Source: Nitrospirota bacterium
GTDB taxonomy: Bacteria; Nitrospirota; UBA9217
Assembly: GCA_963790205.1 (NCBI GenBank)
Contig: CAWBNQ010000005.1
Location: forward strand, 149,056 to 213,055
Reading direction: 5' to 3'
Length of the DNA stretch: 64,000 nt
Shown: positions 1-64,000 of the stretch, one piece after another
How positions within the stretch are numbered: the first letter of the stretch is position 1
Layout of the letters: each line of letters starts with the position of its first letter
Notes under the pieces: generated by a model
Databases searched by the model: none
What the model saw: only the letters and a program-made list of their open reading frames with translations
What the model was told of the DNA's origin: nothing
Program-made: the position numbers and the translations under genes

Positions 1-172
1 TGTACCTGATGACAGGTGAATTGTCAACTATTTTGTTGAGACAAGGTTTACAATCAGTTTCCATTGTAACACAGTCTTCGGAAGACAAGGGATGCTGAGA
101 CATGGCGCCTTCCAGGGGCCATGTCAATACTTCCCCGGGAAGAAATGGCGGGAAAAGGGGCAGACAAGACAA

Positions 173-1291
173 TCAATCGAATATCTTATCGCAGGAATCG
201 GCAAACGCGGAGTTTACCGCATTCAGTTCGCTCTTGATTTTTCGGATCTCGCGACACTGGCTTCTCAGATGCGAGTCGATGTTCTCGCGGGTCACATGAA
301 AACCGAAATCAGGAGGCACGGCGACCTTCGGCGCTCCCAGCATGGTTTTCAGCATCATGTCGCCTACCAGAAGGCGGAAATGGGACGATTCATAGTAGTA
401 ATAGTTATTCGTCGTTATGGAATTCAAACCGCTGAAATCATAATACTCGGTGATTGCGGCAAGCTTCTTTTTAAAAGACGCGAACTGGCTCAAATTGGTA
501 TCGAGGTAGGTGGTTTTATGAATCGGGTTGATGAAGACGGTGAGGTTGATGCCCTTCCTCTTCGCAAGATCGACGATCTCCTTCATTGCCGCAAGGGCAT
601 TCGCGCTATTGTCTCCCACGCGATGGAACGGCTCTAAAAATCTCTTATCGTGAATATGCGCCTGCACATCGCGCTCGATCTCCTTATCAACGGCGGGAAT
701 GAGAATCCTTCCGGTGCCGTACATGTCAAAAAAGATGCGGTGTTCCTCCGGACTATTGCGTTTCGTGTAATTATGCCTGATATAATCCTCGAGTTCCGGA
801 ATGAATTTATCGAGTCTGAAAAAATATTCACCGTAAAAATTCAGGAGCTTCTTGCCGGAAACACCCGGATAAGGCTGGACCAGGAGGCTGGAGAGGTGCT
901 GCTTGGGGTCGATGACGCCGGAAAATTCGTCAAGGCCTATCATGAGGTTCTTCATCGACACGCCGTTCTTCAACAGGAACCTGATGTTCGCGAGATGTTC
1001 TTCCGGTACGCCTTCCGCGTAGAACATATTGTAATAGCGGCCGTTGGTTATCTTTTCTTCATTTATGTAAGAGACCCGTGACGACCCGAAAATAAACGAG
1101 TCGAATTTATTTTTATTCTCAAGCAGGTATTTGATTTTAACGTAGTTCATGTTTGGCGGCATGACCTGGCGGGAAAAATTCGTCCGGAATATGCCGTAGG
1201 TATCCACAACGACGTTGACCGACACTACCGCGCCCACGATGATTACAATCGACAGAAAAACCGATATTGTCCATTTCTTAGGGATGCTCAT
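173..1291 (-). CDS. DltD/AlgJ-like periplasmic O-acyltransferase accessory protein (SGNH-like), membrane anchored
   Basis: 372-aa ORF with an N-terminal TM helix. It lies immediately downstream of an MBOAT gene, the usual AlgI/AlgJ or DltB/DltD pairing. No sequence motif was checked beyond that. Confidence 0.5.
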   Translation of the reverse strand: MSIPKKWTISVFLSIVIIVGAVVSVNVVVDTYGIFRTNFSRQVMPPNMNYVKIKYLLENKNKFDSFIFGSSRVSYINEEKITNGRYYNMFYAEGVPEEHLANIRFLLKNGVSMKNLMIGLDEFSGVIDPKQHLSSLLVQPYPGVSGKKLLNFYGEYFFRLDKFIPELEDYIRHNYTKRNSPEEHRIFFDMYGTGRILIPAVDKEIERDVQAHIHDKRFLEPFHRVGDNSANALAAMKEIVDLAKRKGINLTVFINPIHKTTYLDTNLSQFASFKKKLAAITEYYDFSGLNSITTNNYYYYESSHFRLLVGDMMLKTMLGAPKVAVPPDFGFHVTRENIDSHLRSQCREIRKIKSELNAVNSAFADSCDKIFD

Positions 1292-1376
1292 GTGTTCCTC
1301 GTAAAAGCCTCCCGGGCAGCTTGGAAAAAAGTACTGCGCAACAAGGCTTTTCCCTTATAATATAAACAGTCGCTCG

Positions 1377-2819
1377 CTAGAAGTTAAAGTAGAGAAACTC
1401 CGTCACGCGATTCATGCCGAGCAGCGTGTAGACCGCCAGGAATACGACGAATGCCGCGCTCTTCCAGTCCGGCTTGAACGTCTGTGACATTTCGTTCGAG
1501 TTCCTCGCGAAAACCGCGATCGCCGAAACCAGCGCGAGTATAATAAAAATGTTCTTATGAATATTCGCGTGTACCATGGAGCCGAAGGTGACGCCGAAGT
1601 TCCACAAGAGAGGTGAAAGCGAGACGCCGTTCAGTCCGCACATCCCCTTTAACACCCGCAGCGCGTCCCCCCACGTTTTCGCGCGGAAAAAGACCCATGC
1701 AACATTCACAAAGTTGATCGTAATAAACCAGGCGAAAAAGCGGGGCAAACGCATCCCCCATTTGTCCCAGAAACGGTGAACCACGGTCGCGGCGCCGTGA
1801 AGGAACCCCCAGAAGACGAACGTCCATCCCGCGCCGTGCCAAAGTCCTCCGACGAGAAAGGTCGCCATCAGGTTCACATAGGTCCTGAAGCTCCCCTTTC
1901 TGTTTCCGCCGAGAGGGATATAGATGTAATCCCGCAAAAAACGGCTGAGCGTCATGTGCCAGCGCCGCCAGAAATCCGTGATGTCCGCCGCCTTATAGGG
2001 GGAATTAAAATTGAACGGAAGCCGTATATTGAACAACAGTGAAGCGGCCAGGGCCATGTCGGTATAGGCGGAAAAATCGAAATAGAGCTGTAAGGTATAG
2101 GACAGGCTCGTGACCCATGCGTCCGCCAGGCTCAGGTTCGCTGACGCGCCGAAGCCGGCATTCGCCACCCGCGAAAGCGAATCGGCGATAATTGCTTTTT
2201 TGAACAGCCCGATAAAGAAAAGGAACAAGGCAACCGACCAGTTCCTGTAATTCGTCACCTTGTTTCGCATGCTGGCGAACTGAGGCATCATTTCCTTGTG
2301 GTGGATGATCGGACCTGCCAGCAAATGGGGGAAAAAAGTGACGAAAAGCGCATAATTGAGAAAATCGTATTCCTTCGCGGTGCCGGCATACGTATCGACG
2401 AGGTAGGCAATCTGGGTGAACGTAAAAAAGCTGATTCCCAGCGGCAGGATGATTTTCTGAAACGCAAGATGAAGCCCGGTGAGCGAATTGATATTGCCGA
2501 TGAAAAAATCGACATACTTGTAATAGCCCAGCAAAAGGACGTTCACGACGATGCCGGCGAGCAGGACTGTTTTTTTCGTTCGTTCTTCCCCGCCGGACCT
2601 CGTGATTTTCGTGAGGGCGGTTCCGACGCCGAAATTGAAAAGAATGCTGCCGATGATGAGCGCCAGATACCTGACGTCCCACCAGCTGTAGAAAAAAAGG
2701 GAGGCAAATACCAGCCAGACGGTAGCGGCCGTTGTGAGCCGCTGTTTGTTCAAGAAAACGTAAATGACCAGTGTCGCCGGCAAAAAGGCAAAAATAAATT
2801 CAAATGAATTAAAAAGCAC
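1377..2819 (-). CDS. MBOAT-family membrane-bound O-acyltransferase (AlgI/DltB-like)
   Basis: 480-aa polytopic membrane protein with an MBOAT-type conserved His region. It is paired with the DltD/AlgJ-like gene. Confidence 0.85.
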   Translation of the reverse strand: MLFNSFEFIFAFLPATLVIYVFLNKQRLTTAATVWLVFASLFFYSWWDVRYLALIIGSILFNFGVGTALTKITRSGGEERTKKTVLLAGIVVNVLLLGYYKYVDFFIGNINSLTGLHLAFQKIILPLGISFFTFTQIAYLVDTYAGTAKEYDFLNYALFVTFFPHLLAGPIIHHKEMMPQFASMRNKVTNYRNWSVALFLFFIGLFKKAIIADSLSRVANAGFGASANLSLADAWVTSLSYTLQLYFDFSAYTDMALAASLLFNIRLPFNFNSPYKAADITDFWRRWHMTLSRFLRDYIYIPLGGNRKGSFRTYVNLMATFLVGGLWHGAGWTFVFWGFLHGAATVVHRFWDKWGMRLPRFFAWFITINFVNVAWVFFRAKTWGDALRVLKGMCGLNGVSLSPLLWNFGVTFGSMVHANIHKNIFIILALVSAIAVFARNSNEMSQTFKPDWKSAAFVVFLAVYTLLGMNRVTEFLYFNF

Positions 2820-4288
2820 TACAACCCTCGTTTATCGTTCTTCGACTTCTCCTGCTGTTTATGCCCGCCGCCATTTATCTCCGCGATAATGGCCCGTACC
2901 TGCTCTTCCATGAACTGTCGGATGGTCGCGAGCGTGACCTCATTCTTTGCCTCGAAGCGCATGACGAGGACCGGCTGGGTATTCGATGCGCGGATGAGAC
3001 CCCAACCGTCGTTGAATACCGCCCTCACGCCGTCAACCGTAATGACCTCCTTCGGCGGCAGGGGCAGATCGTCCCGCAAAAAAAGCTCTCGCGCCTTCTC
3101 CACGACCCTGAATTTTATGGCATCCGCGCAATCGAACCGGATTTCGGGGGTATTGCAGGTTTTGGGCAGATCCGCGAGCAGCGTGCTGAGGGGCACGGCG
3201 GCCCCGCGTTCGGTCCTCGTTTTTCCGAGGATCTCAACTATTCTGCAGGCCGCGTAGACGGCGTCGTCGTAGCCAAGATATCGGTCGGCGAAAAAAAGAT
3301 GTCCGCTCATCTCCCCTGCCATCGCGGCGTGGACCTCTTTCATCTTGGCCTTGATCAGGGAATGGCCGGTTTTCCACATGACGGCGTTCCCTCCACGGCT
3401 GCGGATGTCGTCGTACATGGTCTGCGAGCACTTGACCTCTGACACGAAGGTCGCCCCCGGCCGTTCACGAAGAATGTCCCGGGAAAAAATGACCATGAGT
3501 TGGTCTCCCCAGAGGATATTTCCCCGTTCATCAACAACGCCGATCCGGTCCGAGTCCCCGTCGAACGAGATGCCGATATCGGCCCTCGTTTTTGCGACCG
3601 TTTCGATCAAAGCCTCCAGATTTTTCGGGATGGTCGGGTCCGGATGATGGTTCGGGAACCTTCCGTCAGGCTCGGAAAAAAGCTCGATGACCTCGCACCC
3701 CATGCCCCGTATGAGCTCGGGCGCGGCCAGGCCCGCGGTCCCGTTTCCCGAGTCGAGAACGACCTTCAGAGGCGCGTGAGATACGACGCTGAATTGCTTT
3801 TTTAGATACTCGATGTAGTCCGGAAGGATGGAACGGTTTACGACCGTCCCCCTTCCCGCGCCTGAGGGCCTGTCAGGGGCTCCATCTGATTTTTCCATGA
3901 TCTTTCGAAGGTTCTGAATTTCCTCGCCGTAGATCGTATCCTTGCCGACACAGAGCTTAAAGCCGTTGAACTCGGCGGGATTGTGGCTCCCCGTGATCAT
4001 CACCCCGGCGCCCGGATTCAGATGAAAGAGCGAGAAGTAGAGCACCGGCGTGGGACAGAGGCCGATGACCGTACTATTCATGCCGGCGGAGGAAAGTCCC
4101 CGCACGATATCGTCGCACAGGCGCGGCGAACTCATCCGCGCATCGTAGCCTACCGCGACCGTGTTAATGCCTTTTGGTTTTACATAGGCGGCGAACGCAC
4201 GGCCCAAGGCTTCGATGACCGGAGAGGTAAGGTCGCGGTCAGCTATGCCGCGGATGTCATATTCTCTGAATATCTCAGCGTTTATCAT
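2819..4288 (-). CDS. manB: Phosphomannomutase/phosphoglucomutase
   Basis: The TGSHNP active-site loop and a GYDAR-like segment typical of alpha-D-phosphohexomutases. It sits next to the GDP-mannose pyrophosphorylase gene. Confidence 0.9.
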   Translation of the reverse strand: MINAEIFREYDIRGIADRDLTSPVIEALGRAFAAYVKPKGINTVAVGYDARMSSPRLCDDIVRGLSSAGMNSTVIGLCPTPVLYFSLFHLNPGAGVMITGSHNPAEFNGFKLCVGKDTIYGEEIQNLRKIMEKSDGAPDRPSGAGRGTVVNRSILPDYIEYLKKQFSVVSHAPLKVVLDSGNGTAGLAAPELIRGMGCEVIELFSEPDGRFPNHHPDPTIPKNLEALIETVAKTRADIGISFDGDSDRIGVVDERGNILWGDQLMVIFSRDILRERPGATFVSEVKCSQTMYDDIRSRGGNAVMWKTGHSLIKAKMKEVHAAMAGEMSGHLFFADRYLGYDDAVYAACRIVEILGKTRTERGAAVPLSTLLADLPKTCNTPEIRFDCADAIKFRVVEKARELFLRDDLPLPPKEVITVDGVRAVFNDGWGLIRASNTQPVLVMRFEAKNEVTLATIRQFMEEQVRAIIAEINGGGHKQQEKSKNDKRGL

Positions 4289-5754
4289 ACTGTTTTCTTT
4301 GTAAGCGGGGGCAAGGGCTTCCGTTTGTCTTTTTCGTGCCTGTTATAATCATCATCAAAGCGCACGATATCGTCCTCTTCGAGATACTCTCCATTCTGGA
4401 CCTCGATGATCTGGAGCGGGATCCTGCCCCGGTTCTCGAGCCGGTGTTTCGTGGACATGGGGATGTAGGTGCTCTCGTTCGGATGCACATCGTATTCCTT
4501 GTCGCCGTTCGACACCCTTGCCGTGCCGGCCACAACAACCCAGTGTTCGCTCCGGTGATAGTGCAGCTGGTGGGACAGCTTTGCTCCCGGATTGATCTCG
4601 AGGCGCTTGATCTTGTAGCGGTCGCCGTCCTCAAGGATGGTATAGGACCCCCAGGGCCGATAGACGGTGCGGTGGGTCAGATGCTCTTCGGCCTTGCGTT
4701 TCTTAAGCTCGTCGACCACCTTTTTGACGTCCTGCGCCCTGTCCTTGCTGCAAACGAGCGTAGCGTCCGGGGTATCGACAACCACCGCGTCTTTGAGGCC
4801 GATGGTCGCCACCAGGCGCTTCTCCGCATAAACGATGGAATCCCGGCTGCCGATATCGATGACGTTTCCGATGATGACGTTGCCCGACGCATCCCTTTCG
4901 GAGACGTCGTCGAGCGCGGTCCAGCTTCCGACGTCCGACCATCCGATGTCGGCCGGGATGACCGCCGCCCGGTCGGTCTTTTCCATCACCGCGTAATCGA
5001 TGGAGATCGGGTCGAACTGTTTAAATACCGCCTTGATGACATCGGCCTCTTTGTCGGTGCCGATGCTCTTCCGGATCTCGCCGAGGCCTTTGTGCAGGGA
5101 CGGCTGGTATTTTTTTATCTCGGCGAGGAGCGTTCCGGTCTTCCAGATGAAGATCCCGCTGTTCCAGTAATAATTCCCCTTCTTCAGGTACTCTTTCGCA
5201 GTGTCAATATCCGGTTTTTCAACAAATGCTTCGACTTTGTTTACGCCGTCGATGCCGGCCTCGGGACATTGTTCGCCGGACTTGATATACCCGTAACCCG
5301 TTTCAGGACGAGAGGGCTTGATCCCGAGCGTGACGAGATAGCCGTGACGGGCCGCTTCAACGGCCTTGCGGATCAGATTCAAAAATTCGTCGGTGTTCCG
5401 GATAAAATGGTCCGCGGCCAGCACCACCATGACGCTTTCGGGGTCAACTCGCTCCAGATGGAGCGCGGCCAGGCCCAGGGCCGGCGCCGTGTTTTTGGCC
5501 TCCGGTTCCAGAATAAAGTTATCGTCCCAGGAATTGCCGAACTTGGACGAGAGCTGGTAGTTGATCGATTCAGCGAGCGCCTGGTTGGTGACGATAAAAA
5601 TGTCCCTGGTCCGCACGAGGGGCAGCACGCGGCCGACCGTCTCCCGTATGAGAGTGTCTTCACCGCCGATCTTCAGGAGCTGCTTCGGCATTTTTTCCCG
5701 GGACAGGGGCCAGAAACGCGTACCCGACCCGCCTGCCATGATGACTGCGTACAT
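4285..5754 (-). CDS. manC: Bifunctional mannose-1-phosphate guanylyltransferase / mannose-6-phosphate isomerase
   Basis: N-terminal MYAVIMAGGSGTRFWPLSR nucleotidyltransferase motif and a C-terminal cupin (type II PMI) domain. It overlaps the manB start by 4 nt. Confidence 0.9.
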   Translation of the reverse strand: MYAVIMAGGSGTRFWPLSREKMPKQLLKIGGEDTLIRETVGRVLPLVRTRDIFIVTNQALAESINYQLSSKFGNSWDDNFILEPEAKNTAPALGLAALHLERVDPESVMVVLAADHFIRNTDEFLNLIRKAVEAARHGYLVTLGIKPSRPETGYGYIKSGEQCPEAGIDGVNKVEAFVEKPDIDTAKEYLKKGNYYWNSGIFIWKTGTLLAEIKKYQPSLHKGLGEIRKSIGTDKEADVIKAVFKQFDPISIDYAVMEKTDRAAVIPADIGWSDVGSWTALDDVSERDASGNVIIGNVIDIGSRDSIVYAEKRLVATIGLKDAVVVDTPDATLVCSKDRAQDVKKVVDELKKRKAEEHLTHRTVYRPWGSYTILEDGDRYKIKRLEINPGAKLSHQLHYHRSEHWVVVAGTARVSNGDKEYDVHPNESTYIPMSTKHRLENRGRIPLQIIEVQNGEYLEEDDIVRFDDDYNRHEKDKRKPLPPLTKKTV

Positions 5755-5796
5755 AAGTATGTCCTCCGGACAAGTTATTTGTTCACGAGCTCCGCA

Positions 5797-6921
5797 TCAC
5801 GGATGCAGCAACCGGCCGGCTGCCGCGAAAACCTCTTCCACGGTAATAGCAGTCATGCACGTGGGGTCTTCACAGCTGCTTTCGAATCCAAGGCTGAGAC
5901 ACGGCGAGCAGCTCGTGCCGCCGTACAGGTGTATCGCATTGTGATTTAAAGGCCCCCATCGTTTCGGAGATGTCGGGCCGTGTAAAGCGATCAAATTACA
6001 GCCTAATGCCGAAGCCAGATGCATGATACCCGTATCGACGCTGATCGTCAGTTGAGAAGAGGACAACAGCTCCGCGACCTTCCGCAAGGTCAGCGACCCG
6101 GCGACAACGGAGACCCGGCCGGGATCAGGCACCCGGGCTTTTATGGCTTCTGCCCTCTCCCTGTCGGAAGCGGCGCCGGTGAGAAAAACAGTATATCCTT
6201 TATCAGCGAACAGGGCGATCAATTCGACCCACCGGGACTCTTCCCATTCCTTCAAATACGACCGCGAACCGCCGGGAAACAGGTGAATGACGATTTGTTT
6301 CTTCTGTATCGTGCCTGCCTCGATGTTCAGGGCCGGTAAACCCGCGGCATCGGATATCCCGATCCCCTTCAGCAACGCCCGGTAATTATCAATTTCATGC
6401 TTTAAAGGAGAGTGTTGTATCGTCACATCGTACAAATAATGGCGATACTGTTTCTCCGTCTGGAACCCGACGGTGGTCCTTGATCTGGAAAAGTATGATA
6501 AGACCGCATTGAACCTCGGCCAGGGCCCGAAATCGATCCAGACGTCGAAGGTCCCCGAGCGTCTGATCAGTTTGAGGGCCTTCAGCGGGCTCTTTATCGG
6601 GAGTTTAATGATCCTATCGATCCCCGGAATGAGGCCGGCAGCTTCATAATTGGATGAACCGGTAAAGAAGGTTATACGGGCATGAGGATACCTTTTTTTA
6701 AAGTCCCTCACAATCGCCGACGATAGGACGGTATCGCCGATGGCGGCTGTTTGTAAAAAAGCCGCCCTCCTCACGTCGCGATCAAGAAGCTGTCCCCGTT
6801 TGCGCCTGAGCAGGCCCAGGCCGAACGTCAGGGGAATCCCGACAGCGCGATCGACAAATCTCAGCGCGCGATTTCCCCGTTCCGGATGGCGTTCGCCGGT
6901 TTTACTCTTAGTTGCCGACAT
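5797..6921 (-). CDS. Glycosyltransferase family 9 (ADP-heptose:LPS heptosyltransferase-like)
   Basis: GT9 C-terminal signature (FLTGAASDRE, SVDTGIMHLASALG, HGPTSP). The track ORF extends to 7050. I place the start at the internal Met, MSATKS, which overlaps the upstream gene stop by 14 nt. The start remains uncertain because it leaves a long N-terminal extension. Confidence 0.75.
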   Translation of the reverse strand: MSATKSKTGERHPERGNRALRFVDRAVGIPLTFGLGLLRRKRGQLLDRDVRRAAFLQTAAIGDTVLSSAIVRDFKKRYPHARITFFTGSSNYEAAGLIPGIDRIIKLPIKSPLKALKLIRRSGTFDVWIDFGPWPRFNAVLSYFSRSRTTVGFQTEKQYRHYLYDVTIQHSPLKHEIDNYRALLKGIGISDAAGLPALNIEAGTIQKKQIVIHLFPGGSRSYLKEWEESRWVELIALFADKGYTVFLTGAASDRERAEAIKARVPDPGRVSVVAGSLTLRKVAELLSSSQLTISVDTGIMHLASALGCNLIALHGPTSPKRWGPLNHNAIHLYGGTSCSPCLSLGFESSCEDPTCMTAITVEEVFAAAGRLLHP

Positions 6922-7708
6922 AAAAATTCGTTTCGAGCTTTTCCTTTGCCGGGAACTCCAAAAACTCGTTCTTATATGCCCGTTGTTTTTCGAACATGAA
7001 AAATATTCCCCATGCCATGTTCGGAAACAGTCTGGCCAGCGGTCTGGCAACGACCGGAGGAAAGGGATAAAAATTGCTGCCGCCGAATTCCTTGAGCTTA
7101 TACCCTCCGGGAAAACAGCTTTCCAGAAAATTTACGAGGTCCCTCTTCGTATATCCGCGGATGTGAGCTGAATTGTTTTTCAGCGGACTGGGCTGCCTGC
7201 CGAAGGCCAGTAATATCCTGTTGTGGAGTGAGGCCAGATTGGGGACGCCGAGGATCACTTTCCCGCCGAGCGGCAATACTCTCGAAATTTCATGGAAGAT
7301 CCAGAAGAGCTCCTTGACATGCTCGAGGATCTGGTTGGCAATGACGACATCGACGGACCCGTCCTGAAAAGGAAGCCGGTCTTTTTCTATATTCAGGCTG
7401 TGCACGCGGATCCCCTTTTCAGCCAGTTTTGCCGCATAGGCCGGATATACTTCAACGGCATGCACATCGGCCCCGCTATTGATGCTCAGGGCCAGCATGA
7501 GGTCGTCGCCCTGCCCGGCCCCCATATCTATTACCGTCCCATAGTGACCGGCGGACAACAAGAATCGCCTGATCTGATGTCTCCCGTAGTTGAGCGACCG
7601 GTCGATTACGGTCCATTTTTTTTCCTCCGCCCCTCCGGCTTCCGTCCCGGTCAGCGGCAAAGCTCCTTTTTCTTTTCCAGCAACGAGCATAAGAGGACGT
7701 CCCTTCAA
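6908..7708 (-). CDS. Class I SAM-dependent methyltransferase
   Basis: Methyltransf_11-like motifs (VIDMGAGQG, DVVIANQILEHV, LPLGGKVIL). Confidence 0.8.
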   Translation of the reverse strand: MKGRPLMLVAGKEKGALPLTGTEAGGAEEKKWTVIDRSLNYGRHQIRRFLLSAGHYGTVIDMGAGQGDDLMLALSINSGADVHAVEVYPAYAAKLAEKGIRVHSLNIEKDRLPFQDGSVDVVIANQILEHVKELFWIFHEISRVLPLGGKVILGVPNLASLHNRILLAFGRQPSPLKNNSAHIRGYTKRDLVNFLESCFPGGYKLKEFGGSNFYPFPPVVARPLARLFPNMAWGIFFMFEKQRAYKNEFLEFPAKEKLETNFYVGN

Positions 7709-7791
7709 TCTCTAACGGGGTAAAGGCCGGACCATTATATCTCTCGCGGACCCCGGGTTCAACATAAAAAGTTCGGTCCGGAACGTATTTC

Positions 7792-8796
7792 CTACCCGAG
7801 AAGTTTCTCATACAACGCTACATGCTTTTGCGCAATCGTATCCCAGTTGAACTGGCTCGCATAGGAGCGTCCGTTATCGGACAGTCGTTTCCTCAGGTCA
7901 TTGTCTGCCCGTATTTTTTCAACGAGCCGGAGCGCCTCTTCCGGGCCATGGGAGAACAATACCGCCTGTTCCAGGGAAGGAGGCGTATGGGCTCCGCGCG
8001 TGGTAATAGTGGCCACGCCGTTCGCCAGCAACGCCAATAATGACGTTCTGCGTCCGGAAGCGCCGTCGGGAAAAGGCATATAGGCGATCGATGAGTGGGC
8101 GAGCAAATCAGCGGCAACATCGTCAGCCAGGTCAATATCCCATTTTATCGGCAAATCTTCGGAGCGCCGGTAGAATTCCTTAAAATAGGGCGAGTCCTTC
8201 GGGTAGGGCTTGCCGATCATGCGGACCTGAAGTTTCAAGTTCATGTGCTTGACGAGAGAGGCGAGGGTAAAGACATCTTCCAGGCCTTTCTGCGGACGGA
8301 ACAGGCCGAAATAAATAATTTCGTTTACATTTCTCTCCTGCCCCTGTTGCGCCGTACTGATGCTGCTCCCGACCGGGATGACGCTGCAGCGCCGGGATAT
8401 CCAGGGCGCCCGTTTGACGGAAAAGAGTTGTTCGTAGGGAGTCGTAAAAACGATATGTCTCGACCTCAGGAAAAAAGGATAGAGAGACAGTTTTCGTAAA
8501 ATATGGGCCTCGCTCGCTTCATGCACCGTAATGACGCTCGGGATAAGAAGACTCAACAGCTGCGGCGTCAGTTTCTTGCCGAACCCGACCGTCGGATATT
8601 GTATGTGCACGATATCCGGGTTGACGGACCGTATTGTTCTGACGATGTTCCCGATATTGCTCAGGCGCCAATTCATGCGGCAAATTACCTCTACTGTGAC
8701 GCCCTTTTGGCGCAGCGCAATCGCAAGCTGGGACGTGTAATCGCCGATCCCGCACGTGTCAGGCGGATATGATCCGGTTATTAAGGCAATTTTCAT
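7792..8796 (-). CDS. Glycosyltransferase family 4 (GT-B)
   Basis: N-terminal KIALITGSYPP motif and a C-terminal GT1/GT4 nucleotide-sugar binding region. Confidence 0.8.
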   Translation of the reverse strand: MKIALITGSYPPDTCGIGDYTSQLAIALRQKGVTVEVICRMNWRLSNIGNIVRTIRSVNPDIVHIQYPTVGFGKKLTPQLLSLLIPSVITVHEASEAHILRKLSLYPFFLRSRHIVFTTPYEQLFSVKRAPWISRRCSVIPVGSSISTAQQGQERNVNEIIYFGLFRPQKGLEDVFTLASLVKHMNLKLQVRMIGKPYPKDSPYFKEFYRRSEDLPIKWDIDLADDVAADLLAHSSIAYMPFPDGASGRRTSLLALLANGVATITTRGAHTPPSLEQAVLFSHGPEEALRLVEKIRADNDLRKRLSDNGRSYASQFNWDTIAQKHVALYEKLLG

Positions 8797-8866
8797 GCAT
8801 CACTCTTCAATTGTAAAAAAGGTTGTTTCAGAACGTCTTGAACGCCATCACAAAATAACCGCAATC

Positions 8867-9718
8867 CTAGCGATATTTGAGCGACCTCGCCTGGTTCCTT
8901 ATTCTCGAGGGCAATATTTTTTTTACCGCTATTTTCAGATACGTAAAAAAAATCATCCACCGGTAATAGATGTTTACTTTCAGCGTGTTGTGGTACTGTA
9001 CAACAGCGCGCCGCGTTTCTTTCCATGCGAGAACGATGTTCGTATCTGATAATCCCCCGGCGGAGACCGAAGATACGACGAGATCGATATTGCTGAACTT
9101 GAATTTATTCTGATAACACGAAAAGATAAAGGCGAAATCCGCGCCGACTTTATAATCAAGGCTGAAAGGGAGTTTCTTGCAAACCGATGCCCTGGTAAAA
9201 AGGCTCTGATGCCTGAAGATCATCCCCTTCCACAAGTCCGCAGTTGTTTTTGCTTTCCATATGAGGGAAAAATCAGGACCATATTCCATCTGACAGTGGC
9301 CGTATATCAGATCCGCCGTACCGCAGTCGCTGCTCATTACCCGCTGTACGGTATCCATTTGATAAAATCGATCGCCGGCATTCATGAAATTGATCCAATC
9401 TCCGCTCGATAAAGAGATGCCTTTGTTCATTGCATCATAAATGCCTTTATCGGGTTCACTCAGCCAGTACGCGATCTTATCGTCAAATCTTTTTATGATG
9501 TCGAGCGTGCCATCCGTCGAACCGCCGTCGATGACGATATATTCGATGTTGTCATAGGTCTGCCCAAGCACGCTCAGGATGGTATGTTCCAGATGCTGGA
9601 CCCCGTTATACACAACCGTAATAACCGTGACCAGGGGCCTCCCGGGTTTCGATTTTTTGTAAAACCCGCCGCGGGTACGGAGCCCGCCGTCAATACGGTT
9701 CATATGTTTTAAGACCAT
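8867..9718 (-). CDS. Glycosyltransferase family 2
   Basis: VITVVYNGVQHLEHTILSVLGQTY followed by an IVIDGGSTDGT motif typical of GT2. Confidence 0.85.
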   Translation of the reverse strand: MVLKHMNRIDGGLRTRGGFYKKSKPGRPLVTVITVVYNGVQHLEHTILSVLGQTYDNIEYIVIDGGSTDGTLDIIKRFDDKIAYWLSEPDKGIYDAMNKGISLSSGDWINFMNAGDRFYQMDTVQRVMSSDCGTADLIYGHCQMEYGPDFSLIWKAKTTADLWKGMIFRHQSLFTRASVCKKLPFSLDYKVGADFAFIFSCYQNKFKFSNIDLVVSSVSAGGLSDTNIVLAWKETRRAVVQYHNTLKVNIYYRWMIFFTYLKIAVKKILPSRIRNQARSLKYR

Positions 9719-9886
9719 GATTGATTACCGACCTCTGTTTTCCGGTTATCTTCTTTTCCAGGCGCTCTGCATCCCCGTCAGGTCAGATCTGACGAAAAGA
9801 ATTTTAGTATTTCAACACCAAACGCTCACATTATTTGCCGCGCTTTTCCAGGAAAAAACTGATTATAAAAACATAGATGCCAGCAG

Positions 9887-11059
9887 CTAAGCAAGTATCT
9901 GTTCGATGATATTTCTTAGGCGACTATTGAATTGCTTCTGACCCCATGAGTCGGTCAGTTGTTTTCCTTTTTTAATGAGATCTGCACACATGACATCATC
10001 GGTCCACAACAGCTTAAGGCAGTGTGCGATTTCGTCAATTGACTCAGGGTTGAACAGTAAAGCCGCATCGCCCACTTGTTCGGGAATGCCATAAATACCC
10101 GAGATTGCAACAGGACAGCCGGTGACAAAAGCCTCCAGCGGAGGGATGTTCGTCGGGCCAAAAAACGTGGGCATGACGAGTGCACGAGCGCGTCGATATA
10201 GCTCCGGCATATCCTGATCCGGTACGTATCCCAAGATCAGAACATCATCGACAAGATTCAAGTTATGAATATGTTTTACTGTTGTCTGGTAACCGTTTTT
10301 TGTCGATCCCGCCAGGACTAATTTCAAATCCGGGAGTTCCTGTTTCAAGCGCCCAACAGCGCTGATCAATCTTTTATGGTTCTTATGCTCCCAAAATTGA
10401 GCGGGATAAAAGATGAACTTCTCGGGGAGCTTATACCGTGAATCGAAATCCACGGGCTTTTGTGACGAATAGATATATTGGGGCGCGATATAGGGCAGAA
10501 TGTAAACGCGTTTATCTGATAGTCCATAACTTTCCATCACATGGTGCTTCCCGACCTCAGAGTCGACAAGTACACCGCGGGCCCAATAACAAATGTTGCG
10601 ACTGCTCCATTCCCTCCTTCGATACATGCCATGCGCGGAGACCTCCGGAAATTTTGATTCGTAACGATGCATCAGGTCATGTATGGTCACCAGCGCAGGA
10701 ACGGGTATTTGAAAGCCGAAGTGGTCCTGGGTGGGAAATATCCATAGATCGCAACGTTCTTTCAGAAGTGTTTTAGCCAGAGGAAGGAAAGAGGGACATA
10801 TTTTCCTCCATACTATAATGGGAAGATCCAGTGCTCCCCATATTCTCCAAAGAACTCTTCCCCAGAAACCTTTATGAACGTAGAGGGTCTTGAAACTTTT
10901 CGCTTTGAGATGCTCTGGCCACAGTTTTGAAGTATATGCGACAACGACGGAGTACTCGTCGCTCCGCAGGGCATTCACGGCTTCAAGCATGGCCTGATTA
11001 TATTGGAACATCCCGCCGAACTGCGGTTCCGCTCCAAGGAAAAGACCGATCTTTTTCAC
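9887..11059 (-). CDS. Glycosyltransferase family 4
   Basis: GT4 C-terminal motifs (VLAGSTKNGY, LVMPTFFGPTNIPPLEAF, GCPVAISG). I place the start at GTG 11059, which gives a GTGA overlap with the upstream gene stop. The track start at 11119 would overlap that gene by 64 nt. Confidence 0.75.
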   Translation of the reverse strand: MKKIGLFLGAEPQFGGMFQYNQAMLEAVNALRSDEYSVVVAYTSKLWPEHLKAKSFKTLYVHKGFWGRVLWRIWGALDLPIIVWRKICPSFLPLAKTLLKERCDLWIFPTQDHFGFQIPVPALVTIHDLMHRYESKFPEVSAHGMYRRREWSSRNICYWARGVLVDSEVGKHHVMESYGLSDKRVYILPYIAPQYIYSSQKPVDFDSRYKLPEKFIFYPAQFWEHKNHKRLISAVGRLKQELPDLKLVLAGSTKNGYQTTVKHIHNLNLVDDVLILGYVPDQDMPELYRRARALVMPTFFGPTNIPPLEAFVTGCPVAISGIYGIPEQVGDAALLFNPESIDEIAHCLKLLWTDDVMCADLIKKGKQLTDSWGQKQFNSRLRNIIEQILA

Positions 11060-11823
11060 GCTTGCACCACAAAACAAACACCCCAGGTGTCGACACCCGG
11101 TTCTTTTCCGGACATCCATTCAAAACTTGCGAGAAGTTTTAGCCGCAGCTGTGATAAAAAAAGTTCTATTTCCGGACTAAATAAATAACGCATGGAATGC
11201 ACTTCATGTAACTCTTCCACGATGTTATTCGCCTTATTTTTTATAAACACATGATAATGAACGTCGACAATATTTTTTGCAGCATGCATAACCGGCTCTG
11301 CGATGCGCGTGACCAGAATCTGTTCATCTTCAAGGCGCTTCACCCGGACAGCCGGTTTTTCCGATATGACCGCAGGTCCATACCAGCAATCGAAGATAAA
11401 GATGCCGCCCGGATTAAGGTGCGACTTTGCCGTGGCGAATGAAGCCAAAAGGTCTTCATTTGTCGTTTGATAGCTCATTACGTGAAATAATGATATTATC
11501 GCGTCGAATTTTTTATCAAGCCTTACCGTGCGGATATCACCATGTGAGAATGACAAATTCTCCGAAAGGTCACGGGAGCGATTCGAAAGCCGCGCTTTCG
11601 CCGTTTCAAGCATCTCAGTGCTCATGTCCACTCCGTGCAGAGTATAGCCCATCTCAGCCAGAATCGTTGCATGAACGCCCGTTCCGCACCCTAATTCCAG
11701 TATTGACTTCGCATTCGGGGTGTGCCGCCGGATCAACGTGTGTATATACTTTGCTTCGGCTCCATAATCCTTATCTTTATACAGCAGATCGTAATATCGG
11801 GCGTAGTTGTTAAAAACATTCAT
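11056..11823 (-). CDS. SAM-dependent methyltransferase resembling TylM1/DesVI-type amino-sugar N,N-dimethyltransferases
   Basis: The N-terminal YDLLYKDKDYGAEAKYIHTLIRRHTPNAKSILELGCGTGVH run parallels the TylM1 pattern (YDLVH..KDY..EA..L..RRH.P.A.SLLDVACGTG.H). It lies immediately downstream of a DegT aminotransferase and a cupin. Confidence 0.6.
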   Translation of the reverse strand: MNVFNNYARYYDLLYKDKDYGAEAKYIHTLIRRHTPNAKSILELGCGTGVHATILAEMGYTLHGVDMSTEMLETAKARLSNRSRDLSENLSFSHGDIRTVRLDKKFDAIISLFHVMSYQTTNEDLLASFATAKSHLNPGGIFIFDCWYGPAVISEKPAVRVKRLEDEQILVTRIAEPVMHAAKNIVDVHYHVFIKNKANNIVEELHEVHSMRYLFSPEIELFLSQLRLKLLASFEWMSGKEPGVDTWGVCFVVQA

Positions 11824-11903
11824 TATCAGATCTCCACAACGTCCGTATCTTATCCGATTTCATAAATAATGCCAAATGTATTCTATTGAGAGCGCGCACA
11901 TTT

Positions 11904-13022
11904 TTACGAAAGAATGGTTTTGAGAGCCGATGCAGATCGTTCTATCTGCTCATTCATCAAGGCCATTCCGCTGGGGATATAAAAACCTCGCCTGGCTAAG
12001 CGCTCTGCTATTGGATATGTTTCCTGTGCGAACAAGCCCATCTTATGAAACACCGGCTGTTCGTGCATAGGCCAGAAAAAAGGCCGGCTCCCGACCTTAA
12101 GCCCCGACAAGCGACGCATGGCTTCCTCCGCATCGAACGGCACGTCATCTTTAAGGATGAGTCCATAGACCCAGTAAATGTTCTCCGCATACTCTGTGCT
12201 TATCAAGGGAAGATCTAAACCCGGCACGTCCTTAAGCAGTTCAGTATACCGTTTCCCCATTGCGCGTTTGCGCGCGACAAATTCATCGAGACGCTCTGTT
12301 TGAGCAATGCCCAACGCGGCCTGCAGATTGGTCATGCGGAAGTTATAGCCGAGTTCCTCGTGAACAAATCTTTTTTTCGGTTGAAAGCACAGATTTCGCA
12401 GTGACCGGCATCGTTCCATCAGCCTGTCGTCGTTGGTCAGCACCATCCCGCCTTCACCGGTGGTGATATGTTTGTTGGGATAAAAGCTGAACGTGCTGAT
12501 ATCGCCAAAACTACCACAGGGCCTGCCTTTGTAGGTCTGGCCGTGCATTTGCGCTGCATCTTCAATAATGCCCAGTCCGAACTTGTGAGCAAGGGACAGG
12601 ACCGGGTCCATGTCGACAGGTAATCCGTAAATATGTACGACCATAATAGCTTTCGTACGGGATGTGATCTTGGCTTCGATCTGCGATACATCCATGTTCC
12701 ACGTTACGGGATCGCTGTCCACAAGGACCGGGATACAACCCCGCCGCACGATTGCCGCAGCGCAGGAGATGATGGTGAAGGCCGGCATGATGATCTCGTC
12801 GCCGGCTTGAAGTTCAAGAGCGGCGACAGCAACCTCGAGCGCCACCGTCCCATTGCATACCGCAATACCGTATTTGCGGCCTGCAATGGCAGCCATTCGT
12901 TCCTCGAACTTCTGAACGAACGGTCCTTCGGAGGATATCCAGCCGGTATCGATACATTCACTGAGATATTTCTTTTCGTTGCCGTTTATTAAAGGTTCAT
13001 TGACAGGAATAAAATTGTCCAT
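11904..13022 (-). CDS. DegT/DnrJ/EryC1/StrS-family PLP-dependent sugar aminotransferase
   Basis: Characteristic N-terminus (PVNEPLINGNEKKYLSECIDTGWISSEGPFV) and a conserved Lys region for PLP. Confidence 0.9.
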   Translation of the reverse strand: MDNFIPVNEPLINGNEKKYLSECIDTGWISSEGPFVQKFEERMAAIAGRKYGIAVCNGTVALEVAVAALELQAGDEIIMPAFTIISCAAAIVRRGCIPVLVDSDPVTWNMDVSQIEAKITSRTKAIMVVHIYGLPVDMDPVLSLAHKFGLGIIEDAAQMHGQTYKGRPCGSFGDISTFSFYPNKHITTGEGGMVLTNDDRLMERCRSLRNLCFQPKKRFVHEELGYNFRMTNLQAALGIAQTERLDEFVARKRAMGKRYTELLKDVPGLDLPLISTEYAENIYWVYGLILKDDVPFDAEEAMRRLSGLKVGSRPFFWPMHEQPVFHKMGLFAQETYPIAERLARRGFYIPSGMALMNEQIERSASALKTILS

Positions 13023-13024
13023 GG

Positions 13025-13456
13025 TCAGTCCTTAATGTTCGCCTTATCGTGCGCAATACCGGTAAATTTCGTCTTGTCCTGGTCCCCTGCGTAGGGGCCC
13101 TGTTTCACTTCGATCATTTCTATCTCTTCCAATACCTTGAACCCGTGCCCGCCTGTTGCAAGCAAGATCACATCTCCTGAATATAAGATCCTGCTCTCCA
13201 GATAGGTCTGGTGATCATCGTAAAAATCTATCTGTAATTTACCCCGTTTCAGGAACAATACCTCCTGGGTGAAGTGCACTTCCCGGTGCACTGGATTATG
13301 TACGTGCGGTTGTATCACTTTACCGGCCGGATGACGCATGTAGGCCAGTTGCTGTGAAAGGTCGTTCGGAGTGAAAAAGCTGACTCCGGGAGTGTTAAAG
13401 CCGGTCCGAATGATAATCGACAGAAGCGTATCCTTATGCATTATTTTTTCAATCAT
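13025..13456 (-). CDS. Cupin-fold protein, WbuC/sugar 3,4-ketoisomerase-like (uncertain)
   Basis: 143-aa single cupin barrel with HVHNPVHREVH metal-site-like residues. It sits between the aminotransferase and a glycosyltransferase. Confidence 0.45.
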   Translation of the reverse strand: MIEKIMHKDTLLSIIIRTGFNTPGVSFFTPNDLSQQLAYMRHPAGKVIQPHVHNPVHREVHFTQEVLFLKRGKLQIDFYDDHQTYLESRILYSGDVILLATGGHGFKVLEEIEMIEVKQGPYAGDQDKTKFTGIAHDKANIKD

Positions 13457-14388
13457 AGTGAGATATCCTTTAAGTAACCAAGTAACTTGTTTCCGAAACG
13501 TTTCACCAATCCAGGCCTTATTGATTTTAAGAATGATCTTACTTCACTTCGAGCGACCGGATCTTCTCGTACGGGAATCGTAGCGATATGCACTTTAACA
13601 TCAGAAAGCTTCGTAAAAAAAACATTCGTACTCCCACTATTGATTCCACTGGAATCATTGCCTATGTTTTGGACGAGCGATGTGCCGGGATACAGTGTCA
13701 GTTTTTCTCGTAGAAAAGCTGAGGCATACCATCTGACAGCCCAGGAATCATTCTTTTTGTCAATTTGATCTTGCAGCATTTTGGTATAGGGATATGCTCC
13801 GTCGAAGTCAAATTGATTTTGTGCGCCTCTCTTCAGTAGGTCGGTCAATAGTTTTCGACCGTCCGCTTCGAACAAATCCCAGCCCCTCTTCCACGTTGCC
13901 CACCCCCAGCAGTCGGCACCTTTCAAAAAAAAGGTTTCAGGAAGACGGGCCTGGACCGGGTATAGATAACCGTGAATGCTTATGACCTTATCTTCCTCCC
14001 TATAAAGTTCCAAAGCGTCATTCATATAATTCAAAAAAGACGGAGATGTCTTCAAATCATCTTCCAACACGATTATGCGTCCGAACCTGTTAACGATCTC
14101 CGTTACGCCCGCAATAATGGATTGGGCCAGGCCGAGGTTCTGGTTTCGTTCAGTTAGTACGATGTTTTTAAAGCCCGTTATCGTTTTTATATATTTCCTG
14201 ACGTCATCGACTGCATTGCAATCGGCACCAGATCTCGGACCATCTGAAAAAATAAAAAGATCACTGTCGGACGCCAATTCATTTTTCTGCAATGCTCCCA
14301 CGGTTTGGCGGGTATGCCAGGGTCTATTAAAAACGAATAAAGCTATGGGGGCCAGAGGAGTCGGCATAATCGATAATGAATTATTCAT
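13453..14388 (-). CDS. Putative GT-A-type glycosyltransferase (GT2-like, atypical)
   Basis: 311 aa with a VLEDDL DxD-like motif. Its position in the locus is the main support. I recognised no strong family signature. Confidence 0.4.
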   Translation of the reverse strand: MNNSLSIMPTPLAPIALFVFNRPWHTRQTVGALQKNELASDSDLFIFSDGPRSGADCNAVDDVRKYIKTITGFKNIVLTERNQNLGLAQSIIAGVTEIVNRFGRIIVLEDDLKTSPSFLNYMNDALELYREEDKVISIHGYLYPVQARLPETFFLKGADCWGWATWKRGWDLFEADGRKLLTDLLKRGAQNQFDFDGAYPYTKMLQDQIDKKNDSWAVRWYASAFLREKLTLYPGTSLVQNIGNDSSGINSGSTNVFFTKLSDVKVHIATIPVREDPVARSEVRSFLKSIRPGLVKRFGNKLLGYLKDISL

Positions 14389-14392
14389 TGCG

Positions 14393-15007
14393 TCACAGTT
14401 TTACTGCATCGACAATAAGGGATGTATAATTGATCTTTTCTTTTGTATTCCTCGCGTCGTTCCATCTCGACCGGAGGATCAAACCATCCTCGGCGCTCCA
14501 GGGTGTAGAATGAAATTCAGCCTGTTCATCCCAATATTCAAGTAATTTCACCTTGAAACCACATCTCTGCAGCAGATCGCCAAGTGTTTTATACGTATAT
14601 AAGACCTTGTGATCGCCCGACCCCGGTCCGCTGCCCATCGGTTTCACATAGTCAATATATTTTACATCGGGGAAATTTCCGTCAGGAACCGCTATTCTAA
14701 AATATCCTCCCGGCTTGAGGAATTTGAAACAGTTTTTAGCGGCTAAAAAACCATCAGCCACGGTCAAATGCTCCCATACATGTTCCGCGAGAAGGGCATC
14801 TATGGAAGCATCGTCAAAGTAGCGCGCCCAATCTTTTTCCTTGAGAACGTTCAAATGCCCGATGTCCGTCCGGACCCACCCGCGTTGGGATACGTCGGCA
14901 GCGCCGATGATCACTTTCAGGGGAGACCGAAGCGTCCCTCGTTTGATCTTTATACCTCTAATAAAATGTTTTGCTGATGTATATATCTTAAGGACGATAT
15001 TTTTCAT
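14393..15007 (-). CDS. Putative SAM-dependent methyltransferase (divergent)
   Basis: Methyltransf_11-like core (FLKPGGYFRIAVPDG). I chose the start at internal ATG 15007 (MKNIVLKIY). The track start at 15037 is TTG. Confidence 0.5.
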   Translation of the reverse strand: MKNIVLKIYTSAKHFIRGIKIKRGTLRSPLKVIIGAADVSQRGWVRTDIGHLNVLKEKDWARYFDDASIDALLAEHVWEHLTVADGFLAAKNCFKFLKPGGYFRIAVPDGNFPDVKYIDYVKPMGSGPGSGDHKVLYTYKTLGDLLQRCGFKVKLLEYWDEQAEFHSTPWSAEDGLILRSRWNDARNTKEKINYTSLIVDAVKL

Positions 15008-15066
15008 AGGCAAGCGCCGCGTTCCGTGGATAAGCAAAAATTTTAAAGCACGCCTCAGCCGTAAAG

Positions 15067-16242
15067 CTACCCTCTTCCCCGAATCATTTTGCCTTCCAGT
15101 AAATTTTCATAAACTTTTTTCAATTCTTCAGCGCATTTCACGGCCTCGTAATTTTGCTCTACATGTTTTCGTGCGTTCTCACAATAGGTGCGATAAACAG
15201 GCTCTTCCATGGTATAAAAAATTTCTATGGCGCGCGCTAATTCATCGACATCGTTTTCGTCGACCAGAATACCGGACACTCCGTTCATGACCTCCTCCGG
15301 GATATCGCAGTGAAACGTCGAAAGAACAGGCATGCCCGAAGCTTGGGCGTCGAGCAGGACAACAGGAGCTCCGCCCTCGCAGTCGCCATTCTCGCCATAT
15401 TTGCTCGGATGAATGAAAACCTGATGTTTGGTTAAAAAAGGATATAACTGGCTGAAATCGATCCCATCGATAAAATTCACCTGGCGTTCCAAATCGGCGT
15501 CGTTGACCATACGCTGCAGCGCACCTCTCATCCCCTCCGGGTCTTTCCCGACGAGGGTCAATGTCATGTTGGGACACCGCGGAAACGCTTTGATAAACGC
15601 CTTGATCGTGACATCATAACCTTTTTTTTCCGAAAAACTGGCAATTTGCACCAGCCTTAATTCGCACCGCTTTTTTTTACGCTTGAAATACGGGATGTCC
15701 GCCACCTGGACCCCCAGATGAACGACCTTTACCTTATCTGCCGGACATCCGATCTGTATCAACTTATTGCGGCCCGCCGTTCCTTCTGCAAGGAAAAGAG
15801 AGGCTTCCTTGAATAATCTTTGATACCGTTTTACCCAGACGGGCCTGCTGCTCGGCAGATATTCATAGTCGAAACCATAAAAGGAAACCACCAGAGGAAT
15901 TTTTTTCATGCGGGACAGCCATAAATATTGCCACCCGACAAAAGAAAAATGAGCGTGCAGGATATCAGCGTCCGGTATCCGAAAGATGATAAATCTCCGC
16001 CAAAGAGGATCGAGTGTTAAGCGTACCCGGTTAACGACTTTTTGCAACAGCCACGGACGATCGTTTCGCCAGCGTGAATAGGGAGCGAGGATAAAACGGG
16101 CATGCGGCAGGGGAAAGGCCCCGTCATTTTCAATGCGCTCCGAAACAATGACCAGCTCAACGGAAGAAAGATTTTTTAAGAGTCGATAGCACCAGTTTTG
16201 GGTCGTATGTAAATATGCGTAAAAAAGATGAATTACCCGCAT
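15067..16242 (-). CDS. Glycosyltransferase family 4
   Basis: GT4 C-terminal EX7E-type region (HPSKYGENGDCEGGAPVVLLDAQASGMPVLST). The start ATG at 16242 overlaps the upstream stop by 1 nt. Confidence 0.8.
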   Translation of the reverse strand: MRVIHLFYAYLHTTQNWCYRLLKNLSSVELVIVSERIENDGAFPLPHARFILAPYSRWRNDRPWLLQKVVNRVRLTLDPLWRRFIIFRIPDADILHAHFSFVGWQYLWLSRMKKIPLVVSFYGFDYEYLPSSRPVWVKRYQRLFKEASLFLAEGTAGRNKLIQIGCPADKVKVVHLGVQVADIPYFKRKKKRCELRLVQIASFSEKKGYDVTIKAFIKAFPRCPNMTLTLVGKDPEGMRGALQRMVNDADLERQVNFIDGIDFSQLYPFLTKHQVFIHPSKYGENGDCEGGAPVVLLDAQASGMPVLSTFHCDIPEEVMNGVSGILVDENDVDELARAIEIFYTMEEPVYRTYCENARKHVEQNYEAVKCAEELKKVYENLLEGKMIRGRG

Positions 16243-17687
16243 TACAGAGACCCTTTCACGATACGGATGAACGTTTGCTTCTGCCACCAATACATCACGG
16301 CAATATAGATCGTTACCCCGATCCCCGCGGATACCAGCAGCTGTATTGCGACAGCATACCGGGACAGTATGAAGACGCCGAGATAATGGAGCGTAATCCC
16401 CATAAAAAGGGAAGCGGCGAGCATGGGCAAAAAAGCGTTTATGTATTCAACCGTATGCAAGTTCACCAGCTTCCATCGTAACCAGAACCCGGCGGGAAAC
16501 AAGACGAGCGCCGTTGAGAGCAACAAACCGGCGGCAATGCCGAGCAACCCAAAGCGCGAGCCGAACCAGACGGCGGTCCCGTACAAAAAAATCCTGAACA
16601 CATTAAAAAAGAACCCTAAATCAGCGCGGCCTTTGGCGAGAAGGAGACTCCCGAGCGAATTACCAAGGCTGATGAAATATCCGAGTATGCAAAGGACCTG
16701 GAAGACGGAAACGGCCGGCGACCATTTCTCGCCTACCAGTACGATGATAAAAGGTTTCGCCAGCAAAATCATCCCCGTGTAGAGAGGGAAAAGAACAAAT
16801 GCAATAATGCGGATGGCGTCCAGGAACCCGCTGCGCAATCGCGCGTTGTCGTGCTGCACCCTGGCAAAAAGAGGAAATGCCACCCGGGTAATTATCGGAT
16901 TAAAAATATCAATCGGTTTCGTCATGAGCTGATACGCTATGTTGTAAAAGCCGAGCGACTGGGCGCCCAGCAGCCTTCCGATAAGCAGCTTATCGAGGTT
17001 GCCTCCCAGATAATTGATCGAACGCTCCCCCATCTGATAGAGACCGAAGCCGAGATACCCTTTGAGATCGCTTCGCTTAAAATGAAGAAGCGGCCGCCAT
17101 CGGCGAAATCCCCAGAAGCTGATCACCAGCGTTCTCACTACGGTATTCACCAGCTGTCCCAGGACCAGGGATACTACTCCGAAACCGGCATGGGCCAGAG
17201 AAACAGCGACGGCAAAGCCGGCGATCGACCCGAGGATCTCCGCAAGAGCGATTTCATTGAACAGCAGTTCCCGTTGGAGCAGTACTTGCGACTGCTGGCC
17301 GATCGGCATAATGAGAAACACAAGGGACGCGAGAAGAAGCAGCCGGTCGAGACGCGGCTCATGATAAAATGAGACAATGAAGGGCCTGACGGCCGCGATG
17401 AGAACAAAAATGGCCGCACCGGTCAAAATATTCAACCAGTAAAGAGATGACAGGCGCTCCCTGTCTTCACTTTGATAGTGAATGATCGCATTGCTTATGC
17501 CCATGTCGGCAAAGGCCTGGGCAAAGCCGATGACGACCATGATCATCGCCATCAAACCGAAATCGTCCGGCGCGAGCACCCTCCCGAGATAGGCAAGTTG
17601 AGCGATAGAAAGCGCAGTTGTCACGAAACTGGAGAGTGACGTCCATTTGATTGCGGAAAAAGCCTGTTTTCGTAAGTGCAATGCCAT
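16242..17687 (-). CDS. Wzx-like oligosaccharide flippase (MOP/polysaccharide biosynthesis protein family)
   Basis: 481 aa with about 12-14 TM helices and the N-terminal pattern of PST-family flippases. Confidence 0.8.
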   Translation of the reverse strand: MALHLRKQAFSAIKWTSLSSFVTTALSIAQLAYLGRVLAPDDFGLMAMIMVVIGFAQAFADMGISNAIIHYQSEDRERLSSLYWLNILTGAAIFVLIAAVRPFIVSFYHEPRLDRLLLLASLVFLIMPIGQQSQVLLQRELLFNEIALAEILGSIAGFAVAVSLAHAGFGVVSLVLGQLVNTVVRTLVISFWGFRRWRPLLHFKRSDLKGYLGFGLYQMGERSINYLGGNLDKLLIGRLLGAQSLGFYNIAYQLMTKPIDIFNPIITRVAFPLFARVQHDNARLRSGFLDAIRIIAFVLFPLYTGMILLAKPFIIVLVGEKWSPAVSVFQVLCILGYFISLGNSLGSLLLAKGRADLGFFFNVFRIFLYGTAVWFGSRFGLLGIAAGLLLSTALVLFPAGFWLRWKLVNLHTVEYINAFLPMLAASLFMGITLHYLGVFILSRYAVAIQLLVSAGIGVTIYIAVMYWWQKQTFIRIVKGSL

Positions 17688-17744
17688 GCTACCTATTTTT
17701 GCACGACACGAATGAATATAATGTACGCATGGTTCTCCTGGGAA

Positions 17745-18479
17745 TTATCCATTGTTTTGTTTTTTCCGGACGATGACGAGATAGAGCCATGTCCATTGAG
17801 TGCTGTTAGGATTGAACTTCATGTCTATCCTGTCCGCTATGGGGAAAACGATGTTATTGGCTACGATCAGTAATCGGGCCAAGATCGATAAGATACCGCC
17901 CATCACGGACTTTATATAGTAGCTCCATTCGCTGCCGAACGTGAGCCAAAAGCCGGAAAGCGGTACAATTTCGACTATTTCAAAACCCGCTTCTTTAAAA
18001 AGATGCTCCAGCCCATATTTCGTATACCGATAAAAATCCCGGGGCTCTTCATGGAGATGCCAGAAAAGGGGTACGGTGTACAGCGCATGTCCGTTCGGCT
18101 TTAAAACGCGGAATGATTCCTTCAAGGCAAGCAGCGGCTGTTCAAGGTGTTCCAAAACCGCCGTGCATAAAATGGAATCGAATGAATTGTCAGGCACAGG
18201 CATGTCATACGCCGTTCCTATGATGTCCACGGTGCTCAGATTATGCAGTGAATCCTTATGATCAAGGCCGACATATTCCTCCACGCAGTCGCCAAGCAAG
18301 AACTTTTTTTTCTTTTCGCCGCAACCGATATCCAGCAATCGTCCATTGAGATAACGGCCGGCATATTCTCGGATTTTCTGTCCGCCCTTTCGGATTACCA
18401 TGTAGGCAGGATTACTGATGGGATAATCTCGATAATAACGCGAGCTGTCAATCTGATTCATGCCGTTATTCGCCTTCAC
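17745..18479 (-). CDS. Class I SAM-dependent methyltransferase
   Basis: LLDIGCGEKK glycine-rich motif and a DSILCTAVLEHL/LKPNGHAL motif II/III. Confidence 0.8.
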   Translation of the reverse strand: MKANNGMNQIDSSRYYRDYPISNPAYMVIRKGGQKIREYAGRYLNGRLLDIGCGEKKKKFLLGDCVEEYVGLDHKDSLHNLSTVDIIGTAYDMPVPDNSFDSILCTAVLEHLEQPLLALKESFRVLKPNGHALYTVPLFWHLHEEPRDFYRYTKYGLEHLFKEAGFEIVEIVPLSGFWLTFGSEWSYYIKSVMGGILSILARLLIVANNIVFPIADRIDMKFNPNSTQWTWLYLVIVRKKQNNG

Positions 18480-19170
18480 CCGATTCGCACAGATAGGGTC
18501 TTTTAAAAATCGTAATCGCGGGGTCGCCCTTCGCTATGACGTTGTCCTCGACCCGGCCTCGTACTCTCACAACGCTGCCTGGCGCAACCCAGGAATCCTT
18601 CCCGATCGTTGCTCCGGGGAGGACGATGACATTCGACGCGATACCCGCTCCGTCCTTTAGCTCCACGAAACCCTGGACAATGCATTGTTCTTCCGGCAGC
18701 GCTCCCTGAGAATACTTGTAAATTCGATTTTTATCCTTCCCTTTGTAATGAAAGGACTCTGATAATACGATGGCTCCCGGACCTATGCCGCATTTTTCAC
18801 CGATCTTTACGCCGCCATATCCAAGGATGACCGCGCCGAAGGCGATCCTCGAATGATCGCCGAGGATCACCAGACCTTTTTCATGCGGAGCCGTCGGCGT
18901 AAGCTCTATCACGTCTCTTTTTTCTTCACCCCGGCTCCTGCCGGTATGAAGGATCACATTCTCTCTGATCATGACATTGTCACCGGCGATCACCGTGGAC
19001 GGGTCCGAGATGTGAACGTTAGTGCCGATCCACAGATCGTGGCCGCAGGAACGAAATCTTTTAGAGTAATAAGACCGCCTCAGAAGGGCGCCTGTTTCTC
19101 CCGGTAAATATAAGATAAATAACTGGCGGATATCCACAAGGACATGGAAAAGGAACCTGAGCAATTTCAT
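18466..19170 (-). CDS. Hexapeptide-repeat (left-handed beta-helix) acyltransferase
   Basis: Repeated [LIV]G-x-x-x-x-I hexapeptide units (IGTNVHI, AGDNVMI, LGDHSRI, IGEKCGI, IGKDSWV). It overlaps the ACP gene stop by 4 nt. Confidence 0.8.
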   Translation of the reverse strand: MKLLRFLFHVLVDIRQLFILYLPGETGALLRRSYYSKRFRSCGHDLWIGTNVHISDPSTVIAGDNVMIRENVILHTGRSRGEEKRDVIELTPTAPHEKGLVILGDHSRIAFGAVILGYGGVKIGEKCGIGPGAIVLSESFHYKGKDKNRIYKYSQGALPEEQCIVQGFVELKDGAGIASNVIVLPGATIGKDSWVAPGSVVRVRGRVEDNVIAKGDPAITIFKRPYLCESGEGE

Positions 19171-19406
19171 CGTGCACCGTTCTTTTCATTGATGTAATCG
19201 ACGATCTTGTCGATCGTTTCCAGTCTTGCAATATCCTCGTCGGGGATCTTGATCTTGAAATTTTCCTCGATTTCGAGCAGGATCCCCGACAAGTCCAAAG
19301 AGTCTATCCCGAGTTCTCGTAACGGTTTACCGTGATCACCTTCGTTTACTTCTGCGGAAGTGGTGACCGATTTAATGATTGTTACTATCTCAGCTCTTTG
19401 AACCAT
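19167..19406 (-). CDS. Acyl carrier protein
   Basis: 79 aa, acidic, with the LGIDSLD phosphopantetheine-attachment serine motif. Confidence 0.85.
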   Translation of the reverse strand: MVQRAEIVTIIKSVTTSAEVNEGDHGKPLRELGIDSLDLSGILLEIEENFKIKIPDEDIARLETIDKIVDYINEKNGAR

Positions 19407-20355
19407 CTGTTTCTCCTTTTGTTGAACGCTGCATCAGACATGATGCCCAGGACAATCCGACGCCGAATCCGCATAAAACCATATTCCGAAGATTGTCATT
19501 CCCCAGATTGTTTTCAAGGAGCATCGGAATTGAGGATGACACCGCATTTCCGTGCTGTGCAAGATTACTGGGCATCTTCCCGGGACCAACATTCATGCGT
19601 TTTTGCAAGGTATCAAGTATGTATTTGCTCCCCTGATGAAAAATAAAAAGATCTATCTGCTCGGGCTTGAGCTTTGCCGCATGCAGCAATTCCGAGACCT
19701 GGGGCGGCACACGGGTTGCGGAAAAGTTGAATACGGCCCGACCGTTCATGACAAGCCTGTTATTTTGTATCTGCAGTGCACTGCCTTCACTCCCGAGGGT
19801 CCCGAATAAAAATTTGGTTGGTAACCAGCCGGGAGAGGCCGCATCGTCTGTAGCCATGTAGGTAACTGTCGCAGCGTCCCCAAAAAGCAGGACGGTATTT
19901 TTGTCATCAGGATCGATAATCGATGAATAAGGATCGGCAGTAAAAAAGAGCCCCCGTTTCAAACCATTCAGCTCCATGAACGATTTCACGATCGAAAGTC
20001 CGTAAACATACCCGGAACAACCGAGGGAAATATCGAACGCCGCACATTTCTCCGACGCTTTAAGCTTGCCGTGCACGATCGCCGAAGTATGGGGGATGCC
20101 GCCCCCGTCAGGATTCTGGGTGCACACCACCAGGCAATCAACGTCATCGGCAGATATCCGTATTTTATCCTGGAGCGCCTGGAAAGCCTTGACGCACATA
20201 TCGGATACAGTTTCATCAGGCGCTTTTCGTGATACGCTCAGTACGCCTATTTTGTTGATGATGAAATCGTCATCGATTTCGAACCGTTCCTTCTTGTCGA
20301 AATTCGATTCGTGCCGTTCAGGAACGTAACTTGCTATATGTTTGATGCTGATCAT
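19390..20355 (-). CDS. 3-oxoacyl-ACP synthase III-like (FabH/KAS III family) condensing enzyme
   Basis: Active-site Cys in LGCSGYVYGL, a His/Asn region (FIFHQGSKYIL, QHGNAVSSSIP) and a length of 321 aa. Confidence 0.8.
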   Translation of the reverse strand: MISIKHIASYVPERHESNFDKKERFEIDDDFIINKIGVLSVSRKAPDETVSDMCVKAFQALQDKIRISADDVDCLVVCTQNPDGGGIPHTSAIVHGKLKASEKCAAFDISLGCSGYVYGLSIVKSFMELNGLKRGLFFTADPYSSIIDPDDKNTVLLFGDAATVTYMATDDAASPGWLPTKFLFGTLGSEGSALQIQNNRLVMNGRAVFNFSATRVPPQVSELLHAAKLKPEQIDLFIFHQGSKYILDTLQKRMNVGPGKMPSNLAQHGNAVSSSIPMLLENNLGNDNLRNMVLCGFGVGLSWASCLMQRSTKGETDGSKS

Positions 20356-20966
20356 TGCGCTAGTAGAGAAAAATAGATGTGACCGATCACATCTTCATCC
20401 GAGAGCAGACTGGACTTCGTGAGCCGGTTATTGAAGTTATGCTCAAGCCTGATACGCAGGCTGCAGGCATCCGGTGCCTGTAGCAATCGTTTCAGTTCCA
20501 ATCTGGTAAATAGCCACTTGGCCTTTGTCGGACACATTGCATAATGCATTTTCTTGGTCATCGCCACGGCGACTTCGACCGGCGAATACCCTGTATCTTC
20601 ATAAATGGCGATCTCGTTCCTGGCCTCATTCAGTGCGCTCTTGCCTTCGATGCGCTCTTCCGCATACTCATAACGGCAGGCAACGTTGCGGTCTGTTTCA
20701 CACATCCAGCCAGCTATCGTGCCCTGGCCCGTTGAAAACGTGAACTCGGCCCACGGGAGTTCCGGCTTCTCAATGCTTTCGCCGACCGCACCCAACAAGA
20801 TATCGCATTCATGTGTCACAAGCCGATGGATAACGATGCGCGTCGGCGCTTGTACAGGCAGGCCGGATAGTTTCGGCACCTGCTCACACAAGGCATTGTA
20901 AAGATCAGTACCATGCAGGTAGGTTCGTGAACCTTTAAAGCACATGGGAATGGGGACTCGTTGCAT
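20352..20966 (-). CDS. Hypothetical protein (204 aa) in the ACP/KAS III/aminotransferase operon
   Basis: ORF with a good coding pattern that is tightly coupled to its neighbours. I recognised no family. Confidence 0.5.
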   Translation of the reverse strand: MQRVPIPMCFKGSRTYLHGTDLYNALCEQVPKLSGLPVQAPTRIVIHRLVTHECDILLGAVGESIEKPELPWAEFTFSTGQGTIAGWMCETDRNVACRYEYAEERIEGKSALNEARNEIAIYEDTGYSPVEVAVAMTKKMHYAMCPTKAKWLFTRLELKRLLQAPDACSLRIRLEHNFNNRLTKSSLLSDEDVIGHIYFSLLAQ

Positions 20967-20970
20967 GTTT

Positions 20971-22131
20971 TCACCTTTTCCCGGACGTCAGGGCATGATG
21001 AACCGTGTCTATTACGTCTTCCACATCCTTCTCCGTCAGTTTCGCGGATATCGGCAGGCTTACCGTTCTCCTCCCGATGCCCATTGCGTGAGGATAGTCC
21101 TCAGGCTTCCATCCGAAGGTCTGTTGATAGTACGGGTGCTCGGGAATGCTCAGGTAGTGGACGCCGATGCCGATGTTTTCTTTGGTCATGGCATTTAAAA
21201 AAGCGTCACGGCTTATGTTGGTCTTTCGTTCATCGATCATGATCGTGTACAGGTGGTAGGCGTGCCGGGTGTTCGGTTCTGGACCGGCCGGCAGGCCGAT
21301 CGGCAGATCTGCAAAGGCTTCATTGTACTGTTTCCATACCTCCTGCCGCCGCTGCCAGTACTGGTCTATGCGCTTCAGTTGATGTATGCCGATGGCCGCC
21401 TGGATGTCCATCATGTTGTACTTGAACCCGCACTCAACAACCTGATAATGCTTGTAGCCTTCGTCGCTGAACCGTTTCCAGGCGTCCTTGCTCATGCCGT
21501 GCAGACCGAGTACCTTGATCCGTGCTATATCTTCTTCGCGTCGGGTGAGCACCATGCCACCCTCGCCGGTGACGATGTTTTTCGTGACATAGAACGAGAA
21601 GCAGCCAAAGTCGCCGAAGGTGCCAGCTTTCCCGCCCTTATATTCCGTTTCGATGGCATGGGCGCAGTCCTCGATGACCTTGAGATCATGGCGCTTTGCG
21701 ATGTCCATGATCGCGTCCATATCGCAGGGTCGGCCGGCAAAATGGACCGGCAAAATTGCACGGGTCTTCTTCGTGATCTTTTTCTCGATCTGGTGCGGAT
21801 CGATATTCATGGTGACCAGGTCGATGTCGGCAAGCACAGGTACGGCATCGGCATGAATCACGGCATTCACCGTGGCGCAGAAGGTCATGGGAGTGGTGAT
21901 TACTTCATCGCCCGGTTTGAGACCGGCCGCTAGAATGCTGAGATGGAGCGCAGCGGTACACGAGTTGAGGGCAGCGGCATATTTTGCCCCTTTGTAGGCC
22001 GCAAAATCGCGTTCGAACTGGGCGACTTTGGGGCCGGTGCCGAGCCATCCGCTTTTCATGCTGTCGATAACTTCGTCAATTTCTGCGTCTTCTATTTTGG
22101 GAGCACCAAATATCAGAAAAGGATCTCTCAT
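20971..22131 (-). CDS. DegT/ArnB/perosamine-synthetase-like PLP-dependent sugar aminotransferase
   Basis: Close sequence parallels to ArnB (ISRDAFLNAMTKENIGIGVHY against [21 protein letters not shown]). It is adjacent to gmd and fcl. Confidence 0.85.
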   Translation of the reverse strand: MRDPFLIFGAPKIEDAEIDEVIDSMKSGWLGTGPKVAQFERDFAAYKGAKYAAALNSCTAALHLSILAAGLKPGDEVITTPMTFCATVNAVIHADAVPVLADIDLVTMNIDPHQIEKKITKKTRAILPVHFAGRPCDMDAIMDIAKRHDLKVIEDCAHAIETEYKGGKAGTFGDFGCFSFYVTKNIVTGEGGMVLTRREEDIARIKVLGLHGMSKDAWKRFSDEGYKHYQVVECGFKYNMMDIQAAIGIHQLKRIDQYWQRRQEVWKQYNEAFADLPIGLPAGPEPNTRHAYHLYTIMIDERKTNISRDAFLNAMTKENIGIGVHYLSIPEHPYYQQTFGWKPEDYPHAMGIGRRTVSLPISAKLTEKDVEDVIDTVHHALTSGKR

Positions 22132-22181
22132 CGAACGAATTGTCCTCTTTCACGAAAAATGTTCAAAAAACAGGGTTTGCT

Positions 22182-23153
22182 TCAATGCTGGTTTTTATAG
22201 GCGGCATATGTTGATATGATTCCCTCGTTCAAGCTGGTCGTCGGCTTCCAGCCAAGAGAAAGAATCTTTGATATATTAAGAAGTTTTTTCGGCGTCCCAT
22301 CCGGTTTGGTCCTGTCGTTGATAATTTCTCCGTCGAAACCCACGATCCCCTTTACCAGTTCGGCCAGGTCTTTTATCCTGATGTCCTGCCCCGTCCCTAT
22401 GTTGATGAATTCGCCGACGTCCCGGTAATCATACTTTTCCATCAGGAATACGCAAGCCTCCGCGAGGTCGTCAACGTACAGAAATTCACGATAGGATTCG
22501 CCGGTGCCCCAGAGCACAACAGGCTGAGCTGAACTCTCAGCCTTAACCCCGGCCTCGACCTGTTCCATCCTCAGCTTTGCTTCATGGAACTTCCTGATCA
22601 GCGCGGGAAGAACATGCGAGGTCTCAAGATCGAAATTGTCTTCGGGCCCGTAAAGGTTGGTCGGCATAACCGATATATAATTCGTCCCGTACTGTTCGTT
22701 GTAATATCTGCAAAGCTTGATCGCTGCGATCTTTGCGATCGCATAGGGCTCATTGGTCGGTTCGAGAAGACCGGACAACAAGTGTTCTTCCTTCATCGGC
22801 TGCGGCGCGAACTTCGGGTAGATGCACGATGAGCCGAGGTTCAGAAGTTTTTTAGCGCCGGTCTTGTACGCAGCATTGATCACATTGGCCGCGATCATGA
22901 GGTTGTCGTAAATGAATTGCGCTTTATACGTGTCGTTCGCGAGGATGCCTCCCACTTTGGCGGCCGCCAGGAATACATATTCCGGCTTTTCATGAGCGAA
23001 GAACGCTTCGACGTCAGCCTGGCGACGAAGGTCCAGTTCCTTGGAAGTTTTTACAACCAGGTTGCGGTAACCGTTTTCTTGAAGTTTCCTAACGAGGGAG
23101 GAGCCGACAAGACCGCGATGACCGGCAATGTAAATTTTGGAATCCTTGTTCAT
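22182..23153 (-). CDS. fcl: GDP-L-fucose synthase (GDP-4-keto-6-deoxymannose 3,5-epimerase/4-reductase)
   Basis: [15 protein letters not shown] Rossmann motif and a catalytic YAIAK (Y-x-x-x-K) motif. I place the start at ATG 23153, directly abutting the gmd stop. Confidence 0.9.
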
Positions 23154-24304
23154 ATTTGTTTGTTCTTGGTCCAATGGATGCCTTTATCATGGAGGATTTT
23201 TTTGCTTTCTCCGGGACATGCATGATTGATAATTTCCAGATCGGCATCCACCATGATCTTCACGAGTTCCTTGAACGTGATCTTCGGCACCCAGCCCAGC
23301 TTTTTCTTTGCATGGGAGGCGTCGGCGAGAAGAAAATCCACTTCCGTGGGACGGAAATACCGGGGGTCGATCTCGATGAGGACGGAACCTGGTTTTAAGG
23401 TTGAGGATGAGGGTAAGGATGAGGATAGGGAACGAACGATCCCCTTTTCCGCCGTGCCCTTCCCTTTCCACTCGAGCTCAACGCCGGCATAGCTGAAAGC
23501 GGACTCCACGAATTCCCGCACCGTGTGGCTTTCTCCGGTCCCGATCACAAAATCCTCGGGCTTATCCTGCTGGAGCATGAGCCACTGGCACTCCACATAT
23601 TCAGGCGCAAAGCCCCAGTCCCTCTTTGCGTCCAGGTTGCCGAGGTAGAGCTTCTCCTGTTTGCCGGCGAGGATGGCTGCCACGGCCCTCGTGATCTTTC
23701 TGGTCACGAAGGTTTCTCCGCGGCGGGGCGATTCGTGGTTGAAGAGTATCCCGTTGCAGGCGAAGAGATTATACCCTTCGCGGTAGTTGACGGTGATCCA
23801 GTAGGCGTATACCTTTGCCGCGGCGTAAGGGCTGCGGGGGTAGAAGACGGTATGTTCGTTTTGCGGCGGCTTTGCCGCCCCGAACATCTCGGATGACGAC
23901 GCCTGGTAGTATTTCGCCTTGGTACCGCTCAGGCGGATGCTTTCGAGGAGCCTTGTGGCGCCGAGACCGACGATGTCTCCCGTGTACTCGGGCATGTCGA
24001 AGCTCACGCGGACGTGGCTTTGGGCAGCGAGGTTGTAGACTTCATCGGGTTTGATATTATAGATGATGTGGGTAAGCTGCCCGCCGTCGGAAAGGTCCCC
24101 GTAGTGCAAAAAAAGTTTTGTGCCGCGAACATGGGGGTCCGTATAAACGTGGTCTATTCTTCCCGTATTGAAGGTGCTCGCGCGGCGTATGAGTCCGTGG
24201 ACTTCGTATCCCTTGGATAAAAGCAACTCGGCAAGATATGAGCCGTCTTGGCCGGTGATTCCCGTGATAAGAGCTCGTTTCAAGATATCCTCCCTGCGGC
24301 GCAA
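23150..24304 (-). CDS. gmd: GDP-mannose 4,6-dehydratase
   Basis: [33 protein letters not shown] and other regions are near-identical to Gmd family signatures. Confidence 0.92.
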
Positions 24305-24628
24305 AATTCAGTTCACGGCAGTCGCCCATGCCCCGGCTTTTCCGTAAAAACGTCTTTTCTGACGTACTATAAGCGATGAATATTACAGTATTATTTCCAA
24401 AAAGTAAAGGTTTTATTGCGCACATTTGCGCTTGCAATTTGACTCAGGTTGTACTATGCTGATTGCTGTCAGTCTTGGCAGAGGCGCAGCGGCTACGGCT
24501 GGATCGTTGCGGCTTAATACTACCCGTCAGCGGCTTAGCTTATACGAAGCGCTGAAAAACATCATAAAACTCGTCTTGAAAACAGATAATACGCCTTTTA
24601 TATCTATATCGCTGGATTTCCGCAACGG

Positions 24629-26095
24629 TTGGAACAGGGGAGCACGGTGACCAACAGTTTTAAGGATTTCTCAAAAGTGGTTTTGCTTCTTTTCATCGAC
24701 GCACTGGCCTTTTACAGTTCCCTGGTTCTCGCTTTTTACTCACGCGCCTTCCTGAATACGGTCTTCCCGGGCATAATTGCTTTCGACGTTTCCCTGCAAT
24801 TCTTTCTGAAGATCTGGTGGCTGCCCGCCATCGTCCTGTCCTTTTTTGCCTCCGAGAGACTGTATAACAAAAAACTCCCTTTCTGGGACGAGACCAGGGA
24901 ACTCGTGAAAGCGGTAACGATTTCGACGATCACCGTGCTCGCCCTTATAACGCTCGGAAAAATGACGGACCGGATCTCCCGGTTGACCGTGCTGTTTTTG
25001 TGGGGCTACGGCTTGTTCCTGTTCCCTCTTTTCCGGTTGATCGGGAAACGGATTCTCTACAAATTGGGCCTTTGGAAAGAGAACGTGATCATCATCGGCG
25101 CCGGAAGTGCCGGCATTTTAGCGGCCAAAGGAATACATTCCGAGCTCTTTCTCGGCTACAACCTCATCGGTTTTTTGGACGACGCCGACAACAAAATAGG
25201 CACGGAAATAGTGATCAACGGAAAGCCGTACAAGGTCTTCGGGAAAACGAAAAATTTCACAAAATTCGTCAATCTCCTGAATATATCCACGATCATCATC
25301 GCCCTCCCCTCCCTTCCCGTGGACGAGCTGGCTGACCTTACGAACAACATTCAGAAGCACGCCAAGAACATCCTGCTCATCCCCGACGTAAAAGGGATCG
25401 CGCTTACCAACACCGAACTCTATCACCTGTTCGTGCAGCAGCTTTTTCTTCTGAAGATCAACAACAACCTCAAGTCCCCTTTCAACAGGCTCATCAAAAG
25501 GACCTTCGACATGACCGTCTCGGTCCTTTTCCTGCCCGTGCTCCTTCCTCTCATCGGAGTGCTTGGGCTCCTTATAAAACTCGATTCTCCCGGCCCGGTC
25601 TTTTACCGGCATACGAGAATCGGCCGGGGCGGACAGCCGTTCGGCGTATACAAGTTTCGCAGCATGTACCGGGACTCCGGGGAACGCCTCGAAAAGATAC
25701 TCCAAACTGATCCGGCCGCGCGAGCGGAATGGGACGCCTATTTTAAACTGAAGAATGACCCGCGCGTAACGCGCATGGGCGCCTTTCTGAGAAAGACGTC
25801 GCTTGATGAACTCCCGCAGATATTTAATGTGTTGAAAAGCGAGATGAGCCTTGTCGGGCCGCGGCCGGTGATCGCAGAGGAAATAACCACGTACTATAAG
25901 GAGTGCGCTGATTACTACCACATGGTGCGGCCGGGGATCACCGGCTTATGGCAGGTGAGCGGCCGCAACGACGTGGATTATGAGAACCGGGTCAGGCTGG
26001 ACATGTGGTATGCGCTTAACTGGTCCCTGTGGCTCGACGTCCTCATGCTGTTTAAAACGATCAGGGTGGTGCTGAAGCGTGAGGGGGCGTATTGA
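24629..26095 (+). CDS. Polyprenyl-phosphate hexose-1-phosphate transferase (WbaP/WcaJ-like initiating glycosyltransferase)
   Basis: N-terminal TM segments, a central Rossmann-like region and a C-terminal Bac_transf domain ([21 protein letters not shown]). It is the only plus-strand gene in the glycan locus. Confidence 0.88.
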
Positions 26096-26321
26096 AAAGC
26101 GGGAAATTGGGAAGATATGAAGTTTTGATGAACTCGCAGTAAGTCAAGACTGGCCACAAAATGCACAAAGAGCACAAAGGTAAAACCTTGAAACCCCAAA
26201 GAACTTTTCTGAGCCTTTTGTGACTTTTGTGGCTAAAAAAGACTTTTTACGAATCTATCAAGTTTTGAAGACGGGAACTTGGAAACCGGGAGCGGGTTCC
26301 CATCTTCTCATCTTCACAATT

Positions 26322-27599
26322 TCACATTTTTTCGGTCTTCACGGAATTTCTCACACAGACTCCCATCACGAACCCAAACACATATCTCAGTATCTGGATA
26401 TTAAAGAACGAATCCGTCATTCCCGCAATCATATAGTGCACGACGGTCGCCGTTGCCAGGAACGCGAAAAGTCTTTCACTCCCGTCGGATTTCAAGAGCG
26501 GCACGGAAAACCGCAAAACCCGGTAAAAGACATACAGCAATGCCGACAGCCCCACAAGCCCGTTCGTAGCCAGGGTAAAGAGATACATATTGTGCGGCTG
26601 GTTGAACTGGGCAAGATACGCCGGGAACTCACCCGAGGCCAGGTAGCGGTTCATCGTGGAGACATAATCGCCGGTGCCCACGCCGAAGAGCGGATTGCTG
26701 AGGAACATCCTGAATGCCGCCTTCCACATGAGGAACCGTTCTCCGACATCGGTAGAGGCCTGGCCTGCCAGAAAGAGCGAAATATCGCCTGAAATCCTGT
26801 TCACCCTCATATGAACGATCCCGTTGAAAAGGTACAACAGGACGGCGCCGCCGATGACCGCAGCAAGCAGGATGAAGTATGTTTTTTTCTTTTTGACGCA
26901 CAGGTAAGCGAGAAGGATCACCGTGATGAGCATGCCGAGCCACGCCGAACGCGATGCCGAGAGCAGCACCGAGGCCCCGTCGAGGATGACAAACGAGATC
27001 AGAAAGGCCTTTTTACGGATGCCGGCCGGCCGGCGCGGGAAAAGCAGAATGCCCGCCGCAGCATACATGCCCGTTGCGTTCAGATTGGCAAACCAGATGT
27101 GATGGAGGTTCAGCAGCGGCGTGATCGAGCGGGCGATCCGGTTGTCGCCGGCGATTCCCAGGTAGGACGGGACGGCGATGACGTCAAGCGCGAATATGCC
27201 GGCAAGAAAGGCCAGCAGCAGGCGTTCGGCAACGCCGGGTTCTCCCTTCCCGGTCCCGATCCAATCGAGCAGCACGGAAACCATGATATACACAAGGAAT
27301 AAACCGAACAACTTATTGACGATCCCGACCCCGTCCCGCATGGTTTCCGTGAACAGCAGGCCTATCACCGCGGCGGACAAAAACAGCGCGAGGGGAAGCA
27401 GGAGCGGCTGGCTCCAGCTCTTCACGACGGCCGTTCTGAATTCACGTTGATAGATCGCGAGCGCGACGACATACAGCAGCAGGAGAGCGAGGAGGATGTT
27501 CGCTGCGCTTTTTGACAGGGCCAGGCTCAGGCTGAACAGCAAAAGACCTCCGGCGATCACGACCTGGTTCCTATGCGATTGAAAAGAAATATCCTTCAT
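26322..27599 (-). CDS. O-antigen ligase/polymerase family membrane protein (WaaL/Wzy-like)
   Basis: 425-aa polytopic membrane protein with a large periplasmic loop containing Arg/His residues, as in the O-antigen ligase domain. Confidence 0.65.
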   Translation of the reverse strand: MKDISFQSHRNQVVIAGGLLLFSLSLALSKSAANILLALLLLYVVALAIYQREFRTAVVKSWSQPLLLPLALFLSAAVIGLLFTETMRDGVGIVNKLFGLFLVYIMVSVLLDWIGTGKGEPGVAERLLLAFLAGIFALDVIAVPSYLGIAGDNRIARSITPLLNLHHIWFANLNATGMYAAAGILLFPRRPAGIRKKAFLISFVILDGASVLLSASRSAWLGMLITVILLAYLCVKKKKTYFILLAAVIGGAVLLYLFNGIVHMRVNRISGDISLFLAGQASTDVGERFLMWKAAFRMFLSNPLFGVGTGDYVSTMNRYLASGEFPAYLAQFNQPHNMYLFTLATNGLVGLSALLYVFYRVLRFSVPLLKSDGSERLFAFLATATVVHYMIAGMTDSFFNIQILRYVFGFVMGVCVRNSVKTEKM

Positions 27600-27693
27600 T
27601 GCTGTTCTCCTGATGCCCTGGGAATCGTTTTTTCACCTTCACCCCGCCGGAACTCCCCGCCTGGTTCGTATTGCGGCAACCAGGCGCTTCATA

Positions 27694-28392
27694 CTAGAAA
27701 CAGGTGCCGATGAAATTCCTGCCCCTGTATTTCGCCCGCAGATATTCCAGCGAAGCATGAAAATCCCGTGAGGTATCGCCGAAACTCATATGTTTGGCGC
27801 CTATTTGCACCGCCCTGGTCCTGACCCCGTAGGTGTACCGCGCATTCAGCGAAAAATCCTCCGAATAAAGATGGAAATCAAGATGTTCATCGAACCGCAG
27901 TTCGTACCTTTTTATCAGCGACGAGTGGACGATGAGGCAGCAGCAGTCGACTGTCTCAACGAGCTGCGGCCTGTCAAGACGGATGCCGTGCTGAAAAAAA
28001 ATATTGTCGTTTCTGGCCTGTTGGATCTGTCCCAGGAGTACTTTTTTTGAAAAAGAGAGGTTGCCATGTCTGAAATAGATGCCTCTCTTCTTCGCGGCGC
28101 CGATGGGGCCGTAGATGCCCGTTCTGTCAAGGTCTCGTATGCGGAGATAGGGGTCTTCCGAAAACCCGAAATCCTGATGGCAAAAAATCAGCCAGGCGTC
28201 GTCGTTCATGTGATGATCGATAAAATGGTTGTACCGTTTCGGGATGCCGATGTTCTCGCGGGTGTTGTCGTAAGCCCGGGTCGGGAACCCGTTCATGCAC
28301 GTGTTCTTCCCGATCATGGACCCGAATATCTCGAAATTGCTCACAACGCATATGATCTGGATAGCTTTGTTCATGGTCTTACCCGTCCACAC
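27694..28392 (-). CDS. Putative glycosyltransferase (GT-A-like), uncertain
   Basis: 232-aa ORF inside the glycan locus. I recognised only weak GT-like features. Confidence 0.3.
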   Translation of the reverse strand: MWTGKTMNKAIQIICVVSNFEIFGSMIGKNTCMNGFPTRAYDNTRENIGIPKRYNHFIDHHMNDDAWLIFCHQDFGFSEDPYLRIRDLDRTGIYGPIGAAKKRGIYFRHGNLSFSKKVLLGQIQQARNDNIFFQHGIRLDRPQLVETVDCCCLIVHSSLIKRYELRFDEHLDFHLYSEDFSLNARYTYGVRTRAVQIGAKHMSFGDTSRDFHASLEYLRAKYRGRNFIGTCF

Positions 28393-28436
28393 GCCGCGAT
28401 TGCCGGCCCATGCCCCGCTGCAGCGCCGCCTGTCAT

Positions 28437-29699
28437 CTAAGTCGTCTTTATTCCTCCGGGGACGCTCTCGGCCTCATACTGGAACAACGAACGATACAAG
28501 GGATTGGCTCTTAAGCGCACAGGCACCAGGCTCATCGGAATCCGCCCGTAGCGCCTTGCTCCTGTAAGCGTGTATGCATAAGCCGTCTGAGAAAGCTGCA
28601 CACCCTTCTGATCGACAAAGCGGTAGGTCAAGGCAGAGGCGATCAGTATGACCGGCATTGTTGTCAGGAACATCACCAGGAATGCCGAATGATATGAAAG
28701 ATGGGGCGCAACAAAACAAAAAATGGCGCAGCCCAGGGAGCTGATCAGTAAAAAATGGAGGATATATACGGAGAAGGATATTTTTCCGAGAAAGACGAAA
28801 ACGCTCCGGGAGAGAAGGGACTGCAGGTTCGGAAGATTCAAAAGCGCGAACATGACGAGACCGGCGCCCAGCATATGGTACGAGCGGGCGATGACCGGGA
28901 GTTTCATAAAGGCATACATCGTTCCCTCAGCCGACCTGCCCGCGGGATAAGACCCCAGAAAGAGTCCGGCCCCCAAAAGAATGAAATAGATTGCCCGGTA
29001 TCTTTTTTTACCGAAGAGGTCCGGCCGGAGCGTAATAAGATCGCAGAGCATCATGCCCAGGACGAATGCGCCATAAGGCCTGTGCCTGAACAAGACCAGG
29101 GCGAGTGCATACCCCAGGTAACGCCGCTTCTCGTTTCGAAACAGCGCCACGAACAAAAAAACCAGTACGGAGCCGAAAAACTCGAACGTCATGGTCCAGA
29201 GCACGCCGTTATACGTGGCCTGATGCCTGAAAAAAGAGCCGATGAACGCTTCATACAGGGCTGTCAGGAGGTTCGGCTCGAATTGCAAATAGCCGCGGAG
29301 CCAACCGGACCGGGTTATGATGCCGGCAGGCTGGTTGTAAAGCAGCGAAAAACGCAACAGTAAAAAGGACAGAAGAATAGAAATGAATACCGGAGGGAGG
29401 AGCCGAACGTATCTCTTGACGGTAAGAGGGAGGAGATATACCGGGAGAGCCCGGTTCTTAAAAAATTTATAAGCCAGCACAAATCCGCTCAGGATAAAAA
29501 ACAAAGCGACGGCAAAGGCCCCGTTATAGAACAGGTTCAAGGGGGTCCCTGAAATGAGCACCTCGATCCCTTTCTCCGTATGGACCGGTTCCGTTGCACC
29601 GAAAAACAATGCCGGGTAGAATGCTATGGCAAAATGATTGAACACCACGATGAGCGCCGCCAGGCCGCGCAGACTTTCCAGATACCCTAACTTTTTCAC
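28437..29699 (-). CDS. Acyltransferase family 3 (OafA/YrhL-like) membrane O-acyltransferase
   Basis: MKKLGYLESLRGLAALIVVFNHF N-terminus and the roughly 10-TM topology of Acyl_transf_3. Confidence 0.85.
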   Translation of the reverse strand: MKKLGYLESLRGLAALIVVFNHFAIAFYPALFFGATEPVHTEKGIEVLISGTPLNLFYNGAFAVALFFILSGFVLAYKFFKNRALPVYLLPLTVKRYVRLLPPVFISILLSFLLLRFSLLYNQPAGIITRSGWLRGYLQFEPNLLTALYEAFIGSFFRHQATYNGVLWTMTFEFFGSVLVFLFVALFRNEKRRYLGYALALVLFRHRPYGAFVLGMMLCDLITLRPDLFGKKRYRAIYFILLGAGLFLGSYPAGRSAEGTMYAFMKLPVIARSYHMLGAGLVMFALLNLPNLQSLLSRSVFVFLGKISFSVYILHFLLISSLGCAIFCFVAPHLSYHSAFLVMFLTTMPVILIASALTYRFVDQKGVQLSQTAYAYTLTGARRYGRIPMSLVPVRLRANPLYRSLFQYEAESVPGGIKTT

Positions 29700-29881
29700 T
29701 TTGTTACCTCGTTAAAATGGTTCCCGTCCGCATCCGGCTTCCAAGACACTGTTCAGACTGCTCGGCGATACGGGGTGGAAATCTTTTCTGATCCCCGCGG
29801 ACTTCTTCGTCCGTTTTCAGCTTCAATGCGATACTTCCCTCAGCTCACCGCGATGAATTTCCGGAATCGTTTGAAGAGTAC

Positions 29882-30829
29882 TCATCGGGGCAGACACATC
29901 GAAACAGGCTGTCCTCGCAGGTGCCAGAGAAACAGATATCCGAACATCAGCCACCGCCGCCTCAATCTTCCCGCCAGAAACAGCGTCAGAAGGTTCATGA
30001 GCGTGTATCCCGACAATCTCACCGCCGTTTGACCCAGTCCCAGGACGACCAGCCCCTTTGCCCGGATCCCGTCCAGATGCATTGTTTTTATGAAATAGAG
30101 ATACCGTGACCGCCAGGATTCAACGCGTGCTTTCAAATTGATGTTCCTGGTGCTCTGTCCGCCGAAATGGTATATCTCAATATCCGGAAGATGGTAAATG
30201 AGCCATCCTGCCTTGTTCAGCCGGTAGCACCAATCGATCTCTTCGTAAAAAAAGAAATAGTCCTCGTCCAGCATGCCCGCTTCGTCGATGGCGGATTTTC
30301 GTACGAACATGCAGGCCCCTATGATGAAGTCCACGGCGGCCGGCCCGCTGAACACGGGCTTCCGGGCCTGTTGTTTCCGGGAGGAGAAAAGCCGCACCAT
30401 GCTTGCGCTGGTCAGTTCGCTCAGGAGCTCCGGGAAAACGCCCGTAGACGTCTGCCGTGAGCCGTCCCGGAAGAGCAGCTGGGGACCGCACATCCCCGCC
30501 CGCGGATGCGCTAGCATGAACGCCAGCATCCGGTCGAGGGCATGTTCTTTGAGGACCGTGTCGCTGTTCAGAAGGACCGCGTATTCGCCGGTCATGCGGC
30601 GGATGGCCGCGTTATTCGCCTTTGCAAAACCTTCATTACGGGTGTTTGCGATGATCGTCACGCCCGGGTACTTATCCGCAACGGCCTCGACGCTCCCGTC
30701 CGCGCTCCCATTGTCGACGACGAAGATCTCAAAAACCGCTTTGTGGACCGTGTCATATACCGACGCTATGCAGTCCAGCAGAAGCTGCCTCGTGTTCCAG
30801 TTGATGATTATTATGGAAATATCGACCAA
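29882..30829 (-). CDS. Glycosyltransferase family 2
   Basis: ISIIIINWNTRQLLLDCIASV...FVVDNGSADGS GT2 signature. Confidence 0.88.
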   Translation of the reverse strand: MVDISIIIINWNTRQLLLDCIASVYDTVHKAVFEIFVVDNGSADGSVEAVADKYPGVTIIANTRNEGFAKANNAAIRRMTGEYAVLLNSDTVLKEHALDRMLAFMLAHPRAGMCGPQLLFRDGSRQTSTGVFPELLSELTSASMVRLFSSRKQQARKPVFSGPAAVDFIIGACMFVRKSAIDEAGMLDEDYFFFYEEIDWCYRLNKAGWLIYHLPDIEIYHFGGQSTRNINLKARVESWRSRYLYFIKTMHLDGIRAKGLVVLGLGQTAVRLSGYTLMNLLTLFLAGRLRRRWLMFGYLFLWHLRGQPVSMCLPR

Positions 30830-30847
30830 TGCGCGCCCTTGCCCCGA

Positions 30848-31924
30848 TTATTGTTTTATGGCACCGGCATATACGTGTGTAAGCTTTTCTCCGAACCGCG
30901 ACAGCGAAAATTCGTCCTCTGCGGTCTTTTTGCACCGGTCCGACAGCGCCCGGTACTGCGCGGGGTCCCGCAGCAGGGCAACGACCTGGTCGGCAAGCGC
31001 GGAAACGCCCGCTTCCGGTCTGTATAAGAAGCCTGTACCGTACTCTTCGATCAATTCCGCGCCGCCCTCGCCTTCCCGCGCGATGACGGGCGTGCCGGCG
31101 GCCATGCCCTCCATGAGCACGACGCCCAGCGCTTCATTCTCCGAAGGAAGCACGGTAAAATGGCTTAAGGACAGGATCTCCGGCACCTCCGACGTCCAGC
31201 CCGTAAAATGGATATTGTCCCGGATGCCGAGCTCAACGCTCCTTCCGAGAAGCGCTTCGTAGTATTCGCCGTGAACCGGGTCTCCGATAAAAACGAGCAG
31301 CGGCCGCTCTCCTCTTTTTTTGCATTCGCTCACGAGTTCCAGAGAGACCAGATGCGCCTTCCTCGTAAGGAGGCTCGAAATATGACAGAAGACCGAACTG
31401 TAGCGGTCAACATGCAGCGCACCTTTCCAGACTTCGCGCTTTTTCTCGTCAGGCCGGGAAAAACGCTGCACATCGATGCCCGGCCGGATCACGAGGGTCT
31501 TCTTCCGCGGGACCCTGTTTTCGTCGAGCAAGGACCTCTGTTTATTCGAAAGGGCGATCACCCGGTCCATAAAGCGGTAACCGATATGGCACCGGGGCAC
31601 CATCATCGTGCTCACGACCGGGCAGCGGGTGAGCCATGAAAGGATGAGCCCGAGATAGTCGGCGCGATCGAGCGTCGTGTGGATGACGTCTATACTACTG
31701 TTTTTGACGAGCCGCCGCAAGAACAGCACATCGCGTATGCCCTTCATGGTGATCCCGTGACAGACGAGCCCCATGCCGCGGACCGAATCGGTAACATAGC
31801 CCTCGGTCCCCCGGGCGACTACGGTGACGTTGTGGCCCATAGCGTGAAGGGTCGCGACCTGGTCCAGGAATATCCTTTGCGCCCCGTACCGGTCGTTTTT
31901 CGATATCATCTGCAGAATATTCAT
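30848..31924 (-). CDS. Glycosyltransferase family 4
   Basis: GT4 C-terminal motifs (VLPSENEALGVVLMEGMAAGTPVIA). Confidence 0.85.
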   Translation of the reverse strand: MNILQMISKNDRYGAQRIFLDQVATLHAMGHNVTVVARGTEGYVTDSVRGMGLVCHGITMKGIRDVLFLRRLVKNSSIDVIHTTLDRADYLGLILSWLTRCPVVSTMMVPRCHIGYRFMDRVIALSNKQRSLLDENRVPRKKTLVIRPGIDVQRFSRPDEKKREVWKGALHVDRYSSVFCHISSLLTRKAHLVSLELVSECKKRGERPLLVFIGDPVHGEYYEALLGRSVELGIRDNIHFTGWTSEVPEILSLSHFTVLPSENEALGVVLMEGMAAGTPVIAREGEGGAELIEEYGTGFLYRPEAGVSALADQVVALLRDPAQYRALSDRCKKTAEDEFSLSRFGEKLTHVYAGAIKQ

Positions 31925-31973
31925 GATCGTTTTTTTATATGACTACCCTGAGTCCCACCGGTCGGCCGGGCAG

Positions 31974-32801
31974 TTATAATTTTTTTATACCGTTTTTGCA
32001 AAACGGCTCCCTGTTCGCGATACGCCTTTTGAGTATGGCCAGGTTGTGCTGATATTTTTCGTTTTCAAAGCTCCACGATGACGGGTGCCAGAGATGAAAG
32101 ATTATGGCGAGGCCCCGCACCGACCGTACCCGCTTCCCCTGATTGAGCACGCGGATGCCCAGATCGTTGTCCTCGATGGAGCCGTCCAGAAAATCCTCGT
32201 CGCAGCCGTTGATCGCGACGAAGAGGTCTTTAGAAAGGCTGAAATTGCAGCCCCAGACGCCGTCATCGGTTATCCGGTCCCGGTGTGCTATGCGCCTCAG
32301 AAAGGGGCTTCGTATCATGAGCGCCTCCTCGACCTTGCGTGATCCTCCCCGGAAGGAGTCCCATATGAGACGGGGAGCGAGAGAATTCAATACTCTCCCC
32401 TCCTTGAGTAAGCGTTCCGTCAAAGCCCTTCCGATCTCAACGCGTTTCCCGCTCAGGATGGCGTCAAGGCTGCCCTGTTCCGCGTGAGTGCGGACAAAAT
32501 GCCGGTGAGCCATGCAGTCTCCGTCCAGGAAGACCAGATAGTCTCCCGCCGCTTGCCGCACGGTCTCGTTCAGGATCTTCGGTTTTCTGAAGCCTTTGTC
32601 CTCATGCCAGACATGCCTTATTGGAAATACCCTCTTGAGCTGCGCCTGCATTTCGAGCACCATATCCCGGGTCTCGGAAGCGCTCCCGTCATCGGCGATC
32701 AAGACCTCATGAGGCAGCACGCTCTGTTCTGCCAGGCTCAGCAAACACAGCCTGAGGGCCTGGGGACGGTTATAAGTAGGCACAACAACGGTAATTTGCA
32801 T
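31974..32801 (-). CDS. Glycosyltransferase family 2
   Basis: ITVVVPTYNRPQALRLCLLSL...DDGSASET...FLDGDC DxD GT2 signature. Confidence 0.88.
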   Translation of the reverse strand: MQITVVVPTYNRPQALRLCLLSLAEQSVLPHEVLIADDGSASETRDMVLEMQAQLKRVFPIRHVWHEDKGFRKPKILNETVRQAAGDYLVFLDGDCMAHRHFVRTHAEQGSLDAILSGKRVEIGRALTERLLKEGRVLNSLAPRLIWDSFRGGSRKVEEALMIRSPFLRRIAHRDRITDDGVWGCNFSLSKDLFVAINGCDEDFLDGSIEDNDLGIRVLNQGKRVRSVRGLAIIFHLWHPSSWSFENEKYQHNLAILKRRIANREPFCKNGIKKL

Positions 32802-32853
32802 GTTCGTTCTTTACGTTTCCTTTGCTTTCGCGGCCGGGTCCGAAATACCTCCG

Positions 32854-33789
32854 TTATTTTTTTATCAGATAAAAAGCGGCCTGGTCCCCCCGGTTCTCTC
32901 TGTTCAGTTTCTTTGCCCGGCGTTTCCATTGCCTGACCTGCGAGGACGTAAAGGTCCGGCCTTTTGACGCGAGCGGGAGCCCCCTTTTGTACCGTTCGCT
33001 TCCCTCAAATTGATCTTTCGTGGAATCGAAGACCACGGTCCGCACGTGAAATCCCGTTTTGTCGGCAAGGATGTTCATGCTTTCGAGGGACGGGAGCATG
33101 TAATGCCGCGGCGCGTCGAGCTGCACCCAGTATTCCCGATACTGTTCCCAGGCATGGGAAGAAACCGTAGGGACCCTGATCAGGCAGCATCCGCCCGCGG
33201 GAAGCAGCCTTGAGACCGCCGTGAGATCCCCGATCGGATCAGGGACGTGTTCAAAAGAGTGATGATACATGATCAGGTCCCACTCTCCCCTGACGTCGTA
33301 AAGGGACTGTTTCAGGACCCGCAAGCCGTTTTCGTACGTTATATCCTCGCGTATATACGGGTCGATCCCGAGCACATTCCGAAACCCGAGCTCCCTCAGG
33401 GCATACAGCCGCCAGCCATCGCCGCACCCGACGTCCAGGACCCTCGAATCCGTGGTAAGCCCGACCTTCGCCAAAGGAGCGAGTTTTTTATTCGGTGAAA
33501 GCGCGGAAACCAGCGCGCCGAGGACGCCGTGATTGAACACCGTATAATGGTCCTTCAGCCGTCTCAAAGCCTTGTCCACCGGGTTCTTTTGGAACCTCCG
33601 TTGTTTCGGCGAAAAACTGTAATAGTGCGGCGGGTAATATTTCTCCATGTTCGACGGGATCTCGGCTATCTGCAGGCACTTGCAGGCCGAACACTGAAAG
33701 TAGTCGAACCGGTCCTTATACCCGAACATCATTTCCTGGACGGAATATACGGCGTTATTCCTGCTGTTTCCGCAGATCCTGCACATCAC
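32854..33789 (-). CDS. Class I SAM-dependent methyltransferase with N-terminal Cys4 zinc-ribbon
   Basis: CRICG...CSACK zinc ribbon, then a VLDVGCGDG glycine motif and a Methyltransf_11-like core. Confidence 0.8.
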   Translation of the reverse strand: MMCRICGNSRNNAVYSVQEMMFGYKDRFDYFQCSACKCLQIAEIPSNMEKYYPPHYYSFSPKQRRFQKNPVDKALRRLKDHYTVFNHGVLGALVSALSPNKKLAPLAKVGLTTDSRVLDVGCGDGWRLYALRELGFRNVLGIDPYIREDITYENGLRVLKQSLYDVRGEWDLIMYHHSFEHVPDPIGDLTAVSRLLPAGGCCLIRVPTVSSHAWEQYREYWVQLDAPRHYMLPSLESMNILADKTGFHVRTVVFDSTKDQFEGSERYKRGLPLASKGRTFTSSQVRQWKRRAKKLNRENRGDQAAFYLIKK

Positions 33790-33815
33790 TGGAGGTCACC
33801 CGTCCGAGCGCGATT

Positions 33816-34481
33816 TTAGTTGAACGCAAATATGCTCTTCACTTTTTTTCTGAAATCCCTGAGCTTCAGTCTGAATTTCAACCGTTTGAAATAAAAATTA
33901 TCAAAATCGCTGTCGCGCAGCTCTTTCGTCTTTTTGTTGGTGACGATGCTGTAGAGCTTGTATCCGGACAGATTATTCTCCGTAAAATGCACCGGTTTTT
34001 TTGCCTTGAGTAGGACCCCCGGCATCTCCGGATCTCCCTGCAGCGCCTGTATCTCGAAGTCCGAAAAAATATTTTTCATGTCTTCCTGCTCGTATCTCCA
34101 GAAATCGTAGGGGAAGCCGTGGTACTTGAAGCCGTGGGAACGGGTGGTAAGCAGAACGACCCCTCCCGGCCTGCAGATGTTCTTGATATTCGAGACGACC
34201 ATTCTCCAATCCCGTATATGCTCGAGCATTTCCGTGGATATGACGGCGTCAAAGCTTTCTTTGCCGAAGGTATGCAGGATATCCTCGGCCCTGCACACGA
34301 CGTCGACACCCCGTCCTTTTTCTATGTCAACACCAACGTATTCACGGGGGCCGAGCGCCTCGACGGTCGGTCTCAGGTTGCCGTTCACGTCCACGGAACC
34401 GACCTCCAGGACCCGTTTCCCCTTGATCTCTTCCCCGGTCAGGTTCTTAGCGCCGAACAGGATGCAGCTTTGATTGCACAT
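33816..34481 (-). CDS. Class I SAM-dependent methyltransferase
   Basis: VLEVGSVDVNG...DAVISTEMLEHI...PGGVVLLT motifs. I chose the start at ATG 34481, which overlaps the upstream stop by 1 nt. Confidence 0.75.
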   Translation of the reverse strand: MCNQSCILFGAKNLTGEEIKGKRVLEVGSVDVNGNLRPTVEALGPREYVGVDIEKGRGVDVVCRAEDILHTFGKESFDAVISTEMLEHIRDWRMVVSNIKNICRPGGVVLLTTRSHGFKYHGFPYDFWRYEQEDMKNIFSDFEIQALQGDPEMPGVLLKAKKPVHFTENNLSGYKLYSIVTNKKTKELRDSDFDNFYFKRLKFRLKLRDFRKKVKSIFAFN

Positions 34482-35686
34482 TATAATACTCTCCCTTGAA
34501 TGATTGCGCTTTTCGGCATAACGGCCAGTGATTGAAAGAACCGGAAGTAATCGTCGGTCATCCGCTGTCTGCTGTAGCGCTCCGCTGTCCATCGAGGGCC
34601 TGCGTCGGCCATTGAGGCGCGCAGGGATTCGTTCTTCAATATCCTGATCACTTCCGATGCCATTCTCTCGGGCCCCCCGTCCACGAGAACTCCAGCCGGA
34701 CAGCCTTCAAGAGAATCGCGGATGCCCCCTTCGTTTACCGAAACGACCGGCGTTCCCGCGGCAAGGGACTTCAGCACCCAGATGCCGAACCCTTCGTTGC
34801 GATGGGTGCTGACCGCGACGTTGATGTCGGCATAGAAGGAGAGCATGTCCTCTTTGGACAGCCTGCCGGTCCAAAGTATGGCTTGAGTGAGGCCGAGCTC
34901 TTCTGCGCGCTGCTTGAACGCCTCGACCGGGCCGGTCCCGTTTTCAGAGCCCACGAGCGCAAACCGTGTTCCGGGAAGCTCTTTATTGATCAAAACCAGG
35001 GCGTCGAGGAACTCGATCTGGTTCTTCCAGAGATCCCCCACCGTGCCGATGATCCGGGCGTCGTTGGGAAGACCGAAGCGGCTTCTCAGTATCCCGCGGC
35101 GGACATTCTCCGGCTTGAACTTGTCGAGGTCTATGCCGTAATAGATGATGCTGGTCCGGGCGGCGAGCTTCGGGGAGTAAGAAACGATCCGGTCCCTTAT
35201 GTGTCGCGAGATGGTCACGATCTTTTTCATGCGCGAAAGAAGGAACCGCGATCTGAGGAACTCCGGCACCTGGGGCGTATACATGAGCGCCGGATTTCGC
35301 CCGGACAGCTTGGCACCGAGCCATGACTGGATGATATCGTGGCCGCGCTGGATATCGATGATCTCGTATCTATTCTCTTTGATGATCTTCGCTGTCTTGA
35401 ATACCGCGCTTATCGTGCTCAGGCCCGAGCGTTTGATCGGATGAAGCGTGATATCGCTGCCCGTGAAAATATCCACAAGCGGCGTGCCGGGCCGGCAGAC
35501 AAGGCCGACGCTCACTCCTTTTGCTGCAAGACCTGGGAGCAGGTCGCGCAAAAATTCCTCTCCCCCGCCCCTTCCCCTGAAGTTGTTCACAAACAGTATT
35601 TTCACTAAGCCTGTCCTTTTTCTTGCCTTTTGCTCCTTACTCCTTACTACCGAACTCCCAACTGCTTTCTCTCTTTCCATTCCCAC
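34481..35686 (-). CDS. Glycosyltransferase family 4
   Basis: GT4 motifs (LVGSENGTG, STHRNEGFGIWVLKSLAAGTPVV). Confidence 0.85.
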   Translation of the reverse strand: MGMEREKAVGSSVVRSKEQKARKRTGLVKILFVNNFRGRGGGEEFLRDLLPGLAAKGVSVGLVCRPGTPLVDIFTGSDITLHPIKRSGLSTISAVFKTAKIIKENRYEIIDIQRGHDIIQSWLGAKLSGRNPALMYTPQVPEFLRSRFLLSRMKKIVTISRHIRDRIVSYSPKLAARTSIIYYGIDLDKFKPENVRRGILRSRFGLPNDARIIGTVGDLWKNQIEFLDALVLINKELPGTRFALVGSENGTGPVEAFKQRAEELGLTQAILWTGRLSKEDMLSFYADINVAVSTHRNEGFGIWVLKSLAAGTPVVSVNEGGIRDSLEGCPAGVLVDGGPERMASEVIRILKNESLRASMADAGPRWTAERYSRQRMTDDYFRFFQSLAVMPKSAIIQGRVL

Positions 35687-36423
35687 GCCTTCGCATACTT
35701 GGCAAACACGTAATAGGAGTGGAAGAGGTTCAGTACAAGCCCGCGCTTCTTGTCAAGGAAACCGAGACGGAAGAAGTATTTGAGCATGAACGTAAAGACC
35801 GGCCTGAACAGGATGTTGACCCAGCCGGACTTGAAAGCACTGATGCCCCTCTCCGCCATGACGGTAACGGCAAGGGAGGAATACTTGTTGATCGAGGACA
35901 TGTACGAAGCGAGATCGGGATAGGCGTAATGGAGCAGGGCGTGACGGGTGTTGCCGACCCTGCCCTGGACCTTGATCGCTTCGTGCACGACCCGTTCTTC
36001 GAACCGGCCTTTCCCCTTGCGGAACAAGCGGAGGTTGTAGTCCGGATACCAGCCCCCGTAGCGGACCTGTTCCCCGAGAAAGAAGGTTTTACGCGGTATG
36101 CGGTATCCGTCGAACGAACCGGACCGCGAGATGATGTCCCGGATCTCTTCAGCGAGGGCCGGTTCTATCGGTTCATCCGCGTCCAGGCTCAGGACCCAGT
36201 CGCCTGAGGTCCTGTCTATGGCCGCATTTTTCTGGCGCGCGAATCCGGGCCAATCCTGGTGGATGACCTTGTCGGTATATTCGCGGCAGATGGCGATGGT
36301 CTTGTCTGTGCTGCCCGAATCAACGACCACGATCTCGTCGGCCCATGCCACGCTTTCGAGGGTGCGGCGGATGTTCTTTTCTTCGTTATGGGTGATGATA
36401 GCGACGGAAAGTTTCTGTGTCAT
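35647..36423 (-). CDS. GT2 lipopolysaccharide core glycosyltransferase (KdtX/WaaE-like)
   Basis: LSVAIITHNEEKNIRRTLESV.WADEIVVVDSGSTD signature typical of KdtX-like LPS core GT2. I place the start at ATG 36423. Confidence 0.8.
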   Translation of the reverse strand: MTQKLSVAIITHNEEKNIRRTLESVAWADEIVVVDSGSTDKTIAICREYTDKVIHQDWPGFARQKNAAIDRTSGDWVLSLDADEPIEPALAEEIRDIISRSGSFDGYRIPRKTFFLGEQVRYGGWYPDYNLRLFRKGKGRFEERVVHEAIKVQGRVGNTRHALLHYAYPDLASYMSSINKYSSLAVTVMAERGISAFKSGWVNILFRPVFTFMLKYFFRLGFLDKKRGLVLNLFHSYYVFAKYAKAWEWKERKQLGVR

Positions 36424-36424
36424 A

Positions 36425-37489
36425 TTAATTCCGCGTAAGCTCCGGAACAATGGTCCTGACCTTCTGTTCAACGGCCTCGAGCGCCTCCTCCATGGCGATC
36501 CGTTTCATGCACTCATTGTCAGCGCACTTGTGCGGTTTGCAGGGATAGCAGGAGAGCCGCTTGGTAATGACGGTATGGCCTTGGCCCCAGGGCCCCCACT
36601 TGCGCTCGTCCGTGGGGCCGAAGAGGGCGACAACGGGCACGCCTGTTGCAGCCGCCATGTGCATGGGTCCGGAATCTACGCCGAAGAACAAATTCGCCGC
36701 CCGGTATACCGAGATGTTTTCACGCAGGTCCGTGGCCCCGCAGAGGTCGAGACCGTTGAAGGGCCCCTGTTCCTCGATCTCGCGATAGAGCGCCGCGTCG
36801 TTTTTGGCGCCGGTATAGATGAAGCGGGCTTTGTACCGGTCCCGGAGCGCACGCATGACCGCAGCGAAGCGATCGAGCGGCCACTGCTTTGCCGGGAGGC
36901 TTGCCGCAGGGTGAATGATGATCTTCAGTTCATCGGTTTTCCATCCCGCCTGGGCGAAGCGCGCCTTGACCTTTGCGTCATTTTCCGGCGTGGGCCAGAG
37001 TTCAAGAGCTTTTGACCGAATCGGGGCGTCGATTGCGCGCAGACAGTCGAGAAAATTTTCCACCTCGTGCTGGTCGTGGCGGTATACTACGCTATCGGTC
37101 AGGAGCATTCCCCGCCCTTCGGTGGCAAAGCCGATCCTGCGCGGCACGCCCGCGGCCCGGACAAGCAGCGCGCTCGAAAGGGAGCGCTTCAGCACGAACG
37201 CCGCATCATATCGCTCTTTTTTAATAAGCTTCCAGTAATGGATATAGCCGGCGAGTCTGCCGCGTTCCGTGGCGGCGCTGTAGGTGTGGATGGTCTTGAA
37301 CTCGAAAGGGACCACCCGGTCCACATACGGGCAGCCTTCGAGCACCCGGCCGGAGAATGGCTCGATCATGAGGTCTATTCGCGCCGCGGGAAAGGCTTCG
37401 CGGAGGTTCCTGAGGAACGGGACCGTCAGGACCGTGTCGCCGATAAAGCGGTAACGCATCACCAGTATTTTTTTCGCCGTCAGCTTCAT
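36425..37489 (-). CDS. Glycosyltransferase family 9 (heptosyltransferase, RfaF/WaaC-like)
   Basis: KILVMRYRFIGDTVLTVPFLRNLREAFP N-terminus and a C-terminal GT9 region (DSGPMHMAAATGVPVVALFGPT). Confidence 0.85.
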   Translation of the reverse strand: MKLTAKKILVMRYRFIGDTVLTVPFLRNLREAFPAARIDLMIEPFSGRVLEGCPYVDRVVPFEFKTIHTYSAATERGRLAGYIHYWKLIKKERYDAAFVLKRSLSSALLVRAAGVPRRIGFATEGRGMLLTDSVVYRHDQHEVENFLDCLRAIDAPIRSKALELWPTPENDAKVKARFAQAGWKTDELKIIIHPAASLPAKQWPLDRFAAVMRALRDRYKARFIYTGAKNDAALYREIEEQGPFNGLDLCGATDLRENISVYRAANLFFGVDSGPMHMAAATGVPVVALFGPTDERKWGPWGQGHTVITKRLSCYPCKPHKCADNECMKRIAMEEALEAVEQKVRTIVPELTRN

Positions 37490-37580
37490 GTCGCAGTATC
37501 GTTAGGATTAAACCACCAACGCAAAGATGCTCCGGGAATAATTTGAAGTAAGATCGCAGGAGAGTCTCGTGCAGCTGTAA

Positions 37581-38621
37581 TTAACTCGCCTTGCCGGGCA
37601 ACGCTTCCGTTGTCTCCCTCTTGTGCTCCTCCACCCTGTCTGCAAGAAACGTGATAAGAGGGCCGAGTCCGGCGCCGGTGACCGCGGATATGGGAAAGAA
37701 CTCAACACCCGCTTCGCGGCAGAACCGCGTCAGTTCCTCAAGCTTGTCCGGCTCCGCGGCATCGATTTTCGTCGCGGCCACGGCCATATACTTCTTCAGC
37801 AGCTCCTTGCTGTACAGTTCCAGTTCGTTATTGATCTTCTTGAAATTCTCCACCGGGTCGCCGGGCGCGAGGCCCGACACGTCCACCATATGGAGAAGGA
37901 TGGACGTCCGCTCGATATGACGCAGGAAGTCGAACCCGAGGCCCGCCCCTTTATGCGCGTTCTCGATAAGACCGGGGATATCGGCCACCACAAAGCTCTT
38001 CCTGTTTTCCGGCTTCACCACCCCGAGCACCGGCGTGAGCGTGGTGAAGGGATAGTCCGCGATCTTGGGCTTGGCCGCGGAGATGCGGGAGATCAGTGTG
38101 GATTTGCCCGCATTCGGGAAGCCAACGAGCCCCACGTCAGCGAGCAGTTTCAGTTCGAGGAACAGGGTCTGTTCCTCGCCCGGCTCGCCCGGCTGGGAAA
38201 AGCGCGGCGCCTGACGGGTCGCGGTCTTGAAAAATGCGTTCCCCTTGCCTCCCCTGCCGCCTTTGGCGACCGTATACCCCTTGCCGTCGGCGTCGAGGTC
38301 CACGATCAGTCCGTGGCTCTCCGCGTCGTACACCAGCGTGCCCACGGGCACGCGGATGACGATGTCCTCCGCCTCGGCGCCGGATTGCTGCTTGCCGCGG
38401 CCCTGTTCGCCGCTCTTGGCGAAATAGTTCTGCTGGTACCTGAGGTCGATGAGCGTGCCGAGCTGGCCGTCGGCCAGGATGATGATATCGCCGCCTTTGC
38501 CGCCGTCGCCGCCGTCGGGTCCGCCGCGCGGAACATAGGCCTCGCGCCTGAAGCTGATGCAGCCCTGCCCTCCGTGGCCCGCCTTAACGTTGATCTTGAC
38601 CCGGTCTATAAAATTGGACAT
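37581..38621 (-). CDS. obg: GTPase Obg/CgtA
   Basis: Obg fold N-terminal glycine-rich domain (GGQGCISFRREAYVPRGGPDGGDGGKGG) plus a GTPase domain (GFPNAGKSTL, DIPGLIE). Confidence 0.95.
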   Translation of the reverse strand: MSNFIDRVKINVKAGHGGQGCISFRREAYVPRGGPDGGDGGKGGDIIILADGQLGTLIDLRYQQNYFAKSGEQGRGKQQSGAEAEDIVIRVPVGTLVYDAESHGLIVDLDADGKGYTVAKGGRGGKGNAFFKTATRQAPRFSQPGEPGEEQTLFLELKLLADVGLVGFPNAGKSTLISRISAAKPKIADYPFTTLTPVLGVVKPENRKSFVVADIPGLIENAHKGAGLGFDFLRHIERTSILLHMVDVSGLAPGDPVENFKKINNELELYSKELLKKYMAVAATKIDAAEPDKLEELTRFCREAGVEFFPISAVTGAGLGPLITFLADRVEEHKRETTEALPGKAS

Positions 38622-38821
38622 CGCTGGACAGTAGCTTTCTCCCTTTGTTTCAAAGGGTTAATAACGTATTTAAATAGCATTTTCAATGCATTGAAATATA
38701 CAGAGATACGCCTCAAAATGCAAGTGTGAAAGACGTCAGGGACAACACCGCATCGTGGGTGAACGCAGGCATTCCTCAGGCATGCAATGCCGTGGCAAGC
38801 AGAGCACTTGAGGGCAAAATA

Positions 38822-38858
38822 AAAAGGCGGCATGGTTAAATGCCGCCTTTGAAAATTA
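38822..38858 (-). terminator. Rho-independent terminator downstream of rpmA
   Basis: On the minus strand, a GGCGGCAT-ttaacc-ATGCCGCC hairpin is followed by TTTTTTATTTT. Confidence 0.7.
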
Positions 38859-38878
38859 CCGTTGATGGAGCTTGGAGC

Positions 38879-39139
38879 TTACGGCGCCGGTGCGTAAACG
38901 CTCACCTGCTTGCGGGTCTTGTCGTAGCGCTCGAATTTCACCACGCCGTTAACCTTGGCAAAGAGCGTATCGTCGCTGCCCTTTCCAACGTTCGTGCCGG
39001 GATGGAACTTCGTCCCGCGCTGCCGGACGATGATCGTCCCCGCGTGGACCGTCTCGCCGTCATAGCGTTTTACGCCGAGGTACTGCGGTTTGCTGTCCCT
39101 GCCGTTCCGTGAACTGCCGACGCCTTTTTTATGAGCCAT
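38879..39139 (-). CDS. rpmA: 50S ribosomal protein L27
   Basis: [16 protein letters not shown]... is the canonical L27 sequence. Confidence 0.97.
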
Positions 39140-39284
39140 TTAGATCCTCCGAATAAATCCCAAATAACAAGCACCAAATATCAAACAAATTTTAATGCTC
39201 AAGCACCAATTGCCAAACATTTGGAATTTGATAATTTGGAGATTGGAATTTATTTGTAATTTGTTGATTTGAAATTTTGTTTTA

Positions 39285-39596
39285 TTATGCCTTTATCTCT
39301 TTTACCTTGATCGCCGTGAAATTCTGGCGATGGCCGTTGGTCCTGCGGTAGCCCTTGCGGCGCCGGTGCTTGAAGATGAGGAGCTTTTCGCCCCTGCCGT
39401 CTTCCACCACTTCCGCCGTAACGCTGGCCGAGGCGAGCGTGGGCCTGCCCACGGACACCTTGTCTCCGTCCGCGATCATGTAAACTTCCTTGAGCTCTAT
39501 CGTGTCGCCCTTCTTGGCATCCAGGGTCTCCACTCTGACAACGTCGCCGGGAGAAACCTTATACTGTTTTCCTCCGGTCGTAATGACTGCGTACAT
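39285..39596 (-). CDS. rplU: 50S ribosomal protein L21
   Basis: MYAVITTGGKQYKV... is the canonical L21 N-terminus. I place the start at ATG 39596, which is preceded by GGAGG. The track ORF begins 9 codons further upstream. Confidence 0.95.
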   Translation of the reverse strand: MYAVITTGGKQYKVSPGDVVRVETLDAKKGDTIELKEVYMIADGDKVSVGRPTLASASVTAEVVEDGRGEKLLIFKHRRRKGYRRTNGHRQNFTAIKVKEIKA

Positions 39597-39655
39597 GATG
39601 TGAAACCTCCTTCGCTGAAACATCCGCGTTCTTCTGATTCACTTTAAGAGCCCGT

Positions 39656-39685
39656 AAAATACCATGTAACTTGTGGACTTGTCAA
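39656..39685 (-). promoter_or_regulatory. Putative sigma70-type promoter for rplU-rpmA(-obg)
   Basis: On the minus strand, TTGACA (39685-39680), an 18-nt spacer and TATTTT (39661-39656) lie about 55 nt upstream of the rplU start. Confidence 0.4.
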
Positions 39686-39993
39686 GGGAAAAATATCATA
39701 AAATGTCGGCATAAATACGATATTTCACTCCCGGCATGCTTTGCGAGCTTCTTCGCTGCCGTCATTCTCAGCGTCAGTCAGCAAAGGATCTTCAATTCTT
39801 GCCAGGACTGCTTCAACTAAAGTAGCTCTTTAAAATGACTGAGCCGCCGTTGTTTCAACAGCCCTTCAGGGAACGCACCGCCATACAGACGCCTCTCCCT
39901 ACACTACAATCTAAGGTGAGCCGGCCCTAAAGGGTTATTGTTCGGCCGTTGTTCTCCGTAATACCGTAGTTGCATGCGATTTGCGCGGCTTTC

Positions 39994-40021
39994 TTGACAA
40001 TCACAAATACCGTGATAGGAT
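39994..40021 (+). promoter_or_regulatory. Putative sigma70-type promoter for the 40064 gene
   Basis: TTGACA (39994-39999), a 16-nt spacer and TAGGAT (40016-40021), then an AAAGGAGG RBS before ATG 40064. Confidence 0.45.
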
Positions 40022-40063
40022 TTAAATAAGCTCAGGTTAGGATAAAAAAAGGAGGCGATTAAT

Positions 40064-40465
40064 ATGAAAAAGCTTATCCCGATATTGACGGTAATGGCGC
40101 TTGTGCTCGCTGTTGGAGTGGTTTATGCGTATGCGGATGAGAGCATGCCTATGGCGAAAGATTTGAGAAGCATTGTACAAGATGATAACATTACGTATGC
40201 CGCATTGGATAACGGCGTTACATTTGTCGGCATGGTAGAGCCGGGCATAAAGTGCTTCAGTGAAGGAGGCGAAGCAGGAGGCGGCATGGCAGTAAGCAAA
40301 GAGTTGCGCAGAACCGTGCAGGATGATAGATTTACCTATACTGCGCCGGATAACGGGATTTCGTTCGCGGCAGAAATCCCCACCTTGACCTGTTCATGGG
40401 GCCGGGGACTTGGGCGGAGTCTTGAGTTGCACAATGGCATTACCGTTCCCGGAGGAACTGAGTGA
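40064..40465 (+). CDS. Small secreted protein with internal tandem duplication
   Basis: Signal peptide (MKKLIPILTVMALVLAVGVVYA). It contains two roughly 25-aa repeats (KDLRSIVQDDNITYAALDNGVTFVG and KELRRTVQDDRFTYTAPDNGISFAA). A strong RBS precedes it. Confidence 0.7.
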   Translation: MKKLIPILTVMALVLAVGVVYAYADESMPMAKDLRSIVQDDNITYAALDNGVTFVGMVEPGIKCFSEGGEAGGGMAVSKELRRTVQDDRFTYTAPDNGISFAAEIPTLTCSWGRGLGRSLELHNGITVPGGTE

Positions 40466-40540
40466 AGATCGATAGTTTCCTCTTACCACGACGTAATTCC
40501 ATGACAGGTGCATGAGCAGAGGATACAAGCACCACAAAAT

Positions 40541-40580
40541 AAAAAATAGCAGGCTGAATCTCAGCCTGCTATTTTTTATT
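40541..40580. terminator. Bidirectional rho-independent terminator
   Basis: AAAAAAT, then an AGCAGGCTG-aatct-CAGCCTGCT hairpin, then ATTTTTTATT. It lies between convergent genes, so it can serve both strands. Confidence 0.8.
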
Positions 40581-40636
40581 TCCCGGGTCCCCCGCGAGGA
40601 TATTCCAGCCCGGTTCTGTAACACGCAATCTTCGGG

Positions 40637-41278
40637 TTACGGGAAGACGGCTCCCTGCGTTTTGCCGTGGATGGTCGATTCATCGTACCCCTTCTCTTCC
40701 GCGTTCAGTTTCTGCATTCGCGCGCGGCTCAGCGCCCGCACTTCGCGGTCGAGCTCGGCACAACTCGCGGCCGGAGGCAATGCGGCAATGGCGCGGGAAA
40801 GTTCGGTTGCCGCCTCCACCGCCATGTCGCGATGTCCGTTTTCATGCGTGATCAGGTGCTTCATGTAGCCATCCCATTTGTCCACAAGCGCTTGGGGAGC
40901 GCCGTCGGCATGCACCCATTTGGGATAGCGGTAGCTTATTTCAAGGGCCACTTTAAAGGAATCCGCGGTACATGCCCGGGGCGCGCGGTCATATCCGTAA
41001 TCCATTTTCCAGCGCCACATTGTCACGGAATCGTACTTTTCCCCGTCGTTAAACGCGCAGCCGTTCCGGCACATCTGGCCCCGTAATTCTTTTTCGCTGT
41101 TTCCCCTAATCTCGTAATATTCATATTTCTCGGTCACCACCGGAGCAACAACTCTGTTTTGTATCCCGGGGTGGAGGGCCTTGTCAACGCTTGCGACATT
41201 GAACCTGCCTTCTGCCGCGAAGGCTGTTGCGGCAGCGGCAATAAGCAGGAGGGAAAAGGCGCTTACCTTTATCATCAC
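40637..41278 (-). CDS. Secreted DUF922-like protein with HExxH motif (putative Zn-dependent peptidase)
   Basis: Signal peptide, then a conserved ITHENGHRDM (HExxH) motif. The size and pattern fit the DUF922 family. Confidence 0.55.
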   Translation of the reverse strand: MMIKVSAFSLLLIAAAATAFAAEGRFNVASVDKALHPGIQNRVVAPVVTEKYEYYEIRGNSEKELRGQMCRNGCAFNDGEKYDSVTMWRWKMDYGYDRAPRACTADSFKVALEISYRYPKWVHADGAPQALVDKWDGYMKHLITHENGHRDMAVEAATELSRAIAALPPAASCAELDREVRALSRARMQKLNAEEKGYDESTIHGKTQGAVFP

Positions 41279-41595
41279 TGGACTCCGATCAATGCTATGG
41301 GCTCTGCGCGATAGAAAATCTTCATTTTAAAAAATGCTCAAATACACCTTTTCGGCAGAAGAACGTGCGGCATGTAAGAACTGCGGCCGGCAAATCTTTT
41401 ACTCAGAATTGTTTCATGATACGTCTTTCAGCATTTCAATTCAAGATAGAAATACTGAAAAAACACCGGCGAGAAACCATGATTGGACGCGAATATAATA
41501 TTATTACTTAAGTAGCATAGCTCTCCTCAATACTTGTACAGACTCTCAAAAAGGAACTCATGCGGCCTTCCGTCTATTTCTTCTGCAAACAGGAT

Positions 41596-41625
41596 TTGAC
41601 ACGCCATCCAACAGCCTGCTAGAAT
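41596..41625 (+). promoter_or_regulatory. Putative sigma70 promoter for prmA
   Basis: TTGACA (41596-41601), an 18-nt spacer and TAGAAT (41620-41625), about 30 nt upstream of the ATG. Confidence 0.5.
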
Positions 41626-41654
41626 GAATCAAACTTAAGAGGCCCGTTTTTTTC

Positions 41655-42500
41655 ATGTCCTATTACGAATTCATCATAAAAATAACAGACCCTTTCAGGG
41701 AGACGCTGACCCAACGGCTCACGGACGAGGGCTGCCTCGGCGTGATAGAACAGGATGAGACAATTACGGCCTATTTCCCGGAGACCGTTGATATCGGAAC
41801 GATCACGAATGACCTGTCGCTTTTAAAGGCGCTTTTCGACAAATCCGATACGGTCCAAAACTTTTCCTTTACCCATACACTGATCCCCGAACAGGACTGG
41901 AACGAATCGTGGAAGAAAGGGTTCACGCCCCTTGACGTGGGTGAACGCTTCACGATCCTGCCGCCTTGGGAAAAGAGGCGTGAAAGCCGCATCAACCTCA
42001 TCATCGATCCGGGCATGGCCTTCGGCACCGGGCACCACGAAACCACGCGTTCCTGTCTCGTCTTAATGGAGAAATATGCCGGGGCGTGCGCGAAGGAGCG
42101 ATTTCTCGACCTCGGAGCCGGCACCGGGCTCCTTGCGATCGCCGCATCCAAACTCGGATACCGTCATATCGTGGCCGCGGACACCGACCCGCTGGCTATC
42201 GAGGCGACACGCATGAACGCCGGGCTCAACCAGGTCGCAAACGTGGATATCCGCGAAGGAAGCGTCGTCGAAGCCCCCGGACTGTTCGACTGCATCGCCG
42301 CGAACATCATTGCAAGCGTTCTTATCCGGCTGGCTCCGGCGCTGTCCTTGCACCTGAAGCCCGGCGGCATCGCCGTCCTTTCCGGCATTCTCAGGGGGCA
42401 GGAAAACGAAGTGATCGAGGCAATGGCACCAACGGGATTGAAACTCCTTGAGCACTATCGTGATGGGAAATGGGTTTCCCTGGTCTTCGCATCGTCATGA
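41655..42500 (+). CDS. prmA: Ribosomal protein L11 methyltransferase
   Basis: DPGMAFGTGHHETT and DLGAGTGLLAIAA motifs that are diagnostic of PrmA. Confidence 0.9.
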   Translation: MSYYEFIIKITDPFRETLTQRLTDEGCLGVIEQDETITAYFPETVDIGTITNDLSLLKALFDKSDTVQNFSFTHTLIPEQDWNESWKKGFTPLDVGERFTILPPWEKRRESRINLIIDPGMAFGTGHHETTRSCLVLMEKYAGACAKERFLDLGAGTGLLAIAASKLGYRHIVAADTDPLAIEATRMNAGLNQVANVDIREGSVVEAPGLFDCIAANIIASVLIRLAPALSLHLKPGGIAVLSGILRGQENEVIEAMAPTGLKLLEHYRDGKWVSLVFASS

Positions 42501-42588
42501 GGCCTTGAGTGTTCTCATGCCCCTCCCTCTCCTCCGCCACGCGCAGTACTCCCGGACCGTTTAAACTGCCGGAACAATACTATTTACA

Positions 42589-43545
42589 TTGCCTTCTCAA
42601 TCCCCTATAATCCCATTCATGAAATCGCCACGGCGTTCCCTTGATCGCCTTATCGTCGGCATCACTTTCCTCATCCTGTTCTCTCCCTCAGCCGCGCTTG
42701 CCACGCCGGATTACGCGCGCCAGACCGGCCTCGAGTGCGGCCGGTGCCACATTGACGCCATCGGCGGCGGTCCGCTGACCCTGGCGGGGAAATCCTTTCT
42801 TGCCGACCTGAAGCTCAAGGGCCTCTACCGGCCTCTCACCACGGGCAGGAAGATCGTGCGTCTCGGCATCGGATATCTTCATCTCATGTCGGCGATCCTC
42901 TGGTTCGGTACGATCCTGTACGTGCATCTGCTCCTCAAGCCAGCCTACGCGTCCAAAGGCCTTCCCAAGGGTGAACTCCGGCTCGGATGGCTCTCGATGG
43001 TCGTCGTCCTGATAACGGGCGCGCTCCTGACCGTCGCCAGGGTCCCGTCCCTTGAAATGTTCTACACCACGAGGTTCGGCGTCCTGTTGAGCGTTAAGAT
43101 CTTCCTGTTTCTGGTCATGCTGTCGAGCGCGGCAGTCGTGACCCTTTTCATCGGTCCGAAGCTGAGAAGACAGAAGGCCCTCGCCTCCCCGTTCCAGGAC
43201 GGCGCCTGCACTCCTGATGGTCTCTGTCAATATGACGGCAGGGACGGACGTCCGGCCTATATCGCCTACAAGGGCATCATCTATGATGTAACGAAAAGCA
43301 AACTCTGGAAGAACGGCTCGCATGCGACGAAACACGCCGCCGGCAGGGACCTGACCGCCCTCCTGAAAACCGCTCCTCACGGAGAGGACAAGATCCTCTC
43401 CCTCCCCGAGGTGGGAAGGCTGCTCGCGACCGGAGAGAAGGCCGATAAACCCTTCCATTTGCGGCTCTTCTACTTCTTTGCATATATGAATCTCGTCCTC
43501 GTATTCGTGATCACCTTCGTCATTGCGCTCATGAGATGGTGGTAG
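42589..43545 (+). CDS. Membrane protein with an N-terminal CxxCH heme-c motif, a CopD-like TM region and a C-terminal cytochrome b5-like heme/steroid-binding domain
   Basis: CGRCH immediately after the signal/TM segment. Several TM helices follow. The C-terminal YIAYKGIIYDVTKSKLWKNGSH...AGRDLT matches the cyt-b5-like family pattern. Confidence 0.6.
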   Translation: MPSQSPIIPFMKSPRRSLDRLIVGITFLILFSPSAALATPDYARQTGLECGRCHIDAIGGGPLTLAGKSFLADLKLKGLYRPLTTGRKIVRLGIGYLHLMSAILWFGTILYVHLLLKPAYASKGLPKGELRLGWLSMVVVLITGALLTVARVPSLEMFYTTRFGVLLSVKIFLFLVMLSSAAVVTLFIGPKLRRQKALASPFQDGACTPDGLCQYDGRDGRPAYIAYKGIIYDVTKSKLWKNGSHATKHAAGRDLTALLKTAPHGEDKILSLPEVGRLLATGEKADKPFHLRLFYFFAYMNLVLVFVITFVIALMRWW

Positions 43546-43714
43546 GCTTTCCTCCGGAAAGAACAGTTAGAACGATTTAAACTGTTTAATCCGTTTAAAC
43601 GGAACTCTTCCCGCGCATTTCTTCATATGATACCCGTCATAACACCATCCCCTGATCCATGGTAGAATATCCACATACTAAAACAGACACCCCCTTTTCC
43701 AGAAAGGATGACCT

Positions 43715-44029
43715 ATGGACGTACTCGATCTCAAGAAGCTGATCAAGTTCAATCCCGACAAGATTTCCCGCGAGATGCTTTCCGACAAGCCGGAGATGCG
43801 CGTAGCGCTCATGTGCCTCAAGGCCGGTCAGAAGCTCGACCCCCATAAGGCGCCGCTCCGGCTCATGATGTACTGCGTCCAGGGAAAAGGCACCTTCACG
43901 GTCGGCGATGAGAAGATCGAAGCGGATGAGAAGACCTGCATTCTCTGCGACCCCTCGGTCCCGCACGGTTTTGACGCGAACAAAGGCTCGGACCTCGTGG
44001 TGCTGGCGATCGTGACGCCGGTGGAATAA
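43715..44029 (+). CDS. Cupin domain protein
   Basis: 104 aa with a cupin_2-like two-motif pattern (G.K.D.H.., G.G.F.VG). Confidence 0.6.
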   Translation: MDVLDLKKLIKFNPDKISREMLSDKPEMRVALMCLKAGQKLDPHKAPLRLMMYCVQGKGTFTVGDEKIEADEKTCILCDPSVPHGFDANKGSDLVVLAIVTPVE

Positions 44030-44277
44030 ATGCCCGCGCGACCCCGTGTTCCCTAAATCCGGAGTATCCCCGGTGCGCGCTCTCGCACCGACGCCCGCCC
44101 TTCTCGTTCATGCGCCCGTTGTCAGACAATCAAACCCGATAGCGGTCATGGTGCTATGCCATCCAGTCAGCGATGAATGATACGGCCGGGCGCTTGTTTT
44201 ATTTTTTACAAATGAGCGGACATATGTTATATTGCGCTGTATCGGGAAAACGTTAGCCAGAGCATGAGGTTGCCAGG

Positions 44278-45054
44278 ATGGATTATCAAACCAGATCAAG
44301 CAGGGAAAAATCCCAGTACAACGAAAAGACCCTGAAGCGGGACTCCATAAATAAATATTTCATCCATGCCAACAGTCTTCTTTACTCCCGGCTTCACGAG
44401 GATGCCGGGAAATACATGCATCACTGCAAGGGGAAAAAGACGCTTGAACTGGGATGTGACGTGTGGAAAATATGGCTCGACAGCCCTGGGATAAGCCCCC
44501 GCGAATTGCATTGTATAAACATTTCCGAGGCCGAGCTTGAAACCGGCTCTCGTATGGCAATGAGCAGCACGGTTAAGCCGACGTTCCACTTGATGGACGC
44601 TCACAAGCTGGAATTTCCCGATGAGTGCTTCGATGTCGTCATTGGCGGCGCGATACTGCACCATCTTGATTTATCCAGAGCTTTACCCGAGATCCGCCGC
44701 GTTCTAAAACCCGGCGGCTTTATCATATTTGCGGAGCCCTTAAATATAAATCCTTTGTCGAAAATGATCAGAGGCCTGACGCCGAAAGCCAGGACTCTCG
44801 ATGAAAAAGCTTTGGGTTTTAAAGAGCTGCGCTCTATCGGCAATTATTTCGATATTTCCTTCACTGCATATCAGCTGTTTTCCATTCCGTTAAGCTTTAT
44901 TTCCATGCTGTTATATGACGAGGCGGGAAATCCTGTAATGCGATTCGCTGATTTCCTGGATACAAGGATGCAACAGCTGCTCCCTTTTCTCAAATATTAC
45001 TACCGGTACGCATTAATTACCGGTTACAAGCACTCTCATGGACACCGGGAATGA
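44278..45054 (+). CDS. Class I SAM-dependent methyltransferase (divergent glycine motif)
   Basis: Methyltransf_11-like core (FDVVIGGAILHHL, LKPGGFIIFAEP). Confidence 0.65.
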   Translation: MDYQTRSSREKSQYNEKTLKRDSINKYFIHANSLLYSRLHEDAGKYMHHCKGKKTLELGCDVWKIWLDSPGISPRELHCINISEAELETGSRMAMSSTVKPTFHLMDAHKLEFPDECFDVVIGGAILHHLDLSRALPEIRRVLKPGGFIIFAEPLNINPLSKMIRGLTPKARTLDEKALGFKELRSIGNYFDISFTAYQLFSIPLSFISMLLYDEAGNPVMRFADFLDTRMQQLLPFLKYYYRYALITGYKHSHGHRE

Positions 45055-45160
45055 AGCAAGCCCCGCCGATCGCTTCGCAGAGGCGCCAGGGCGCTCTCCC
45101 GGGCCTCAGTTTCTGAATAGTAACCCCAACCGGCGCACTATCCTTGGTGAAAATTAAAAC

Positions 45161-45841
45161 ATGAAGATCAAGGCGATAATTTTCGGAGCCACGGGCATGG
45201 TCGGAGAAGGAGTTCTCCGCGTGGCACTGGAGCATCCGGACGTTGAATCCGTTCTGGTCATAGGCAGAAGATCGTGCGATGTGAAGCACCCCAAGCTGAG
45301 GGAATTGCTTCACAAGGATTTTTACGACTATTCGGCCATTGAGGGACACCTTGCCGGATATAATGCATGTTTCTTTTGCCTGGGCGTCTCTTCCGTGGGT
45401 ATGAATGAAAAAGACTACACCCGCGTGACCTTCGACCTGACGATGGAGGCTGCTAAAACCTTGTCAAGGCTCAACCCCGATATGACCTTCTGTTATGTGT
45501 CCGGAGCAGGGACCGACAGCACTGAAAAAGGCCGCATCATGTGGGCGCGGGTGAAAGGCAGGGTGGAAAACCGTTTGAAGGAACTTCCCTTCAAGTCAGT
45601 GTATTTGTTCAGGCCGGGATTCATCAAGCCCATCAAGGGCCTCAGGCATGGGCACCTGATCTCCAAAGTAGTGGGAATGATGTATCCCCTTTTCAAAGTC
45701 ATAAGCCCGAAGTATGTATGCACGCTGGAGGGTGTAGGCCTTGCGATGATACACGCGGCCAAAGCAGGCCCTTCCAGACAGATCATTGAGAACAGGGACA
45801 TCGCCCGGCTCGGCGCGACCGAAAGGGGCGGCAAAGCCTGA
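45161..45841 (+). CDS. NAD(P)H-binding atypical SDR (YbjT/NmrA-like) oxidoreductase
   Basis: N-terminal IFGATGMVGEGV Rossmann motif. Confidence 0.75.
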   Translation: MKIKAIIFGATGMVGEGVLRVALEHPDVESVLVIGRRSCDVKHPKLRELLHKDFYDYSAIEGHLAGYNACFFCLGVSSVGMNEKDYTRVTFDLTMEAAKTLSRLNPDMTFCYVSGAGTDSTEKGRIMWARVKGRVENRLKELPFKSVYLFRPGFIKPIKGLRHGHLISKVVGMMYPLFKVISPKYVCTLEGVGLAMIHAAKAGPSRQIIENRDIARLGATERGGKA

Positions 45842-45914
45842 CCTGGTTCATAGACAAGCAAGCGTGACACACCCGCTCCGGAGTAGGTAGGCATGTTCAG
45901 TTGTACCACCCGTA

Positions 45915-47087
45915 TCATAGATACTTCTCCAGCCGGTCCATCCTGAAATACAGAAGCAGTTCGACGAAGGACCGCGTGTGCACGGGGTCTTCGTTCATGC
46001 CGAAGAGATGCGTCTTGCAATCACAGTCCGATGAGCCGAAGTCCGGGATGCGCCAATCCGCTATCTTCCCGAGCGCCACTGCGATCTCGCATTCGAGATC
46101 ATCGCTCGAGCGGACTGGAAGAACAGCGTGAAAATCGGCGGCAGCCCGCAGATAGTCGATGTGCCAATGATAATTTTTAATGAGTCTTTTATGCCGCTCG
46201 ATGCGCTTCGTGAGATTTGCTTTGGCGGACCCGACGTAGAGATAATATCCTTTTCTGAACTTGACCTCGACCAGGCCGCCGATCGTGATTTCCCGATCAC
46301 GTTTTAACCTTATAATAAGGATATAACTCCCGCAGTCATGGGCCTCCTTCGCAACGAGATCCCACGGAATAACGAGGTCTCGTGCCGCGCCCAACAGCAT
46401 CCCCGGATTCCATTCAACGGAGACGGCCCTTACCATGACACTGTCCTTTATCGACAGGAGCGTGCGCGAGAACTCGAGGTCCGTGTGGTGTTCAGGCATG
46501 AAGTACTCAGCTCTGTGCCAGTGGATGAGAAATACCACGGCGGCTTTCAATCCCTTTCTTGCAAGACCGGCCAGTTCCAGAAGATGCTTCGTCCCCCGCG
46601 CCGTGACGGCATCAGGGAACATGGCGATATGGTTGCCTACGAGGGTGCAGGATTTGATCTCTACAACGATCTCCTCCCCGTCCCTGCTGACCAGGAAATC
46701 GAAGCGGCTGTGCCCGATCGTGATCTCCGGCCTGAGGATGGTCGCCCCTTCCAGACCGGGTATTCTTCCCTGTTCGATGAGCTGTTGCGCAACGAGGTTG
46801 TTTGCGTGAGTATGGAGCATGATCGGGATGCCGTCGCGCTCTACAGCAACAACCGTGTAATCCGTGCTCCTTTCGGAGGGCTCATTATGCTTGACGAGGG
46901 AGAGAACGGCCCCGGGAAAGAAAAGTTCCCAGAGCCTGCCCGGATTAGGAAGATATGCCCGTACGGTTTTCCTGTTGACCGTGCAGTGGACAATGAATCG
47001 GTTAGGCCTGTCAAGAAATGCGCCTTTATGAATAGCAGGGGAAGACGGAGAAGGGCTGAAGAAAGTATTATTGCCGCGGCTTACCAT
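45915..47087 (-). CDS. SfsA-family nuclease fused to a C-terminal GIY-YIG-like (DUF123-type) domain
   Basis: The N-terminal 250 aa match SfsA (FLDRPNRFIVHC..., a central OB/nuclease core). The C-terminal 140 aa carry a GSYILIIRL...GYYLYVGSA...RIERH...HWHIDYL pattern typical of GIY-YIG/DUF123. I place the start at ATG 47087. Confidence 0.7.
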   Translation of the reverse strand: MVSRGNNTFFSPSPSSPAIHKGAFLDRPNRFIVHCTVNRKTVRAYLPNPGRLWELFFPGAVLSLVKHNEPSERSTDYTVVAVERDGIPIMLHTHANNLVAQQLIEQGRIPGLEGATILRPEITIGHSRFDFLVSRDGEEIVVEIKSCTLVGNHIAMFPDAVTARGTKHLLELAGLARKGLKAAVVFLIHWHRAEYFMPEHHTDLEFSRTLLSIKDSVMVRAVSVEWNPGMLLGAARDLVIPWDLVAKEAHDCGSYILIIRLKRDREITIGGLVEVKFRKGYYLYVGSAKANLTKRIERHKRLIKNYHWHIDYLRAAADFHAVLPVRSSDDLECEIAVALGKIADWRIPDFGSSDCDCKTHLFGMNEDPVHTRSFVELLLYFRMDRLEKYL

Positions 47088-47173
47088 AGATGAACACGGA
47101 TGCTGCAAAGTTTCAGGAGAAAAAGCGACACGAAAGCGGAGCTTGCTGCTCTTGTTGAAGCGGAAATCCTTTA

Positions 47174-47614
47174 TCAGCAGGCGTCGTGTTGTCGCATGAC
47201 AAAGTCATGCACTTCCGCGAAGACCTCAAACCAATTTGCATCGGCAACGGATTCGATATTGGCCCCGATGAGGAAAGAACCGTTTTTTTCAACACAATGC
47301 TTTATGCGGGCGCCGAAAGAGACTTCTTTTGCCAACAATTGCGCGATGGAAATAATGCAATCGACGGAGGAATCTATGTCCAGCCGCACGGCACTCACGA
47401 ACAAGACCCCGCGCCGGCTGAAATTTCCGATGTCCACATGCTCGAAAGCATTGCCGGACCTGACTCGCAGCTTGACGTGCTGTTTGTACACGGCAGGCAC
47501 GTGGTATCGTTCGTCCACCCTCTTTTCATGAGAGTCCCCATCGCGGTTGGACGTTCGGTGACCTTTTTTCCCATGAGTCATGTGCTCCTCCGTGGGGTTA
47601 TCAAGTACTCCCAC
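47174..47614 (-). CDS. PilZ-domain (c-di-GMP-binding) protein
   Basis: An RxxxR motif (RVDER) followed by an (N)xSxxG motif (NFSRRG) at PilZ-like spacing. Confidence 0.6.
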   Translation of the reverse strand: MGVLDNPTEEHMTHGKKGHRTSNRDGDSHEKRVDERYHVPAVYKQHVKLRVRSGNAFEHVDIGNFSRRGVLFVSAVRLDIDSSVDCIISIAQLLAKEVSFGARIKHCVEKNGSFLIGANIESVADANWFEVFAEVHDFVMRQHDAC

Positions 47615-47803
47615 TGTATCCTTTTAGCAAACCTCGACAAAAACATCAAGTAAAAAAAACGGGGCAAAAGCGCATATCTCCCGTGTCAACTGCGGGGCGC
47701 GCGTCGAAGCGCAACAGGGAACCGGGTCAGAGAAAAGGCTTGCTCCAGCTCAGGTTCAACAAAGCATCGTCACGCAGGAACCGGACATACTGTCCACAGC
47801 GAA

Positions 47804-47841
47804 AAATAAAAAAGCCCTCGGATTATTCCGAGGGCTTTTTG
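47804..47841. terminator. Bidirectional rho-independent terminator after the octaheme cytochrome gene
   Basis: A-run, then a GCCCTCGG-attatt-CCGAGGGC hairpin, then TTTTT. Confidence 0.8.
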
Positions 47842-47857
47842 ACGCTCGATCTTTTTT

Positions 47858-49216
47858 CTAATTCGCTGTTGCCCCGCCGTACCGCTGATTGTAGAACTTC
47901 TGGATATTCTCGAGCTGTTCCTTGCTGATGCCCTTGATATACCAGTCATGCCGCTCATTGGGCTCAATGTATTTCTTGGTAATCTCGGCGTAGAGCTCCG
48001 GACCGGCCGCTTCCTTCACCTGGGGCAGGAACTCCGTATAAAAGTTCTTGGCCACCTCGTAGATGCCGTGCCACCAGGCATAATCCGGGCCCATCATGGC
48101 CGCGCCGTGACGCGCGCGCCTGCCTTCATGGTGCCACAACTCAAAATAGGTCCACTCCAGCTTGTTCGAATAATCATTCGGCTTGAGTTTTCCTTTGTCG
48201 ATCAGTTCCTGCCGGATCGCGGTGGCCGGTATTGCGAACTTGTCATTGTAGAAGTTCACAAAGTTGTCGAACTGATAATAGAAGGCGTCCACAAACGGTG
48301 AAGCATGGCAGCTGTTGCAAACGTCCTTCATGTTCTCACGCCTCTTGTCCGCGTTCTCCAGTTTCTTCGAAACAGGCGGCCGCAAGGTCCAGCTGATCCG
48401 CGCGCCCACGTCGTGCGTAACCGGCTGGTTCGGCGTTGCGCCCATGTGGCAGGTGACGCAGGTCGGCGCGGCGCTGTAGTCCCTGCCCACGACCCACGAG
48501 TCCTTGTGCATATTCATGCGGTCCTTGTTTGCCTCGTAGGCGATACCGTGCTTGGACTCCTGGTAGATCTCGATCTGCGGATGGTCGGGTCCGAGATGGC
48601 ACTTGCCGCAGGTCTCGGGCTCCCGCGCCTGGGCCTTCGAGAAGTTGTGCCGTTGATGACAGGCCGAGCAGGAGCCCTTGGAGCCGTCGGGATTGATCCG
48701 GCCGATGCCGGTGTTGGGCCAGGTGTTTTTGTCGATTTTCCCGTCAGCGCCGACCTTCACGATTCCGCCATGGCACTGGCGGCACCCTACGGTGACCGCC
48801 TCGGGACCGCCGACAACTTCACCGAGGTAATTGTCCAGGGAGTTGAGAACGTCCTGCGCTTTTGCATGATGGCTCTCGGTCATCTGCTTTTCTTCCTTGG
48901 CATGGCATTTTCCGCAGTCCTTGGGGGATACGATGACGTGGATCGTAAAACCGTTGTGCTCCATCGCGCCGGGGTCGCCCTTCTCAGACTTGTGGCAGGA
49001 AACGCAGTCCACACCCTTTTCTGCGTGTTTGCTCAATCTCCACTCCTGCACGAACGAGGGCGACTGGGCCTCATGACAGCTGATGCATGCCTGGCCTTCC
49101 TTTGAAATTTTTACCGCCGCCTTCCCTTTTGCGGCTTCACCCGGTGTCGTTGAGAGGGTCAGCGCCGCGCCGAACAAGAGTGCCGCCAGAACAATAAACA
49201 CAGCCTTCGTTCTCAT
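47858..49216 (-). CDS. Octaheme c-type cytochrome, HAO/epsilon-Hao-like (putative nitrite/hydroxylamine reductase family)
   Basis: Signal peptide. Eight CxxCH motifs (CISCH, CVSCH, CGKCH, CRQCH, CSACH, CGKCH, CVTCH, CNSCH) in 452 aa. A strong RBS precedes it. Confidence 0.7.
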   Translation of the reverse strand: MRTKAVFIVLAALLFGAALTLSTTPGEAAKGKAAVKISKEGQACISCHEAQSPSFVQEWRLSKHAEKGVDCVSCHKSEKGDPGAMEHNGFTIHVIVSPKDCGKCHAKEEKQMTESHHAKAQDVLNSLDNYLGEVVGGPEAVTVGCRQCHGGIVKVGADGKIDKNTWPNTGIGRINPDGSKGSCSACHQRHNFSKAQAREPETCGKCHLGPDHPQIEIYQESKHGIAYEANKDRMNMHKDSWVVGRDYSAAPTCVTCHMGATPNQPVTHDVGARISWTLRPPVSKKLENADKRRENMKDVCNSCHASPFVDAFYYQFDNFVNFYNDKFAIPATAIRQELIDKGKLKPNDYSNKLEWTYFELWHHEGRRARHGAAMMGPDYAWWHGIYEVAKNFYTEFLPQVKEAAGPELYAEITKKYIEPNERHDWYIKGISKEQLENIQKFYNQRYGGATAN

Positions 49217-49241
49217 CTTTGCCTCCTTTGTTTCCCAGGAT

Positions 49242-49787
49242 TTAGAACCAGTATTCGGGATATTTTCTGTTCTTTGAAAGGTTGTTCACGAGCAGGGCGA
49301 CGATCAAAAGGATGATCGCCCCGCTGCCAGCGGGAACGACAGAGTAGAAATAGCCGAGATTGTGCACCTTGGCCCCGCCTATGACGGCGATCAATGCCGT
49401 TGCGCCGCCGGGCGGGTGGAGCGTTTTGGTGGCGAGCATGGCGACAATGGCGAGCGAAACAGCCATGGCCGCGGCGATCCAGAGCGTGCCGCCGAAGAGC
49501 TGATAGCAGGCGACTCCCACAAGACCCGAGAGCATGTGCCCGCCCACCAGATTTCGCGGCTGCGCGAGGGGGCTCTTGATCGCGCCGTAGATCAGGACTG
49601 CCGAAGCGCCGAAGGAACCGATGAGCAGCGACAGGTCCCTGGGTTCGAAATAGCTGGACGACAGGAACCCGCATATTCCGATGCCGAGCGCGGAACCGAG
49701 CCAGGACCAGGCAAGCTCCCGGATGCCTACGCCCGGCGGGCTCTTCGCACTTCCCTTCATCTTGGAAATATATTCGGCTATGGTCAT
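49242..49787 (-). CDS. HPP-family membrane protein
   Basis: Four TM helices and the family-defining TLHPPGGATAL motif. Confidence 0.85.
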   Translation of the reverse strand: MTIAEYISKMKGSAKSPPGVGIRELAWSWLGSALGIGICGFLSSSYFEPRDLSLLIGSFGASAVLIYGAIKSPLAQPRNLVGGHMLSGLVGVACYQLFGGTLWIAAAMAVSLAIVAMLATKTLHPPGGATALIAVIGGAKVHNLGYFYSVVPAGSGAIILLIVALLVNNLSKNRKYPEYWF

Positions 49788-49878
49788 AGGTTATCAGAAC
49801 AAAGGCGGGGTAGGGAGCATTATCGCCCGCGCCCGGCGGCTTTTGTTCTCCCTCGTTTTTCGCCCCTCGCGAGCGTAT

Positions 49879-50472
49879 TCATGTCTTCCGTTTTTCTCCC
49901 ACGGAACGGATAATGTCTCCCCGGGAGATGATCCCCAGGAGCTTTCCTTCGGGACCAACGACCGGAAGCCTCTTGATGCGGCGCATGTCGAGAACAGCGG
50001 CGACCTCTTTAACGTCCGCGTCCGGCTCCGTGGTTACGGGAGGCGTGCTCATGACATCTGCCACGCGGTCGCCGTCCTTTCTCTTCGGCAGGGACTTTCC
50101 GAGCAGGCGCCGCAGAAGGCTCTTTGGCGTTCGTTCTTTTTTCGCTCCGGCCGGCGAAGGGATATCGGCTTCGGAAATGACGCCGATGACGCGGTCATTT
50201 TCATCCACCACGGGCATACCGCTGATCTTGTGCTCGGACAGGAGCTTCGCCGCTTCATGGACGCTCGTGTCCCCGGTGACACGGAACACCTTGCCGGTCA
50301 TCACGCTCTGGACCGGTATCATCGTGGAGCGGCGCTCCCGCGCGTGGCGGACGGCGAGGACATAGATCTTCATCAGGTCCTCCTCCGTAATGTCCACATA
50401 GGCCTTGAGCTCCACGAGGGCGGCCCGCAGGTCTTCTTCTGAAATTGAAGGACAGGCATTGCAGATTTCCAT
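49879..50472 (-). CDS. CBS-domain pair protein
   Basis: Two CBS motifs (MTGKVFRV...GMPVVDENDRVIGVISEADI and VMSTPPVT...RLPVVGPEGKLLGIISRGDI). I chose the start at ATG 50472, which has a GGAGG five nt upstream. Confidence 0.75.
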   Translation of the reverse strand: MEICNACPSISEEDLRAALVELKAYVDITEEDLMKIYVLAVRHARERRSTMIPVQSVMTGKVFRVTGDTSVHEAAKLLSEHKISGMPVVDENDRVIGVISEADIPSPAGAKKERTPKSLLRRLLGKSLPKRKDGDRVADVMSTPPVTTEPDADVKEVAAVLDMRRIKRLPVVGPEGKLLGIISRGDIIRSVGEKRKT

Positions 50473-50616
50473 AAGCCTCCGGTAAGAACACGGGCGCCAG
50501 AGCGCTGAAACGGCTTCGCGGGACAGCGGGCGCCCGAACGGTCTGTTTCGGAAGATAGTATAACGAAGAACGAAAAGAACCGGTATGACGAAAATCATAC
50601 CGGGCACGGCATCAGA

Positions 50617-51513
50617 TTATTTCTCTTTGTCCTCGGCCCGGGTCACGATCCAGAAGACAAAGCCGATGACGAGGATGGCGGCGATGAGGTAGTAAATGGA
50701 CTCCGGGTTTTCATGTTTCAACGTTGCGATCATGGTCTCCCGGATCATGGTCACGAGGGCCACGCCCACGAACACGCTGATATGGAACTTGCCGCCCTTG
50801 AGGTGGGATATTTCGGTGTTCATGAGTTCGATCATGAGCCAGAGCAACAGCATGGACCCCAGGGCGGAGATGATGCCCCGCTCCACGTCGCCGGAGAAGA
50901 GGTGCAGCACGTCCTGCACGAAGAGCCACACAACGCCCAGCGTGAGGCCGATGAGCGCGACGACGAGCAGGAGGTTGGTGGTCTGGGAGAACCATTCGGA
51001 AAAATTGATCAGTGCGCTCCTTACCTTATAAACGGGCGAAAAGGTCCTTAACTCCTCTTCGAGGTAGGAGGTCGTGATGACGTCGAGGCTGATGTCGAGG
51101 ATCTTGCCGACGGAGATGATCTGGTTGGTCGCCTCCACTTTGTCCGCTTCCTGTTTCTGCAGGAGGCCGATGCAGGCGTTCTTGACGAGGTTGACGGCCC
51201 TGTTCATATAGTGGGTATCAACGTTGTGCTTTACGTGGGCGGAGCCGATGCGGATAAGCTTTTCATAGTACCGGTTGTCGTACTTTCCCGAAAAAAGATC
51301 GATGAACCATTCGCGCTGGGACCCGAAGACGTGCTTTTTCCTCGATTCCTCGGTAAAGAACTGAGCAGCCCCCTTGGTCCCCATGATCCAGAGGCCGAGC
51401 GTGCTCATAATCTCGTCGGCGTGTTCTTCCATGAGCGGCCGCAGGCCCGCGAGACGCTGTTCGTCCTCTTCGGCAAACCGGTAATCGTGCTTGATCTCCC
51501 TGAACGATCTCAT
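50617..51513 (-). CDS. Protoglobin/globin-coupled-sensor-type globin domain fused to a PsiE-like membrane domain
   Basis: The N-terminal 165 aa show the sensor-globin pattern (W..LF.G.YD..Y...R..IG..H). The C-terminal 130 aa have about 4 TM helices resembling the phosphate-starvation-inducible PsiE family. GGAGG RBS. Confidence 0.6.
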   Translation of the reverse strand: MRSFREIKHDYRFAEEDEQRLAGLRPLMEEHADEIMSTLGLWIMGTKGAAQFFTEESRKKHVFGSQREWFIDLFSGKYDNRYYEKLIRIGSAHVKHNVDTHYMNRAVNLVKNACIGLLQKQEADKVEATNQIISVGKILDISLDVITTSYLEEELRTFSPVYKVRSALINFSEWFSQTTNLLLVVALIGLTLGVVWLFVQDVLHLFSGDVERGIISALGSMLLLWLMIELMNTEISHLKGGKFHISVFVGVALVTMIRETMIATLKHENPESIYYLIAAILVIGFVFWIVTRAEDKEK

Positions 51514-51589
51514 TGAGATTATATCCTCCTCTTAATTGTAGCACAGGAAAAAACCGTTCCCCGGGTACTCGGCAGTGCCGGCAGGCCGT

Positions 51590-52681
51590 TCAAAACACGT
51601 TCATTACCGCCGTTCCGTCCGCCACCAGGACTGCTTTTATCGCGTTCGTCGTTATCCCGACGGAAACAAGCCGAAGGTCGCGAATTTCCCCTCTGATGTT
51701 CATGTGCTGGTTTAAATTGCGGTTCAGCGCGCGGGAGAGGAGACCTTTTTCAGCGTCGATCCTGTCCCCGATAAACCACGCTGCCCGGTCCGCGAGACCC
51801 TCCCGAAGCCTGGTGTGCAGCAGCCAGTCGGCGGCTTGTATGAGGACCTGTTTCGTTTCAACCGTATATTCCGGATTTCGCACCATGAAGGACCGCGTCG
51901 TCTCGTCGTATGCCGGCACGCCGGTCAGGTAAACAGTGCCTTTGACCGTCCCTTTGACGCTTACCGCCATGACGATCGAACCGCCGGAGCCATACAGCCT
52001 CACTTTTTCAATGACGACGGTTTCACCCGGCGCGGAATAAGTTCTTCCTTCCAGTTTTTTCGTCAGCTCTTTTCCAAGAAAATCGAAGGACAGCTCGCTC
52101 TCGAGCGCAATATGAAAACCCGTTTCGGGCGGTACAGCGGTCATTGTTATCTCGGGAAGCGATTGCGCGGTCATGGGAACTGCCGTAACCGGAACAATCT
52201 TCGGCTTGAGATCAAATCCCACGACAACCGTCACCATATCGTCCGGCTTCGCCGGAGGTGAAACGTGGACCGCCTGGGGATTGAGCAGGAGAACAAGAGT
52301 ATCCTCCAGCCTGATCGGCGCCTGCAGGGATTCCCAGACCCTGGCTGCTTGTTGCCGCAGATAGCGGTTTTGCGCGAGATTATTATCTTTCTTTGACGCC
52401 TGCCTCCTGAGAAAATCCTGAATTTTCCCCGCGATGACGTTCTCCCGCCCCGTCCCGGCAGGTCCGGTATCTTTCGATAACAACTGGCCAAGATCGTCGA
52501 GGATTGATTTTACTGAAACCGTAATCGGCATGTTAATAGTGGATTTTTCAATGACCGGCTCAGCAATCGGCGTTGCGAAAGCTTCCGGGGCGGGAATGGT
52601 GAAGCGGGCGCACCCGTACATCAATGAACCGAACAAATACAGACCGACCACGGTTAACGTGCGTTTGGTATGGGTGAACAT
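51590..52681 (-). CDS. Putative lipoprotein of unknown function (DUF4403-like?)
   Basis: Signal peptide with a G-C lipobox-like site (LMYGC). 363 aa. I recognised no catalytic motifs. Confidence 0.45.
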   Translation of the reverse strand: MFTHTKRTLTVVGLYLFGSLMYGCARFTIPAPEAFATPIAEPVIEKSTINMPITVSVKSILDDLGQLLSKDTGPAGTGRENVIAGKIQDFLRRQASKKDNNLAQNRYLRQQAARVWESLQAPIRLEDTLVLLLNPQAVHVSPPAKPDDMVTVVVGFDLKPKIVPVTAVPMTAQSLPEITMTAVPPETGFHIALESELSFDFLGKELTKKLEGRTYSAPGETVVIEKVRLYGSGGSIVMAVSVKGTVKGTVYLTGVPAYDETTRSFMVRNPEYTVETKQVLIQAADWLLHTRLREGLADRAAWFIGDRIDAEKGLLSRALNRNLNQHMNIRGEIRDLRLVSVGITTNAIKAVLVADGTAVMNVF

Positions 52682-52963
52682 GGTGTTTTCTTGCCAGGGA
52701 GTATTTCGACGATACGGTGAATTGAGAACCGCCGGCGCACGGCGACTTTTCAGCGCATGATAACATTATAGCAGCCTTTTATCGGTTCAAATGTGTGAAG
52801 CGGCGGGTCAAGACAATTCAGAATATTTTGCGCCGATACCCTCAAAATACCCCGCCCGGGGTATGGATTTCCCCTTTGAATAATAGTATCATCGAACCAT
52901 AAAAAAAGGTGTAGACAGCAATCAATTGCCGTCTATCGAACGTCACAGGGGGGATGGTACACG

Positions 52964-53137
52964 ATGCCGCTGTTATTACAGGATGTTTTTCGCGAGGCGA
53001 TCGACAAGACCAAGCAGCTCGGGATGTGGGAAAAACTGACTATCAAGCAAAGAGAAGCGCTGGTGAGCAAATATCTTCTGGAATACTACAACAAAAAGCG
53101 CAGCCCCTTGAAAGCCGCTGTAACCGCCGGCTACTGA
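52964..53137 (+). CDS. Small hypothetical protein (57 aa)
   Basis: ATG preceded by a G-rich RBS-like stretch. It is not in the ORF track because it is under 60 aa. Its coding status is uncertain. Confidence 0.25.
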   Translation: MPLLLQDVFREAIDKTKQLGMWEKLTIKQREALVSKYLLEYYNKKRSPLKAAVTAGY

Positions 53138-53228
53138 CGTCGCGGGTCCAGTCTCTTCTCCCTGCACTCCTCGGGTCTTCGGCACGCTGCATCCTCATTC
53201 CACTGTTTAACGAAACAAGGACCCCCTA

Positions 53229-53558
53229 TCAGTTTCCAGCGACGTCGTTTGCGGCGCCTTCCTGCGCGCTTTTGCGCCCGATGAGACCGCGGAACCCGTA
53301 TTTTCCGGTAAGGTATCCGGCATGGTCGCGACGCTGGCCCATGCGGCCGAAGAGCACGCGGCTCAGGAGCAGCAACCCGATGCCCTGAAGATAGGTGATC
53401 GTCCTGAGTCCGAAAATGGCTGGCATCAGCCAGTTCCAGAGCAGTTGTACAAAGAAGCCAAGTGCCAGGACGAACGCGAGGACAATGGCTATCCCCCACA
53501 CAACGTGCCTGACGCCCCGTTTTTCGCTCCCCGTTGCGTCATTCTGTTTCTCGGACAT
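53229..53558 (-). CDS. Small membrane protein (109 aa), hypothetical
   Basis: Two predicted TM helices. No recognised family. Confidence 0.35.
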   Translation of the reverse strand: MSEKQNDATGSEKRGVRHVVWGIAIVLAFVLALGFFVQLLWNWLMPAIFGLRTITYLQGIGLLLLSRVLFGRMGQRRDHAGYLTGKYGFRGLIGRKSAQEGAANDVAGN

Positions 53559-53700
53559 GGTTTTTCCTCCTTTTGAAATCCGGGTTCAATTACCTGTCGA
53601 GGGACTCATGAAGCGGTCCTTCGTTGTTTATCGAGCACGAGCGATGCCGAACGGCCGCGGACCTGAGATTGTAGGATGAGCTCATTAACGAAACGGGAGA

Positions 53701-54351
53701 TCATTTTTCCCTGACCCCTTCGATCAGCATATAGGTGTCATGTTTCACATAGCGCGTTCCCGTCACCTTCAAATCCGGATTGTTCCGGACATGAACCAGC
53801 GTGTTCCGGTCGAACCGCGCTCCGTACACTTTTTCAACGAAGGGCGTGAAGAGGTCCTGCCGCTTTCTCAGCTTGGGACTGTCCGAATACCTCATCTCCA
53901 GGAGGCGGAACCCGCCGCCTGGTTTTAATACGCGGGCAAACTCCGCGAGCGCCTGCTCCTGCAGCTCCTCGGGCAGGACGCAGCAGAGAAAGAACGCCAC
54001 TACCCAGTCGCGGCTGCCCGACGGGACGGATTCCATCCTGCAGGCGTCTTCATGGACGAAACGGACGGGACAGGACGCTTCCCTGCGCCGTTTCGCAGCT
54101 TTCCTGAGCATGGCGGGACTGAAATCCAGGGCAGTCAGGTTTACCCCGGGCTGGTAATATTTCAGGTTTCTGCCGGTCCCGATCCCCGCCTCCAGCACCT
54201 CGCCCTTCAGGTCGGCCAGCAGCCCGGGCCTCCATCTCCGGTATTGGAGTTCCCAGGGAAAATCCAGGATATCGTAGAACCAGGCGGTGAAGGCATAGCG
54301 TTTCCGGTTCAGCAGATTCAGTTCGTGCAGAGTGAGTTTTTTTGAGTTCAT
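53701..54351 (-). CDS. Class I SAM-dependent methyltransferase
   Basis: VLEAGIGTGRNL glycine motif and an LKPGGGFRLLE motif. Confidence 0.8.
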   Translation of the reverse strand: MNSKKLTLHELNLLNRKRYAFTAWFYDILDFPWELQYRRWRPGLLADLKGEVLEAGIGTGRNLKYYQPGVNLTALDFSPAMLRKAAKRRREASCPVRFVHEDACRMESVPSGSRDWVVAFFLCCVLPEELQEQALAEFARVLKPGGGFRLLEMRYSDSPKLRKRQDLFTPFVEKVYGARFDRNTLVHVRNNPDLKVTGTRYVKHDTYMLIEGVREK

Positions 54352-54427
54352 GGGAGCATTGCGATATTATACATTATACAGCGCTGAGGTGAATAAAAAA
54401 ACACCACTCCTTTATAGCAGAATGAAT

Positions 54428-55261
54428 TCACTTCGGCACGTCCCGGAGAATGCTCTTGATATCTCTATTATCGTATTGTTCCCTTCTCCATCGGTACGGC
54501 AGATCGATGATCGTACCCGGCTCCTGTATGACGTACAAAGCGCGCAATGCTTCCGCCAGTACGACCCGCTGCTGCGCTGTTTTGAACGGCTCGCCCAACG
54601 GATGGCCGAAAGGCCATCTCAAAAAAACGGTCCTCGGCGGCCTCACCTTCTCCGAATATTGCCGCACGATCGAGACGCCGATCGTGGGGATCCCTGATTT
54701 TTCAATTTCCCGCTGTATCAATCCCACGGATTGATTGCAGATGCCTCATCCGGGAGTAAGCAGGACGATATCGACGCAGTCGTTTTTCAACGCTCGTGCG
54801 ATCTCGGGCGCGTTCCTATCGACCAGTGTCGGGATGTGCCTGCCTACTATGTGTCCCATGAAACTGTAATGACGGCCTGCGACACGCCCAATGAGCCCTT
54901 CCTGTTCGAATTCCCTCAGTCTTTCCACGGGAAAAACGATGTTGATGTCCTTATCGGCATCGGCATGATCATAGTAATCGTGGGTGATCATCAGGTCCGA
55001 GGCCGGCCTTCCCAGGTCGATGGCCCGATAAGACGGATCGCCCTCGTGGTCTTTCATGTCGAAAGGTTCCTGGTCTTTTTGATGAACCCCCGCCGTTGTC
55101 ACGACCGCGATTGTTGATTCAGAGAGGGCCTTTGTTACCGGGGTCCAGGGAACATCAAGGGATTGCCGCGGATCGTAGGCGGCAATGAATCTCTTTGCGA
55201 GCGAGGGGAAGCGGGTAATAACTTTTGAGATCAGTTTATTTTTTAGTCTGTCGATGCTCAT
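54428..55261 (-). CDS. GrdB/PrdB-family reductase selenoprotein B-like protein, with selenocysteine encoded by in-frame TGA (minus-strand codon at 54746-54748)
   Basis: The two track ORFs (54746..55261 and 54428..54727) are in the same frame and separated only by TGA. Read-through gives ...VDIVLLTPG-U-GICNQSVGLIQREIEKSGIPTIGVSIV, a U-x-x-C redox motif. The flanking sequence parallels the PrdB/GrdB Sec region. A SECIS-like hairpin lies 11 nt downstream. Confidence 0.7.
54717..54735 (-). promoter_or_regulatory. Putative bacterial SECIS hairpin for the GrdB/PrdB-like selenoprotein
   Basis: The mRNA has an AUCAAUCC-GUG-GGAUUGAU stem with 8 perfect base pairs. It starts 11 nt 3' of the UGA, and its apical loop contains G and U. 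Confidence 0.5.
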
Positions 55262-55445
55262 GCGTCATGATTTCCCCTAAGGAACGGTTGAACAGTTGGA
55301 ATATACACTATTTTGGTTTATCTGAAAAGCATACGTTAGCATCCGGGCGGAGCGGCATGGCAAATCCCCTCGACGTTTTCGGCTGGGAGTAAGGTATTGA
55401 ATGCAGCGATGCAAACTGATAAGCGCGGCCACGAGGGGCAATCTA

Positions 55446-55769
55446 TGGCTCTCTCTCCAGGGAATATCCGGTCTTCTTCCACCCCTCGACGCCGCCTGCG
55501 AGGACCTTTACGTTCTTGAATCCTTTCTCGGCATATTCCACTGCCCGACGGGCAGCGCTCGCCTCCTGAGGTCAGGCGCAGTAGAAGATTATCTCTTGTT
55601 CCTTCGGCAGCGAAACGGCCCTGTTCTTAAACTCGCTGAACGAGAGAGCACCTTCGAGGTGCATTCTCTTAAACTTATCCTCGTCGTCATAAGCGCAGAC
55701 AAAAAGGGCCGTCTTGGTCAGGACTTTTTTTCTTGCTTCTTCCGGCGGAATTCTTATCGGCTCGGTCAT
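55446..55769 (-). CDS. Single-domain rhodanese-like sulfurtransferase selenoprotein (TGA-encoded Sec at minus-strand codon 55572-55574)
   Basis: The track ORF stops at TGA right after FYCA. In-frame read-through continues ...UPQEASAARRAVEYAEKGFKNVKVLAGGVEGWKKTGYSLE, a rhodanese C-terminal consensus, to TAG at 55443. The start at ATG 55769 has a GGAGAGGGAAA RBS. A hairpin lies 16 nt after the UGA. Confidence 0.65.
55541..55555 (-). promoter_or_regulatory. Putative SECIS-like hairpin for the rhodanese selenoprotein
   Basis: The mRNA has CUGCCC-GUC-GGGCAG, a 6-bp GC-rich stem, starting 16 nt 3' of the UGA. Confidence 0.35.
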
Positions 55770-55836
55770 TTTCCCTCTCCAATTAAAAAAAGGAATGCAC
55801 GCATTCGCGCGCATTCCCCGGAATCGCGAAAGGTCT

Positions 55837-57156
55837 TTACGCTCTGGCCTTTGCCAGTCTGAAAAAATCAATGAGGAACATCACCACTCCGGCGGCAAAT
55901 CCCCACGCTGATACCCAGAACACGGCGTACCACAGCTTCATATATCCCTGCGTCGTGAGGTAGTCCATGCCGAGCACCCTCTGGAAATAGACCTGGACGA
56001 TGCCGGCGATGGCAAGGGAGAGCGCCATCAGCGCCATAAAGGAGCACATGAACCAGAAGGCCTTGGTCCCGAGCGACTGCCTGAAGGTCGTGAGTCCTTT
56101 TAATTGCGGCATGACGAAATAGATCAGCGTGAGATTCAGCATGGCATAGGCGCCGAAGAATGCGAAATGCCCGTGCGAGGCCGTCACCTGCGTGCCGTGG
56201 GTCCATTGGTTGATCTGCGGGAGCGTATGGGCGAAGCCCCAGACGCCGGCGCCGAAAAAGTGCATGACCGCGCACCCGACCGCCCAGGACAAGGCGACCT
56301 TGTTCGTGATCTCCAGTTTCCGTTCCCGCACCACGCGAAGCGTGTCGATCACCATAAAGAGGATGGGAAGCGGTTCAAAAGCACTGAAGATCCCGCCCCA
56401 CCAGAGCCAGTAGTTCGGCGTGCCGATCCAGTAATAGTGATGCCCCGTGCCCACGATGCCCGTGAACAGCACGAGGCCCACCTCGACATAGAGCCACTTC
56501 TCGACCAGCGCCCGGTCAACGCCCGTTAGTTTCATGAGCATAAAGGCCATGATCGCGCCGGTGACAAGCTCCCATGCTCCTTCCACCCAGAGGTGTATCA
56601 CCCACCACCACCAGAAGTACTGGGTTGCCAGGTTCTTCATGAAGAAAACGCCGAAGAGGAACATGCCCGCGAGCATGACCAAGCCTCCCAGGAGGACCCC
56701 CTGGATCACGGTCCATTTTTTTGTCTTCATCATGGTCATGAAGATGTTGTAGAGAAAGATCAAAGCGACAAGTACGATGCCGAATTTAAGGATTGTCGGC
56801 TGCTCCAGGAAGGGCATGCCCCACGTCCAGCCAAGGAAGTAGCCCACGATGGCCGCGACGCCGATAAGCGCGAACAGGATGAGTTGGAAGTTCGCCAGCT
56901 TCTTGCTGTAGATCTCGGTCTGCGCCTCTTCCGGGACAAGGTAGTACGTCCCTCCCATGAACCCGAAGAGAAGCCAGACCACGAGAAGGTTTATGTGGAT
57001 GGCCCGCGCGGTGTTGAACGGCAGGATATTGATGAGCGGGTCATAGTCCCATACGTACTTGGCGCCCATGATCAGGCCGAAGACGACCTGGAGCCCGAAG
57101 AGCAGCGCCGCGACGATAAAGTAGTTTAACGCGATCTTCTGTGATTCGTATTTCAT
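55837..57156 (-). CDS. norB: Nitric oxide reductase large subunit (heme-copper oxidase superfamily, cNOR NorB-like)
   Basis: 439 aa with 12 TM helices and conserved His ligands (HHYYWIG, THGTQVTASHGHFAFFGAYA) typical of NorB. Confidence 0.85.
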   Translation of the reverse strand: MKYESQKIALNYFIVAALLFGLQVVFGLIMGAKYVWDYDPLINILPFNTARAIHINLLVVWLLFGFMGGTYYLVPEEAQTEIYSKKLANFQLILFALIGVAAIVGYFLGWTWGMPFLEQPTILKFGIVLVALIFLYNIFMTMMKTKKWTVIQGVLLGGLVMLAGMFLFGVFFMKNLATQYFWWWWVIHLWVEGAWELVTGAIMAFMLMKLTGVDRALVEKWLYVEVGLVLFTGIVGTGHHYYWIGTPNYWLWWGGIFSAFEPLPILFMVIDTLRVVRERKLEITNKVALSWAVGCAVMHFFGAGVWGFAHTLPQINQWTHGTQVTASHGHFAFFGAYAMLNLTLIYFVMPQLKGLTTFRQSLGTKAFWFMCSFMALMALSLAIAGIVQVYFQRVLGMDYLTTQGYMKLWYAVFWVSAWGFAAGVVMFLIDFFRLAKARA

Positions 57157-57201
57157 CTCATTCCTCCTTATCGCAGTCCTGCGAGATAGTGCGCAAGGTC
57201 G

Positions 57202-57840
57202 TCAACGTCCTTTTTGGAAAGCCTCGAAAAGCTCCGGCATAATGGACTGAGGGTTGTGCGATTTCGGGTTCCTGAGCTGCGCCTCGATCCATTCGGTGTC
57301 GCGTCTTCTGCCGACCTGGGACAGGTCGGGCCCTACTTTGCCGCCCACGCCGGCGATCATGTGGCATGCGGAGCACCCCTGGGCCTTATAGACCGCCTCG
57401 CCCGGGGTGACGGAGGTCACTGCCGACGCCACCATGGGTTTCGGGGGCCAGTTGTTCGTGTCGATGCCGTTCACCCAGGTGAGGAACGCGACGAGATCGG
57501 CGATCTCTTCGTCCTTGAGACCGAGGTTCGGCATCTTTCTCGCATTCGGCCAGACCTTCTCCGGGTCCTTCAGGAACCTCGCGACCCATTCGTTGTCCCG
57601 GTAGCTCATGACCTTGGTGACGTCGGGGGCGTAGTAGCCGCCGATGCCGAGGATCGTGTGGCAGTCGTTGCAGTTATGCTTCTGCCACACCCACTTGCCC
57701 GCCGCAACCTGTGCGTCCAGCTTTTCTTCGTGCGTTCTCTGCGGCATCTTCACCAGAGAATCATACGTGAGGACAAGAAAGATTATCGCCGATATCGCGG
57801 TGCCCCAGATAAAAATTGCCTTCCCCTGTGCGAGTGTCAT
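57202..57840 (-). CDS. norC: NorC-like cytochrome c subunit of NO reductase with an extra C-terminal mono-heme cytochrome c domain (di-heme)
   Basis: The N-terminal 150 aa align with NorC (TM anchor, CNDCHTILG, IDTNNWPPKP). The C-terminal extension carries a second CSACH motif with a class-I cyt c pattern. I place the start at ATG 57840 (MTLAQ), which has an AGGGAGA RBS. Confidence 0.75.
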   Translation of the reverse strand: MTLAQGKAIFIWGTAISAIIFLVLTYDSLVKMPQRTHEEKLDAQVAAGKWVWQKHNCNDCHTILGIGGYYAPDVTKVMSYRDNEWVARFLKDPEKVWPNARKMPNLGLKDEEIADLVAFLTWVNGIDTNNWPPKPMVASAVTSVTPGEAVYKAQGCSACHMIAGVGGKVGPDLSQVGRRRDTEWIEAQLRNPKSHNPQSIMPELFEAFQKGR

Positions 57841-57920
57841 TGCTTCTCCCTTCTTCAATGATATGATTATCCTGTCCAAGGACTGCAATAAATACTTTTA
57901 CAGGCATTAGGGCTCATGCA

Positions 57921-58079
57921 TCAGACCTTTTCGAACATGTCCTTGCCTGCGCCGCAGACCGGGCATACCCATCCATCGGGTATCTTTTCGAATGGCGTCC
58001 CCGGCGCAATGCCCCCGTCCGGGTCTCCTGTTGCGGGATCATAGATCCAGTCGCATACCGTGCACTTCCACTTGTCCAT
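57921..58079 (-). CDS. Rubredoxin
   Basis: [15 protein letters not shown]...[11 protein letters not shown] is the classic two CxxC(G) rubredoxin knuckles. I place the start at ATG 58079, which has a GGAGG RBS. The track ORF carries a spurious N-terminal extension. Confidence 0.88.
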
Positions 58080-58217
58080 GAAACCTCCGAAAAAAAACAA
58101 TTGATTTCTATATAGATAGATTATGGCCAGTAAAGGCCCAAGCAGGAAATTCAAGGAACGAACAACATCGTAGTATTTCCAACTATAGCACAAGAAATAG
58201 GCAGTTTGTTGGGCGAT

Positions 58218-59318
58218 TTACTCCAGCGTCGTGTGAAACCGCCGGAAGCTGGCAACGACGCTTACCACCGCTATGATCGCCAGATACACGATATGGGTGA
58301 CGACATAATTCGCTTCTCCGCCCTTCAGCATGATGTTGCGAAGAAGGCCCATGAAGTGCGCGAGCGGGTCGAAGAAGGAAAGCCATCGGAGGGCGGCAGG
58401 CATGTTTTCGAGAGGGAACATCATTCCCGAGAACATGATCATCGGGAAGATGAACAGGAACCCGGCAAGGGTCGCCTGCTGCTGGTTCTTGCAGTAAGTG
58501 GAAATCAGGGTCCCCAGGGCCACGGCCGTACAGACAAAGGCGAAGGACGCGATGAACAAGGCAATCAAAGATCCCCGCATCGGAATATGGAACGCGAATA
58601 TTGCCACTCCCAGGATCAACGGCACGTTGGACATTCCAAGAAGCACATAGGGGATCGTCTTGCCGTATATGACCTCTGACCGCGACACGGGCGCTGAGAT
58701 CAGCATCTCGAACGTCCCCATCTCCTTTTCCCTCACAATGGCTATATTGGTCAACACCATCGTCGACATAAGCATGAGCATGCACATTACGCCGGGAACC
58801 AGAAAGACCGAGGTTTCGAGCGATGGGTTGAAGAGCACGCGCGTGCTGATCTGAATCGGCGGAGTGGACGGAGTGAGCTCAAGTTCGTCCTTGACCGTTT
58901 GCTGGACGATGTTTTGCAGATACGCTTCTATGGACTGCGCCTGGACCACGTTTACGGCATTCACGAGCAGCTGCAGCTTCGCGTCCCCGCGGCCGAGCGC
59001 GCGTGTGAACCCTCCGGGGGGCGGAACGAGCACGGCATCGGCGTCGTCCGCTTCGATCATGGTAAAGGGGTCCTGTTCTTTGCTTCTCGCCGGGACAAAC
59101 CACTTTCCGGCAATGCTCCGTTCGTAGATATCGCGCAGGACTGTGTCTTTGGAATCAAACACCGCCGCGAGCCTGATGTTCTTGACCTCGTTCGAAAGGG
59201 CGACGCCGAAGAGCGTAAGCTGGACCACCGGCATCACGAAGAGCATCACGCGCATTCTGGGATCACGGAGGGTCTGGACCAGTTCCTTTTTTATGAATCC
59301 GATGAGCGTTTTATTCAT
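58218..59318 (-). CDS. ABC-2 type transporter permease
   Basis: N-terminal cytoplasmic segment, a large periplasmic loop and 6 TM helices. This is ABC2_membrane-like. I place the start at ATG 59318 (MNKTLIGF). Confidence 0.8.
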   Translation of the reverse strand: MNKTLIGFIKKELVQTLRDPRMRVMLFVMPVVQLTLFGVALSNEVKNIRLAAVFDSKDTVLRDIYERSIAGKWFVPARSKEQDPFTMIEADDADAVLVPPPGGFTRALGRGDAKLQLLVNAVNVVQAQSIEAYLQNIVQQTVKDELELTPSTPPIQISTRVLFNPSLETSVFLVPGVMCMLMLMSTMVLTNIAIVREKEMGTFEMLISAPVSRSEVIYGKTIPYVLLGMSNVPLILGVAIFAFHIPMRGSLIALFIASFAFVCTAVALGTLISTYCKNQQQATLAGFLFIFPMIMFSGMMFPLENMPAALRWLSFFDPLAHFMGLLRNIMLKGGEANYVVTHIVYLAIIAVVSVVASFRRFHTTLE

Positions 59319-59340
59319 GACATATTTTCCAACCCGGACA

Positions 59341-59470
59341 AGCCGGAGCCAAAAGACAAAATCTAAAAGGCGTCTCTCGCAAAGCCGCAAAGGACGCAAG
59401 GGAAATCATTAAGTCCTGGCTTTTAACCCGAATGATTTGCTTTTCTTTGCGAGCTTGGCGCCTTTGCGAG
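59341..59470. repeat. Intergenic repeat element copy A (CGCAAAGG/CCTTTGCG motif-bearing)
   Basis: It shares AAAAG(A/C)AAAA...GCAAAGGACGCAAGGGAAATC...GGCTTTT...CTTT(C)TTGCGAG blocks with the 62281-62440 copy. It carries an internal long-range inverted repeat (CTCGCAAAG...CCTTTGCGAG). Confidence 0.5.
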
Positions 59471-59495
59471 ATAACGGTTCTTTTGATTTTCTCAT

Positions 59496-60614
59496 TCATG
59501 GCTCAAGGTCCCTCTTGAACTTGCGCGCGGCCAGAAAGATCATCAGTCCGCAGAAAAAAGTGAGTGCTAAAAACGGTCCGCCGAGTTCAATTAAGCTCGA
59601 TCCTTTTAAGAACGTGTCTCTGGCAATCAGCATAAACCATCGTGCCGGCAGGATCATCGTGAAGTACTGAAAGAAGGCAGGCATGCTCGCGATAGGGAAG
59701 ATAAAGCCGGAGAGCAGGTTCGACGGCAGATAGCCGGTTATCATGGACAACTGCATGGCGATCGTCTGTTTACGGGTCACCACGGAGATCAAAAGCCCCT
59801 GGGCCAGATAGGTCACGAGAAACAGCAGGGCGCCCAGGCCGAAGACCCAAAGGCTTCCCACAAAGGGGATGCCGAATACGGTCCTTGCAATGACATACAC
59901 GAAGACCACGGCGATGATCCCGAGAATACCGTAGGGAGCAAGCTTGCCCACGATGATCTCGAGGGGCTGCACGGGCGTGGACAGGAGCAGCTCCATGGAG
60001 CCGTTCTCCCACTCCCGCGCCACGGTGAGCGCGGTCAGGAGGATCGAGAGGATCGACATCACCACGACCGTAAGTCCGGGGATCACGAACCACCGGCTGT
60101 TCAGCTCGGGGTTGAATAAAAACCTCGTCCGGAGTTCATAGGGGGGAGTCGGATCAAAATTGCCGATCCGTCGCGAGGCGATATTCTCGATACTGCCCAC
60201 ATACCCCAGCACGGGGCCGACGGTGGAGTTGTCGGAGCCGTCGACCAGGACCTGCGCCTCCGCACCCCTGCCGCTGAAGAGGTCCTGCTCAAAGCCCGGG
60301 GGAATGATCAGAACTGCGCGCGCCCGCTCCGCGGACACGTCGGTCGTCCCCTCACGAGGGGAAGAAACGCGATGGACCAGGAAGTAATCGGAACTGCCGA
60401 AGGTGTCGAGCAGCCTCCGGGAACTCTGCGATTGGTCCGAATCGCTCACCGCAAGGGCCACGTGCTTCACGTTGAACTCGATGGCGACGCCGAACATGAC
60501 TACCATGAAAACCGGCAATGCCAGCGCGGCCCCGAGGGTCGCCGGGTCCCGAAGGATGTGATAGACTTCCTTCCTCGCCACCGCGACGGCCCTGCGCCAG
60601 ACAAAGCTGCTCAT
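59496..60614 (-). CDS. ABC-2 type transporter permease
   Basis: Same architecture as the paralogous gene downstream. Confidence 0.8.
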   Translation of the reverse strand: MSSFVWRRAVAVARKEVYHILRDPATLGAALALPVFMVVMFGVAIEFNVKHVALAVSDSDQSQSSRRLLDTFGSSDYFLVHRVSSPREGTTDVSAERARAVLIIPPGFEQDLFSGRGAEAQVLVDGSDNSTVGPVLGYVGSIENIASRRIGNFDPTPPYELRTRFLFNPELNSRWFVIPGLTVVVMSILSILLTALTVAREWENGSMELLLSTPVQPLEIIVGKLAPYGILGIIAVVFVYVIARTVFGIPFVGSLWVFGLGALLFLVTYLAQGLLISVVTRKQTIAMQLSMITGYLPSNLLSGFIFPIASMPAFFQYFTMILPARWFMLIARDTFLKGSSLIELGGPFLALTFFCGLMIFLAARKFKRDLEP

Positions 60615-61561
60615 ACTGTCTTCCCCTCCACGGTCCGGATGAACACATCCTCAAGAGACGGTTTGATCCTTTTGATCGTGAATTTCTTCTCGAAGTCGTT
60701 CCGAACCGCTTCCCATGCGGCTTCGCTTTTGATCGCGGCGTGAAACCGGAGGCCGTAGGGTTCGAAAAAAAGAAACACGTCATGCCGGGCAAATGCGGAC
60801 ACTTCGGCAAAGCTGAGAGACCCCCGGGGATCGAACTCGAGCATGGGCGTTGAAAAGGTCGCGGTTTTGAGCCCTTCCGGCGAATCAAGTGCGATGATCC
60901 TGCCCTCCCGCATGAGGGCGATCCTGTCGCACTGTTCCGCTTCATCCATATAATGGGTGGTCACGAAGACCGTTTTTTTCCTGTGGGCAAGCTGGCGGAT
61001 GAGCTGCCAGAAGCGGCTGCGCGATGCGGGCGTGACGCCGGCCGTGGGTTCATCGAGGAATATGATCTCCGGGTCGTGCAAAAGCGCTGCGGCGAGCGAC
61101 ACCTGCTGCTTCGTCCCTCCGGACAGGTTGCGGACGATCGTATTGAGGGGCTTGTCGAAAGAGATGAAGTCGAATAATTCCTTGCGCCGCTGTGCATAGG
61201 TCTCTTTTTCCAGTTTCCTGAGGCTCGCCATGAAGTTCAGGTTCTCCTCGACGGTCATGTCGTTGTAGAGGGTGAATTTCTGGGACATATACCCGACCTT
61301 GGATTTGACCTCCTGTTCGTTGTGGTCGAATCTTATCCCTCCTACGCTTACCGAGCCTTCGGACGGCCGCAGGAGGCCGCAGAGCACCCGGATCGTGGTC
61401 GTCTTGCCCGCGCCGTTCGCGCCGAGAAACCCGAAGGTTTCGCCGCGTCGGACCGTGAAGGAAATCCGGTCCACGGCAATGAAATCCCCGAAGCGGACCG
61501 AAAGGCCGTCCACTTCCACTGCCAGGTCATTCATGGGTATTTCTCCGGAGGAAAAGTTCAT
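60611..61561 (-). CDS. ABC transporter ATP-binding protein
   Basis: Walker A (GANGAGKTT), signature (LSGGTKQQ) and Walker B (IIFLDEPT). The start is uncertain: ATG 61561, ATG 61534 or TTG 61564. Confidence 0.85.
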   Translation of the reverse strand: MNFSSGEIPMNDLAVEVDGLSVRFGDFIAVDRISFTVRRGETFGFLGANGAGKTTTIRVLCGLLRPSEGSVSVGGIRFDHNEQEVKSKVGYMSQKFTLYNDMTVEENLNFMASLRKLEKETYAQRRKELFDFISFDKPLNTIVRNLSGGTKQQVSLAAALLHDPEIIFLDEPTAGVTPASRSRFWQLIRQLAHRKKTVFVTTHYMDEAEQCDRIALMREGRIIALDSPEGLKTATFSTPMLEFDPRGSLSFAEVSAFARHDVFLFFEPYGLRFHAAIKSEAAWEAVRNDFEKKFTIKRIKPSLEDVFIRTVEGKTV

Positions 61562-62261
61562 CAAAGCTTGCCACTCCCTCTGATGCCAAGAGCTCCCGCG
61601 GCTCGCCGGCAGCGACGAGTTTCCCCCGCTCCAAAAGATGGACGCGCCCGCACCGCTCCGCTTCGTCCATATACGCCGTAGTCACAAGGATCAGGATCTG
61701 CTGGTCCAGGAGGCGGTACAAAAGTTCCCAGAATTCCCTGCGGCTGATCGGGTCGACTCCGGTCGTGGGTTCATCGAGCAGCATGACCCGGGGCGACCGC
61801 AACAGCGCGCACATGAGACCCAGCTTCTTATACATCCCTCCTGAAAGCTGACCCGCAGGCCGCCCGATGAATTCGCTTAGCCTTGTGATACGAAGGAGTT
61901 CGTCGCGTTTCTGCTCATAAAGCTCGCGCGGTATCGCGTAAAGCTCTTTGAAAAAATCAAGGTGCTCGCCGATGGAAAGGTCGGCGTAGAGGCTTTGCGT
62001 CTGCGGCATGTACGCAACAGCAGGACGGACGCTTTCGAAGTCAATATGCTCATCCCCGCGAAAGTAGGAAACCGTGCCTTCCGTGGGTTTGAGCAGGCCG
62101 AGCAGGATGCGCAAAAGCGTGGTTTTCCCCGAGCCCTCGGGCCCGATTACGCCGTGCATGAGCCCGGATGAGAAGTCGAGGCTCATTGCGTTCAAGGCAG
62201 GGTTCCTACCGAATACTTTTGTAACGCCCTGCACGGAAATGGAAATAGGCATTGGTGACAT
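61527..62261 (-). CDS. ABC transporter ATP-binding protein (second ATPase)
   Basis: Walker A (GPEGSGKTT), signature (LSGGMYKK) and Walker B (VMLLDEPT). I place the start at ATG 62261. The track ORF extends far upstream across the spacer. Confidence 0.8.
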   Translation of the reverse strand: MSPMPISISVQGVTKVFGRNPALNAMSLDFSSGLMHGVIGPEGSGKTTLLRILLGLLKPTEGTVSYFRGDEHIDFESVRPAVAYMPQTQSLYADLSIGEHLDFFKELYAIPRELYEQKRDELLRITRLSEFIGRPAGQLSGGMYKKLGLMCALLRSPRVMLLDEPTTGVDPISRREFWELLYRLLDQQILILVTTAYMDEAERCGRVHLLERGKLVAAGEPRELLASEGVASFDELFLRRNTHE

Positions 62262-62280
62262 GGCTACCGTTATGACTCGG

Positions 62281-62440
62281 AAAAGCAAAACCAAAAGCAT
62301 GAACCGCGAAGGCGCAAGGGACGCAAAGGAAATCTTTTTTTTGGTCTTACATCCGGAAGTATTTCTTAGGCTTTTCCTTCGCGTTCTTCGTTTATGGCCG
62401 CGCATACGCAAGTGCAGGCTACGCCTTCGCGTTAAAAGTT
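62281..62440. repeat. Intergenic repeat element copy B
   Basis: Related to copy A. It contains CGCGAAGG once and CCTTCGCG twice, forming a roughly 120-nt long-range inverted repeat. Confidence 0.5.
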
Positions 62441-62449
62441 TTTTCTCCC

Positions 62450-63199
62450 CTACTTCGGCAGCTTCACTTCGATCGTCATGCCGGGTTTCAGGATCTCCTG
62501 CTCGTTCGAGCCCAGGAAGCTCACTTTCACGCCGAACACGAGGCGCTCGCGCTCGGACCGCGTCTGCACGTTCTTGGGCGTGAATTCGGCCTCGTCGTTG
62601 ATCTTGATGAGCTTCCCGTCGAATTCCCGGTTGTTCAGTTCGGGCAGATATCCCTTGAGCGTCATGCCGACCTGGAGTCTTGAAACCTCCGGCTGGGGAA
62701 CGTAGATAAAGGCCCAGATGTCCCGGATGTTCGCCAGGGTCAGGAGCTTCGTCCCGGGATTCACCCATTCCCCCGGCTCATGATACCTGCTCAGGACCAC
62801 GCCTGAGATCGGCGATTCGACGGAACACCAGCCAAGACGCACGTCCGCGTCCTCTTTTCTGTTCTTGACCTGGTCCATGATTTCCTGCGAAGAAGTCCCG
62901 GCCTTAAAAAGACCAAGGGTCCGCCGGTAGTTGTCGTTCGCCAGTTCCGAGGCGACCTTCACATCTTCGCAGGCAAGCACGATCAATTCCTGGTCATCCG
63001 TCACGTGGTCGCCTTCCTGGACGTTCACTGCTTTGATCGCAGAGGATATGCGGGCGGATAAATCCACCTTGGTCGCCTCGAGGGTCCCGGCGTAGAGAAA
63101 CTCGCCGCGGAAGAACAACAGCTTCGCCGCGATCGCGGCGGCGATGGCGATCGCGGCCGCAACAAGGATTATTTTAAGCTTTTTCTTCTTATCGGTCAT
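62450..63199 (-). CDS. HlyD-family membrane fusion (periplasmic adaptor) protein
   Basis: N-terminal TM anchor (KIILVAAAIAIAAAIAA), then a biotinyl-lipoyl-like domain and a beta-barrel domain. I place the start at ATG 63199. Confidence 0.8.
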   Translation of the reverse strand: MTDKKKKLKIILVAAAIAIAAAIAAKLLFFRGEFLYAGTLEATKVDLSARISSAIKAVNVQEGDHVTDDQELIVLACEDVKVASELANDNYRRTLGLFKAGTSSQEIMDQVKNRKEDADVRLGWCSVESPISGVVLSRYHEPGEWVNPGTKLLTLANIRDIWAFIYVPQPEVSRLQVGMTLKGYLPELNNREFDGKLIKINDEAEFTPKNVQTRSERERLVFGVKVSFLGSNEQEILKPGMTIEVKLPK

Positions 63200-63920
63200 C
63201 ACGGGGGTCCCTTCCTGCTTTTTTATTTGCCGGCTGCTTCGCAATGATCCCGTCTGTGAAGATGCGAAGCGTCTGTCGGATCCAATCATTGCGGTACTTT
63301 TCGTCCGAAAGCGAATGACCGGAAAACTCCTTTACCAGCTTGTCGTTTCTCGTCTGATGGATAATAGTGCTCATCAGGAATCCCGCCGCGGAAGAGGGTT
63401 TGACGTCAACAGCCACGATCCCCTTTTTCGCGGACAGAGCAAAAAACTCCCTTAGTTTCTCCGCGTGCTTTAAAAGAGTGTTCAGATACATTTTTTTGTT
63501 TTTTGAGTCCGACAGCTCGACATCCCGTTGGATCAGGCGGATAATATCCCTCTGCCTGATCATCGTTTCGAGCGTCTGCCGGAGAAAGATCTCCAGGCGC
63601 ACCTTGAAGTCGTCGATATTCCGGGGGGGCTGGAGCGTTTTTCTCGCAAAATCCAGCCGTTCCGTGGCAAACTGTTCGATGATATGATGGTAAAGGTTCT
63701 CTTTCGAGCCGAAATGATAATGGATGGCGGCGATGTTCACGCCGGCCGCTTCGCAAATATCCTTGGTCGACGTGCCGTCATACCCCTGAGCGGCGAAAAG
63801 ACGGGTGGCGGTGGAAAGGATGCGGCTTGCGGTATCCCCGCGGGAAGACCTTTCCCGTATGCCGCCTGTCGTCGTTTTCCCGCTCCGTTTATGAGCAGCC
63901 CTAGCGTTGCCGGTTTTCAT
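63189..63920 (-). CDS. TetR/AcrR-family transcriptional regulator
   Basis: HTH region (ILSTATRLFAAQGYDGTSTKDICEAAGVNIAAIHYHFGSKENL). It heads the efflux operon. Confidence 0.85.
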   Translation of the reverse strand: MKTGNARAAHKRSGKTTTGGIRERSSRGDTASRILSTATRLFAAQGYDGTSTKDICEAAGVNIAAIHYHFGSKENLYHHIIEQFATERLDFARKTLQPPRNIDDFKVRLEIFLRQTLETMIRQRDIIRLIQRDVELSDSKNKKMYLNTLLKHAEKLREFFALSAKKGIVAVDVKPSSAAGFLMSTIIHQTRNDKLVKEFSGHSLSDEKYRNDWIRQTLRIFTDGIIAKQPANKKAGRDPRDDR

Positions 63921-64000
63921 AGTCTCAGCATAACACAGGTATATGATAAATTCAAGTCTTTGATTGACTTTTTCAATTAGTCATTCTATACTTGATGCAT

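Follow-up and report, generated by a model that had tools for sequence, protein, structure and literature searches.

The window, by which is meant the whole stretch of 64,000 nucleotides analysed here from a Nitrospirota bacterium, carries on its minus strand a block of five genes encoding a sugar aminotransferase (AT1), a protein designated UNK, a FabH-like condensing enzyme (KAS III), an acyl carrier protein (ACP) and a left-handed beta-helix (LbH) acyltransferase, LbHA (Table 1). The tightly overlapping operon described in a sequence-only reading of this DNA is real, with all open reading frames, their coordinates and the stop/start overlaps in agreement. Reading the DNA directly, ATGA stop/start overlaps were seen at the UNK/KAS III and ACP/LbHA junctions; the ACP start lies within the 3' end of the KAS III gene and is preceded by an AAAGGAG site, only 4 nt separate AT1 from UNK, and the genes of the block are translationally coupled. 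The module had been placed upstream of gmd and fcl, which must be reversed, as it lies downstream of gmd-fcl on the coding strand. Past LbHA the operon runs on into a methyltransferase gene and then into a Wzx gene, and manB and manC are found in the same gene cluster.

Table 1. Genes of the cassette and its immediate surroundings, with supporting matches.
Feature	Position	Strand	Evidence
AT1, DegT-family NDP-keto-sugar aminotransferase, 386 aa	20971..22131	-	PF01041, E 6e-130
UNK, predicted hot-dog protein, 204 aa	20352..20966	-	predicted double hot-dog fold
KAS III (FabH-like) condensing enzyme, 321 aa	19390..20355	-	PF08545 + PF08541
Dedicated ACP, 79 aa	19167..19406	-	PF00550, E 6e-11
LbHA, left-handed beta-helix acyltransferase with hexapeptide repeats, 234 aa	18466..19170	-	PF00132
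SAM-dependent methyltransferase, overlaps LbH stop codon	17745..18479	-	PF08241/PF13489
Wzx-type flippase, last gene of conserved block (context)	16242..17687	-	NF007773, 488 bits
gmd, opens operon with fcl (context)	23150..24304	-	TIGR01472, 559 bits
fcl, adjoins gmd (context)	22182..23174	-	NF047922, 464 bits, below cutoff of 500

The identities first proposed for the aminotransferase, the condensing enzyme, the free-standing ACP and the hexapeptide-repeat acyltransferase all held. The KAS III, whose best PDB match is 3gwa and whose NF006829 score of 212 bits lies below the cutoff of 249, possesses the intact triad Cys113-His240-Asn270 that had been claimed for it, and this triad is kept in 66 of 66 orthologues. 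Likewise, the ACP (TIGR00517, 49.6 bits, below the cutoff of 70) displays Ser36 in the GIDSLD stretch of its ELGIDS36LD motif, and 49 of 49 orthologues have the DSL serine motif.

A search for the syntenic block, which the sequence-only reading had suggested, recovered it in about 100 unrelated contigs, so the arrangement is far beyond chance. UNK directly precedes KAS III in 64 of 65 related loci, ACP follows KAS III in at least 49 of 58 and an LbH gene is adjacent in at least 31 of 41. The UNK/KAS III/ACP trio is invariant over about 100 loci, while the LbH and the amino-sugar neighbours vary by context. Among 97 non-redundant loci, 9 were of the window type, 31–36 lay within nonulosonic-acid clusters, 21 combined a DegT aminotransferase with an LpxD-like LbH, and 31 were left unclassified, because they were too short or for other reasons. 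Ketoreductase genes are almost entirely missing from the surroundings of the cassette (classical SDR within 6 kb in only 1–2 of 98 loci).

All informative relatives are found among genes of O-antigen, nonulosonic-acid or flagellin-glycosylation pathways, and the amino-sugar routes beside the cassette include DesI-like, FdtA plus DegT, nonulosonic-acid and flagellin-glycosylation types. On a Pontibrevibacter plasmid, an FdtA cupin and a DegT enzyme accompany the cassette, and in the flagellar locus of Metabacillus bambusae a giant glycosyltransferase, a dehydratase and an aminotransferase do so. These surroundings bear on the reading that the trio serves lipid or small-molecule synthesis with the glycan genes as mere neighbours. 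KAS III and ACP are indeed parts of fatty-acid and polyketide machinery, and PKS initiation modules contain a similar trio. However, a lipid or PKS context was found in 0 of 66 classifiable related loci; sugar aminotransferase or nonulosonic-acid genes stand alongside the trio, which in the window is translationally coupled to AT1 and LbHA and in M. bambusae is placed between flagellin genes. A lipid role is therefore considered highly improbable. On balance, and with some reserve, the operon is predicted to be a self-contained cassette for N-acylation of an O-antigen amino sugar; very probably, a short acyl chain is assembled on the cassette's own ACP and then attached to the amino sugar.

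AT1 is predicted to supply the amino-sugar acceptor, and its orthologues, 67–78% identical, stand first in this block at 8 further loci. It carries the ArnB-like lysine motif FSFYVTK184N, its comparison with PDB sequences gave 280 bits for ArnB against 232 bits for perosamine synthase, and its top NCBIfam models were PseC (360 bits) and ArnB (352 bits), both below cutoff. The second aminotransferase of the locus, AT2 (11904–13022), scored 303 bits with perosamine synthase and 173 bits with ArnB, with LegC as best model, and appears from these scores to be the clear perosamine-synthase look-alike (Per/LegC-like) of the locus. No 4,6-dehydratase homologue besides Gmd was found in the window, which leaves Gmd as the sole encoded source of a 4-keto sugar. 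The gmd gene also lies beside AT1 orthologues in loci L009 and L046; in the latter, a 118-aa ORF alone separates AT1 from a gmd just upstream, which belongs to another lineage (TIGR01472, 313 bits on a partial ORF). From the sole encoded source and this recurrence, a GDP sugar is a possible substrate of AT1.

It had been proposed that AT1 could make GDP-perosamine from the Gmd product, in which case the cassette would yield GDP-N-(acetoacetyl or 3-hydroxybutanoyl)-perosamine. Besides the two observations on gmd, the gene order gmd-fcl-AT1, the presence of manB and manC and the second rank of perosamine synthase among the solved relatives of AT1 are in line with this proposal. Conversely, ArnB outscores perosamine synthase for AT1, the top profiles are those of UDP-sugar enzymes, AT2 is the better perosamine-synthase candidate, and for the AT1 orthologues of L012, L014 and L024 gmd was not found within the 1–10 kb available. 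GDP-perosamine is hence not established as the product and we regard it as rather doubtful; the sequence of AT1 seems to lean to UDP-type enzymes, though GDP is the only donor encoded here.

LbHA belongs to a tight family (125 matches, at least 48% identity) and its gene comes after that of ACP in every class A locus. When its AF2 model (pLDDT 88) was compared with PDB folds, the ten top matches were all AntD (TMt 0.78, E 6.5e-9; 21% identity), in complexes with dTDP-4-amino-4,6-dideoxyglucose and 3-hydroxybutyryl-CoA. AntD is the anthrose N-(3-hydroxyacyl)transferase, which acts on an NDP-4-amino-4,6-dideoxyhexose and accepts 3-hydroxybutyryl-CoA, and from the modelled fold we infer that LbHA could be the N-acyltransferase for the amino sugar. 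Its N-terminus and sequence matches resemble WcaF/WbbJ/maltose-type O-acetyltransferases; it scores only 30 bits against LpxD and 40 bits against TIGR03570 (VioB/NeuD-type, cutoff 161), and is 25% identical to the M. bambusae LbH. The anthrose pathway of Bacillus cereus/anthracis, comprising the aminotransferase AntC, the N-acyltransferase AntD and the hydratase AntA, follows the same product logic as here, namely an N-(short 3-hydroxyacyl), O-methylated 4-amino-4,6-dideoxyhexose. The acyl donor of AntD is a CoA thioester made by a crotonase-type hydratase and not an acyl-ACP, whereas acyl supply in the window would rely on KAS III and ACP. The cassette LbH proteins of the other two contexts resemble LpxD/LpxA, the acyl-ACP-dependent LbH enzymes of lipid A synthesis (LpxD-like, 157–217 bits), and one of them, from a Gram-positive organism, exceeds the LpxD subfamily cutoff. 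This suggests that the cassette, taken as a whole, relies on LbH N-acyltransferases of the acyl-ACP type, although LbHA itself is not LpxD-like and the acceptors of the cassette are not lipid A precursors.

UNK, already listed as an unknown, returned no sequence match in Pfam, NCBIfam or PDB. Its AF2 model (pLDDT 93.9, pTM 0.90) predicts a double hot-dog fold with high confidence, and Foldseek retrieved the PksA PT domain, TesB-like thioesterases and PKS DH domains (E about 2e-5) as well as itaconyl-CoA hydratase, although the structural similarity to any characterised enzyme was weak (TM 0.45–0.53). The family is undescribed and comprises 1680 representatives, all about 200 aa, with the motif KGxRxYLHGTD, of which His11 and Gly12 are substituted in some members. 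UNK is the invariant partner of KAS III and diverges faster (37–45% against 56–64% identity). The predicted fold would be common to the acyltransferase/decarboxylase LnmK, which loads ACP (PMC8666670), the beta-ketoacyl-ACP transferase AfsA (PMC8209734), PKS DH/PT domains and TesB. LnmK and AfsA handle carrier-bound acyl thioesters beside a thiolase-fold condensing enzyme, as UNK would; these thioester enzymes are however 270–320 aa long, and a sequence relationship to UNK is undetectable.

UNK would form part of the unit making acyl-ACP and act on a carrier-bound thioester. By analogy with LnmK, or with ZhuC/DpsD from PKS initiation modules, loading or editing of ACP, as malonyl transacylase or proof-reading thioesterase, is tentatively put first among its candidate roles; beta-carbon processing appears distinctly less probable, off-loading slightly less so again, and a non-catalytic partner is the least favoured. 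In another reading, UNK would be a FabZ/PKS-DH-like dehydratase: once housekeeping FabG had reduced acetoacetyl-ACP, UNK would remove water, and the group transferred would be enoyl (crotonyl-type) or a modified form of it. The Foldseek neighbours noted above and a His/Asp pair conserved at the N-terminus of the first central helix, in model and alignment, fit such an enzyme, but the HxxxGxxxxP and DxxxQ/H dehydratase motifs were not found in the UNK sequence, P0008 and M. bambusae have Gln in place of the motif His, and about 100 loci would need an unlinked reductase. We know of no description of N-crotonyl sugars, and the dehydratase reading is judged unlikely.

UNK might instead carry the beta-ketoacyl group from ACP to the sugar itself, leaving the LbH as an ordinary acetyl-CoA-dependent O-/N-acetyltransferase. 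AfsA-type enzymes deliver such groups from ACP to their acceptors (PMC8209734), and with no reductase linked to the cassette the group on the carrier must be of the beta-ketoacyl type; the weak O-acetyltransferase matches of LbHA and the faster divergence of UNK relative to KAS III would be compatible with this. Nevertheless, UNK is fixed to KAS III and ACP while the LbH type varies with the acceptor pathway, the LbH partners are of LpxD-like or AntD-like, that is N-acyltransferase, types, one transferase would be surplus in class C operons that have five genes and a mono-amino sugar, and no UNK family member matched Pfam AfsA even at E 10. An AfsA-like role is thus regarded as improbable, to much the same degree as the dehydratase.

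In the favoured N-acylation scheme, AT1 would turn an NDP-4-keto-6-deoxyhexose into an NDP-4-amino-4,6-dideoxyhexose, holo-ACP would bear malonyl, and KAS III would join a short acyl-CoA, most simply acetyl-CoA, to malonyl-ACP to give 3-oxobutanoyl-ACP. LbH would then take the C4 acyl group off the phosphopantetheine arm and join it to the sugar amine, after which the methyltransferase would methylate and a glycosyltransferase would incorporate the sugar. With no ketoreductase linked to the cassette, the sugar may end up with N-3-oxobutanoyl, or with N-3-hydroxybutanoyl by way of an unlinked reductase.

By its parts list, the closest known system is the genetically studied viosamine island of Pseudomonas syringae pv. 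tabaci (vioA, vioM, vioT, vioS, vioB, vioR and acp), to which part of the flagellar glycosylation island of P. aeruginosa PAK is homologous (PMC3927599). There, vioA, vioS, acp, vioB, vioR and vioM lead to dTDP-N-(3-hydroxybutanoyl)-2-O-methylviosamine, by a proposed route in which acetoacetyl on the carrier is passed to the 4-amino group of the sugar, followed by O-methylation (PMC3927599). Both systems bring together genes for a DegT aminotransferase, KAS III, a dedicated ACP, an LbH acyltransferase and a methyltransferase, all serving a single modified amino sugar. The island, however, has an essential 3-oxoacyl-ACP reductase, VioR, and no hot-dog protein, whereas the window has the predicted double hot-dog protein and no reductase; its LbH is AntD-like, unlike the VioB/NeuD-type LbH of the island, and its target is the O-antigen (Wzx, ligase) rather than flagellin. 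As deletion of vioR abolishes the P. syringae sugar (PMC3927599) and SDRs are rare near the cassette, the product need not be a C4 3-hydroxyacyl group. ACP-based N-acylation of amino sugars is therefore already known from plant-pathogen flagella; what is new is a widespread version of the cassette in which the hot-dog protein replaces the usual reductase. Together with the contexts of the relatives and the AntD/LpxD-like LbH proteins, this precedent supports the glycan N-acyl amino-sugar module originally put forward.

The comparison drawn earlier with the Vibrio cholerae O1 tetronate module, rfbKLMNO, which has a dedicated ACP within a glycan cluster, stands as a loose analogy, the viosamine island being much closer. 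Flagellin glycosylation islands of Aeromonas and enterobacteria contain ACP/FabG/AMP-ligase/LuxE/LuxC blocks (PMC7874193, PMC4875605). Such systems share with the window a dedicated ACP for a non-acetyl acyl substituent; in them the acid is activated by AMP-ligase or LuxE and reduced by LuxC/FabG, with neither KAS III nor hot-dog protein.

The methyltransferase, which probably O-methylates either the sugar or its acyl substituent, occupies the equivalent position in L008, L009 and L012 (53–60% identity) and is absent from L024 and L025. Wzx is kept after the module in L008, L009, L012, L014, L024 and L025.

An unbroken string of genes occupies 16.2-24.3 kb on the minus strand, from gmd through to Wzx, and all gene assignments offered by the sequence-only reading were borne out by profile searches. 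Its sole factual slip was to place the module upstream of gmd and fcl; read in the direction of transcription, gmd-fcl comes first and the module after it, and the string continues beyond the module into a methyltransferase gene. DNA inspection revealed ATGA overlaps at the hot-dog/KAS III and ACP/LbHA junctions, while the ACP start lies within the 3' end of the KAS III gene, preceded by AAAGGAG, and a gap of 4 nt separates the aminotransferase gene from the hot-dog gene. A scan for promoters and terminators between the genes yielded nothing convincing, the signal not being clearly above shuffle expectation. The neighbourhood holds manB/manC, glycosyltransferases, Wzx, a WaaL-type ligase and an initiating sugar transferase, gene content that marks the surroundings as an LPS/O-antigen region.

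Gene string of the window, in order of transcription, with the basis of each assignment
Feature	Position	Strand	Basis
gmd	23150-24304	-	profile search
fcl	22182-23174	-	profile search
AT1, DegT aminotransferase	20971-22131	-	PF01041
hot-dog protein, 204 aa	20352-20966	-	without Pfam, NCBIfam or PDB sequence match
KAS III	19390-20355	-	PF08545 + PF08541
ACP, 79 aa	19167-19406	-	PF00550
LbHA, left-handed beta-helix (LbH) acyltransferase	18466-19170	-	PF00132
methyltransferase	17745-18479	-	profile search
Wzx	16242-17687	-	profile search

Two features of the surrounding locus can be recorded here. Fcl scores 464 against an NCBIfam equivalog cutoff of 500, just below it, and carries an insertion of about 20 residues with its catalytic Ser/Cys, Tyr/Lys and His elements kept. 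An epimerase-only Fcl delivering a 4-keto L-sugar to an ArnB/PseC-like aminotransferase was considered and rejected, given that the GSSCIYP, YAIAK and SHV elements, whose residues we take to be catalytic, are intact. At the edge of the glycan cluster (173-2819, minus strand), a 372-aa protein without a Pfam match comes after an MBOAT-family membrane O-acyltransferase (1377-2819), and the two look like an AlgI/DltB-type pair.

The least familiar member of the string is the 204-aa product encoded between AT1 and KAS III, for which no match was found in Pfam, NCBIfam or the PDB sequence set; likewise, 34 family members searched against Pfam at E values up to 10 returned no consistent family. Its AlphaFold (AF2) model is of high confidence (pLDDT 93.9, pTM 0.90) and displays two helix-in-sheet repeats. 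Foldseek with this model retrieved double hot-dog proteins alone, namely the PksA product-template domain, TesB-like thioesterases, trans-AT PKS dehydratases and FatA, with modest scores (E about 2e-5, TM 0.45-0.53). Because of the model and these matches, the 204-aa protein is assigned as a compact double hot-dog protein of an undescribed family. An Sfp-type PPTase had been considered on account of size and the two-repeat pattern, and was discarded when the fold search gave hot-dog proteins only.

Relatives of the hot-dog protein numbered 59 by word-indexed search and 1680 cluster representatives by full HMM scan (50% clustering), of which 521 fell below 1e-30; among the 150 relatives listed, almost all are free-standing proteins of about 200 aa. 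The family alignment displays an N-terminal KGxRxYLHGTD motif together with invariant Glu96, Trp144, Gly188 and Tyr191 (numbered from Met8). Gene callers start the protein at Met8; the N-terminal 'VP' residues are conserved, which speaks for the 204-aa start.

Both thiolase-fold halves of KAS III were detected (PF08545, E 2.5e-16; PF08541, E 6.6e-21), its best PDB match being 3gwa at 164 bits. The Cys-His-Asn triad that had been reported as intact is indeed so (Cys113, His240, Asn270) and is invariant in 66 of 66 aligned orthologues. The protein falls below the housekeeping FabH equivalog cutoffs (NF006829, 212 vs 249 bits; TIGR00747, 189 vs 292 bits), and by these scores it is a specialised paralogue and not the FabH of fatty acid synthesis. 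The ACP (PF00550, E 5.6e-11) is similarly under the AcpP equivalog cutoff, 49.6 vs 70; it carries Ser36 in GIDSLD, and the DSL serine motif is present in 49 of 49 orthologues.

Genome and metagenome collections scanned with the hot-dog family pattern yielded approximately 100 loci, and the ORFs of these were called and labelled by phmmer against the window proteins and pre-annotated neighbours. The block recurs: KAS III directly follows the hot-dog gene in 64 of the 65 loci with room for it, the ACP comes next in at least 49 of 58, and an LbH gene adjoins in at least 31 of 41, a figure that the overlap filter undercounts. The hot-dog, KAS III and ACP genes form an invariant unit that reads as a putative acyl-ACP generator.

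This trio was found in three settings. Class A, comprising the window and 9 further loci including Burkholderiales MAGs and Thiohalocapsa sp. ML1, keeps the order AT1, hot-dog, KAS III, ACP, LbHA, methyltransferase (in several loci) and Wzx; across it AT1 is 67-78% identical and the hot-dog protein only 37-45%. In class B (31-36 loci) the trio and an LbH gene lie within nonulosonic-acid clusters alongside NeuB, CMP-synthetase, PseB/PseC-like and PseG-like genes. Class C (21 loci) is a compact operon of DegT, LbH, hot-dog, KAS III and ACP, and the one class C aminotransferase that was profiled is DesI-like (467 bits), of the dTDP-viosamine-synthase type. The contexts are O-antigen, sialic-acid-like and flagellar, spread over Proteobacteria, Verrucomicrobia, Planctomycetes and Firmicutes. 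A glycan rather than a lipid setting for the KAS III and ACP, as the sequence-only reading had supposed, is upheld, no lipid or polyketide context having been seen in any informative locus.

The LbH partner differs between these settings. The AF2 model of LbHA (PF00132, E 5e-12) is a beta-helix with pLDDT 88, and its family is tight: 125 matches, all of at least 48% identity, many of them on contigs equal in size to those with KAS III matches. By sequence it matches only generic acetyltransferases, weakly. Foldseek placed AntD in all ten best positions (TMt 0.78, E 6.5e-9), followed by maltose/galactoside O-acetyltransferases (TMt 0.6-0.7); AntD comes from Bacillus cereus, and its crystal structures contain dTDP-4-amino-4,6-dideoxyglucose and 3-hydroxybutyryl-CoA. 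The LbH proteins of classes B and C are LpxD-like (157-217 bits), with LpxA/LpxD as top PDB matches, and the Metabacillus homologue even exceeds the threshold of the LpxD subfamily, in a host that lacks lipid A. LpxD itself is the classic example of an N-acyltransferase that depends on acyl-ACP. The LbH is thus swapped to suit the acceptor sugar while the trio stays constant.

As to the acceptor itself, AT1 is a PF01041 member (434 bits) whose FSFYVTK184N aligns with what we take to be the ArnB-type PLP lysine motif. The adjacency of gmd had led the sequence-only reading to name GDP-perosamine, and nothing but Gmd generates a 4-keto sugar within the 64 kb, no further 4,6-dehydratase having been found in the window. 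The gene also adjoins AT1 orthologues in locus L009, and in L046 a gmd of another lineage lies just upstream of the orthologue with a 118-aa ORF between; however, three class A loci (L012, L014, L024) are without gmd near theirs. The scores of AT1 itself point elsewhere, at 280 bits against ArnB and 232 against perosamine synthase (Per), so that its closest characterised relative is not Per, and among curated models it fits PseC and ArnB best. It is the second aminotransferase of the locus, AT2 (11904-13022), that reaches 303 bits against Per, with LegC as its best model, both of these being GDP-sugar enzymes. Since the gmd adjacency stands against the AT1 and AT2 scores and the gmd-less loci, GDP-perosamine is regarded as a possible but doubtful acceptor.

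AT2 belongs to a second amino-sugar gene set (11056-13456, minus strand) consisting of a 143-aa cupin with a weak WbuC-family match and none in Pfam, AT2 as the best perosamine-synthase/LegC look-alike of the locus (303 bits to the PDB Per), and then directly a SAM methyltransferase. The product of this set may be an amino sugar that is GDP-linked and possibly N-methylated.

Among studied systems the nearest is the viosamine island of P. syringae, which encodes the VioA aminotransferase, the KAS III VioS, an ACP, the LbH VioB, the 3-oxoacyl-ACP reductase VioR, the methyltransferase VioM and VioT, and in which mutant mass spectrometry backs an N-acetoacetyl intermediate leading to dTDP-N-(3-hydroxybutanoyl)-2-O-methylviosamine (PMC3927599). 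A homologous stretch forms part of the flagellar island of P. aeruginosa PAK (PMC3927599). Compared by parts list, island and window both cluster an aminotransferase, KAS III, ACP, LbH and methyltransferase; the island, however, has VioR, essential for its product, whereas the window operon has no reductase and carries the hot-dog protein instead. The earlier likening to tetronate N-acylation in the V. cholerae O1 rfb locus holds as far as a shared ACP, but both the viosamine island and anthrose are closer parallels. The rfbKLMNO-type module combines an ACP with an acyl-AMP ligase/LuxE, a LuxC-type reductase and an alcohol dehydrogenase, of which the window shares only the ACP and, besides, an LbH; profile searches detected no ligase or reductase domain in the window operon. 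Literature searches linking KAS III or ACP to nonulosonic acid or O-antigen retrieved nothing relevant.

With these parts, AT1 would make an NDP-4-amino-4,6-dideoxyhexose, KAS III would condense malonyl-ACP and a short acyl-CoA into a 3-oxoacyl-ACP, in the simplest case C4, and LbHA would move the 3-oxoacyl group from this putative donor onto the amine of the putative acceptor sugar, with the methyltransferase presumably acting after acyl transfer. A linked ketoreductase was sought: the operon contains no SDR, and of 98 related loci only 1-2 show an SDR motif within 6 kb, the clear case being L084, the one locus that also departs from the gene order. Genes for aldo-keto reductases are present in 9 of the nonulosonic-acid loci (L004, L035, L071, L074, L085, L103 and others), several genes from the cassette, and never in the window type; these could be the missing reductase for the 3-oxoacyl group, or unrelated.

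The weakest step of this scheme is the role of the hot-dog protein. Dehydratase-like processing is a live rival and trans-AT PKS dehydratases are among the fold matches, but the dehydratase motifs HxxxGxxxxP and DxxxQ/H are missing from the sequence and the family alignment, and the one conserved His of the family is replaced by Gln in member P0008 and in the Metabacillus homologue, the latter also having Ser for Gly12; for these reasons a classical His/Asp dehydratase mechanism seems unlikely. The model retains an Arg/Tyr/Asp cluster at the N-terminus of the first central helix, and the N-terminus of the central helix is the usual thioester site in hot-dog enzymes. Being fixed to KAS III and ACP and not to the acceptor, lacking dehydratase motifs and keeping this cluster, the protein is tentatively favoured, by analogy, as one that loads or edits the carrier ACP. 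Type II PKS initiation modules, where an AT/TE partner accompanies KAS III and ACP, offer one precedent for a loader. The other is LnmK, an acyltransferase/decarboxylase with a double hot-dog fold by which an ACP is charged (PMC8666670). AfsA-like off-loading (PMC8209734) is a second live rival to loading or editing.

Genetic work had already revealed the N-acylation of an amino sugar fed by KAS III and ACP. What is new is the reductase-free variant built on an uncharacterised double hot-dog family, its portability over 4-amino, 3-amino and nonulosonic-acid pathways, and the breadth of the cassette's distribution. The underlying observation is confirmed, and its interpretation as an N-acyl amino-sugar module is partly supported. 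A wider proposal, to which we would give a minority share of belief, is that the trio constitutes an unrecognised reductase-free acyl-ACP generator for many amino-sugar and nonulosonic-acid pathways, with the hot-dog protein as a new enzyme class that either loads or edits as a malonyl-CoA:ACP enzyme or makes, from beta-ketoacyl-ACP, an acyl group uncatalogued on bacterial glycans. If true, many surface glycans would be substituted with an N-3-oxoacyl group or another novel one.

Serotype, recognition by phages and antibodies, and immune evasion are determined by the N-acyl groups that decorate O-antigens, capsules, nonulosonic acids and flagellin glycans, and the synthesis of non-acetyl N-acyl groups is known in few cases only. 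Assigning this common cassette, whose core hot-dog protein still carries the label 'hypothetical' and lacks a family model, would better genome-based prediction of glycan structure and would offer a portable enzymatic route to N-acylated rare sugars. Its cultured carriers, Metabacillus bambusae, Pontibrevibacter nitratireducens and Halopseudomonas oceani DSM 100277, make it directly testable.

Several individual loci merit description. The Metabacillus bambusae locus (L104; GCA_017497975.1, JAGDEL010000005.1, 6219-14472) is a flagellar one with three flagellin genes, between which lie a 994-aa GT2-TPR-GT1 giant glycosyltransferase, the hot-dog protein, KAS III, ACP and an LpxD-like LbH, with a divergent dehydratase and aminotransferase alongside the cassette; this gene content predicts flagellin glycosylated with an N-acylated aminodideoxyhexose in a Firmicute. 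On the conjugative plasmid of Pontibrevibacter nitratireducens ALG8 (L105; NZ_CP049814.1, 7809-12086), the order is ACP, LbH, hot-dog, KAS III, an FdtA/QdtA cupin and DegT, the hot-dog protein being 'hypothetical' in RefSeq; the cassette adjoins large GT2 genes and a sulfate adenylyltransferase/APS kinase, and together these genes suggest that the plasmid encodes an N-acylated 3-amino sugar, part of a glycan that may be sulfated. Two class C cassettes (L060 and L078, about 4000-16000) have on their flanks several ORFs resembling P-loop sulfotransferases and a 633-aa protein resembling CysN/NodQ, all called from N-terminal sequences only. Lastly, three class A loci (L008, L009, L012) carry two genes missing in the window, an AsnB-like 650-aa amidotransferase after Wzx and an additional 285-aa ORF that separates the methyltransferase from Wzx.

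Follow-up and report, generated by a model that had tools for sequence, protein, structure and literature searches.

Organisation of the minus-strand gene cluster

The window, by which we mean the whole 64 kb stretch of DNA that was analysed, contains four co-directional minus-strand ORFs (50617-51513, 49879-50607, 49242-49787 and 47858-49216). They are present as given in a preliminary description of this DNA, and Pfam searches showed its domain calls to be correct. The resulting genes, in order of transcription, and the predicted terminator that follows them are:

50617 to 51513, minus strand: globin-PsiE gene, encoding a GsGCS-type membrane-anchored sensor globin of 298 aa (Pfam and solved-structure match)
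49879 to 50472, minus strand: stand-alone CBS-pair gene, 197 aa (two Pfam CBS stretches; start set according to the orthologue in related locus L081)
49242 to 49787, minus strand: HPP-family gene, encoding a four-helix membrane protein of 181 aa (PF04982)
47858 to 49216, minus strand: octaheme cytochrome c gene, encoding a secreted protein of 452 aa assigned to the HAO/IhOCC clade, predicted reductive type (eight CxxCH motifs, PF13447)
47809 to 47840, minus strand: predicted intrinsic terminator closing the CBS-HPP-cytochrome unit (14-pair stem and T-tail)

The CBS gene starts at the ATG at 50472 (MEICNAC...), the position equivalent to that at which its L081 orthologue begins; the GTG of the mechanical ORF was rejected as the start. 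Measured from the globin gene towards the cytochrome gene, the intergenic gaps are 144, 91 and 25 nt, so the four genes cannot all be called tightly spaced, as had been proposed. A GGAGG-type ribosome-binding site, previously ascribed to each gene, precedes three of the four; inspection of the sequence upstream of the HPP start codon (ATG 49787) revealed none. The terminator was correctly recognised, its 14 stem pairs (47840-47809) being flanked by an A-run and a T-run.

Protein families encoded by the cluster

The first gene indeed encodes a protoglobin-PsiE fusion, with an N-terminal globin domain (Protoglobin, residues 4-154, E 2.1e-23) and a C-terminal four-helix PsiE domain (residues 176-294, E 3e-23). 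This is an already described class, represented by GsGCS (PMC8076648), and the best solved match of the globin domain is GsGCS from G. sulfurreducens (2w31). The proximal His93, as well as Gln66, Trp42 and His61, are invariant.

The CBS protein carries two CBS domains (Pfam, E 4.6e-29). The HPP protein matches TM_HPP over its full length (E 2.9e-59) and contains the His124-Pro125-Pro126 motif, in agreement with the identities first proposed for both. The CBS gene lies directly upstream of HPP in 63 out of 64 related loci. Fusions of the two families had been claimed to occur, and a natural CBS-HPP fusion protein (P0302) was found, with the same domain order and an N-terminal part to which the CBS protein is 37% identical (E 3e-30). 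On the basis of this adjacency and this fusion, CBS-HPP is one stable core entity, in which the CBS-pair protein is probably the cytoplasmic regulatory partner of HPP. In cyanobacteria and plastids, HPP proteins are reported to transport nitrite (Maeda 2014, cited in PMC7438415); only these distant relatives from cyanobacteria and plants have been shown to do so. In Kuenenia, nitrite limitation raises the expression of HPP genes (PMC7438415), and in Desulfovibrio desulfuricans an HPP gene next to hcpR1 is NO-induced (PMC5701242). We consider the HPP protein of the window a candidate nitrite channel or transporter.

The cytochrome (Multi-haem_cyto) has, as read from its sequence, a Sec-type signal peptide and no lipobox Cys. 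Its CxxCH motifs are C44/47/H48, C71/74/H75, C101/104/H105, C145/148/H149, C183/186/H187, C203/206/H207, C253/256/H257 and C300/303/H304. The HAO-family affiliation suggested earlier was borne out by comparisons with IhOCC (4qo5; E 1e-46 by sequence, 3e-74 by profile) and with HAOs (1e-20 and about 1e-38, respectively). No MccA, OTR or ONR chain was matched in the profile search, MccA and OTR being the competing affiliation that the preliminary description had named. By sequence, the cytochrome is placed in the HAO/IhOCC clade and not with MccA/OTR/ONR. The two active-site features singled out beforehand agree with this placement. The catalytic Asp-His pair of the distal pocket is retained (D211-H212, aligned with D267-H268 of NeHAO), and an invariant Trp (Trp382) stands opposite the cross-linking Tyr467 of NeHAO in the alignment, so that the cross-link appears to be absent, on a short alignment given that a conserved Tyr379 lies three residues ahead of this Trp. 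The C-terminal helix region can be aligned only to IhOCC and Kustc0458, the two solved cross-link-free reductive enzymes (PMC8042395; PMC9250108). Nitrite, NO and hydroxylamine are all substrates for reduction by HAOs that have no cross-link (PMC8042395). Among the 25 neighbour families most widely shared by the cytochrome, ranked by loci, neither a Kustc0458-like diheme partner nor a NapC/NrfH-type electron donor was found. The cytochrome family is also widespread as a stand-alone gene, in varied contexts, in metal- or sulfur-respiring Desulfuromonadales.

A shared predicted operator upstream of CBS-HPP

The following regulatory elements were recognised around the cluster and further along the window:

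51535 to 51543, minus strand: predicted sigma-70 promoter of globin-PsiE, extended -10 TGcTACAAT (from sequence and relatives)
50584 to 50599, minus strand: TATGA box, predicted operator palindrome TATGA-N6-TCATA (perfect match), between globin-PsiE and CBS
50557 to 50562, minus strand: -10 hexamer TATACT, 21 nt downstream of the box
43626 to 43641, plus strand: second perfect TATGA box, upstream of a cupin gene, with a -10-like TAGAAT 21 nt later (43663-43668)

A scan of the window for perfect or one-mismatch boxes returned only these two. Related loci totalling 545 kb contain 59 perfect TATGA boxes, where about 0.5 would be expected; no other 5-N6-5 palindrome stands out as strongly (the next best half-site has 13 sites). 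The half-sites are invariant and the spacer is variable; in about 20 loci the box directly follows the globin stop codon. All 32 perfect boxes upstream of CBS are followed by TAnnnT, at a distance of 21 nt (23 boxes), 22 nt (8) or 18 nt (1). The CBS promoter of the window has no -35 hexamer, and its box is centred at -41.5 relative to the start inferred from the -10. Box and -10 are spaced as in class II promoters of the CRP/FNR type, and this promoter is predicted to drive CBS-HPP-cytochrome.

In related loci, the box precedes CBS-HPP, norCB or norC, nrfA and cupin genes, as well as genes for a NapH-like iron-sulfur membrane protein and for DUF1858/ScdA_N proteins. Stand-alone cytochrome genes have it upstream in 18 out of 39 cases among close relatives and in 0 out of 39 among distant ones. 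The TATGA box is a newly recognised, predicted operator that CBS-HPP-cytochrome shares with nitric-oxide and nitrite reductase genes of related Nitrospirota. No regulator gene was found for it in the window or in related loci. An Rrf2-family regulator gene occurs nearby in relatives; given this gene and the departure of the box from published consensus sequences, the box might instead be bound by a repressor from a different family, e.g. Rrf2.

The globin-PsiE gene is probably read from a sigma-70 promoter of its own, of the extended -10 kind. The motif TGTGnTACAnT stands just 5' of the ribosome-binding site in L096, L100, L123, L128, L133, L135 and L162, several of which also have a TTGACA -35.

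Gene order in related loci

The four-gene arrangement is not a co-conserved unit, the point on which the proposed check of gene order bore: the cytochrome gene lies 3' of HPP in 2 out of 38 related loci, and in 0 out of 80 cytochrome-centred genome loci is it preceded by CBS-HPP. Globin-PsiE is directly upstream of CBS-HPP in 24 out of 44 loci. Close relatives also shuffle gene order. In L081, globin-PsiE is gone, and CBS-HPP-cytochrome is retained together with the box. In L165 and L166, the genes are set apart by 5 kb of opposite-strand genes; L165 has one box ahead of the cytochrome alone and a second ahead of CBS-HPP, while a single box precedes CBS-HPP-cytochrome in L166, L081 and the window. 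Since operator and -10 lie inside the 144-nt gap, the four genes would not form one simple operon. The single operon of the preliminary description is also at odds with a globin-PsiE gene that has its own predicted promoter and is missing in L081.

Nitrogen-oxide genes in the neighbourhood

Three further features of the window bear on its function:

55837 to 58079, minus strand: cluster of rubredoxin, NorC-like and NorB genes (Pfam and solved-structure match)
43715 to 44029, plus strand: cupin gene, 104 aa (Cupin_2)
42589 to 43545, plus strand: gene for a CopD-cytochrome b5 membrane protein with an N-terminal CxxCH (Pfam CopD, Cyt-b5)

The norCB cluster, previously placed about 6 kb away, is separated from the start of the globin gene by 4.3 kb and from that of the cytochrome gene by 6.6 kb. 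It comprises a rubredoxin (57921-58079), a NorC-like cytochrome c (57202-57888) and a cNOR-type NorB (55837-57156), which among solved structures matches the cNOR chain 3o0r_B best (E 1.5e-125). In the window, no TATGA box stands in front of it. Around CBS-HPP, relatives repeatedly carry NorB/NorC, NrfA and HAO-like genes, and many have NorC/NorB genes directly beside globin-PsiE and/or CBS-HPP. The cupin family adjoins HPP in 14 related loci, with a box ahead of it in L090, L121, L131 and L151, and the cupin gene of the window is a probable member of the box regulon. The CopD-cytochrome b5 family is a recurrent neighbour of the module, found in 8 related HPP loci beside cupin and NorB. In relatives, genes for cytochrome bd oxidase, peroxiredoxin, hemerythrin and rubredoxin share this island. 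The earlier notion of an N-oxide module survives in part: the shared operator and the NorCB/NrfA/HAO-like neighbours support it, gene order does not. The predicted nitrogen-oxide link rests on shared regulation and neighbourhood instead.

A predicted N-oxide gene set in two transcription units

The best explanation, to which we assign a probability of roughly 0.55, is that the cluster forms two predicted transcription units within a set of genes by which anaerobic Nitrospirota would withstand or respire N-oxides, working as follows. The first unit would be globin-PsiE, a cytoplasmic heme sensor domain on four membrane helices with its own sigma-70 promoter. The second would comprise the CBS pair, HPP and the octaheme cytochrome c, its -35-less promoter with the box at -41.5 resembling in geometry those activated by CRP/FNR-family regulators such as HcpR, Dnr or NnrR. 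Because one box stands ahead of CBS-HPP, norCB, nrfA, cytochrome, cupin, NapH-like and DUF1858/ScdA_N genes, these would be switched on jointly, most likely by NO or nitrite. HPP would form a channel for nitrite that the CBS pair opens and closes from the cytoplasmic side. Its position beside dissimilatory periplasmic reductases makes export or bidirectional flux more plausible than uptake, and it would most likely release towards the periplasm nitrite that has reached the cytoplasm or arisen there. The secreted HAO/IhOCC-type cytochrome, without the tyrosine cross-link, may reduce nitrite, NO or hydroxylamine there, beside cNOR. Globin-PsiE would be produced constitutively, sensing or scavenging NO or O2 at the membrane in concert with the module, possibly in contact with HPP. 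Several observations count against this explanation: L081 keeps the rest without globin-PsiE, the norCB cluster of the window lacks a box, and the box is unlike every published HcpR, DNR, NnrR or NsrR consensus (PMC1274295). The regulator gene that was not found, the electron donor missing among the 25 neighbour families, the Tyr379 close to the aligned Trp and the restriction of demonstrated nitrite transport to distant HPP members weigh in the same direction. The shared operator would provide the first physiological context for two poorly understood membrane protein families.

The stress genes in the relatives' island (cytochrome bd oxidase, peroxiredoxin, hemerythrins, rubredoxin) make an O2 or general redox-stress role possible. 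The TATGA-box regulon and the island would then answer such stress and not N-oxides, with the globin sensing O2 and the NorB-like oxidase, the cytochrome and HPP serving O2 or ROS defence in a strict anaerobe. The Rrf2 regulator in the island fits this, as do the anaerobiosis classically reported by CRP/FNR-type boxes and the common binding of O2 by globin-coupled sensors. However, boxes stand ahead of nrfA, norC, HAO-like, DUF1858/ScdA_N-type and CBS-HPP genes, and not of the cydAB, peroxiredoxin and hemerythrin genes (L165, L166); NorB is closest to bona fide cNOR, and two other organisms have HPP genes that react to NO or nitrite (PMC5701242, PMC7438415). We consider this combination rather unlikely. 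Somewhat more doubtful is the possibility that CBS-HPP is a membrane signalling or other solute module (an adenylate-sensing regulator or another small-anion channel) and not a nitrite transporter, with globin-PsiE, its neighbour in the 24 loci mentioned, as the true partner and the reductase genes co-regulated for other reasons. Experimental characterisation of the HPP family is confined to cyanobacteria and plastids, and the linked reductases are all periplasmic with no cytoplasmic nitrite reductase near HPP, which would render uptake pointless. Against it, the enzymes with which the pair is linked and co-regulated time and again are specifically those that convert nitrite or NO, and the responses of HPP genes elsewhere (PMC7438415, PMC5701242) point the same way.

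Co-directional genes, one strong terminator at their end and an empty opposite strand would suit a single four-gene operon for periplasmic nitrite/hydroxylamine detoxification, with one promoter ahead of the globin gene serving all four; read-through from that promoter is possible because the palindrome is not obviously a strong terminator. We hold such an operon to be improbable in view of the conserved operator and -10 in the 144-nt gap, the persistence of CBS-HPP-cytochrome and box without the globin gene in L081, the separation of the genes in L165 and L166, and the rarity of the cytochrome after HPP (2/38, and 0/80 in cytochrome-centred loci). It is highly improbable that the palindrome is an RNA hairpin only, terminating or attenuating the globin-PsiE transcript, and that the cytochrome is unrelated, e.g. 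part of metal or sulfur respiration. A consensus scan does find it terminator-like (10-pair stem, T-rich tail), and the cytochrome family is widely stand-alone in metal- or sulfur-respiring Desulfuromonadales. Yet the stem shows no covariation, its sequence being fixed and the loop variable; the palindrome keeps a fixed spacing to the -10 hexamer, precedes many genes that have no globin gene upstream, including the cupin gene of the window, and persists in L081 despite the loss of globin.

Comparison with known systems

The cytochrome shares eight CxxCH hemes in the HAO arrangement with IhOCC of Ignicoccus hospitalis, with epsilon-Hao and with HAOr (Kuenenia Kustc0458, 6h5l). IhOCC, its best solved match, has the same Asp-His distal pair, and, as in cross-link-free reductive HAOs, a non-Tyr aromatic residue occupies the Tyr467 position. 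The window protein is about 70 residues shorter than IhOCC because the long insertion of the latter is missing, and, unlike these enzymes, it is predicted to be transcribed behind CBS-HPP in the window lineage.

The full-length PF04982 match and the HPP motif are common to the cyanobacterial and plastid NITR2-type nitrite transporters (Maeda et al. 2014, cited in PMC7438415). The window HPP differs in pairing with a separate CBS protein and in adjoining dissimilatory periplasmic reductases, not assimilatory genes.

Globin-PsiE matches GsGCS in two-domain architecture and length, and their globin domains align without gaps (residues 3-158, E 2.6e-30), proximal His93 included. The distal His66 of GsGCS, which makes its heme bis-histidyl, is replaced by an invariant Gln in the window family, and Tyr40 by Ser or Gly; together with the invariant Trp42 and His61, these changes suggest that the ligand chemistry should differ from that of GsGCS. 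The window gene is also linked to CBS-HPP and norCB; operon, neighbourhood, HPP and CBS are nowhere mentioned in the GsGCS paper (PMC8076648).

The TATGA box is, like the CRP-like HcpR box TGTGA-N6-TCACA, a 5-N6-5 palindrome, and it shares with the HcpR/Dnr/NnrR regulons (PMC1274295) the class II position and a predicted regulon that includes nor, nrf and ScdA_N-like genes. In contrast, the TATGA half-site fits no published HcpR, DNR, NnrR or NsrR consensus (PMC1274295), and CBS-HPP, the HAO-like cytochrome and the cupin lie outside the described core regulons.

The four genes of the window

All four ORFs of the preliminary description are present on the minus strand, and Pfam bore out its domain calls for every gene. 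In transcription order they are:

50617-51513, minus strand, globin-PsiE (298 aa; Protoglobin and PsiE domains)
49879-50472, minus strand, CBS pair (two CBS domains)
49242-49787, minus strand, HPP (181 aa; full-length HPP domain)
47858-49216, minus strand, octaheme cytochrome c (452 aa; HAO-type Multi-haem_cyto domain, PF13447)

As originally read, the cytochrome has eight CxxCH motifs, together with a signal peptide of the Sec type. The start of the CBS gene, first placed at an upstream GTG, had to be corrected to the ATG at 50472. The intergenic gaps measure 144, 91 and 25 nt, so that the tight spacing described for the whole set applies to the last junction only, and the GGAGG-type RBS attributed to each gene is missing from HPP. 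The terminator closing the set is real (47840-47809, a 14-pair stem flanked by an A run and a T run), and an Rfam scan of 47000-53000 returned only sub-threshold matches, located on this terminator. The rubredoxin/NorC/NorB cluster was also confirmed, with a NorB nearest to the Pseudomonas cNOR chain 3o0r_B (E 1.5e-125).

Several features of the surroundings are recorded here in their own right. Directly downstream of the terminator lies a gene for a 146-aa protein with no Pfam match (47174-47614, minus strand), kept at that position in the related loci L081 and L083 and also in L087, there after HPP. It is followed by a fusion of SfsA (OB and nuclease-like domains) to DUF123 (45915-47108, minus strand), an orthologue of which is likewise found downstream of the module in three relatives (L106, L130 and L157). 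On the other side, 76 nt upstream of globin-PsiE, is a DUF4403 lipoprotein-like gene (51590-52681, minus strand); a DUF4403 gene is likewise found upstream of globin-PsiE in the related loci L165 and L166, though not in most HPP-centred loci. A GRDB/PrdB-like reductase gene (54428-55261, minus strand) is broken by an in-frame TGA (...LLTPG-TGA-GICNQ...) that yields a U-x-x-C motif, and it probably encodes a 277-aa selenoprotein rather than a pair of ORFs (171 and 99 aa); L165 has this gene called split as well (171 and 100 aa). Window 1-36500 carries an extended cluster for LPS or polysaccharide biosynthesis, with no relation to the module; it is made up of glycosyltransferases, methyltransferases, an O-antigen ligase-like protein, an acyltransferase and a sugar transferase.

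The octaheme cytochrome

The assignment of the cytochrome to the HAO family held, on the basis of its eight CxxCH motifs in HAO order, the PF13447 domain and its matches to solved HAO-family chains. The best of these was the cross-link-free, reductive enzyme IhOCC (4qo5), the octaheme nitrite reductase of Ignicoccus, at 1e-46 from the single sequence and 3e-74 from a profile of 16 sequences, followed by Kustc0458, also cross-link-free, and the oxidative enzymes NeHAO (4fas), KsHAO and HDH at 1e-29 to 1e-39. In MccA and OTR the catalytic heme lies in the N-terminal module, and ONR and NrfA carry a CxxCK motif. All eight heme motifs here are CxxCH, with no CxxCK as in ONR and NrfA. None of the MccA, OTR or ONR chains matched at E<=1e-3, and the sole match of the MccA/OTR/ONR/NrfA kind was a marginal one to NrfA (8e-4 over 60 residues). 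The cytochrome therefore does not group with the MccA/OTR octahemes, the placement named beforehand as speaking against the HAO assignment. Its distal Asp-His pair, D211-H212 (CGKCHLGPDH), lies opposite D267-H268 of NeHAO (CATCHSGVDH) and is invariant in 16 diverse relatives.

In NeHAO, Tyr467 is the residue joined by a cross-link to the catalytic heme of the adjacent subunit. We verified the NeHAO 405-503 sequence against 4fas, which fixed Tyr467 in HVGLAHVNPGGWTYTEGWG. In three MAFFT modes, this column was occupied by an invariant Trp382 in the window family, by Phe in IhOCC and by Trp in Kustc0458; the alignment was near-gapless, with conserved Gly residues anchoring both sides of the column. 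The cross-linking Tyr, whose absence had been proposed as a check, is accordingly read as absent, on a short alignment with Tyr379 three residues upstream of Trp382. A first manual alignment had equated Tyr379 with Tyr467, and was dropped in favour of the near-gapless one with its two glycine anchors. Profile alignments with the oxidative HAOs stop short of the C-terminal region, for which hhalign gave no significant result, and the C-terminal helix region of the family aligns with the two cross-link-free enzymes only. Trp382 at the Tyr467 column and this helix alignment mark the secreted cytochrome as an HAO homologue of the reductive type.

HAO homologues without the cross-link occur widely among anaerobes. 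In the three traits compared, its length of 452 aa, its heme count and its lack of the cross-linking Tyr, the window protein agrees with epsilon-Hao, the reductive enzyme of Campylobacterota that takes nitrite or hydroxylamine to ammonium. The family is very large, with at least 8,000 matches at E<=1e-10, many of them annotated by JGI as hydroxylamine dehydrogenase. For cross-link-free enzymes, reduction of nitrite, NO and hydroxylamine has been described (PMC8042395, PMC9250108). The pentaheme selenoprotein polysulfide reductase (PMC13510729), considered as an alternative function, belongs to a different family.

The globin-PsiE, CBS and HPP proteins

The 298-aa protein has both a sensor-type globin domain with its proximal His and a four-helix PsiE domain. 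Its globin domain aligns without gaps (E 2.6e-30) to that of GsGCS (2w31), the globin-PsiE sensor of Geobacter sulfurreducens, and keeps the proximal His93. The two differ on the distal side: GsGCS has a bis-histidyl heme with distal His66 (E11), and His occupies position 66 in 9 out of 10 GsGCS-like sequences, whereas the window protein and all 120 close relatives have Gln66. In the Nitrospirota globin, Ser or Gly takes the place of Tyr40; neither Trp42 nor His61 varies. Globin-PsiE is very strongly conserved, with at least 82% identity over the 120 clusters listed. A search with the GsGCS globin domain toward Geobacter retrieved 10 mostly fragmentary proteins, with one usable contig and no informative neighbours. 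The GsGCS class, with 168 reported members, is functionally orphan though structurally studied, and gene neighbourhoods are not analysed in the paper that describes it (PMC8076648).

The N-terminal half of a natural CBS-HPP fusion shares 37% identity (E 3e-30) with the CBS protein, whose N-terminal helix region is part of the match; this supports a putative physical complex of CBS and HPP. The HPP assignment was confirmed against PF04982 (E 2.9e-59, profile positions 3-157 of 157), and the His-Pro-Pro motif is present as H124-P125-P126. Exact-sequence look-ups of the window HPP and globin proteins returned no record. Bacterial HPP proteins count as nitrite transporters by inference only. Nitrite transport has been reported for cyanobacterial and plastid HPP members only (cited in PMC7438415), and the window HPP is a candidate for it by gene context. 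In Kuenenia, two HPP genes are up-regulated under nitrite limitation (PMC7438415). In Desulfovibrio desulfuricans, an HPP gene adjoining hcpR1 is NO-induced (PMC5701242).

Gene order and neighbourhood among relatives

Gene order was compared in two sets of 80 loci. One comprised genome loci around the cytochrome (54-85% identity; Nitrospirota, Desulfuromonadales, NC10 and others) and the other metagenome loci around HPP (70-88% identity), where counts were taken over loci reaching far enough. CBS-HPP was found upstream of the cytochrome in the same orientation in 0 out of 80 cytochrome-centred loci, and within 10 kb of it in only two of the 80, on the opposite strand. No neighbour of the cytochrome was conserved across these 80 loci, and the 25 most widely shared neighbour families, ranked by loci, contained no NapC/NrfH-like partner. 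CBS and HPP, by contrast, are shown to be a fixed pair: CBS lies directly upstream of HPP in 63 out of 64 HPP-centred loci. Globin-PsiE precedes CBS-HPP in 24 out of 44, and the cytochrome follows HPP in 2 out of 38. Given these adjacencies and the rearrangements in close relatives, the four-gene order is not conserved.

The closest loci come from Nitrospirota MAGs, and the CBS-HPP-cytochrome order is confined to the nearest relatives. One is L081, with a cytochrome 94% identical to that of the window, where the globin gene has been lost and about 55 nt of its 3' end remain. Relatives with a globin 90-95% identical to that of the window contain the same genes permuted. In L165, the cytochrome comes directly after globin-PsiE, and CBS-HPP lies 5 kb off, beyond cydAB, an Rrf2 regulator and a peroxiredoxin; in L166, the same block stands between globin-PsiE and CBS-HPP-cytochrome. 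In L087, the window's downstream gene directly follows HPP, with no cytochrome between. The block, at 9.4-13 kb of L165 and L166, is on the opposite strand, includes two hemerythrins and an HD domain protein in L166, and is missing from the window.

Other genes recur near the module. NorC/NorB are found upstream on the same strand or downstream and convergent, and an NrfA with the CxxCK motif is also recurrent, as are cupin, NapH-like and CopD-cytochrome b5 genes; a PAS histidine kinase is repeatedly encoded upstream of the globin. Another HAO-like octaheme, a distant relative about 29-34% identical to the window cytochrome and anchored to the membrane at its C-terminus, lies directly upstream of CBS-HPP in three loci (L124:3701-4999, L134 and L144), and in a fourth, L120, directly upstream of HPP, with no CBS match found there. 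Here HPP is associated, independently, with another enzyme of the HAO family. This neighbourhood supports a nitrogen-oxide theme independently of the operator described below.

A predicted palindromic operator and the promoters of the region

The 144-nt gap 3' of the globin gene holds GGTATGATTTTCGTCATACC, which a consensus scan returned as terminator-like. When this gap was compared across 29 loci, the half-sites TATGA and TCATA proved fixed and the six-base spacer variable, which is the pattern of a protein-binding palindrome and not of an RNA stem. The terminator reading of the hairpin (50603-50580) was rejected, as its stem is invariant without covariation and the site recurs before many genes. 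We consider it a predicted protein-binding operator, the TATGA box (TATGA-N6-TCATA; 50584-50599, minus strand). Across the 545 kb of HPP-centred loci, TATGA far outnumbers every other 5-N6-5 palindrome, with 59 perfect sites against about 0.5 expected; the runner-up half-site has 13 and the median is 0.

A TAnnnT hexamer follows the box in all 32 loci with a perfect copy within 260 nt upstream of CBS (at 21 nt in 23, 22 nt in 8 and 18 nt in 1). The window hexamer, TATACT at 50562-50557, places the centre of the box at -41.5 and the predicted start site near 50550. The promoter of CBS-HPP-cytochrome has neither a -35 hexamer nor an extended -10. A 5-N6-5 or 5-N4-5 palindrome centred near -41.5 without a -35 element is typical of promoters activated by the CRP/FNR family, and the predicted class II CRP/FNR-type geometry is present at the sequence level in 31 out of 32 loci, those with a -10-like hexamer at 21-22 nt. 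With E. coli CRP and FNR as tblastn queries, nothing relevant emerged from the window or from any of the loci, and Pfam found no CRP/FNR protein in 20 further window ORFs, which included LPS/polysaccharide genes, a TetR and methyltransferases. The box resembles the site of the CRP-like HcpR, TGTGA-N6-TCACA, yet it matches no published HcpR, DNR, NnrR or NsrR consensus (PMC1274295). An NsrR-type operator shares ATG/CAT in its half-sites, and was rejected because its spacing is off by 3 bp (PMC1274295).

The globin gene is preceded by a probable promoter of its own, whose extended -10 (TGcTACAAT) is common to several loci, some with a TTGACA -35. Since this promoter is joined by an operator before CBS, the region would comprise at least two transcription units. 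The single four-gene operon initially described thus gives way, in view of the internal operator and -10 element and of a gene order that is not conserved.

The box occurs upstream of CBS-HPP about 35 times in the HPP-centred loci, where it also precedes the NorC gene of norCB, nrfA, a small cupin gene and genes for a NapH-like iron-sulfur membrane protein, a Cys-rich protein and a DUF1858/ScdA_N-type protein. Of the loci centred on the cytochrome, 18 out of 39 close relatives (at least 67% identity) and 0 out of 39 distant ones have a perfect box no more than 470 nt upstream of the stand-alone gene. L165 has two boxes, one before the cytochrome and one before CBS-HPP; L166, L081 and the window have a single box before CBS-HPP-cytochrome. 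As the box precedes both, the cytochrome and CBS-HPP are predicted to be co-regulated partners despite their fluid gene order. The second unit, CBS-HPP-cytochrome, would stand under a palindromic operator shown to be common to norCB, nrfA and HAO-like genes. Over the whole window there are just two perfect boxes and no one-mismatch copy; one of the two lies near a cupin gene.

Features at the second TATGA box of the window
42589-43545, plus strand, gene for a CopD-cytochrome b5 membrane protein with an N-terminal CxxCH; adjoins the cupin gene, and its family recurs beside NorB and HPP
43626-43641, plus strand, second perfect TATGA box, upstream of the cupin gene, with a -10-like TAGAAT 21 nt downstream
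43715-44029, plus strand, small cupin gene; its family recurs beside NorB and HPP in relatives

Unlike the norC genes of several relatives, the rubredoxin-norC-norB cluster of the window is not preceded by a TATGA box. A two-mismatch copy inside the ABC permease gene upstream of rubredoxin is weak and was judged a chance occurrence. An extended -10-like element, TGTGCTATAGT, is found before the cluster (58180-58200, minus strand; rubredoxin at 57921-58079) and is like that before globin-PsiE.

A possible nitrosative-stress system

To our knowledge, three of the four families have no established bacterial role. We propose that an NO- or nitrite-responsive activator would switch on the whole set. 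HPP may act as a CBS-gated nitrite channel, for which nitrite outflow from the cytoplasm, shielding cytoplasmic targets, seems more plausible than import, because the linked reductases are all periplasmic and no cytoplasmic nitrite reductase is encoded nearby. The cytochrome would clear nitrite, NO or hydroxylamine in the periplasm, beside cNOR, and a constitutive globin-PsiE could serve as a membrane sensor or scavenger of NO or O2. In its fullest form, this proposal holds that globin-PsiE is a membrane NO (or O2) sensor that physically works with the CBS-gated HPP nitrite channel and that, together with the TATGA-box regulon (HAO-like cytochrome, cNOR, NrfA, cupin and DUF1858), they constitute a previously undescribed nitrosative-stress system of anaerobic Nitrospirota. 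We regard this as a tentative reading, with a probability of roughly 0.3.

The main rival is a role in O2 or general redox stress, to which the cydAB, peroxiredoxin, hemerythrin, rubredoxin and Rrf2 genes of the same island point; no box was found before these genes in L165 and L166. Should the nitrosative-stress reading be true, it would provide the first physiological role for membrane-bound globin-coupled sensors and for bacterial HPP proteins. The operator shared with norCB and nrfA and the recurrent module turn vague annotations into specific tests, and open two orphan membrane protein families to direct tests of function: induction by NO or nitrite, the regulator on the box, nitrite flux through CBS-HPP and its direction, and NO binding by the globin. 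The answers bear on how sulfate- or sulfur-reducing Nitrospirota of soils, sediments and aquifers cope with nitrite, a process that affects whether nitrogen stays in place as ammonium or escapes as gas.

Regulons for N-oxides controlled by CRP/FNR-type factors are already well known. Since each component comes from a known family, the system is an extension of such regulons and not a new principle. What appears to be new is the TATGA-N6-TCATA operator with its regulon content in Nitrospirota, the recurrent globin-PsiE/CBS/HPP module and the distinct distal pocket of the Nitrospirota globin subgroup.

Follow-up and report, generated by a model that had tools for sequence, protein, structure and literature searches.

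The window, by which we mean the whole 64-kb stretch of DNA analysed, holds on its minus strand a reading frame that starts at ATG 55769 with MTEPIRIPPEE, runs up to EQEIIFYCA and there meets a TGA (55574-55572). Past this TGA the same frame reads PQEASAARRAVEYAEKGFKNVKVLAGGVEGWKKTGYSLEREP and is then closed by a TAG at 55445-55443, which we confirmed by direct reading and which is just what the initial annotation had described. The read-through product has 108 residues, with 42 codons between the UGA at codon 66 and the TAG. The start proposed earlier, ATG 55769 with a Shine-Dalgarno sequence and a protein of about 108 residues, is likewise borne out: GGAGAGGG is found at 55780-55773, and the starting Met is common to the homologues, M1 being nearly invariant in their alignment. 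The suggested assignment to the single-domain rhodaneses was checked by aligning the read-through product with the Pfam family Rhodanese (PF00581). The match runs over residues 29-99, TGA included, and covers profile positions 21-101 of 102; with 43.3 bits at a cutoff of 22.2 it lies above the gathering threshold. The 65-residue fragment that ends at the TGA, taken alone, gives 14.5 bits against the same profile and stays below this cutoff. The positions of all features are listed in Table 1.

Table 1. Features at and around the rhodanese gene (positions in the window).
Feature	Position	Strand	Remarks
PrdB/GrdB-family gene	54428..55261	(-)	own in-frame TGA 54746-54748 (...LLTPG-U-GIC...); TIGR01918 76.2 bits, cutoff 65.45
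Predicted rhodanese selenoprotein, complete CDS	55443..55769	(-)	108 codons including Sec66, plus TAG stop 55445-55443
bSECIS-like hairpin CGCUGCCC-GUC-GGGCAGUG	55539..55557	(-)	register conserved; covariation
In-frame UGA, codon 66, almost certainly read as Sec	55572..55574	(-)	TGA in 85/85 copies; Cys in the YCACPHDE clade
Cys64 codon TGC, partner in C-x-U	55578..55580	(-)	TGA in 18/85 homologues (U-x-U)
Cys25 codon, LFVCAYDDE motif, third conserved cysteine	55695..55697	(-)	invariant in the Sec and Cys clades
Shine-Dalgarno-like GGAGAGGG	55773..55780	(-)	3 nt 5' of ATG 55769; direct sequence reading
Terminator-like hairpin, 13 pairs (7 G-C) and T-run	55784..55819	(-)	separates the NOR-like gene (stop 55837) from the ribosome-binding site of the rhodanese gene; predicted

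The rhodanese gene lies 67 nt downstream of a gene for a 439-residue protein of the haem-copper oxidase family (stop 55837), which has a Pfam COX1 match and an HLWVEG motif. The members of its cluster are named 'nitric oxide reductase subunit B' at JGI and, in one case at NCBI, 'cbb3-type cytochrome c oxidase subunit I [Dissulfurispiraceae]'. Genes for a dihaem cytochrome c and for a rubredoxin lie upstream of the oxidase gene. It had been put forward that the rhodanese gene is co-transcribed with norCB and rubredoxin. We found no support for this claim: a 13-bp terminator-like hairpin stands between the two genes, so that co-transcription is not a given, and the same neighbours were found in none of the 80 other genomes. 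Since the hairpin leaves no space for a promoter between itself and the gene, expression would depend either on read-through of the terminator or on a promoter within the oxidase gene. A tblastn search with 10 window neighbours detected no NOR-like, cytochrome c or PrdB-like gene within about 6 kb of the 80 homologous loci, and a rubredoxin gene near the homologue was seen in one of them (L046). Clustering of the 1170 flanking ORFs gave as its largest cluster a generic histidine kinase, present at 13 of the 80 loci, and in a Pfam tally of the 127 immediate neighbours no family occurred more than 7 times. Because the neighbours do not recur, we regard the linkage to nor as a chance gene order of this lineage or as a local recruitment, and not as a property of the family. 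We also considered a link to arsenic and rejected it: an ArsC-like neighbour of the low-molecular-weight-phosphatase type, recognised by eye from the sequence, is present at only 6 loci, and the lone name 'ArsR' is a naming artefact on a fragment.

On the downstream side, after a gap of 181 nt, the rhodanese gene adjoins a separate gene of the PrdB family, in which a perfect 8-bp hairpin (54717-54735) starts 10 nt after its own UGA. This second gene with a TGA and a hairpin gives independent, indirect support that the organism decodes UGA as Sec. Within the 64-kb window we found no selA, selB, selD or tRNA-Sec gene. A search with ARAGORN found the window free of tRNA genes and gave no tRNA-Sec for 83 homologue loci, and Pfam assigned the 10 window ORFs of SelA- or SelD-like size to polysaccharide-synthesis enzymes and Obg instead.

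In order to follow the TGA through evolution, genomes were scanned with one genome per species, which gave 225 loci encoding relatives, 80 of which were retained for codon analysis. Altogether 85 copies were examined; 82 of them came from 80 other genomes, which represent at least seven phyla, and three from contigs of the same species. The hosts belong to the Nitrospirota, the Thermodesulfobacteriota (Desulfobacterales, Syntrophales), the Desulfuromonadales/Geobacter, the Brocadiaceae, the Acidobacteriota and the Verrucomicrobiia, with one MAG labelled Actinomycetota. The codon aligned with the TGA of the window is TGA in all 85 copies; TAA, TAG or a sense codon never occurs. The genuine gene ends, in contrast, use all three stop codons (TAA 37, TAG 25, TGA 19). 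Beyond the TGA no stop interrupts the frame for another 35-52 codons in any copy examined, and tblastn matches of the homologues extend over residues 1-105 of the read-through product, straight over the TGA. The entropy at codon positions 1, 2 and 3 is 0.63, 0.69 and 1.47 after the TGA and 0.86, 0.60 and 1.57 before it. This resemblance between the two sides indicates that the downstream part is translated and under purifying selection. Residues G83, G93, W97 and G101, all 3' of the TGA, are invariant in the homologue alignment.

The second position of interest is codon 64, the C of FYC, which is TGC in 44, TGT in 23 and TGA in 18 of the 85 copies, with no other residue observed. Across the homologues the motif reads [FL]Y[CU][AG]U, and the window has FYCAU. 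The U-x-U forms are scattered over Nitrospirota, Syntrophales, Acidobacteriota, Verrucomicrobiia and Desulfobacterales, which points to repeated Cys/Sec exchange at position 64. A second protein search, with a full-length homologue as seed, furnished a clade of Cys forms of about 25 clusters (one from Thermoguttaceae) that carry YCACPHDE or YCACPGE, with a Cys aligned to the TGA. The DNA of three of these Cys forms (L086-L088) indeed has TGC or TGT at the Sec site. V24, C25 and Y27 (LLVCAYDDE in the homologues) show no variation in the Sec clade or in the Cys clade, while Glu69 is nearly invariant in the Sec clade, where Pro67 is also part of the loop. One relative (L084, protein P0150) has AGC GGG TGG (S-G-W) at the motif together with an intact hairpin, which suggests that Sec has recently decayed to Trp here or that the sequence contains an error.

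The hairpin CUGCCC-GUC-GGGCAG that had been noticed 16 nt after the UGA is present and dominates the centroid fold of the RNA. Its core stem pairs 55551-55555 with 55541-55545, and the apical G-U lies at 55549-55548. Folding of the 81-nt region of the window gave z = -0.53 relative to shuffled sequence, which is not exceptional. With a single-sequence energy that is not significant, the case for the hairpin rests on comparative evidence. We therefore turned to an ungapped alignment of 80 sequences, in which the core stem corresponds to columns 32-36 with 42-46, often extended by two more pairs. The register is identical throughout, with the hairpin starting 14-16 nt after the UGA, and RNAalifold recovered the core helix independently. 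The apical loop is usually GGUCR, with G38 invariant and U39 at least 90% conserved. In the 8-pair helix 79.2% of the cells are standard pairs, while shifting the 3' partner by 1-3 columns lowers this share to 20.6-54.2%. Both sides have changed in 48 cells, compared with 23 +/- 4 in shuffles, and none of 500 shuffles reached 48. The most informative pair is U33:A45, replaced by C:G in 16 sequences and by G:C in a further one. Part of the conservation could stem from the conserved SAAG(R/Q)A peptide that is encoded here. U33 and A45, however, both fall on third positions of Ala codons, where changes are synonymous, and their covariation is thus not explained by this peptide.

The Cys-form genes L086-L088 have no hairpin in the equivalent region (-1.1, -8.5 and -0.6 kcal/mol), whereas the TGG variant L084 of the Sec lineage keeps it (-12.5 kcal/mol). 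Moreover, the Cys form L088 encodes EASAA and yet lacks the hairpin, showing that the hairpin is linked to the TGA rather than to the peptide. A scan of the window against Rfam at gathering thresholds matched no family. The likeness to the SECIS of E. coli fdhF lies in a stem-loop directly 3' of the UGA and within the coding sequence, and the fdhF apical loop also has GGUC. In comparison with bacterial SECIS elements such as that of fdhF, the stem seen here is short (5-8 bp) and has no obvious bulged U. In the U-x-U forms, one hairpin must serve two UGA codons that are 6 nt apart.

The proposal that the TGA encodes Sec is thus supported from four sides, namely by the conserved TGA, the conserved downstream frame, the covarying hairpin and the homologues with Cys at the TGA, and together these point to a real selenoprotein gene with a C-x-U motif. 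From the comparison of sequences we conclude that the TGA at codon 66 is almost certainly a selenocysteine codon and that 55443..55769 very probably is a functional gene, encoding a single-domain rhodanese selenoprotein of the CxU group with 108 residues. The hairpin would recruit SelB with Sec-tRNA(Sec), upon which selenocysteine would be inserted and translation would go on to the TAG. In the absence of selenium or the Sec machinery, only the 65-residue fragment would be made, with half of the fold missing.

Gene callers annotate the locus differently, as if the TGA were a genuine stop, which would leave a truncated or decaying rhodanese with a relic of a frame behind it. A 65-residue database entry (P0003) is identical to the window fragment, and among the 214 homologue clusters of our protein search the best 120 are nearly all 63 or 65 residues long and end at the motif codons; the window also lacks genes of the Sec machinery over its 64 kb. 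A TGA that is kept in 85 of 85 copies over at least seven phyla, whereas all three stop codons occur at true gene ends, is difficult to reconcile with this, as are the coding-type constraint downstream of it with the four invariant residues, the failure of the 65-residue fragment to qualify as a rhodanese domain and the Cys homologues that read straight through. The comparative data effectively refute a genuine stop, which we consider extremely improbable. The initial annotation had itself named a scenario in which the Cys of FYC is the catalytic one and a real stop follows; here the first half may hold, but the stop is not a real one. It is scarcely conceivable that the gene is split into two polypeptides of 65 and about 32 residues, the latter from GTG 55541. 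Although a 32-residue ORF with this GTG start exists (55443-55541), the GTG is not conserved in the homologues (columns 46-48 vary) and is not preceded by a ribosome-binding site, the stretch PQEASAARRA between the TGA and the GTG is as conserved as the remainder, and the Pfam domain is complete only if a single chain contains both halves. Decoding of the UGA as Trp, Gly or Cys, through reassignment or read-through, is very improbable too. It would agree with the W found at the site in the database entries P0001 and P0004-6 and with the true TGG of L084. The DNA behind the WAW of P0001, however, is TGA GCN TGA, so that its W residues are an artefact of another translation table. In addition, TGA is the ordinary stop of window neighbours such as the cytochrome c gene (57202-57204), and Nitrospirota, Desulfobacterota and Acidobacteriota are lineages with the standard code. 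Homologues have Cys in alignment with the UGA, and the SelB-type hairpin is absent from the Cys forms.

Rhodanese selenoproteins of the CxU type were reportedly predicted in 2004, and a prokaryotic selenoproteome study of that year is probably the early source of the two reviews in which they appear. Both reviews (PMC9312934 and PMC13188914) list a CxU rhodanese-related sulfurtransferase selenoprotein and cite a common early source. A UxU form was reported in 2007 by Zhang and Gladyshev for the delta symbionts of Olavius algarvensis (PMC1976440), with multiple copies per genome and, as far as that report describes its own dataset, with no Cys homologues. These three sources support the earlier description of the family as known but sparsely documented. 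The window protein belongs to these already predicted selenoproteins, the CxU form of the rhodanese-related sulfurtransferases, and is not new in kind. A contig of the Olavius Delta 4 symbiont (L076) is a member of the FYCAU clade and has FFYCAU; this match and the shared motifs suggest that the FYCAU clade is the Olavius rhodanese clade. Different from the Olavius dataset as described there (PMC1976440), Cys homologues do occur in larger databases. A literature search on the use of Sec in Dissulfurispira returned nothing relevant.

The closest curated model is NF041203 (rhodanese_LYCAU), which was the best NCBIfam match for all 64 clade members tested, though each of them scores low (best E 1.8e-20). 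This predicted family shares with our clade the single rhodanese domain, Y-C-A-U in the active-site loop and the one Sec. The window protein, however, reaches only 58.8 bits at a cutoff of 115 (residues 38-106 on profile positions 55-125 of 126), and the FYCAU clade differs by its length of about 105 residues, by a different and shorter N-terminal half (LLVCAYDDE) and by FYCAU in place of LYCAU. As the score lies below the curated cutoff, we regard FYCAU/FYUAU as a sister clade and not as a member of this family. To GlpE/PspE (1gmx) there is a likeness in fold and size, with a TM-score of 0.77 for the model of a Cys homologue, and in the alpha/beta rhodanese topology, where the nucleophile sits in the loop that follows the central strand. 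GlpE, however, has a single Cys in a six-residue loop, CYHGNS, while the loop region here is CAUPQEAS, where a further chalcogen residue is found along with a Pro and a conserved Glu, and the distance from the first Cys to the GF/GY motif is longer by two residues. The Cdc25/Acr2 phosphatases and arsenate reductases also share the rhodanese fold and have an active-site loop that is longer than in sulfurtransferases; the corresponding PDB match is weak (1t3k, E 0.023). In Cdc25 a 'back-door' Cys in a DCRY motif forms a disulfide with the catalytic Cys, and the invariant VCAY of the FYCAU clade lines up with this DCRY by eye. In contrast to Cdc25/Acr2, the window protein has no HCX5R signature and no Arg in the loop.

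The initial annotation had placed the UGA at the catalytic-loop position. That it falls within the active-site loop was confirmed, but most alignments and a structural model put the canonical position at the Cys of FYC. In HMMER alignments to 6mxv (a Francisella rhodanese) and BH2092, Cys64 falls on the catalytic Cys and Sec at +2, the segment from the loop to GF being two residues longer here than in these two proteins. The fold was modelled on the Cys homologue P0066 with AlphaFold2 and a 34-sequence alignment (pLDDT 89.1, pTM 0.83). In this model the central strand ends with IIFY, the six-residue loop CACPHD follows and a helix comes after the loop. A loop that begins at the first Cys favours Cys64 as the canonical position, with Sec at +2. 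The top Foldseek matches of the model are all rhodaneses (6mxv, Alr3790, BH2092 and GlpE), with query-normalised TM-scores of 0.71-0.77.

The alignments of the loop region C-A-U-P-Q-E-A-S differ on the register, and the GlpE model NF001195 scores 22.5 bits at a cutoff of 102; Pro67 and Glu69, both conserved, are unusual for a loop of the GlpE/PspE type. A profile alignment to GlpE (1gmx), gapless over residues 1-99 (E 2.2e-07), places residue 66, the second of the motif, on the catalytic Cys65 and Ser71 on Ser70 of GlpE. This would fit a protein in which Sec66 occupies the canonical position and carries the persulfide as in GlpE/PspE, with Cys64 as a mere strand residue, and the presence of Sec at position 66 throughout the clade agrees with it. 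We consider such a function unlikely. IIFYC fits the usual pattern of a hydrophobic strand followed by Cys, the 6mxv and BH2092 alignments and the P0066 model speak for Cys64, and a purely structural strand residue would not need to be restricted to Cys or Sec. Furthermore, at the loop positions that in sulfurtransferases hold Gly and a basic or hydroxyl side chain, there are Pro and the near-invariant Glu. As to which of Cys64 and Sec66 is the canonical catalytic residue, the evidence is mixed and the assignment ambiguous.

We tentatively favour a CxU redox or sulfur-relay protein that works by Cys64-Sec66 chemistry and is not a classical thiosulfate:cyanide sulfurtransferase, a function that is possible on the grounds of sequence but by no means assured. 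Sec is reported to replace Cys almost only at redox-active sites (PMC1794560). This thesis, together with the restriction of position 64 to Cys or Sec and the Pro and Glu that stand in the loop in place of the Gly and the basic or hydroxyl residue of thiosulfate sulfurtransferases, is what suggests a redox pair; a position 64 that is only Cys or Sec next to a position 66 that is always Sec in the clade is as expected for it. The rhodanese active-site loop would then hold the pair Cys64-Ala-Sec66, accompanied by the near-invariant Glu69 and the invariant Cys25. The selenolate of Sec66 could attack a substrate of the sulfane-sulfur, persulfide or disulfide kind, or serve as the leaving group in the reaction with it; the adduct would be resolved by Cys64 to give an intramolecular selenenylsulfide, and a thioredoxin-type reductant would recycle the Cys64-Sec66 pair. 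For Cys25 a redox role can only be inferred. One may speculate further, although we hold it to be rather improbable, that FYCAU/FYUAU is a distinct clade outside the curated models with a relay of three chalcogen residues, in which Sec66 attacks, Cys/Sec64 resolves and Cys25 serves as a Cdc25-like back-door residue. Such a protein would be a thioredoxin-coupled persulfide/polysulfide reductase or denitrosylase, recruited in Dissulfurispiraceae beside the NOR-like oxidase and the PrdB-like selenoprotein for sulfur or nitrosative-stress chemistry.

The public databases contain a great many 'hypothetical protein' fragments of 63-65 residues from the clade, one of them named as an ArsR regulator. 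That the clade scores below the cutoff of NF041203 is probably why annotation pipelines leave such fragments, and a dedicated FYCAU model would correct the annotation in at least 225 species-level genomes. Within the TGA-bearing clade Sec66 is kept without exception over many anaerobic phyla, while position 64 toggles between Cys and Sec. The FYCAU family hence offers a clean natural system for asking what Sec gives over Cys in a rhodanese loop, and its U-x-U members could show how one SECIS serves two closely spaced UGA codons.

Within the family of the rhodanese gene, some homologues carry Sec at both motif positions (UxU), encoded by two in-frame TGA codons that lie 6 nt apart and are followed by one hairpin. 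Such forms were found at the homologous loci L008, L011, L015, L017, L031, L033, L037, L038 (second copy), L040, L045, L055, L059, L063, L066, L074, L077, L079 and L083. Their scattered distribution among these loci implies that position 64, the first residue of the motif, switched between Cys and Sec repeatedly across phyla. L038 contains two rhodanese copies about 1 kb apart, one with CAU and the other with UGU. A further relative, at L084, lacks the Cys-x-Sec motif and retains a perfect SECIS-like hairpin all the same. Apparently both redox residues were lost here recently, or the assembly is in error.

Cys25 is invariant, and its surrounding motif is common to the Sec and the Cys clades. 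Cdc25 phosphatases possess a "back-door" cysteine in a DCRY motif, to which the Cys25 motif, judged by eye, may correspond. Several database entries are artefacts (protein matches P0001, P0004–P0006 and P0083). Trp at the Sec site reflects TGA translated with another genetic code, and the NCBI name "ArsR family transcriptional regulator" was given to a 63-aa rhodanese fragment.

Features of the window and of the L084 relative
Feature	Position	Strand	Remark
Cys25 codon of the rhodanese gene	55695-55697	(-)	LLVCAYDDE motif
L084 rhodanese relative	995-1321		motif codons AGC GGG TGG, encoding Ser-Gly-Trp instead of Cys-x-Sec
PrdB/GrdB-family gene, next downstream of the rhodanese gene	54428-55261	(-)	in-frame TGA 54746-54748; hairpin 54717-54735
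Terminator-like hairpin with T-run	55784-55819	(-)	between NOR-like gene and rhodanese ribosome-binding site
Rubredoxin/dihaem cytochrome c/439-aa haem-copper oxidase cluster	55837-58082	(-)	
Genes just downstream of the selenoprotein genes	47858-52681	(-)	same strand
Polysaccharide/envelope ORFs	1377-38621		MBOAT, phosphomannomutase, mannose-1-P guanylyltransferase, Wzx/Wzy-type proteins, several glycosyltransferases, acyltransferase

The neighbouring PrdB/GrdB-family gene is a candidate selenoprotein gene. Its TGA is embedded in DIVLLTPG-TGA-GICNQ, and an 8-bp hairpin (AUCAAUCC-GUG-GGAUUGAU) begins 10 nt 3′ of the UGA. The product scores above the TIGR01918 cutoff and below that of the PrdB equivalog; database entries comprise only a 171-aa N-terminal fragment.

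On the upstream side, the strong 13-pair hairpin resembles an intrinsic terminator and, with its T-run, lies between the NOR-like gene and the rhodanese ribosome-binding site, leaving no space for a promoter there. The 439-aa oxidase, which contains an HLWVEG motif, is named NorB by JGI but cbb3 subunit I (Dissulfurispiraceae) by NCBI, and it matched none of the NCBIfam NorB models. The dihaem cytochrome c is FixO-like in its C-terminal part.

No selenium-metabolism gene was present among the ten ORFs scanned in 1377–38621; nine belong to polysaccharide or envelope biosynthesis, and the remaining one is Obg. The genes following the selenoprotein genes encode a 452-aa multihaem cytochrome c, a protein with a CBS domain, a 298-aa fusion of protoglobin and PsiE, and a DUF4403 protein.
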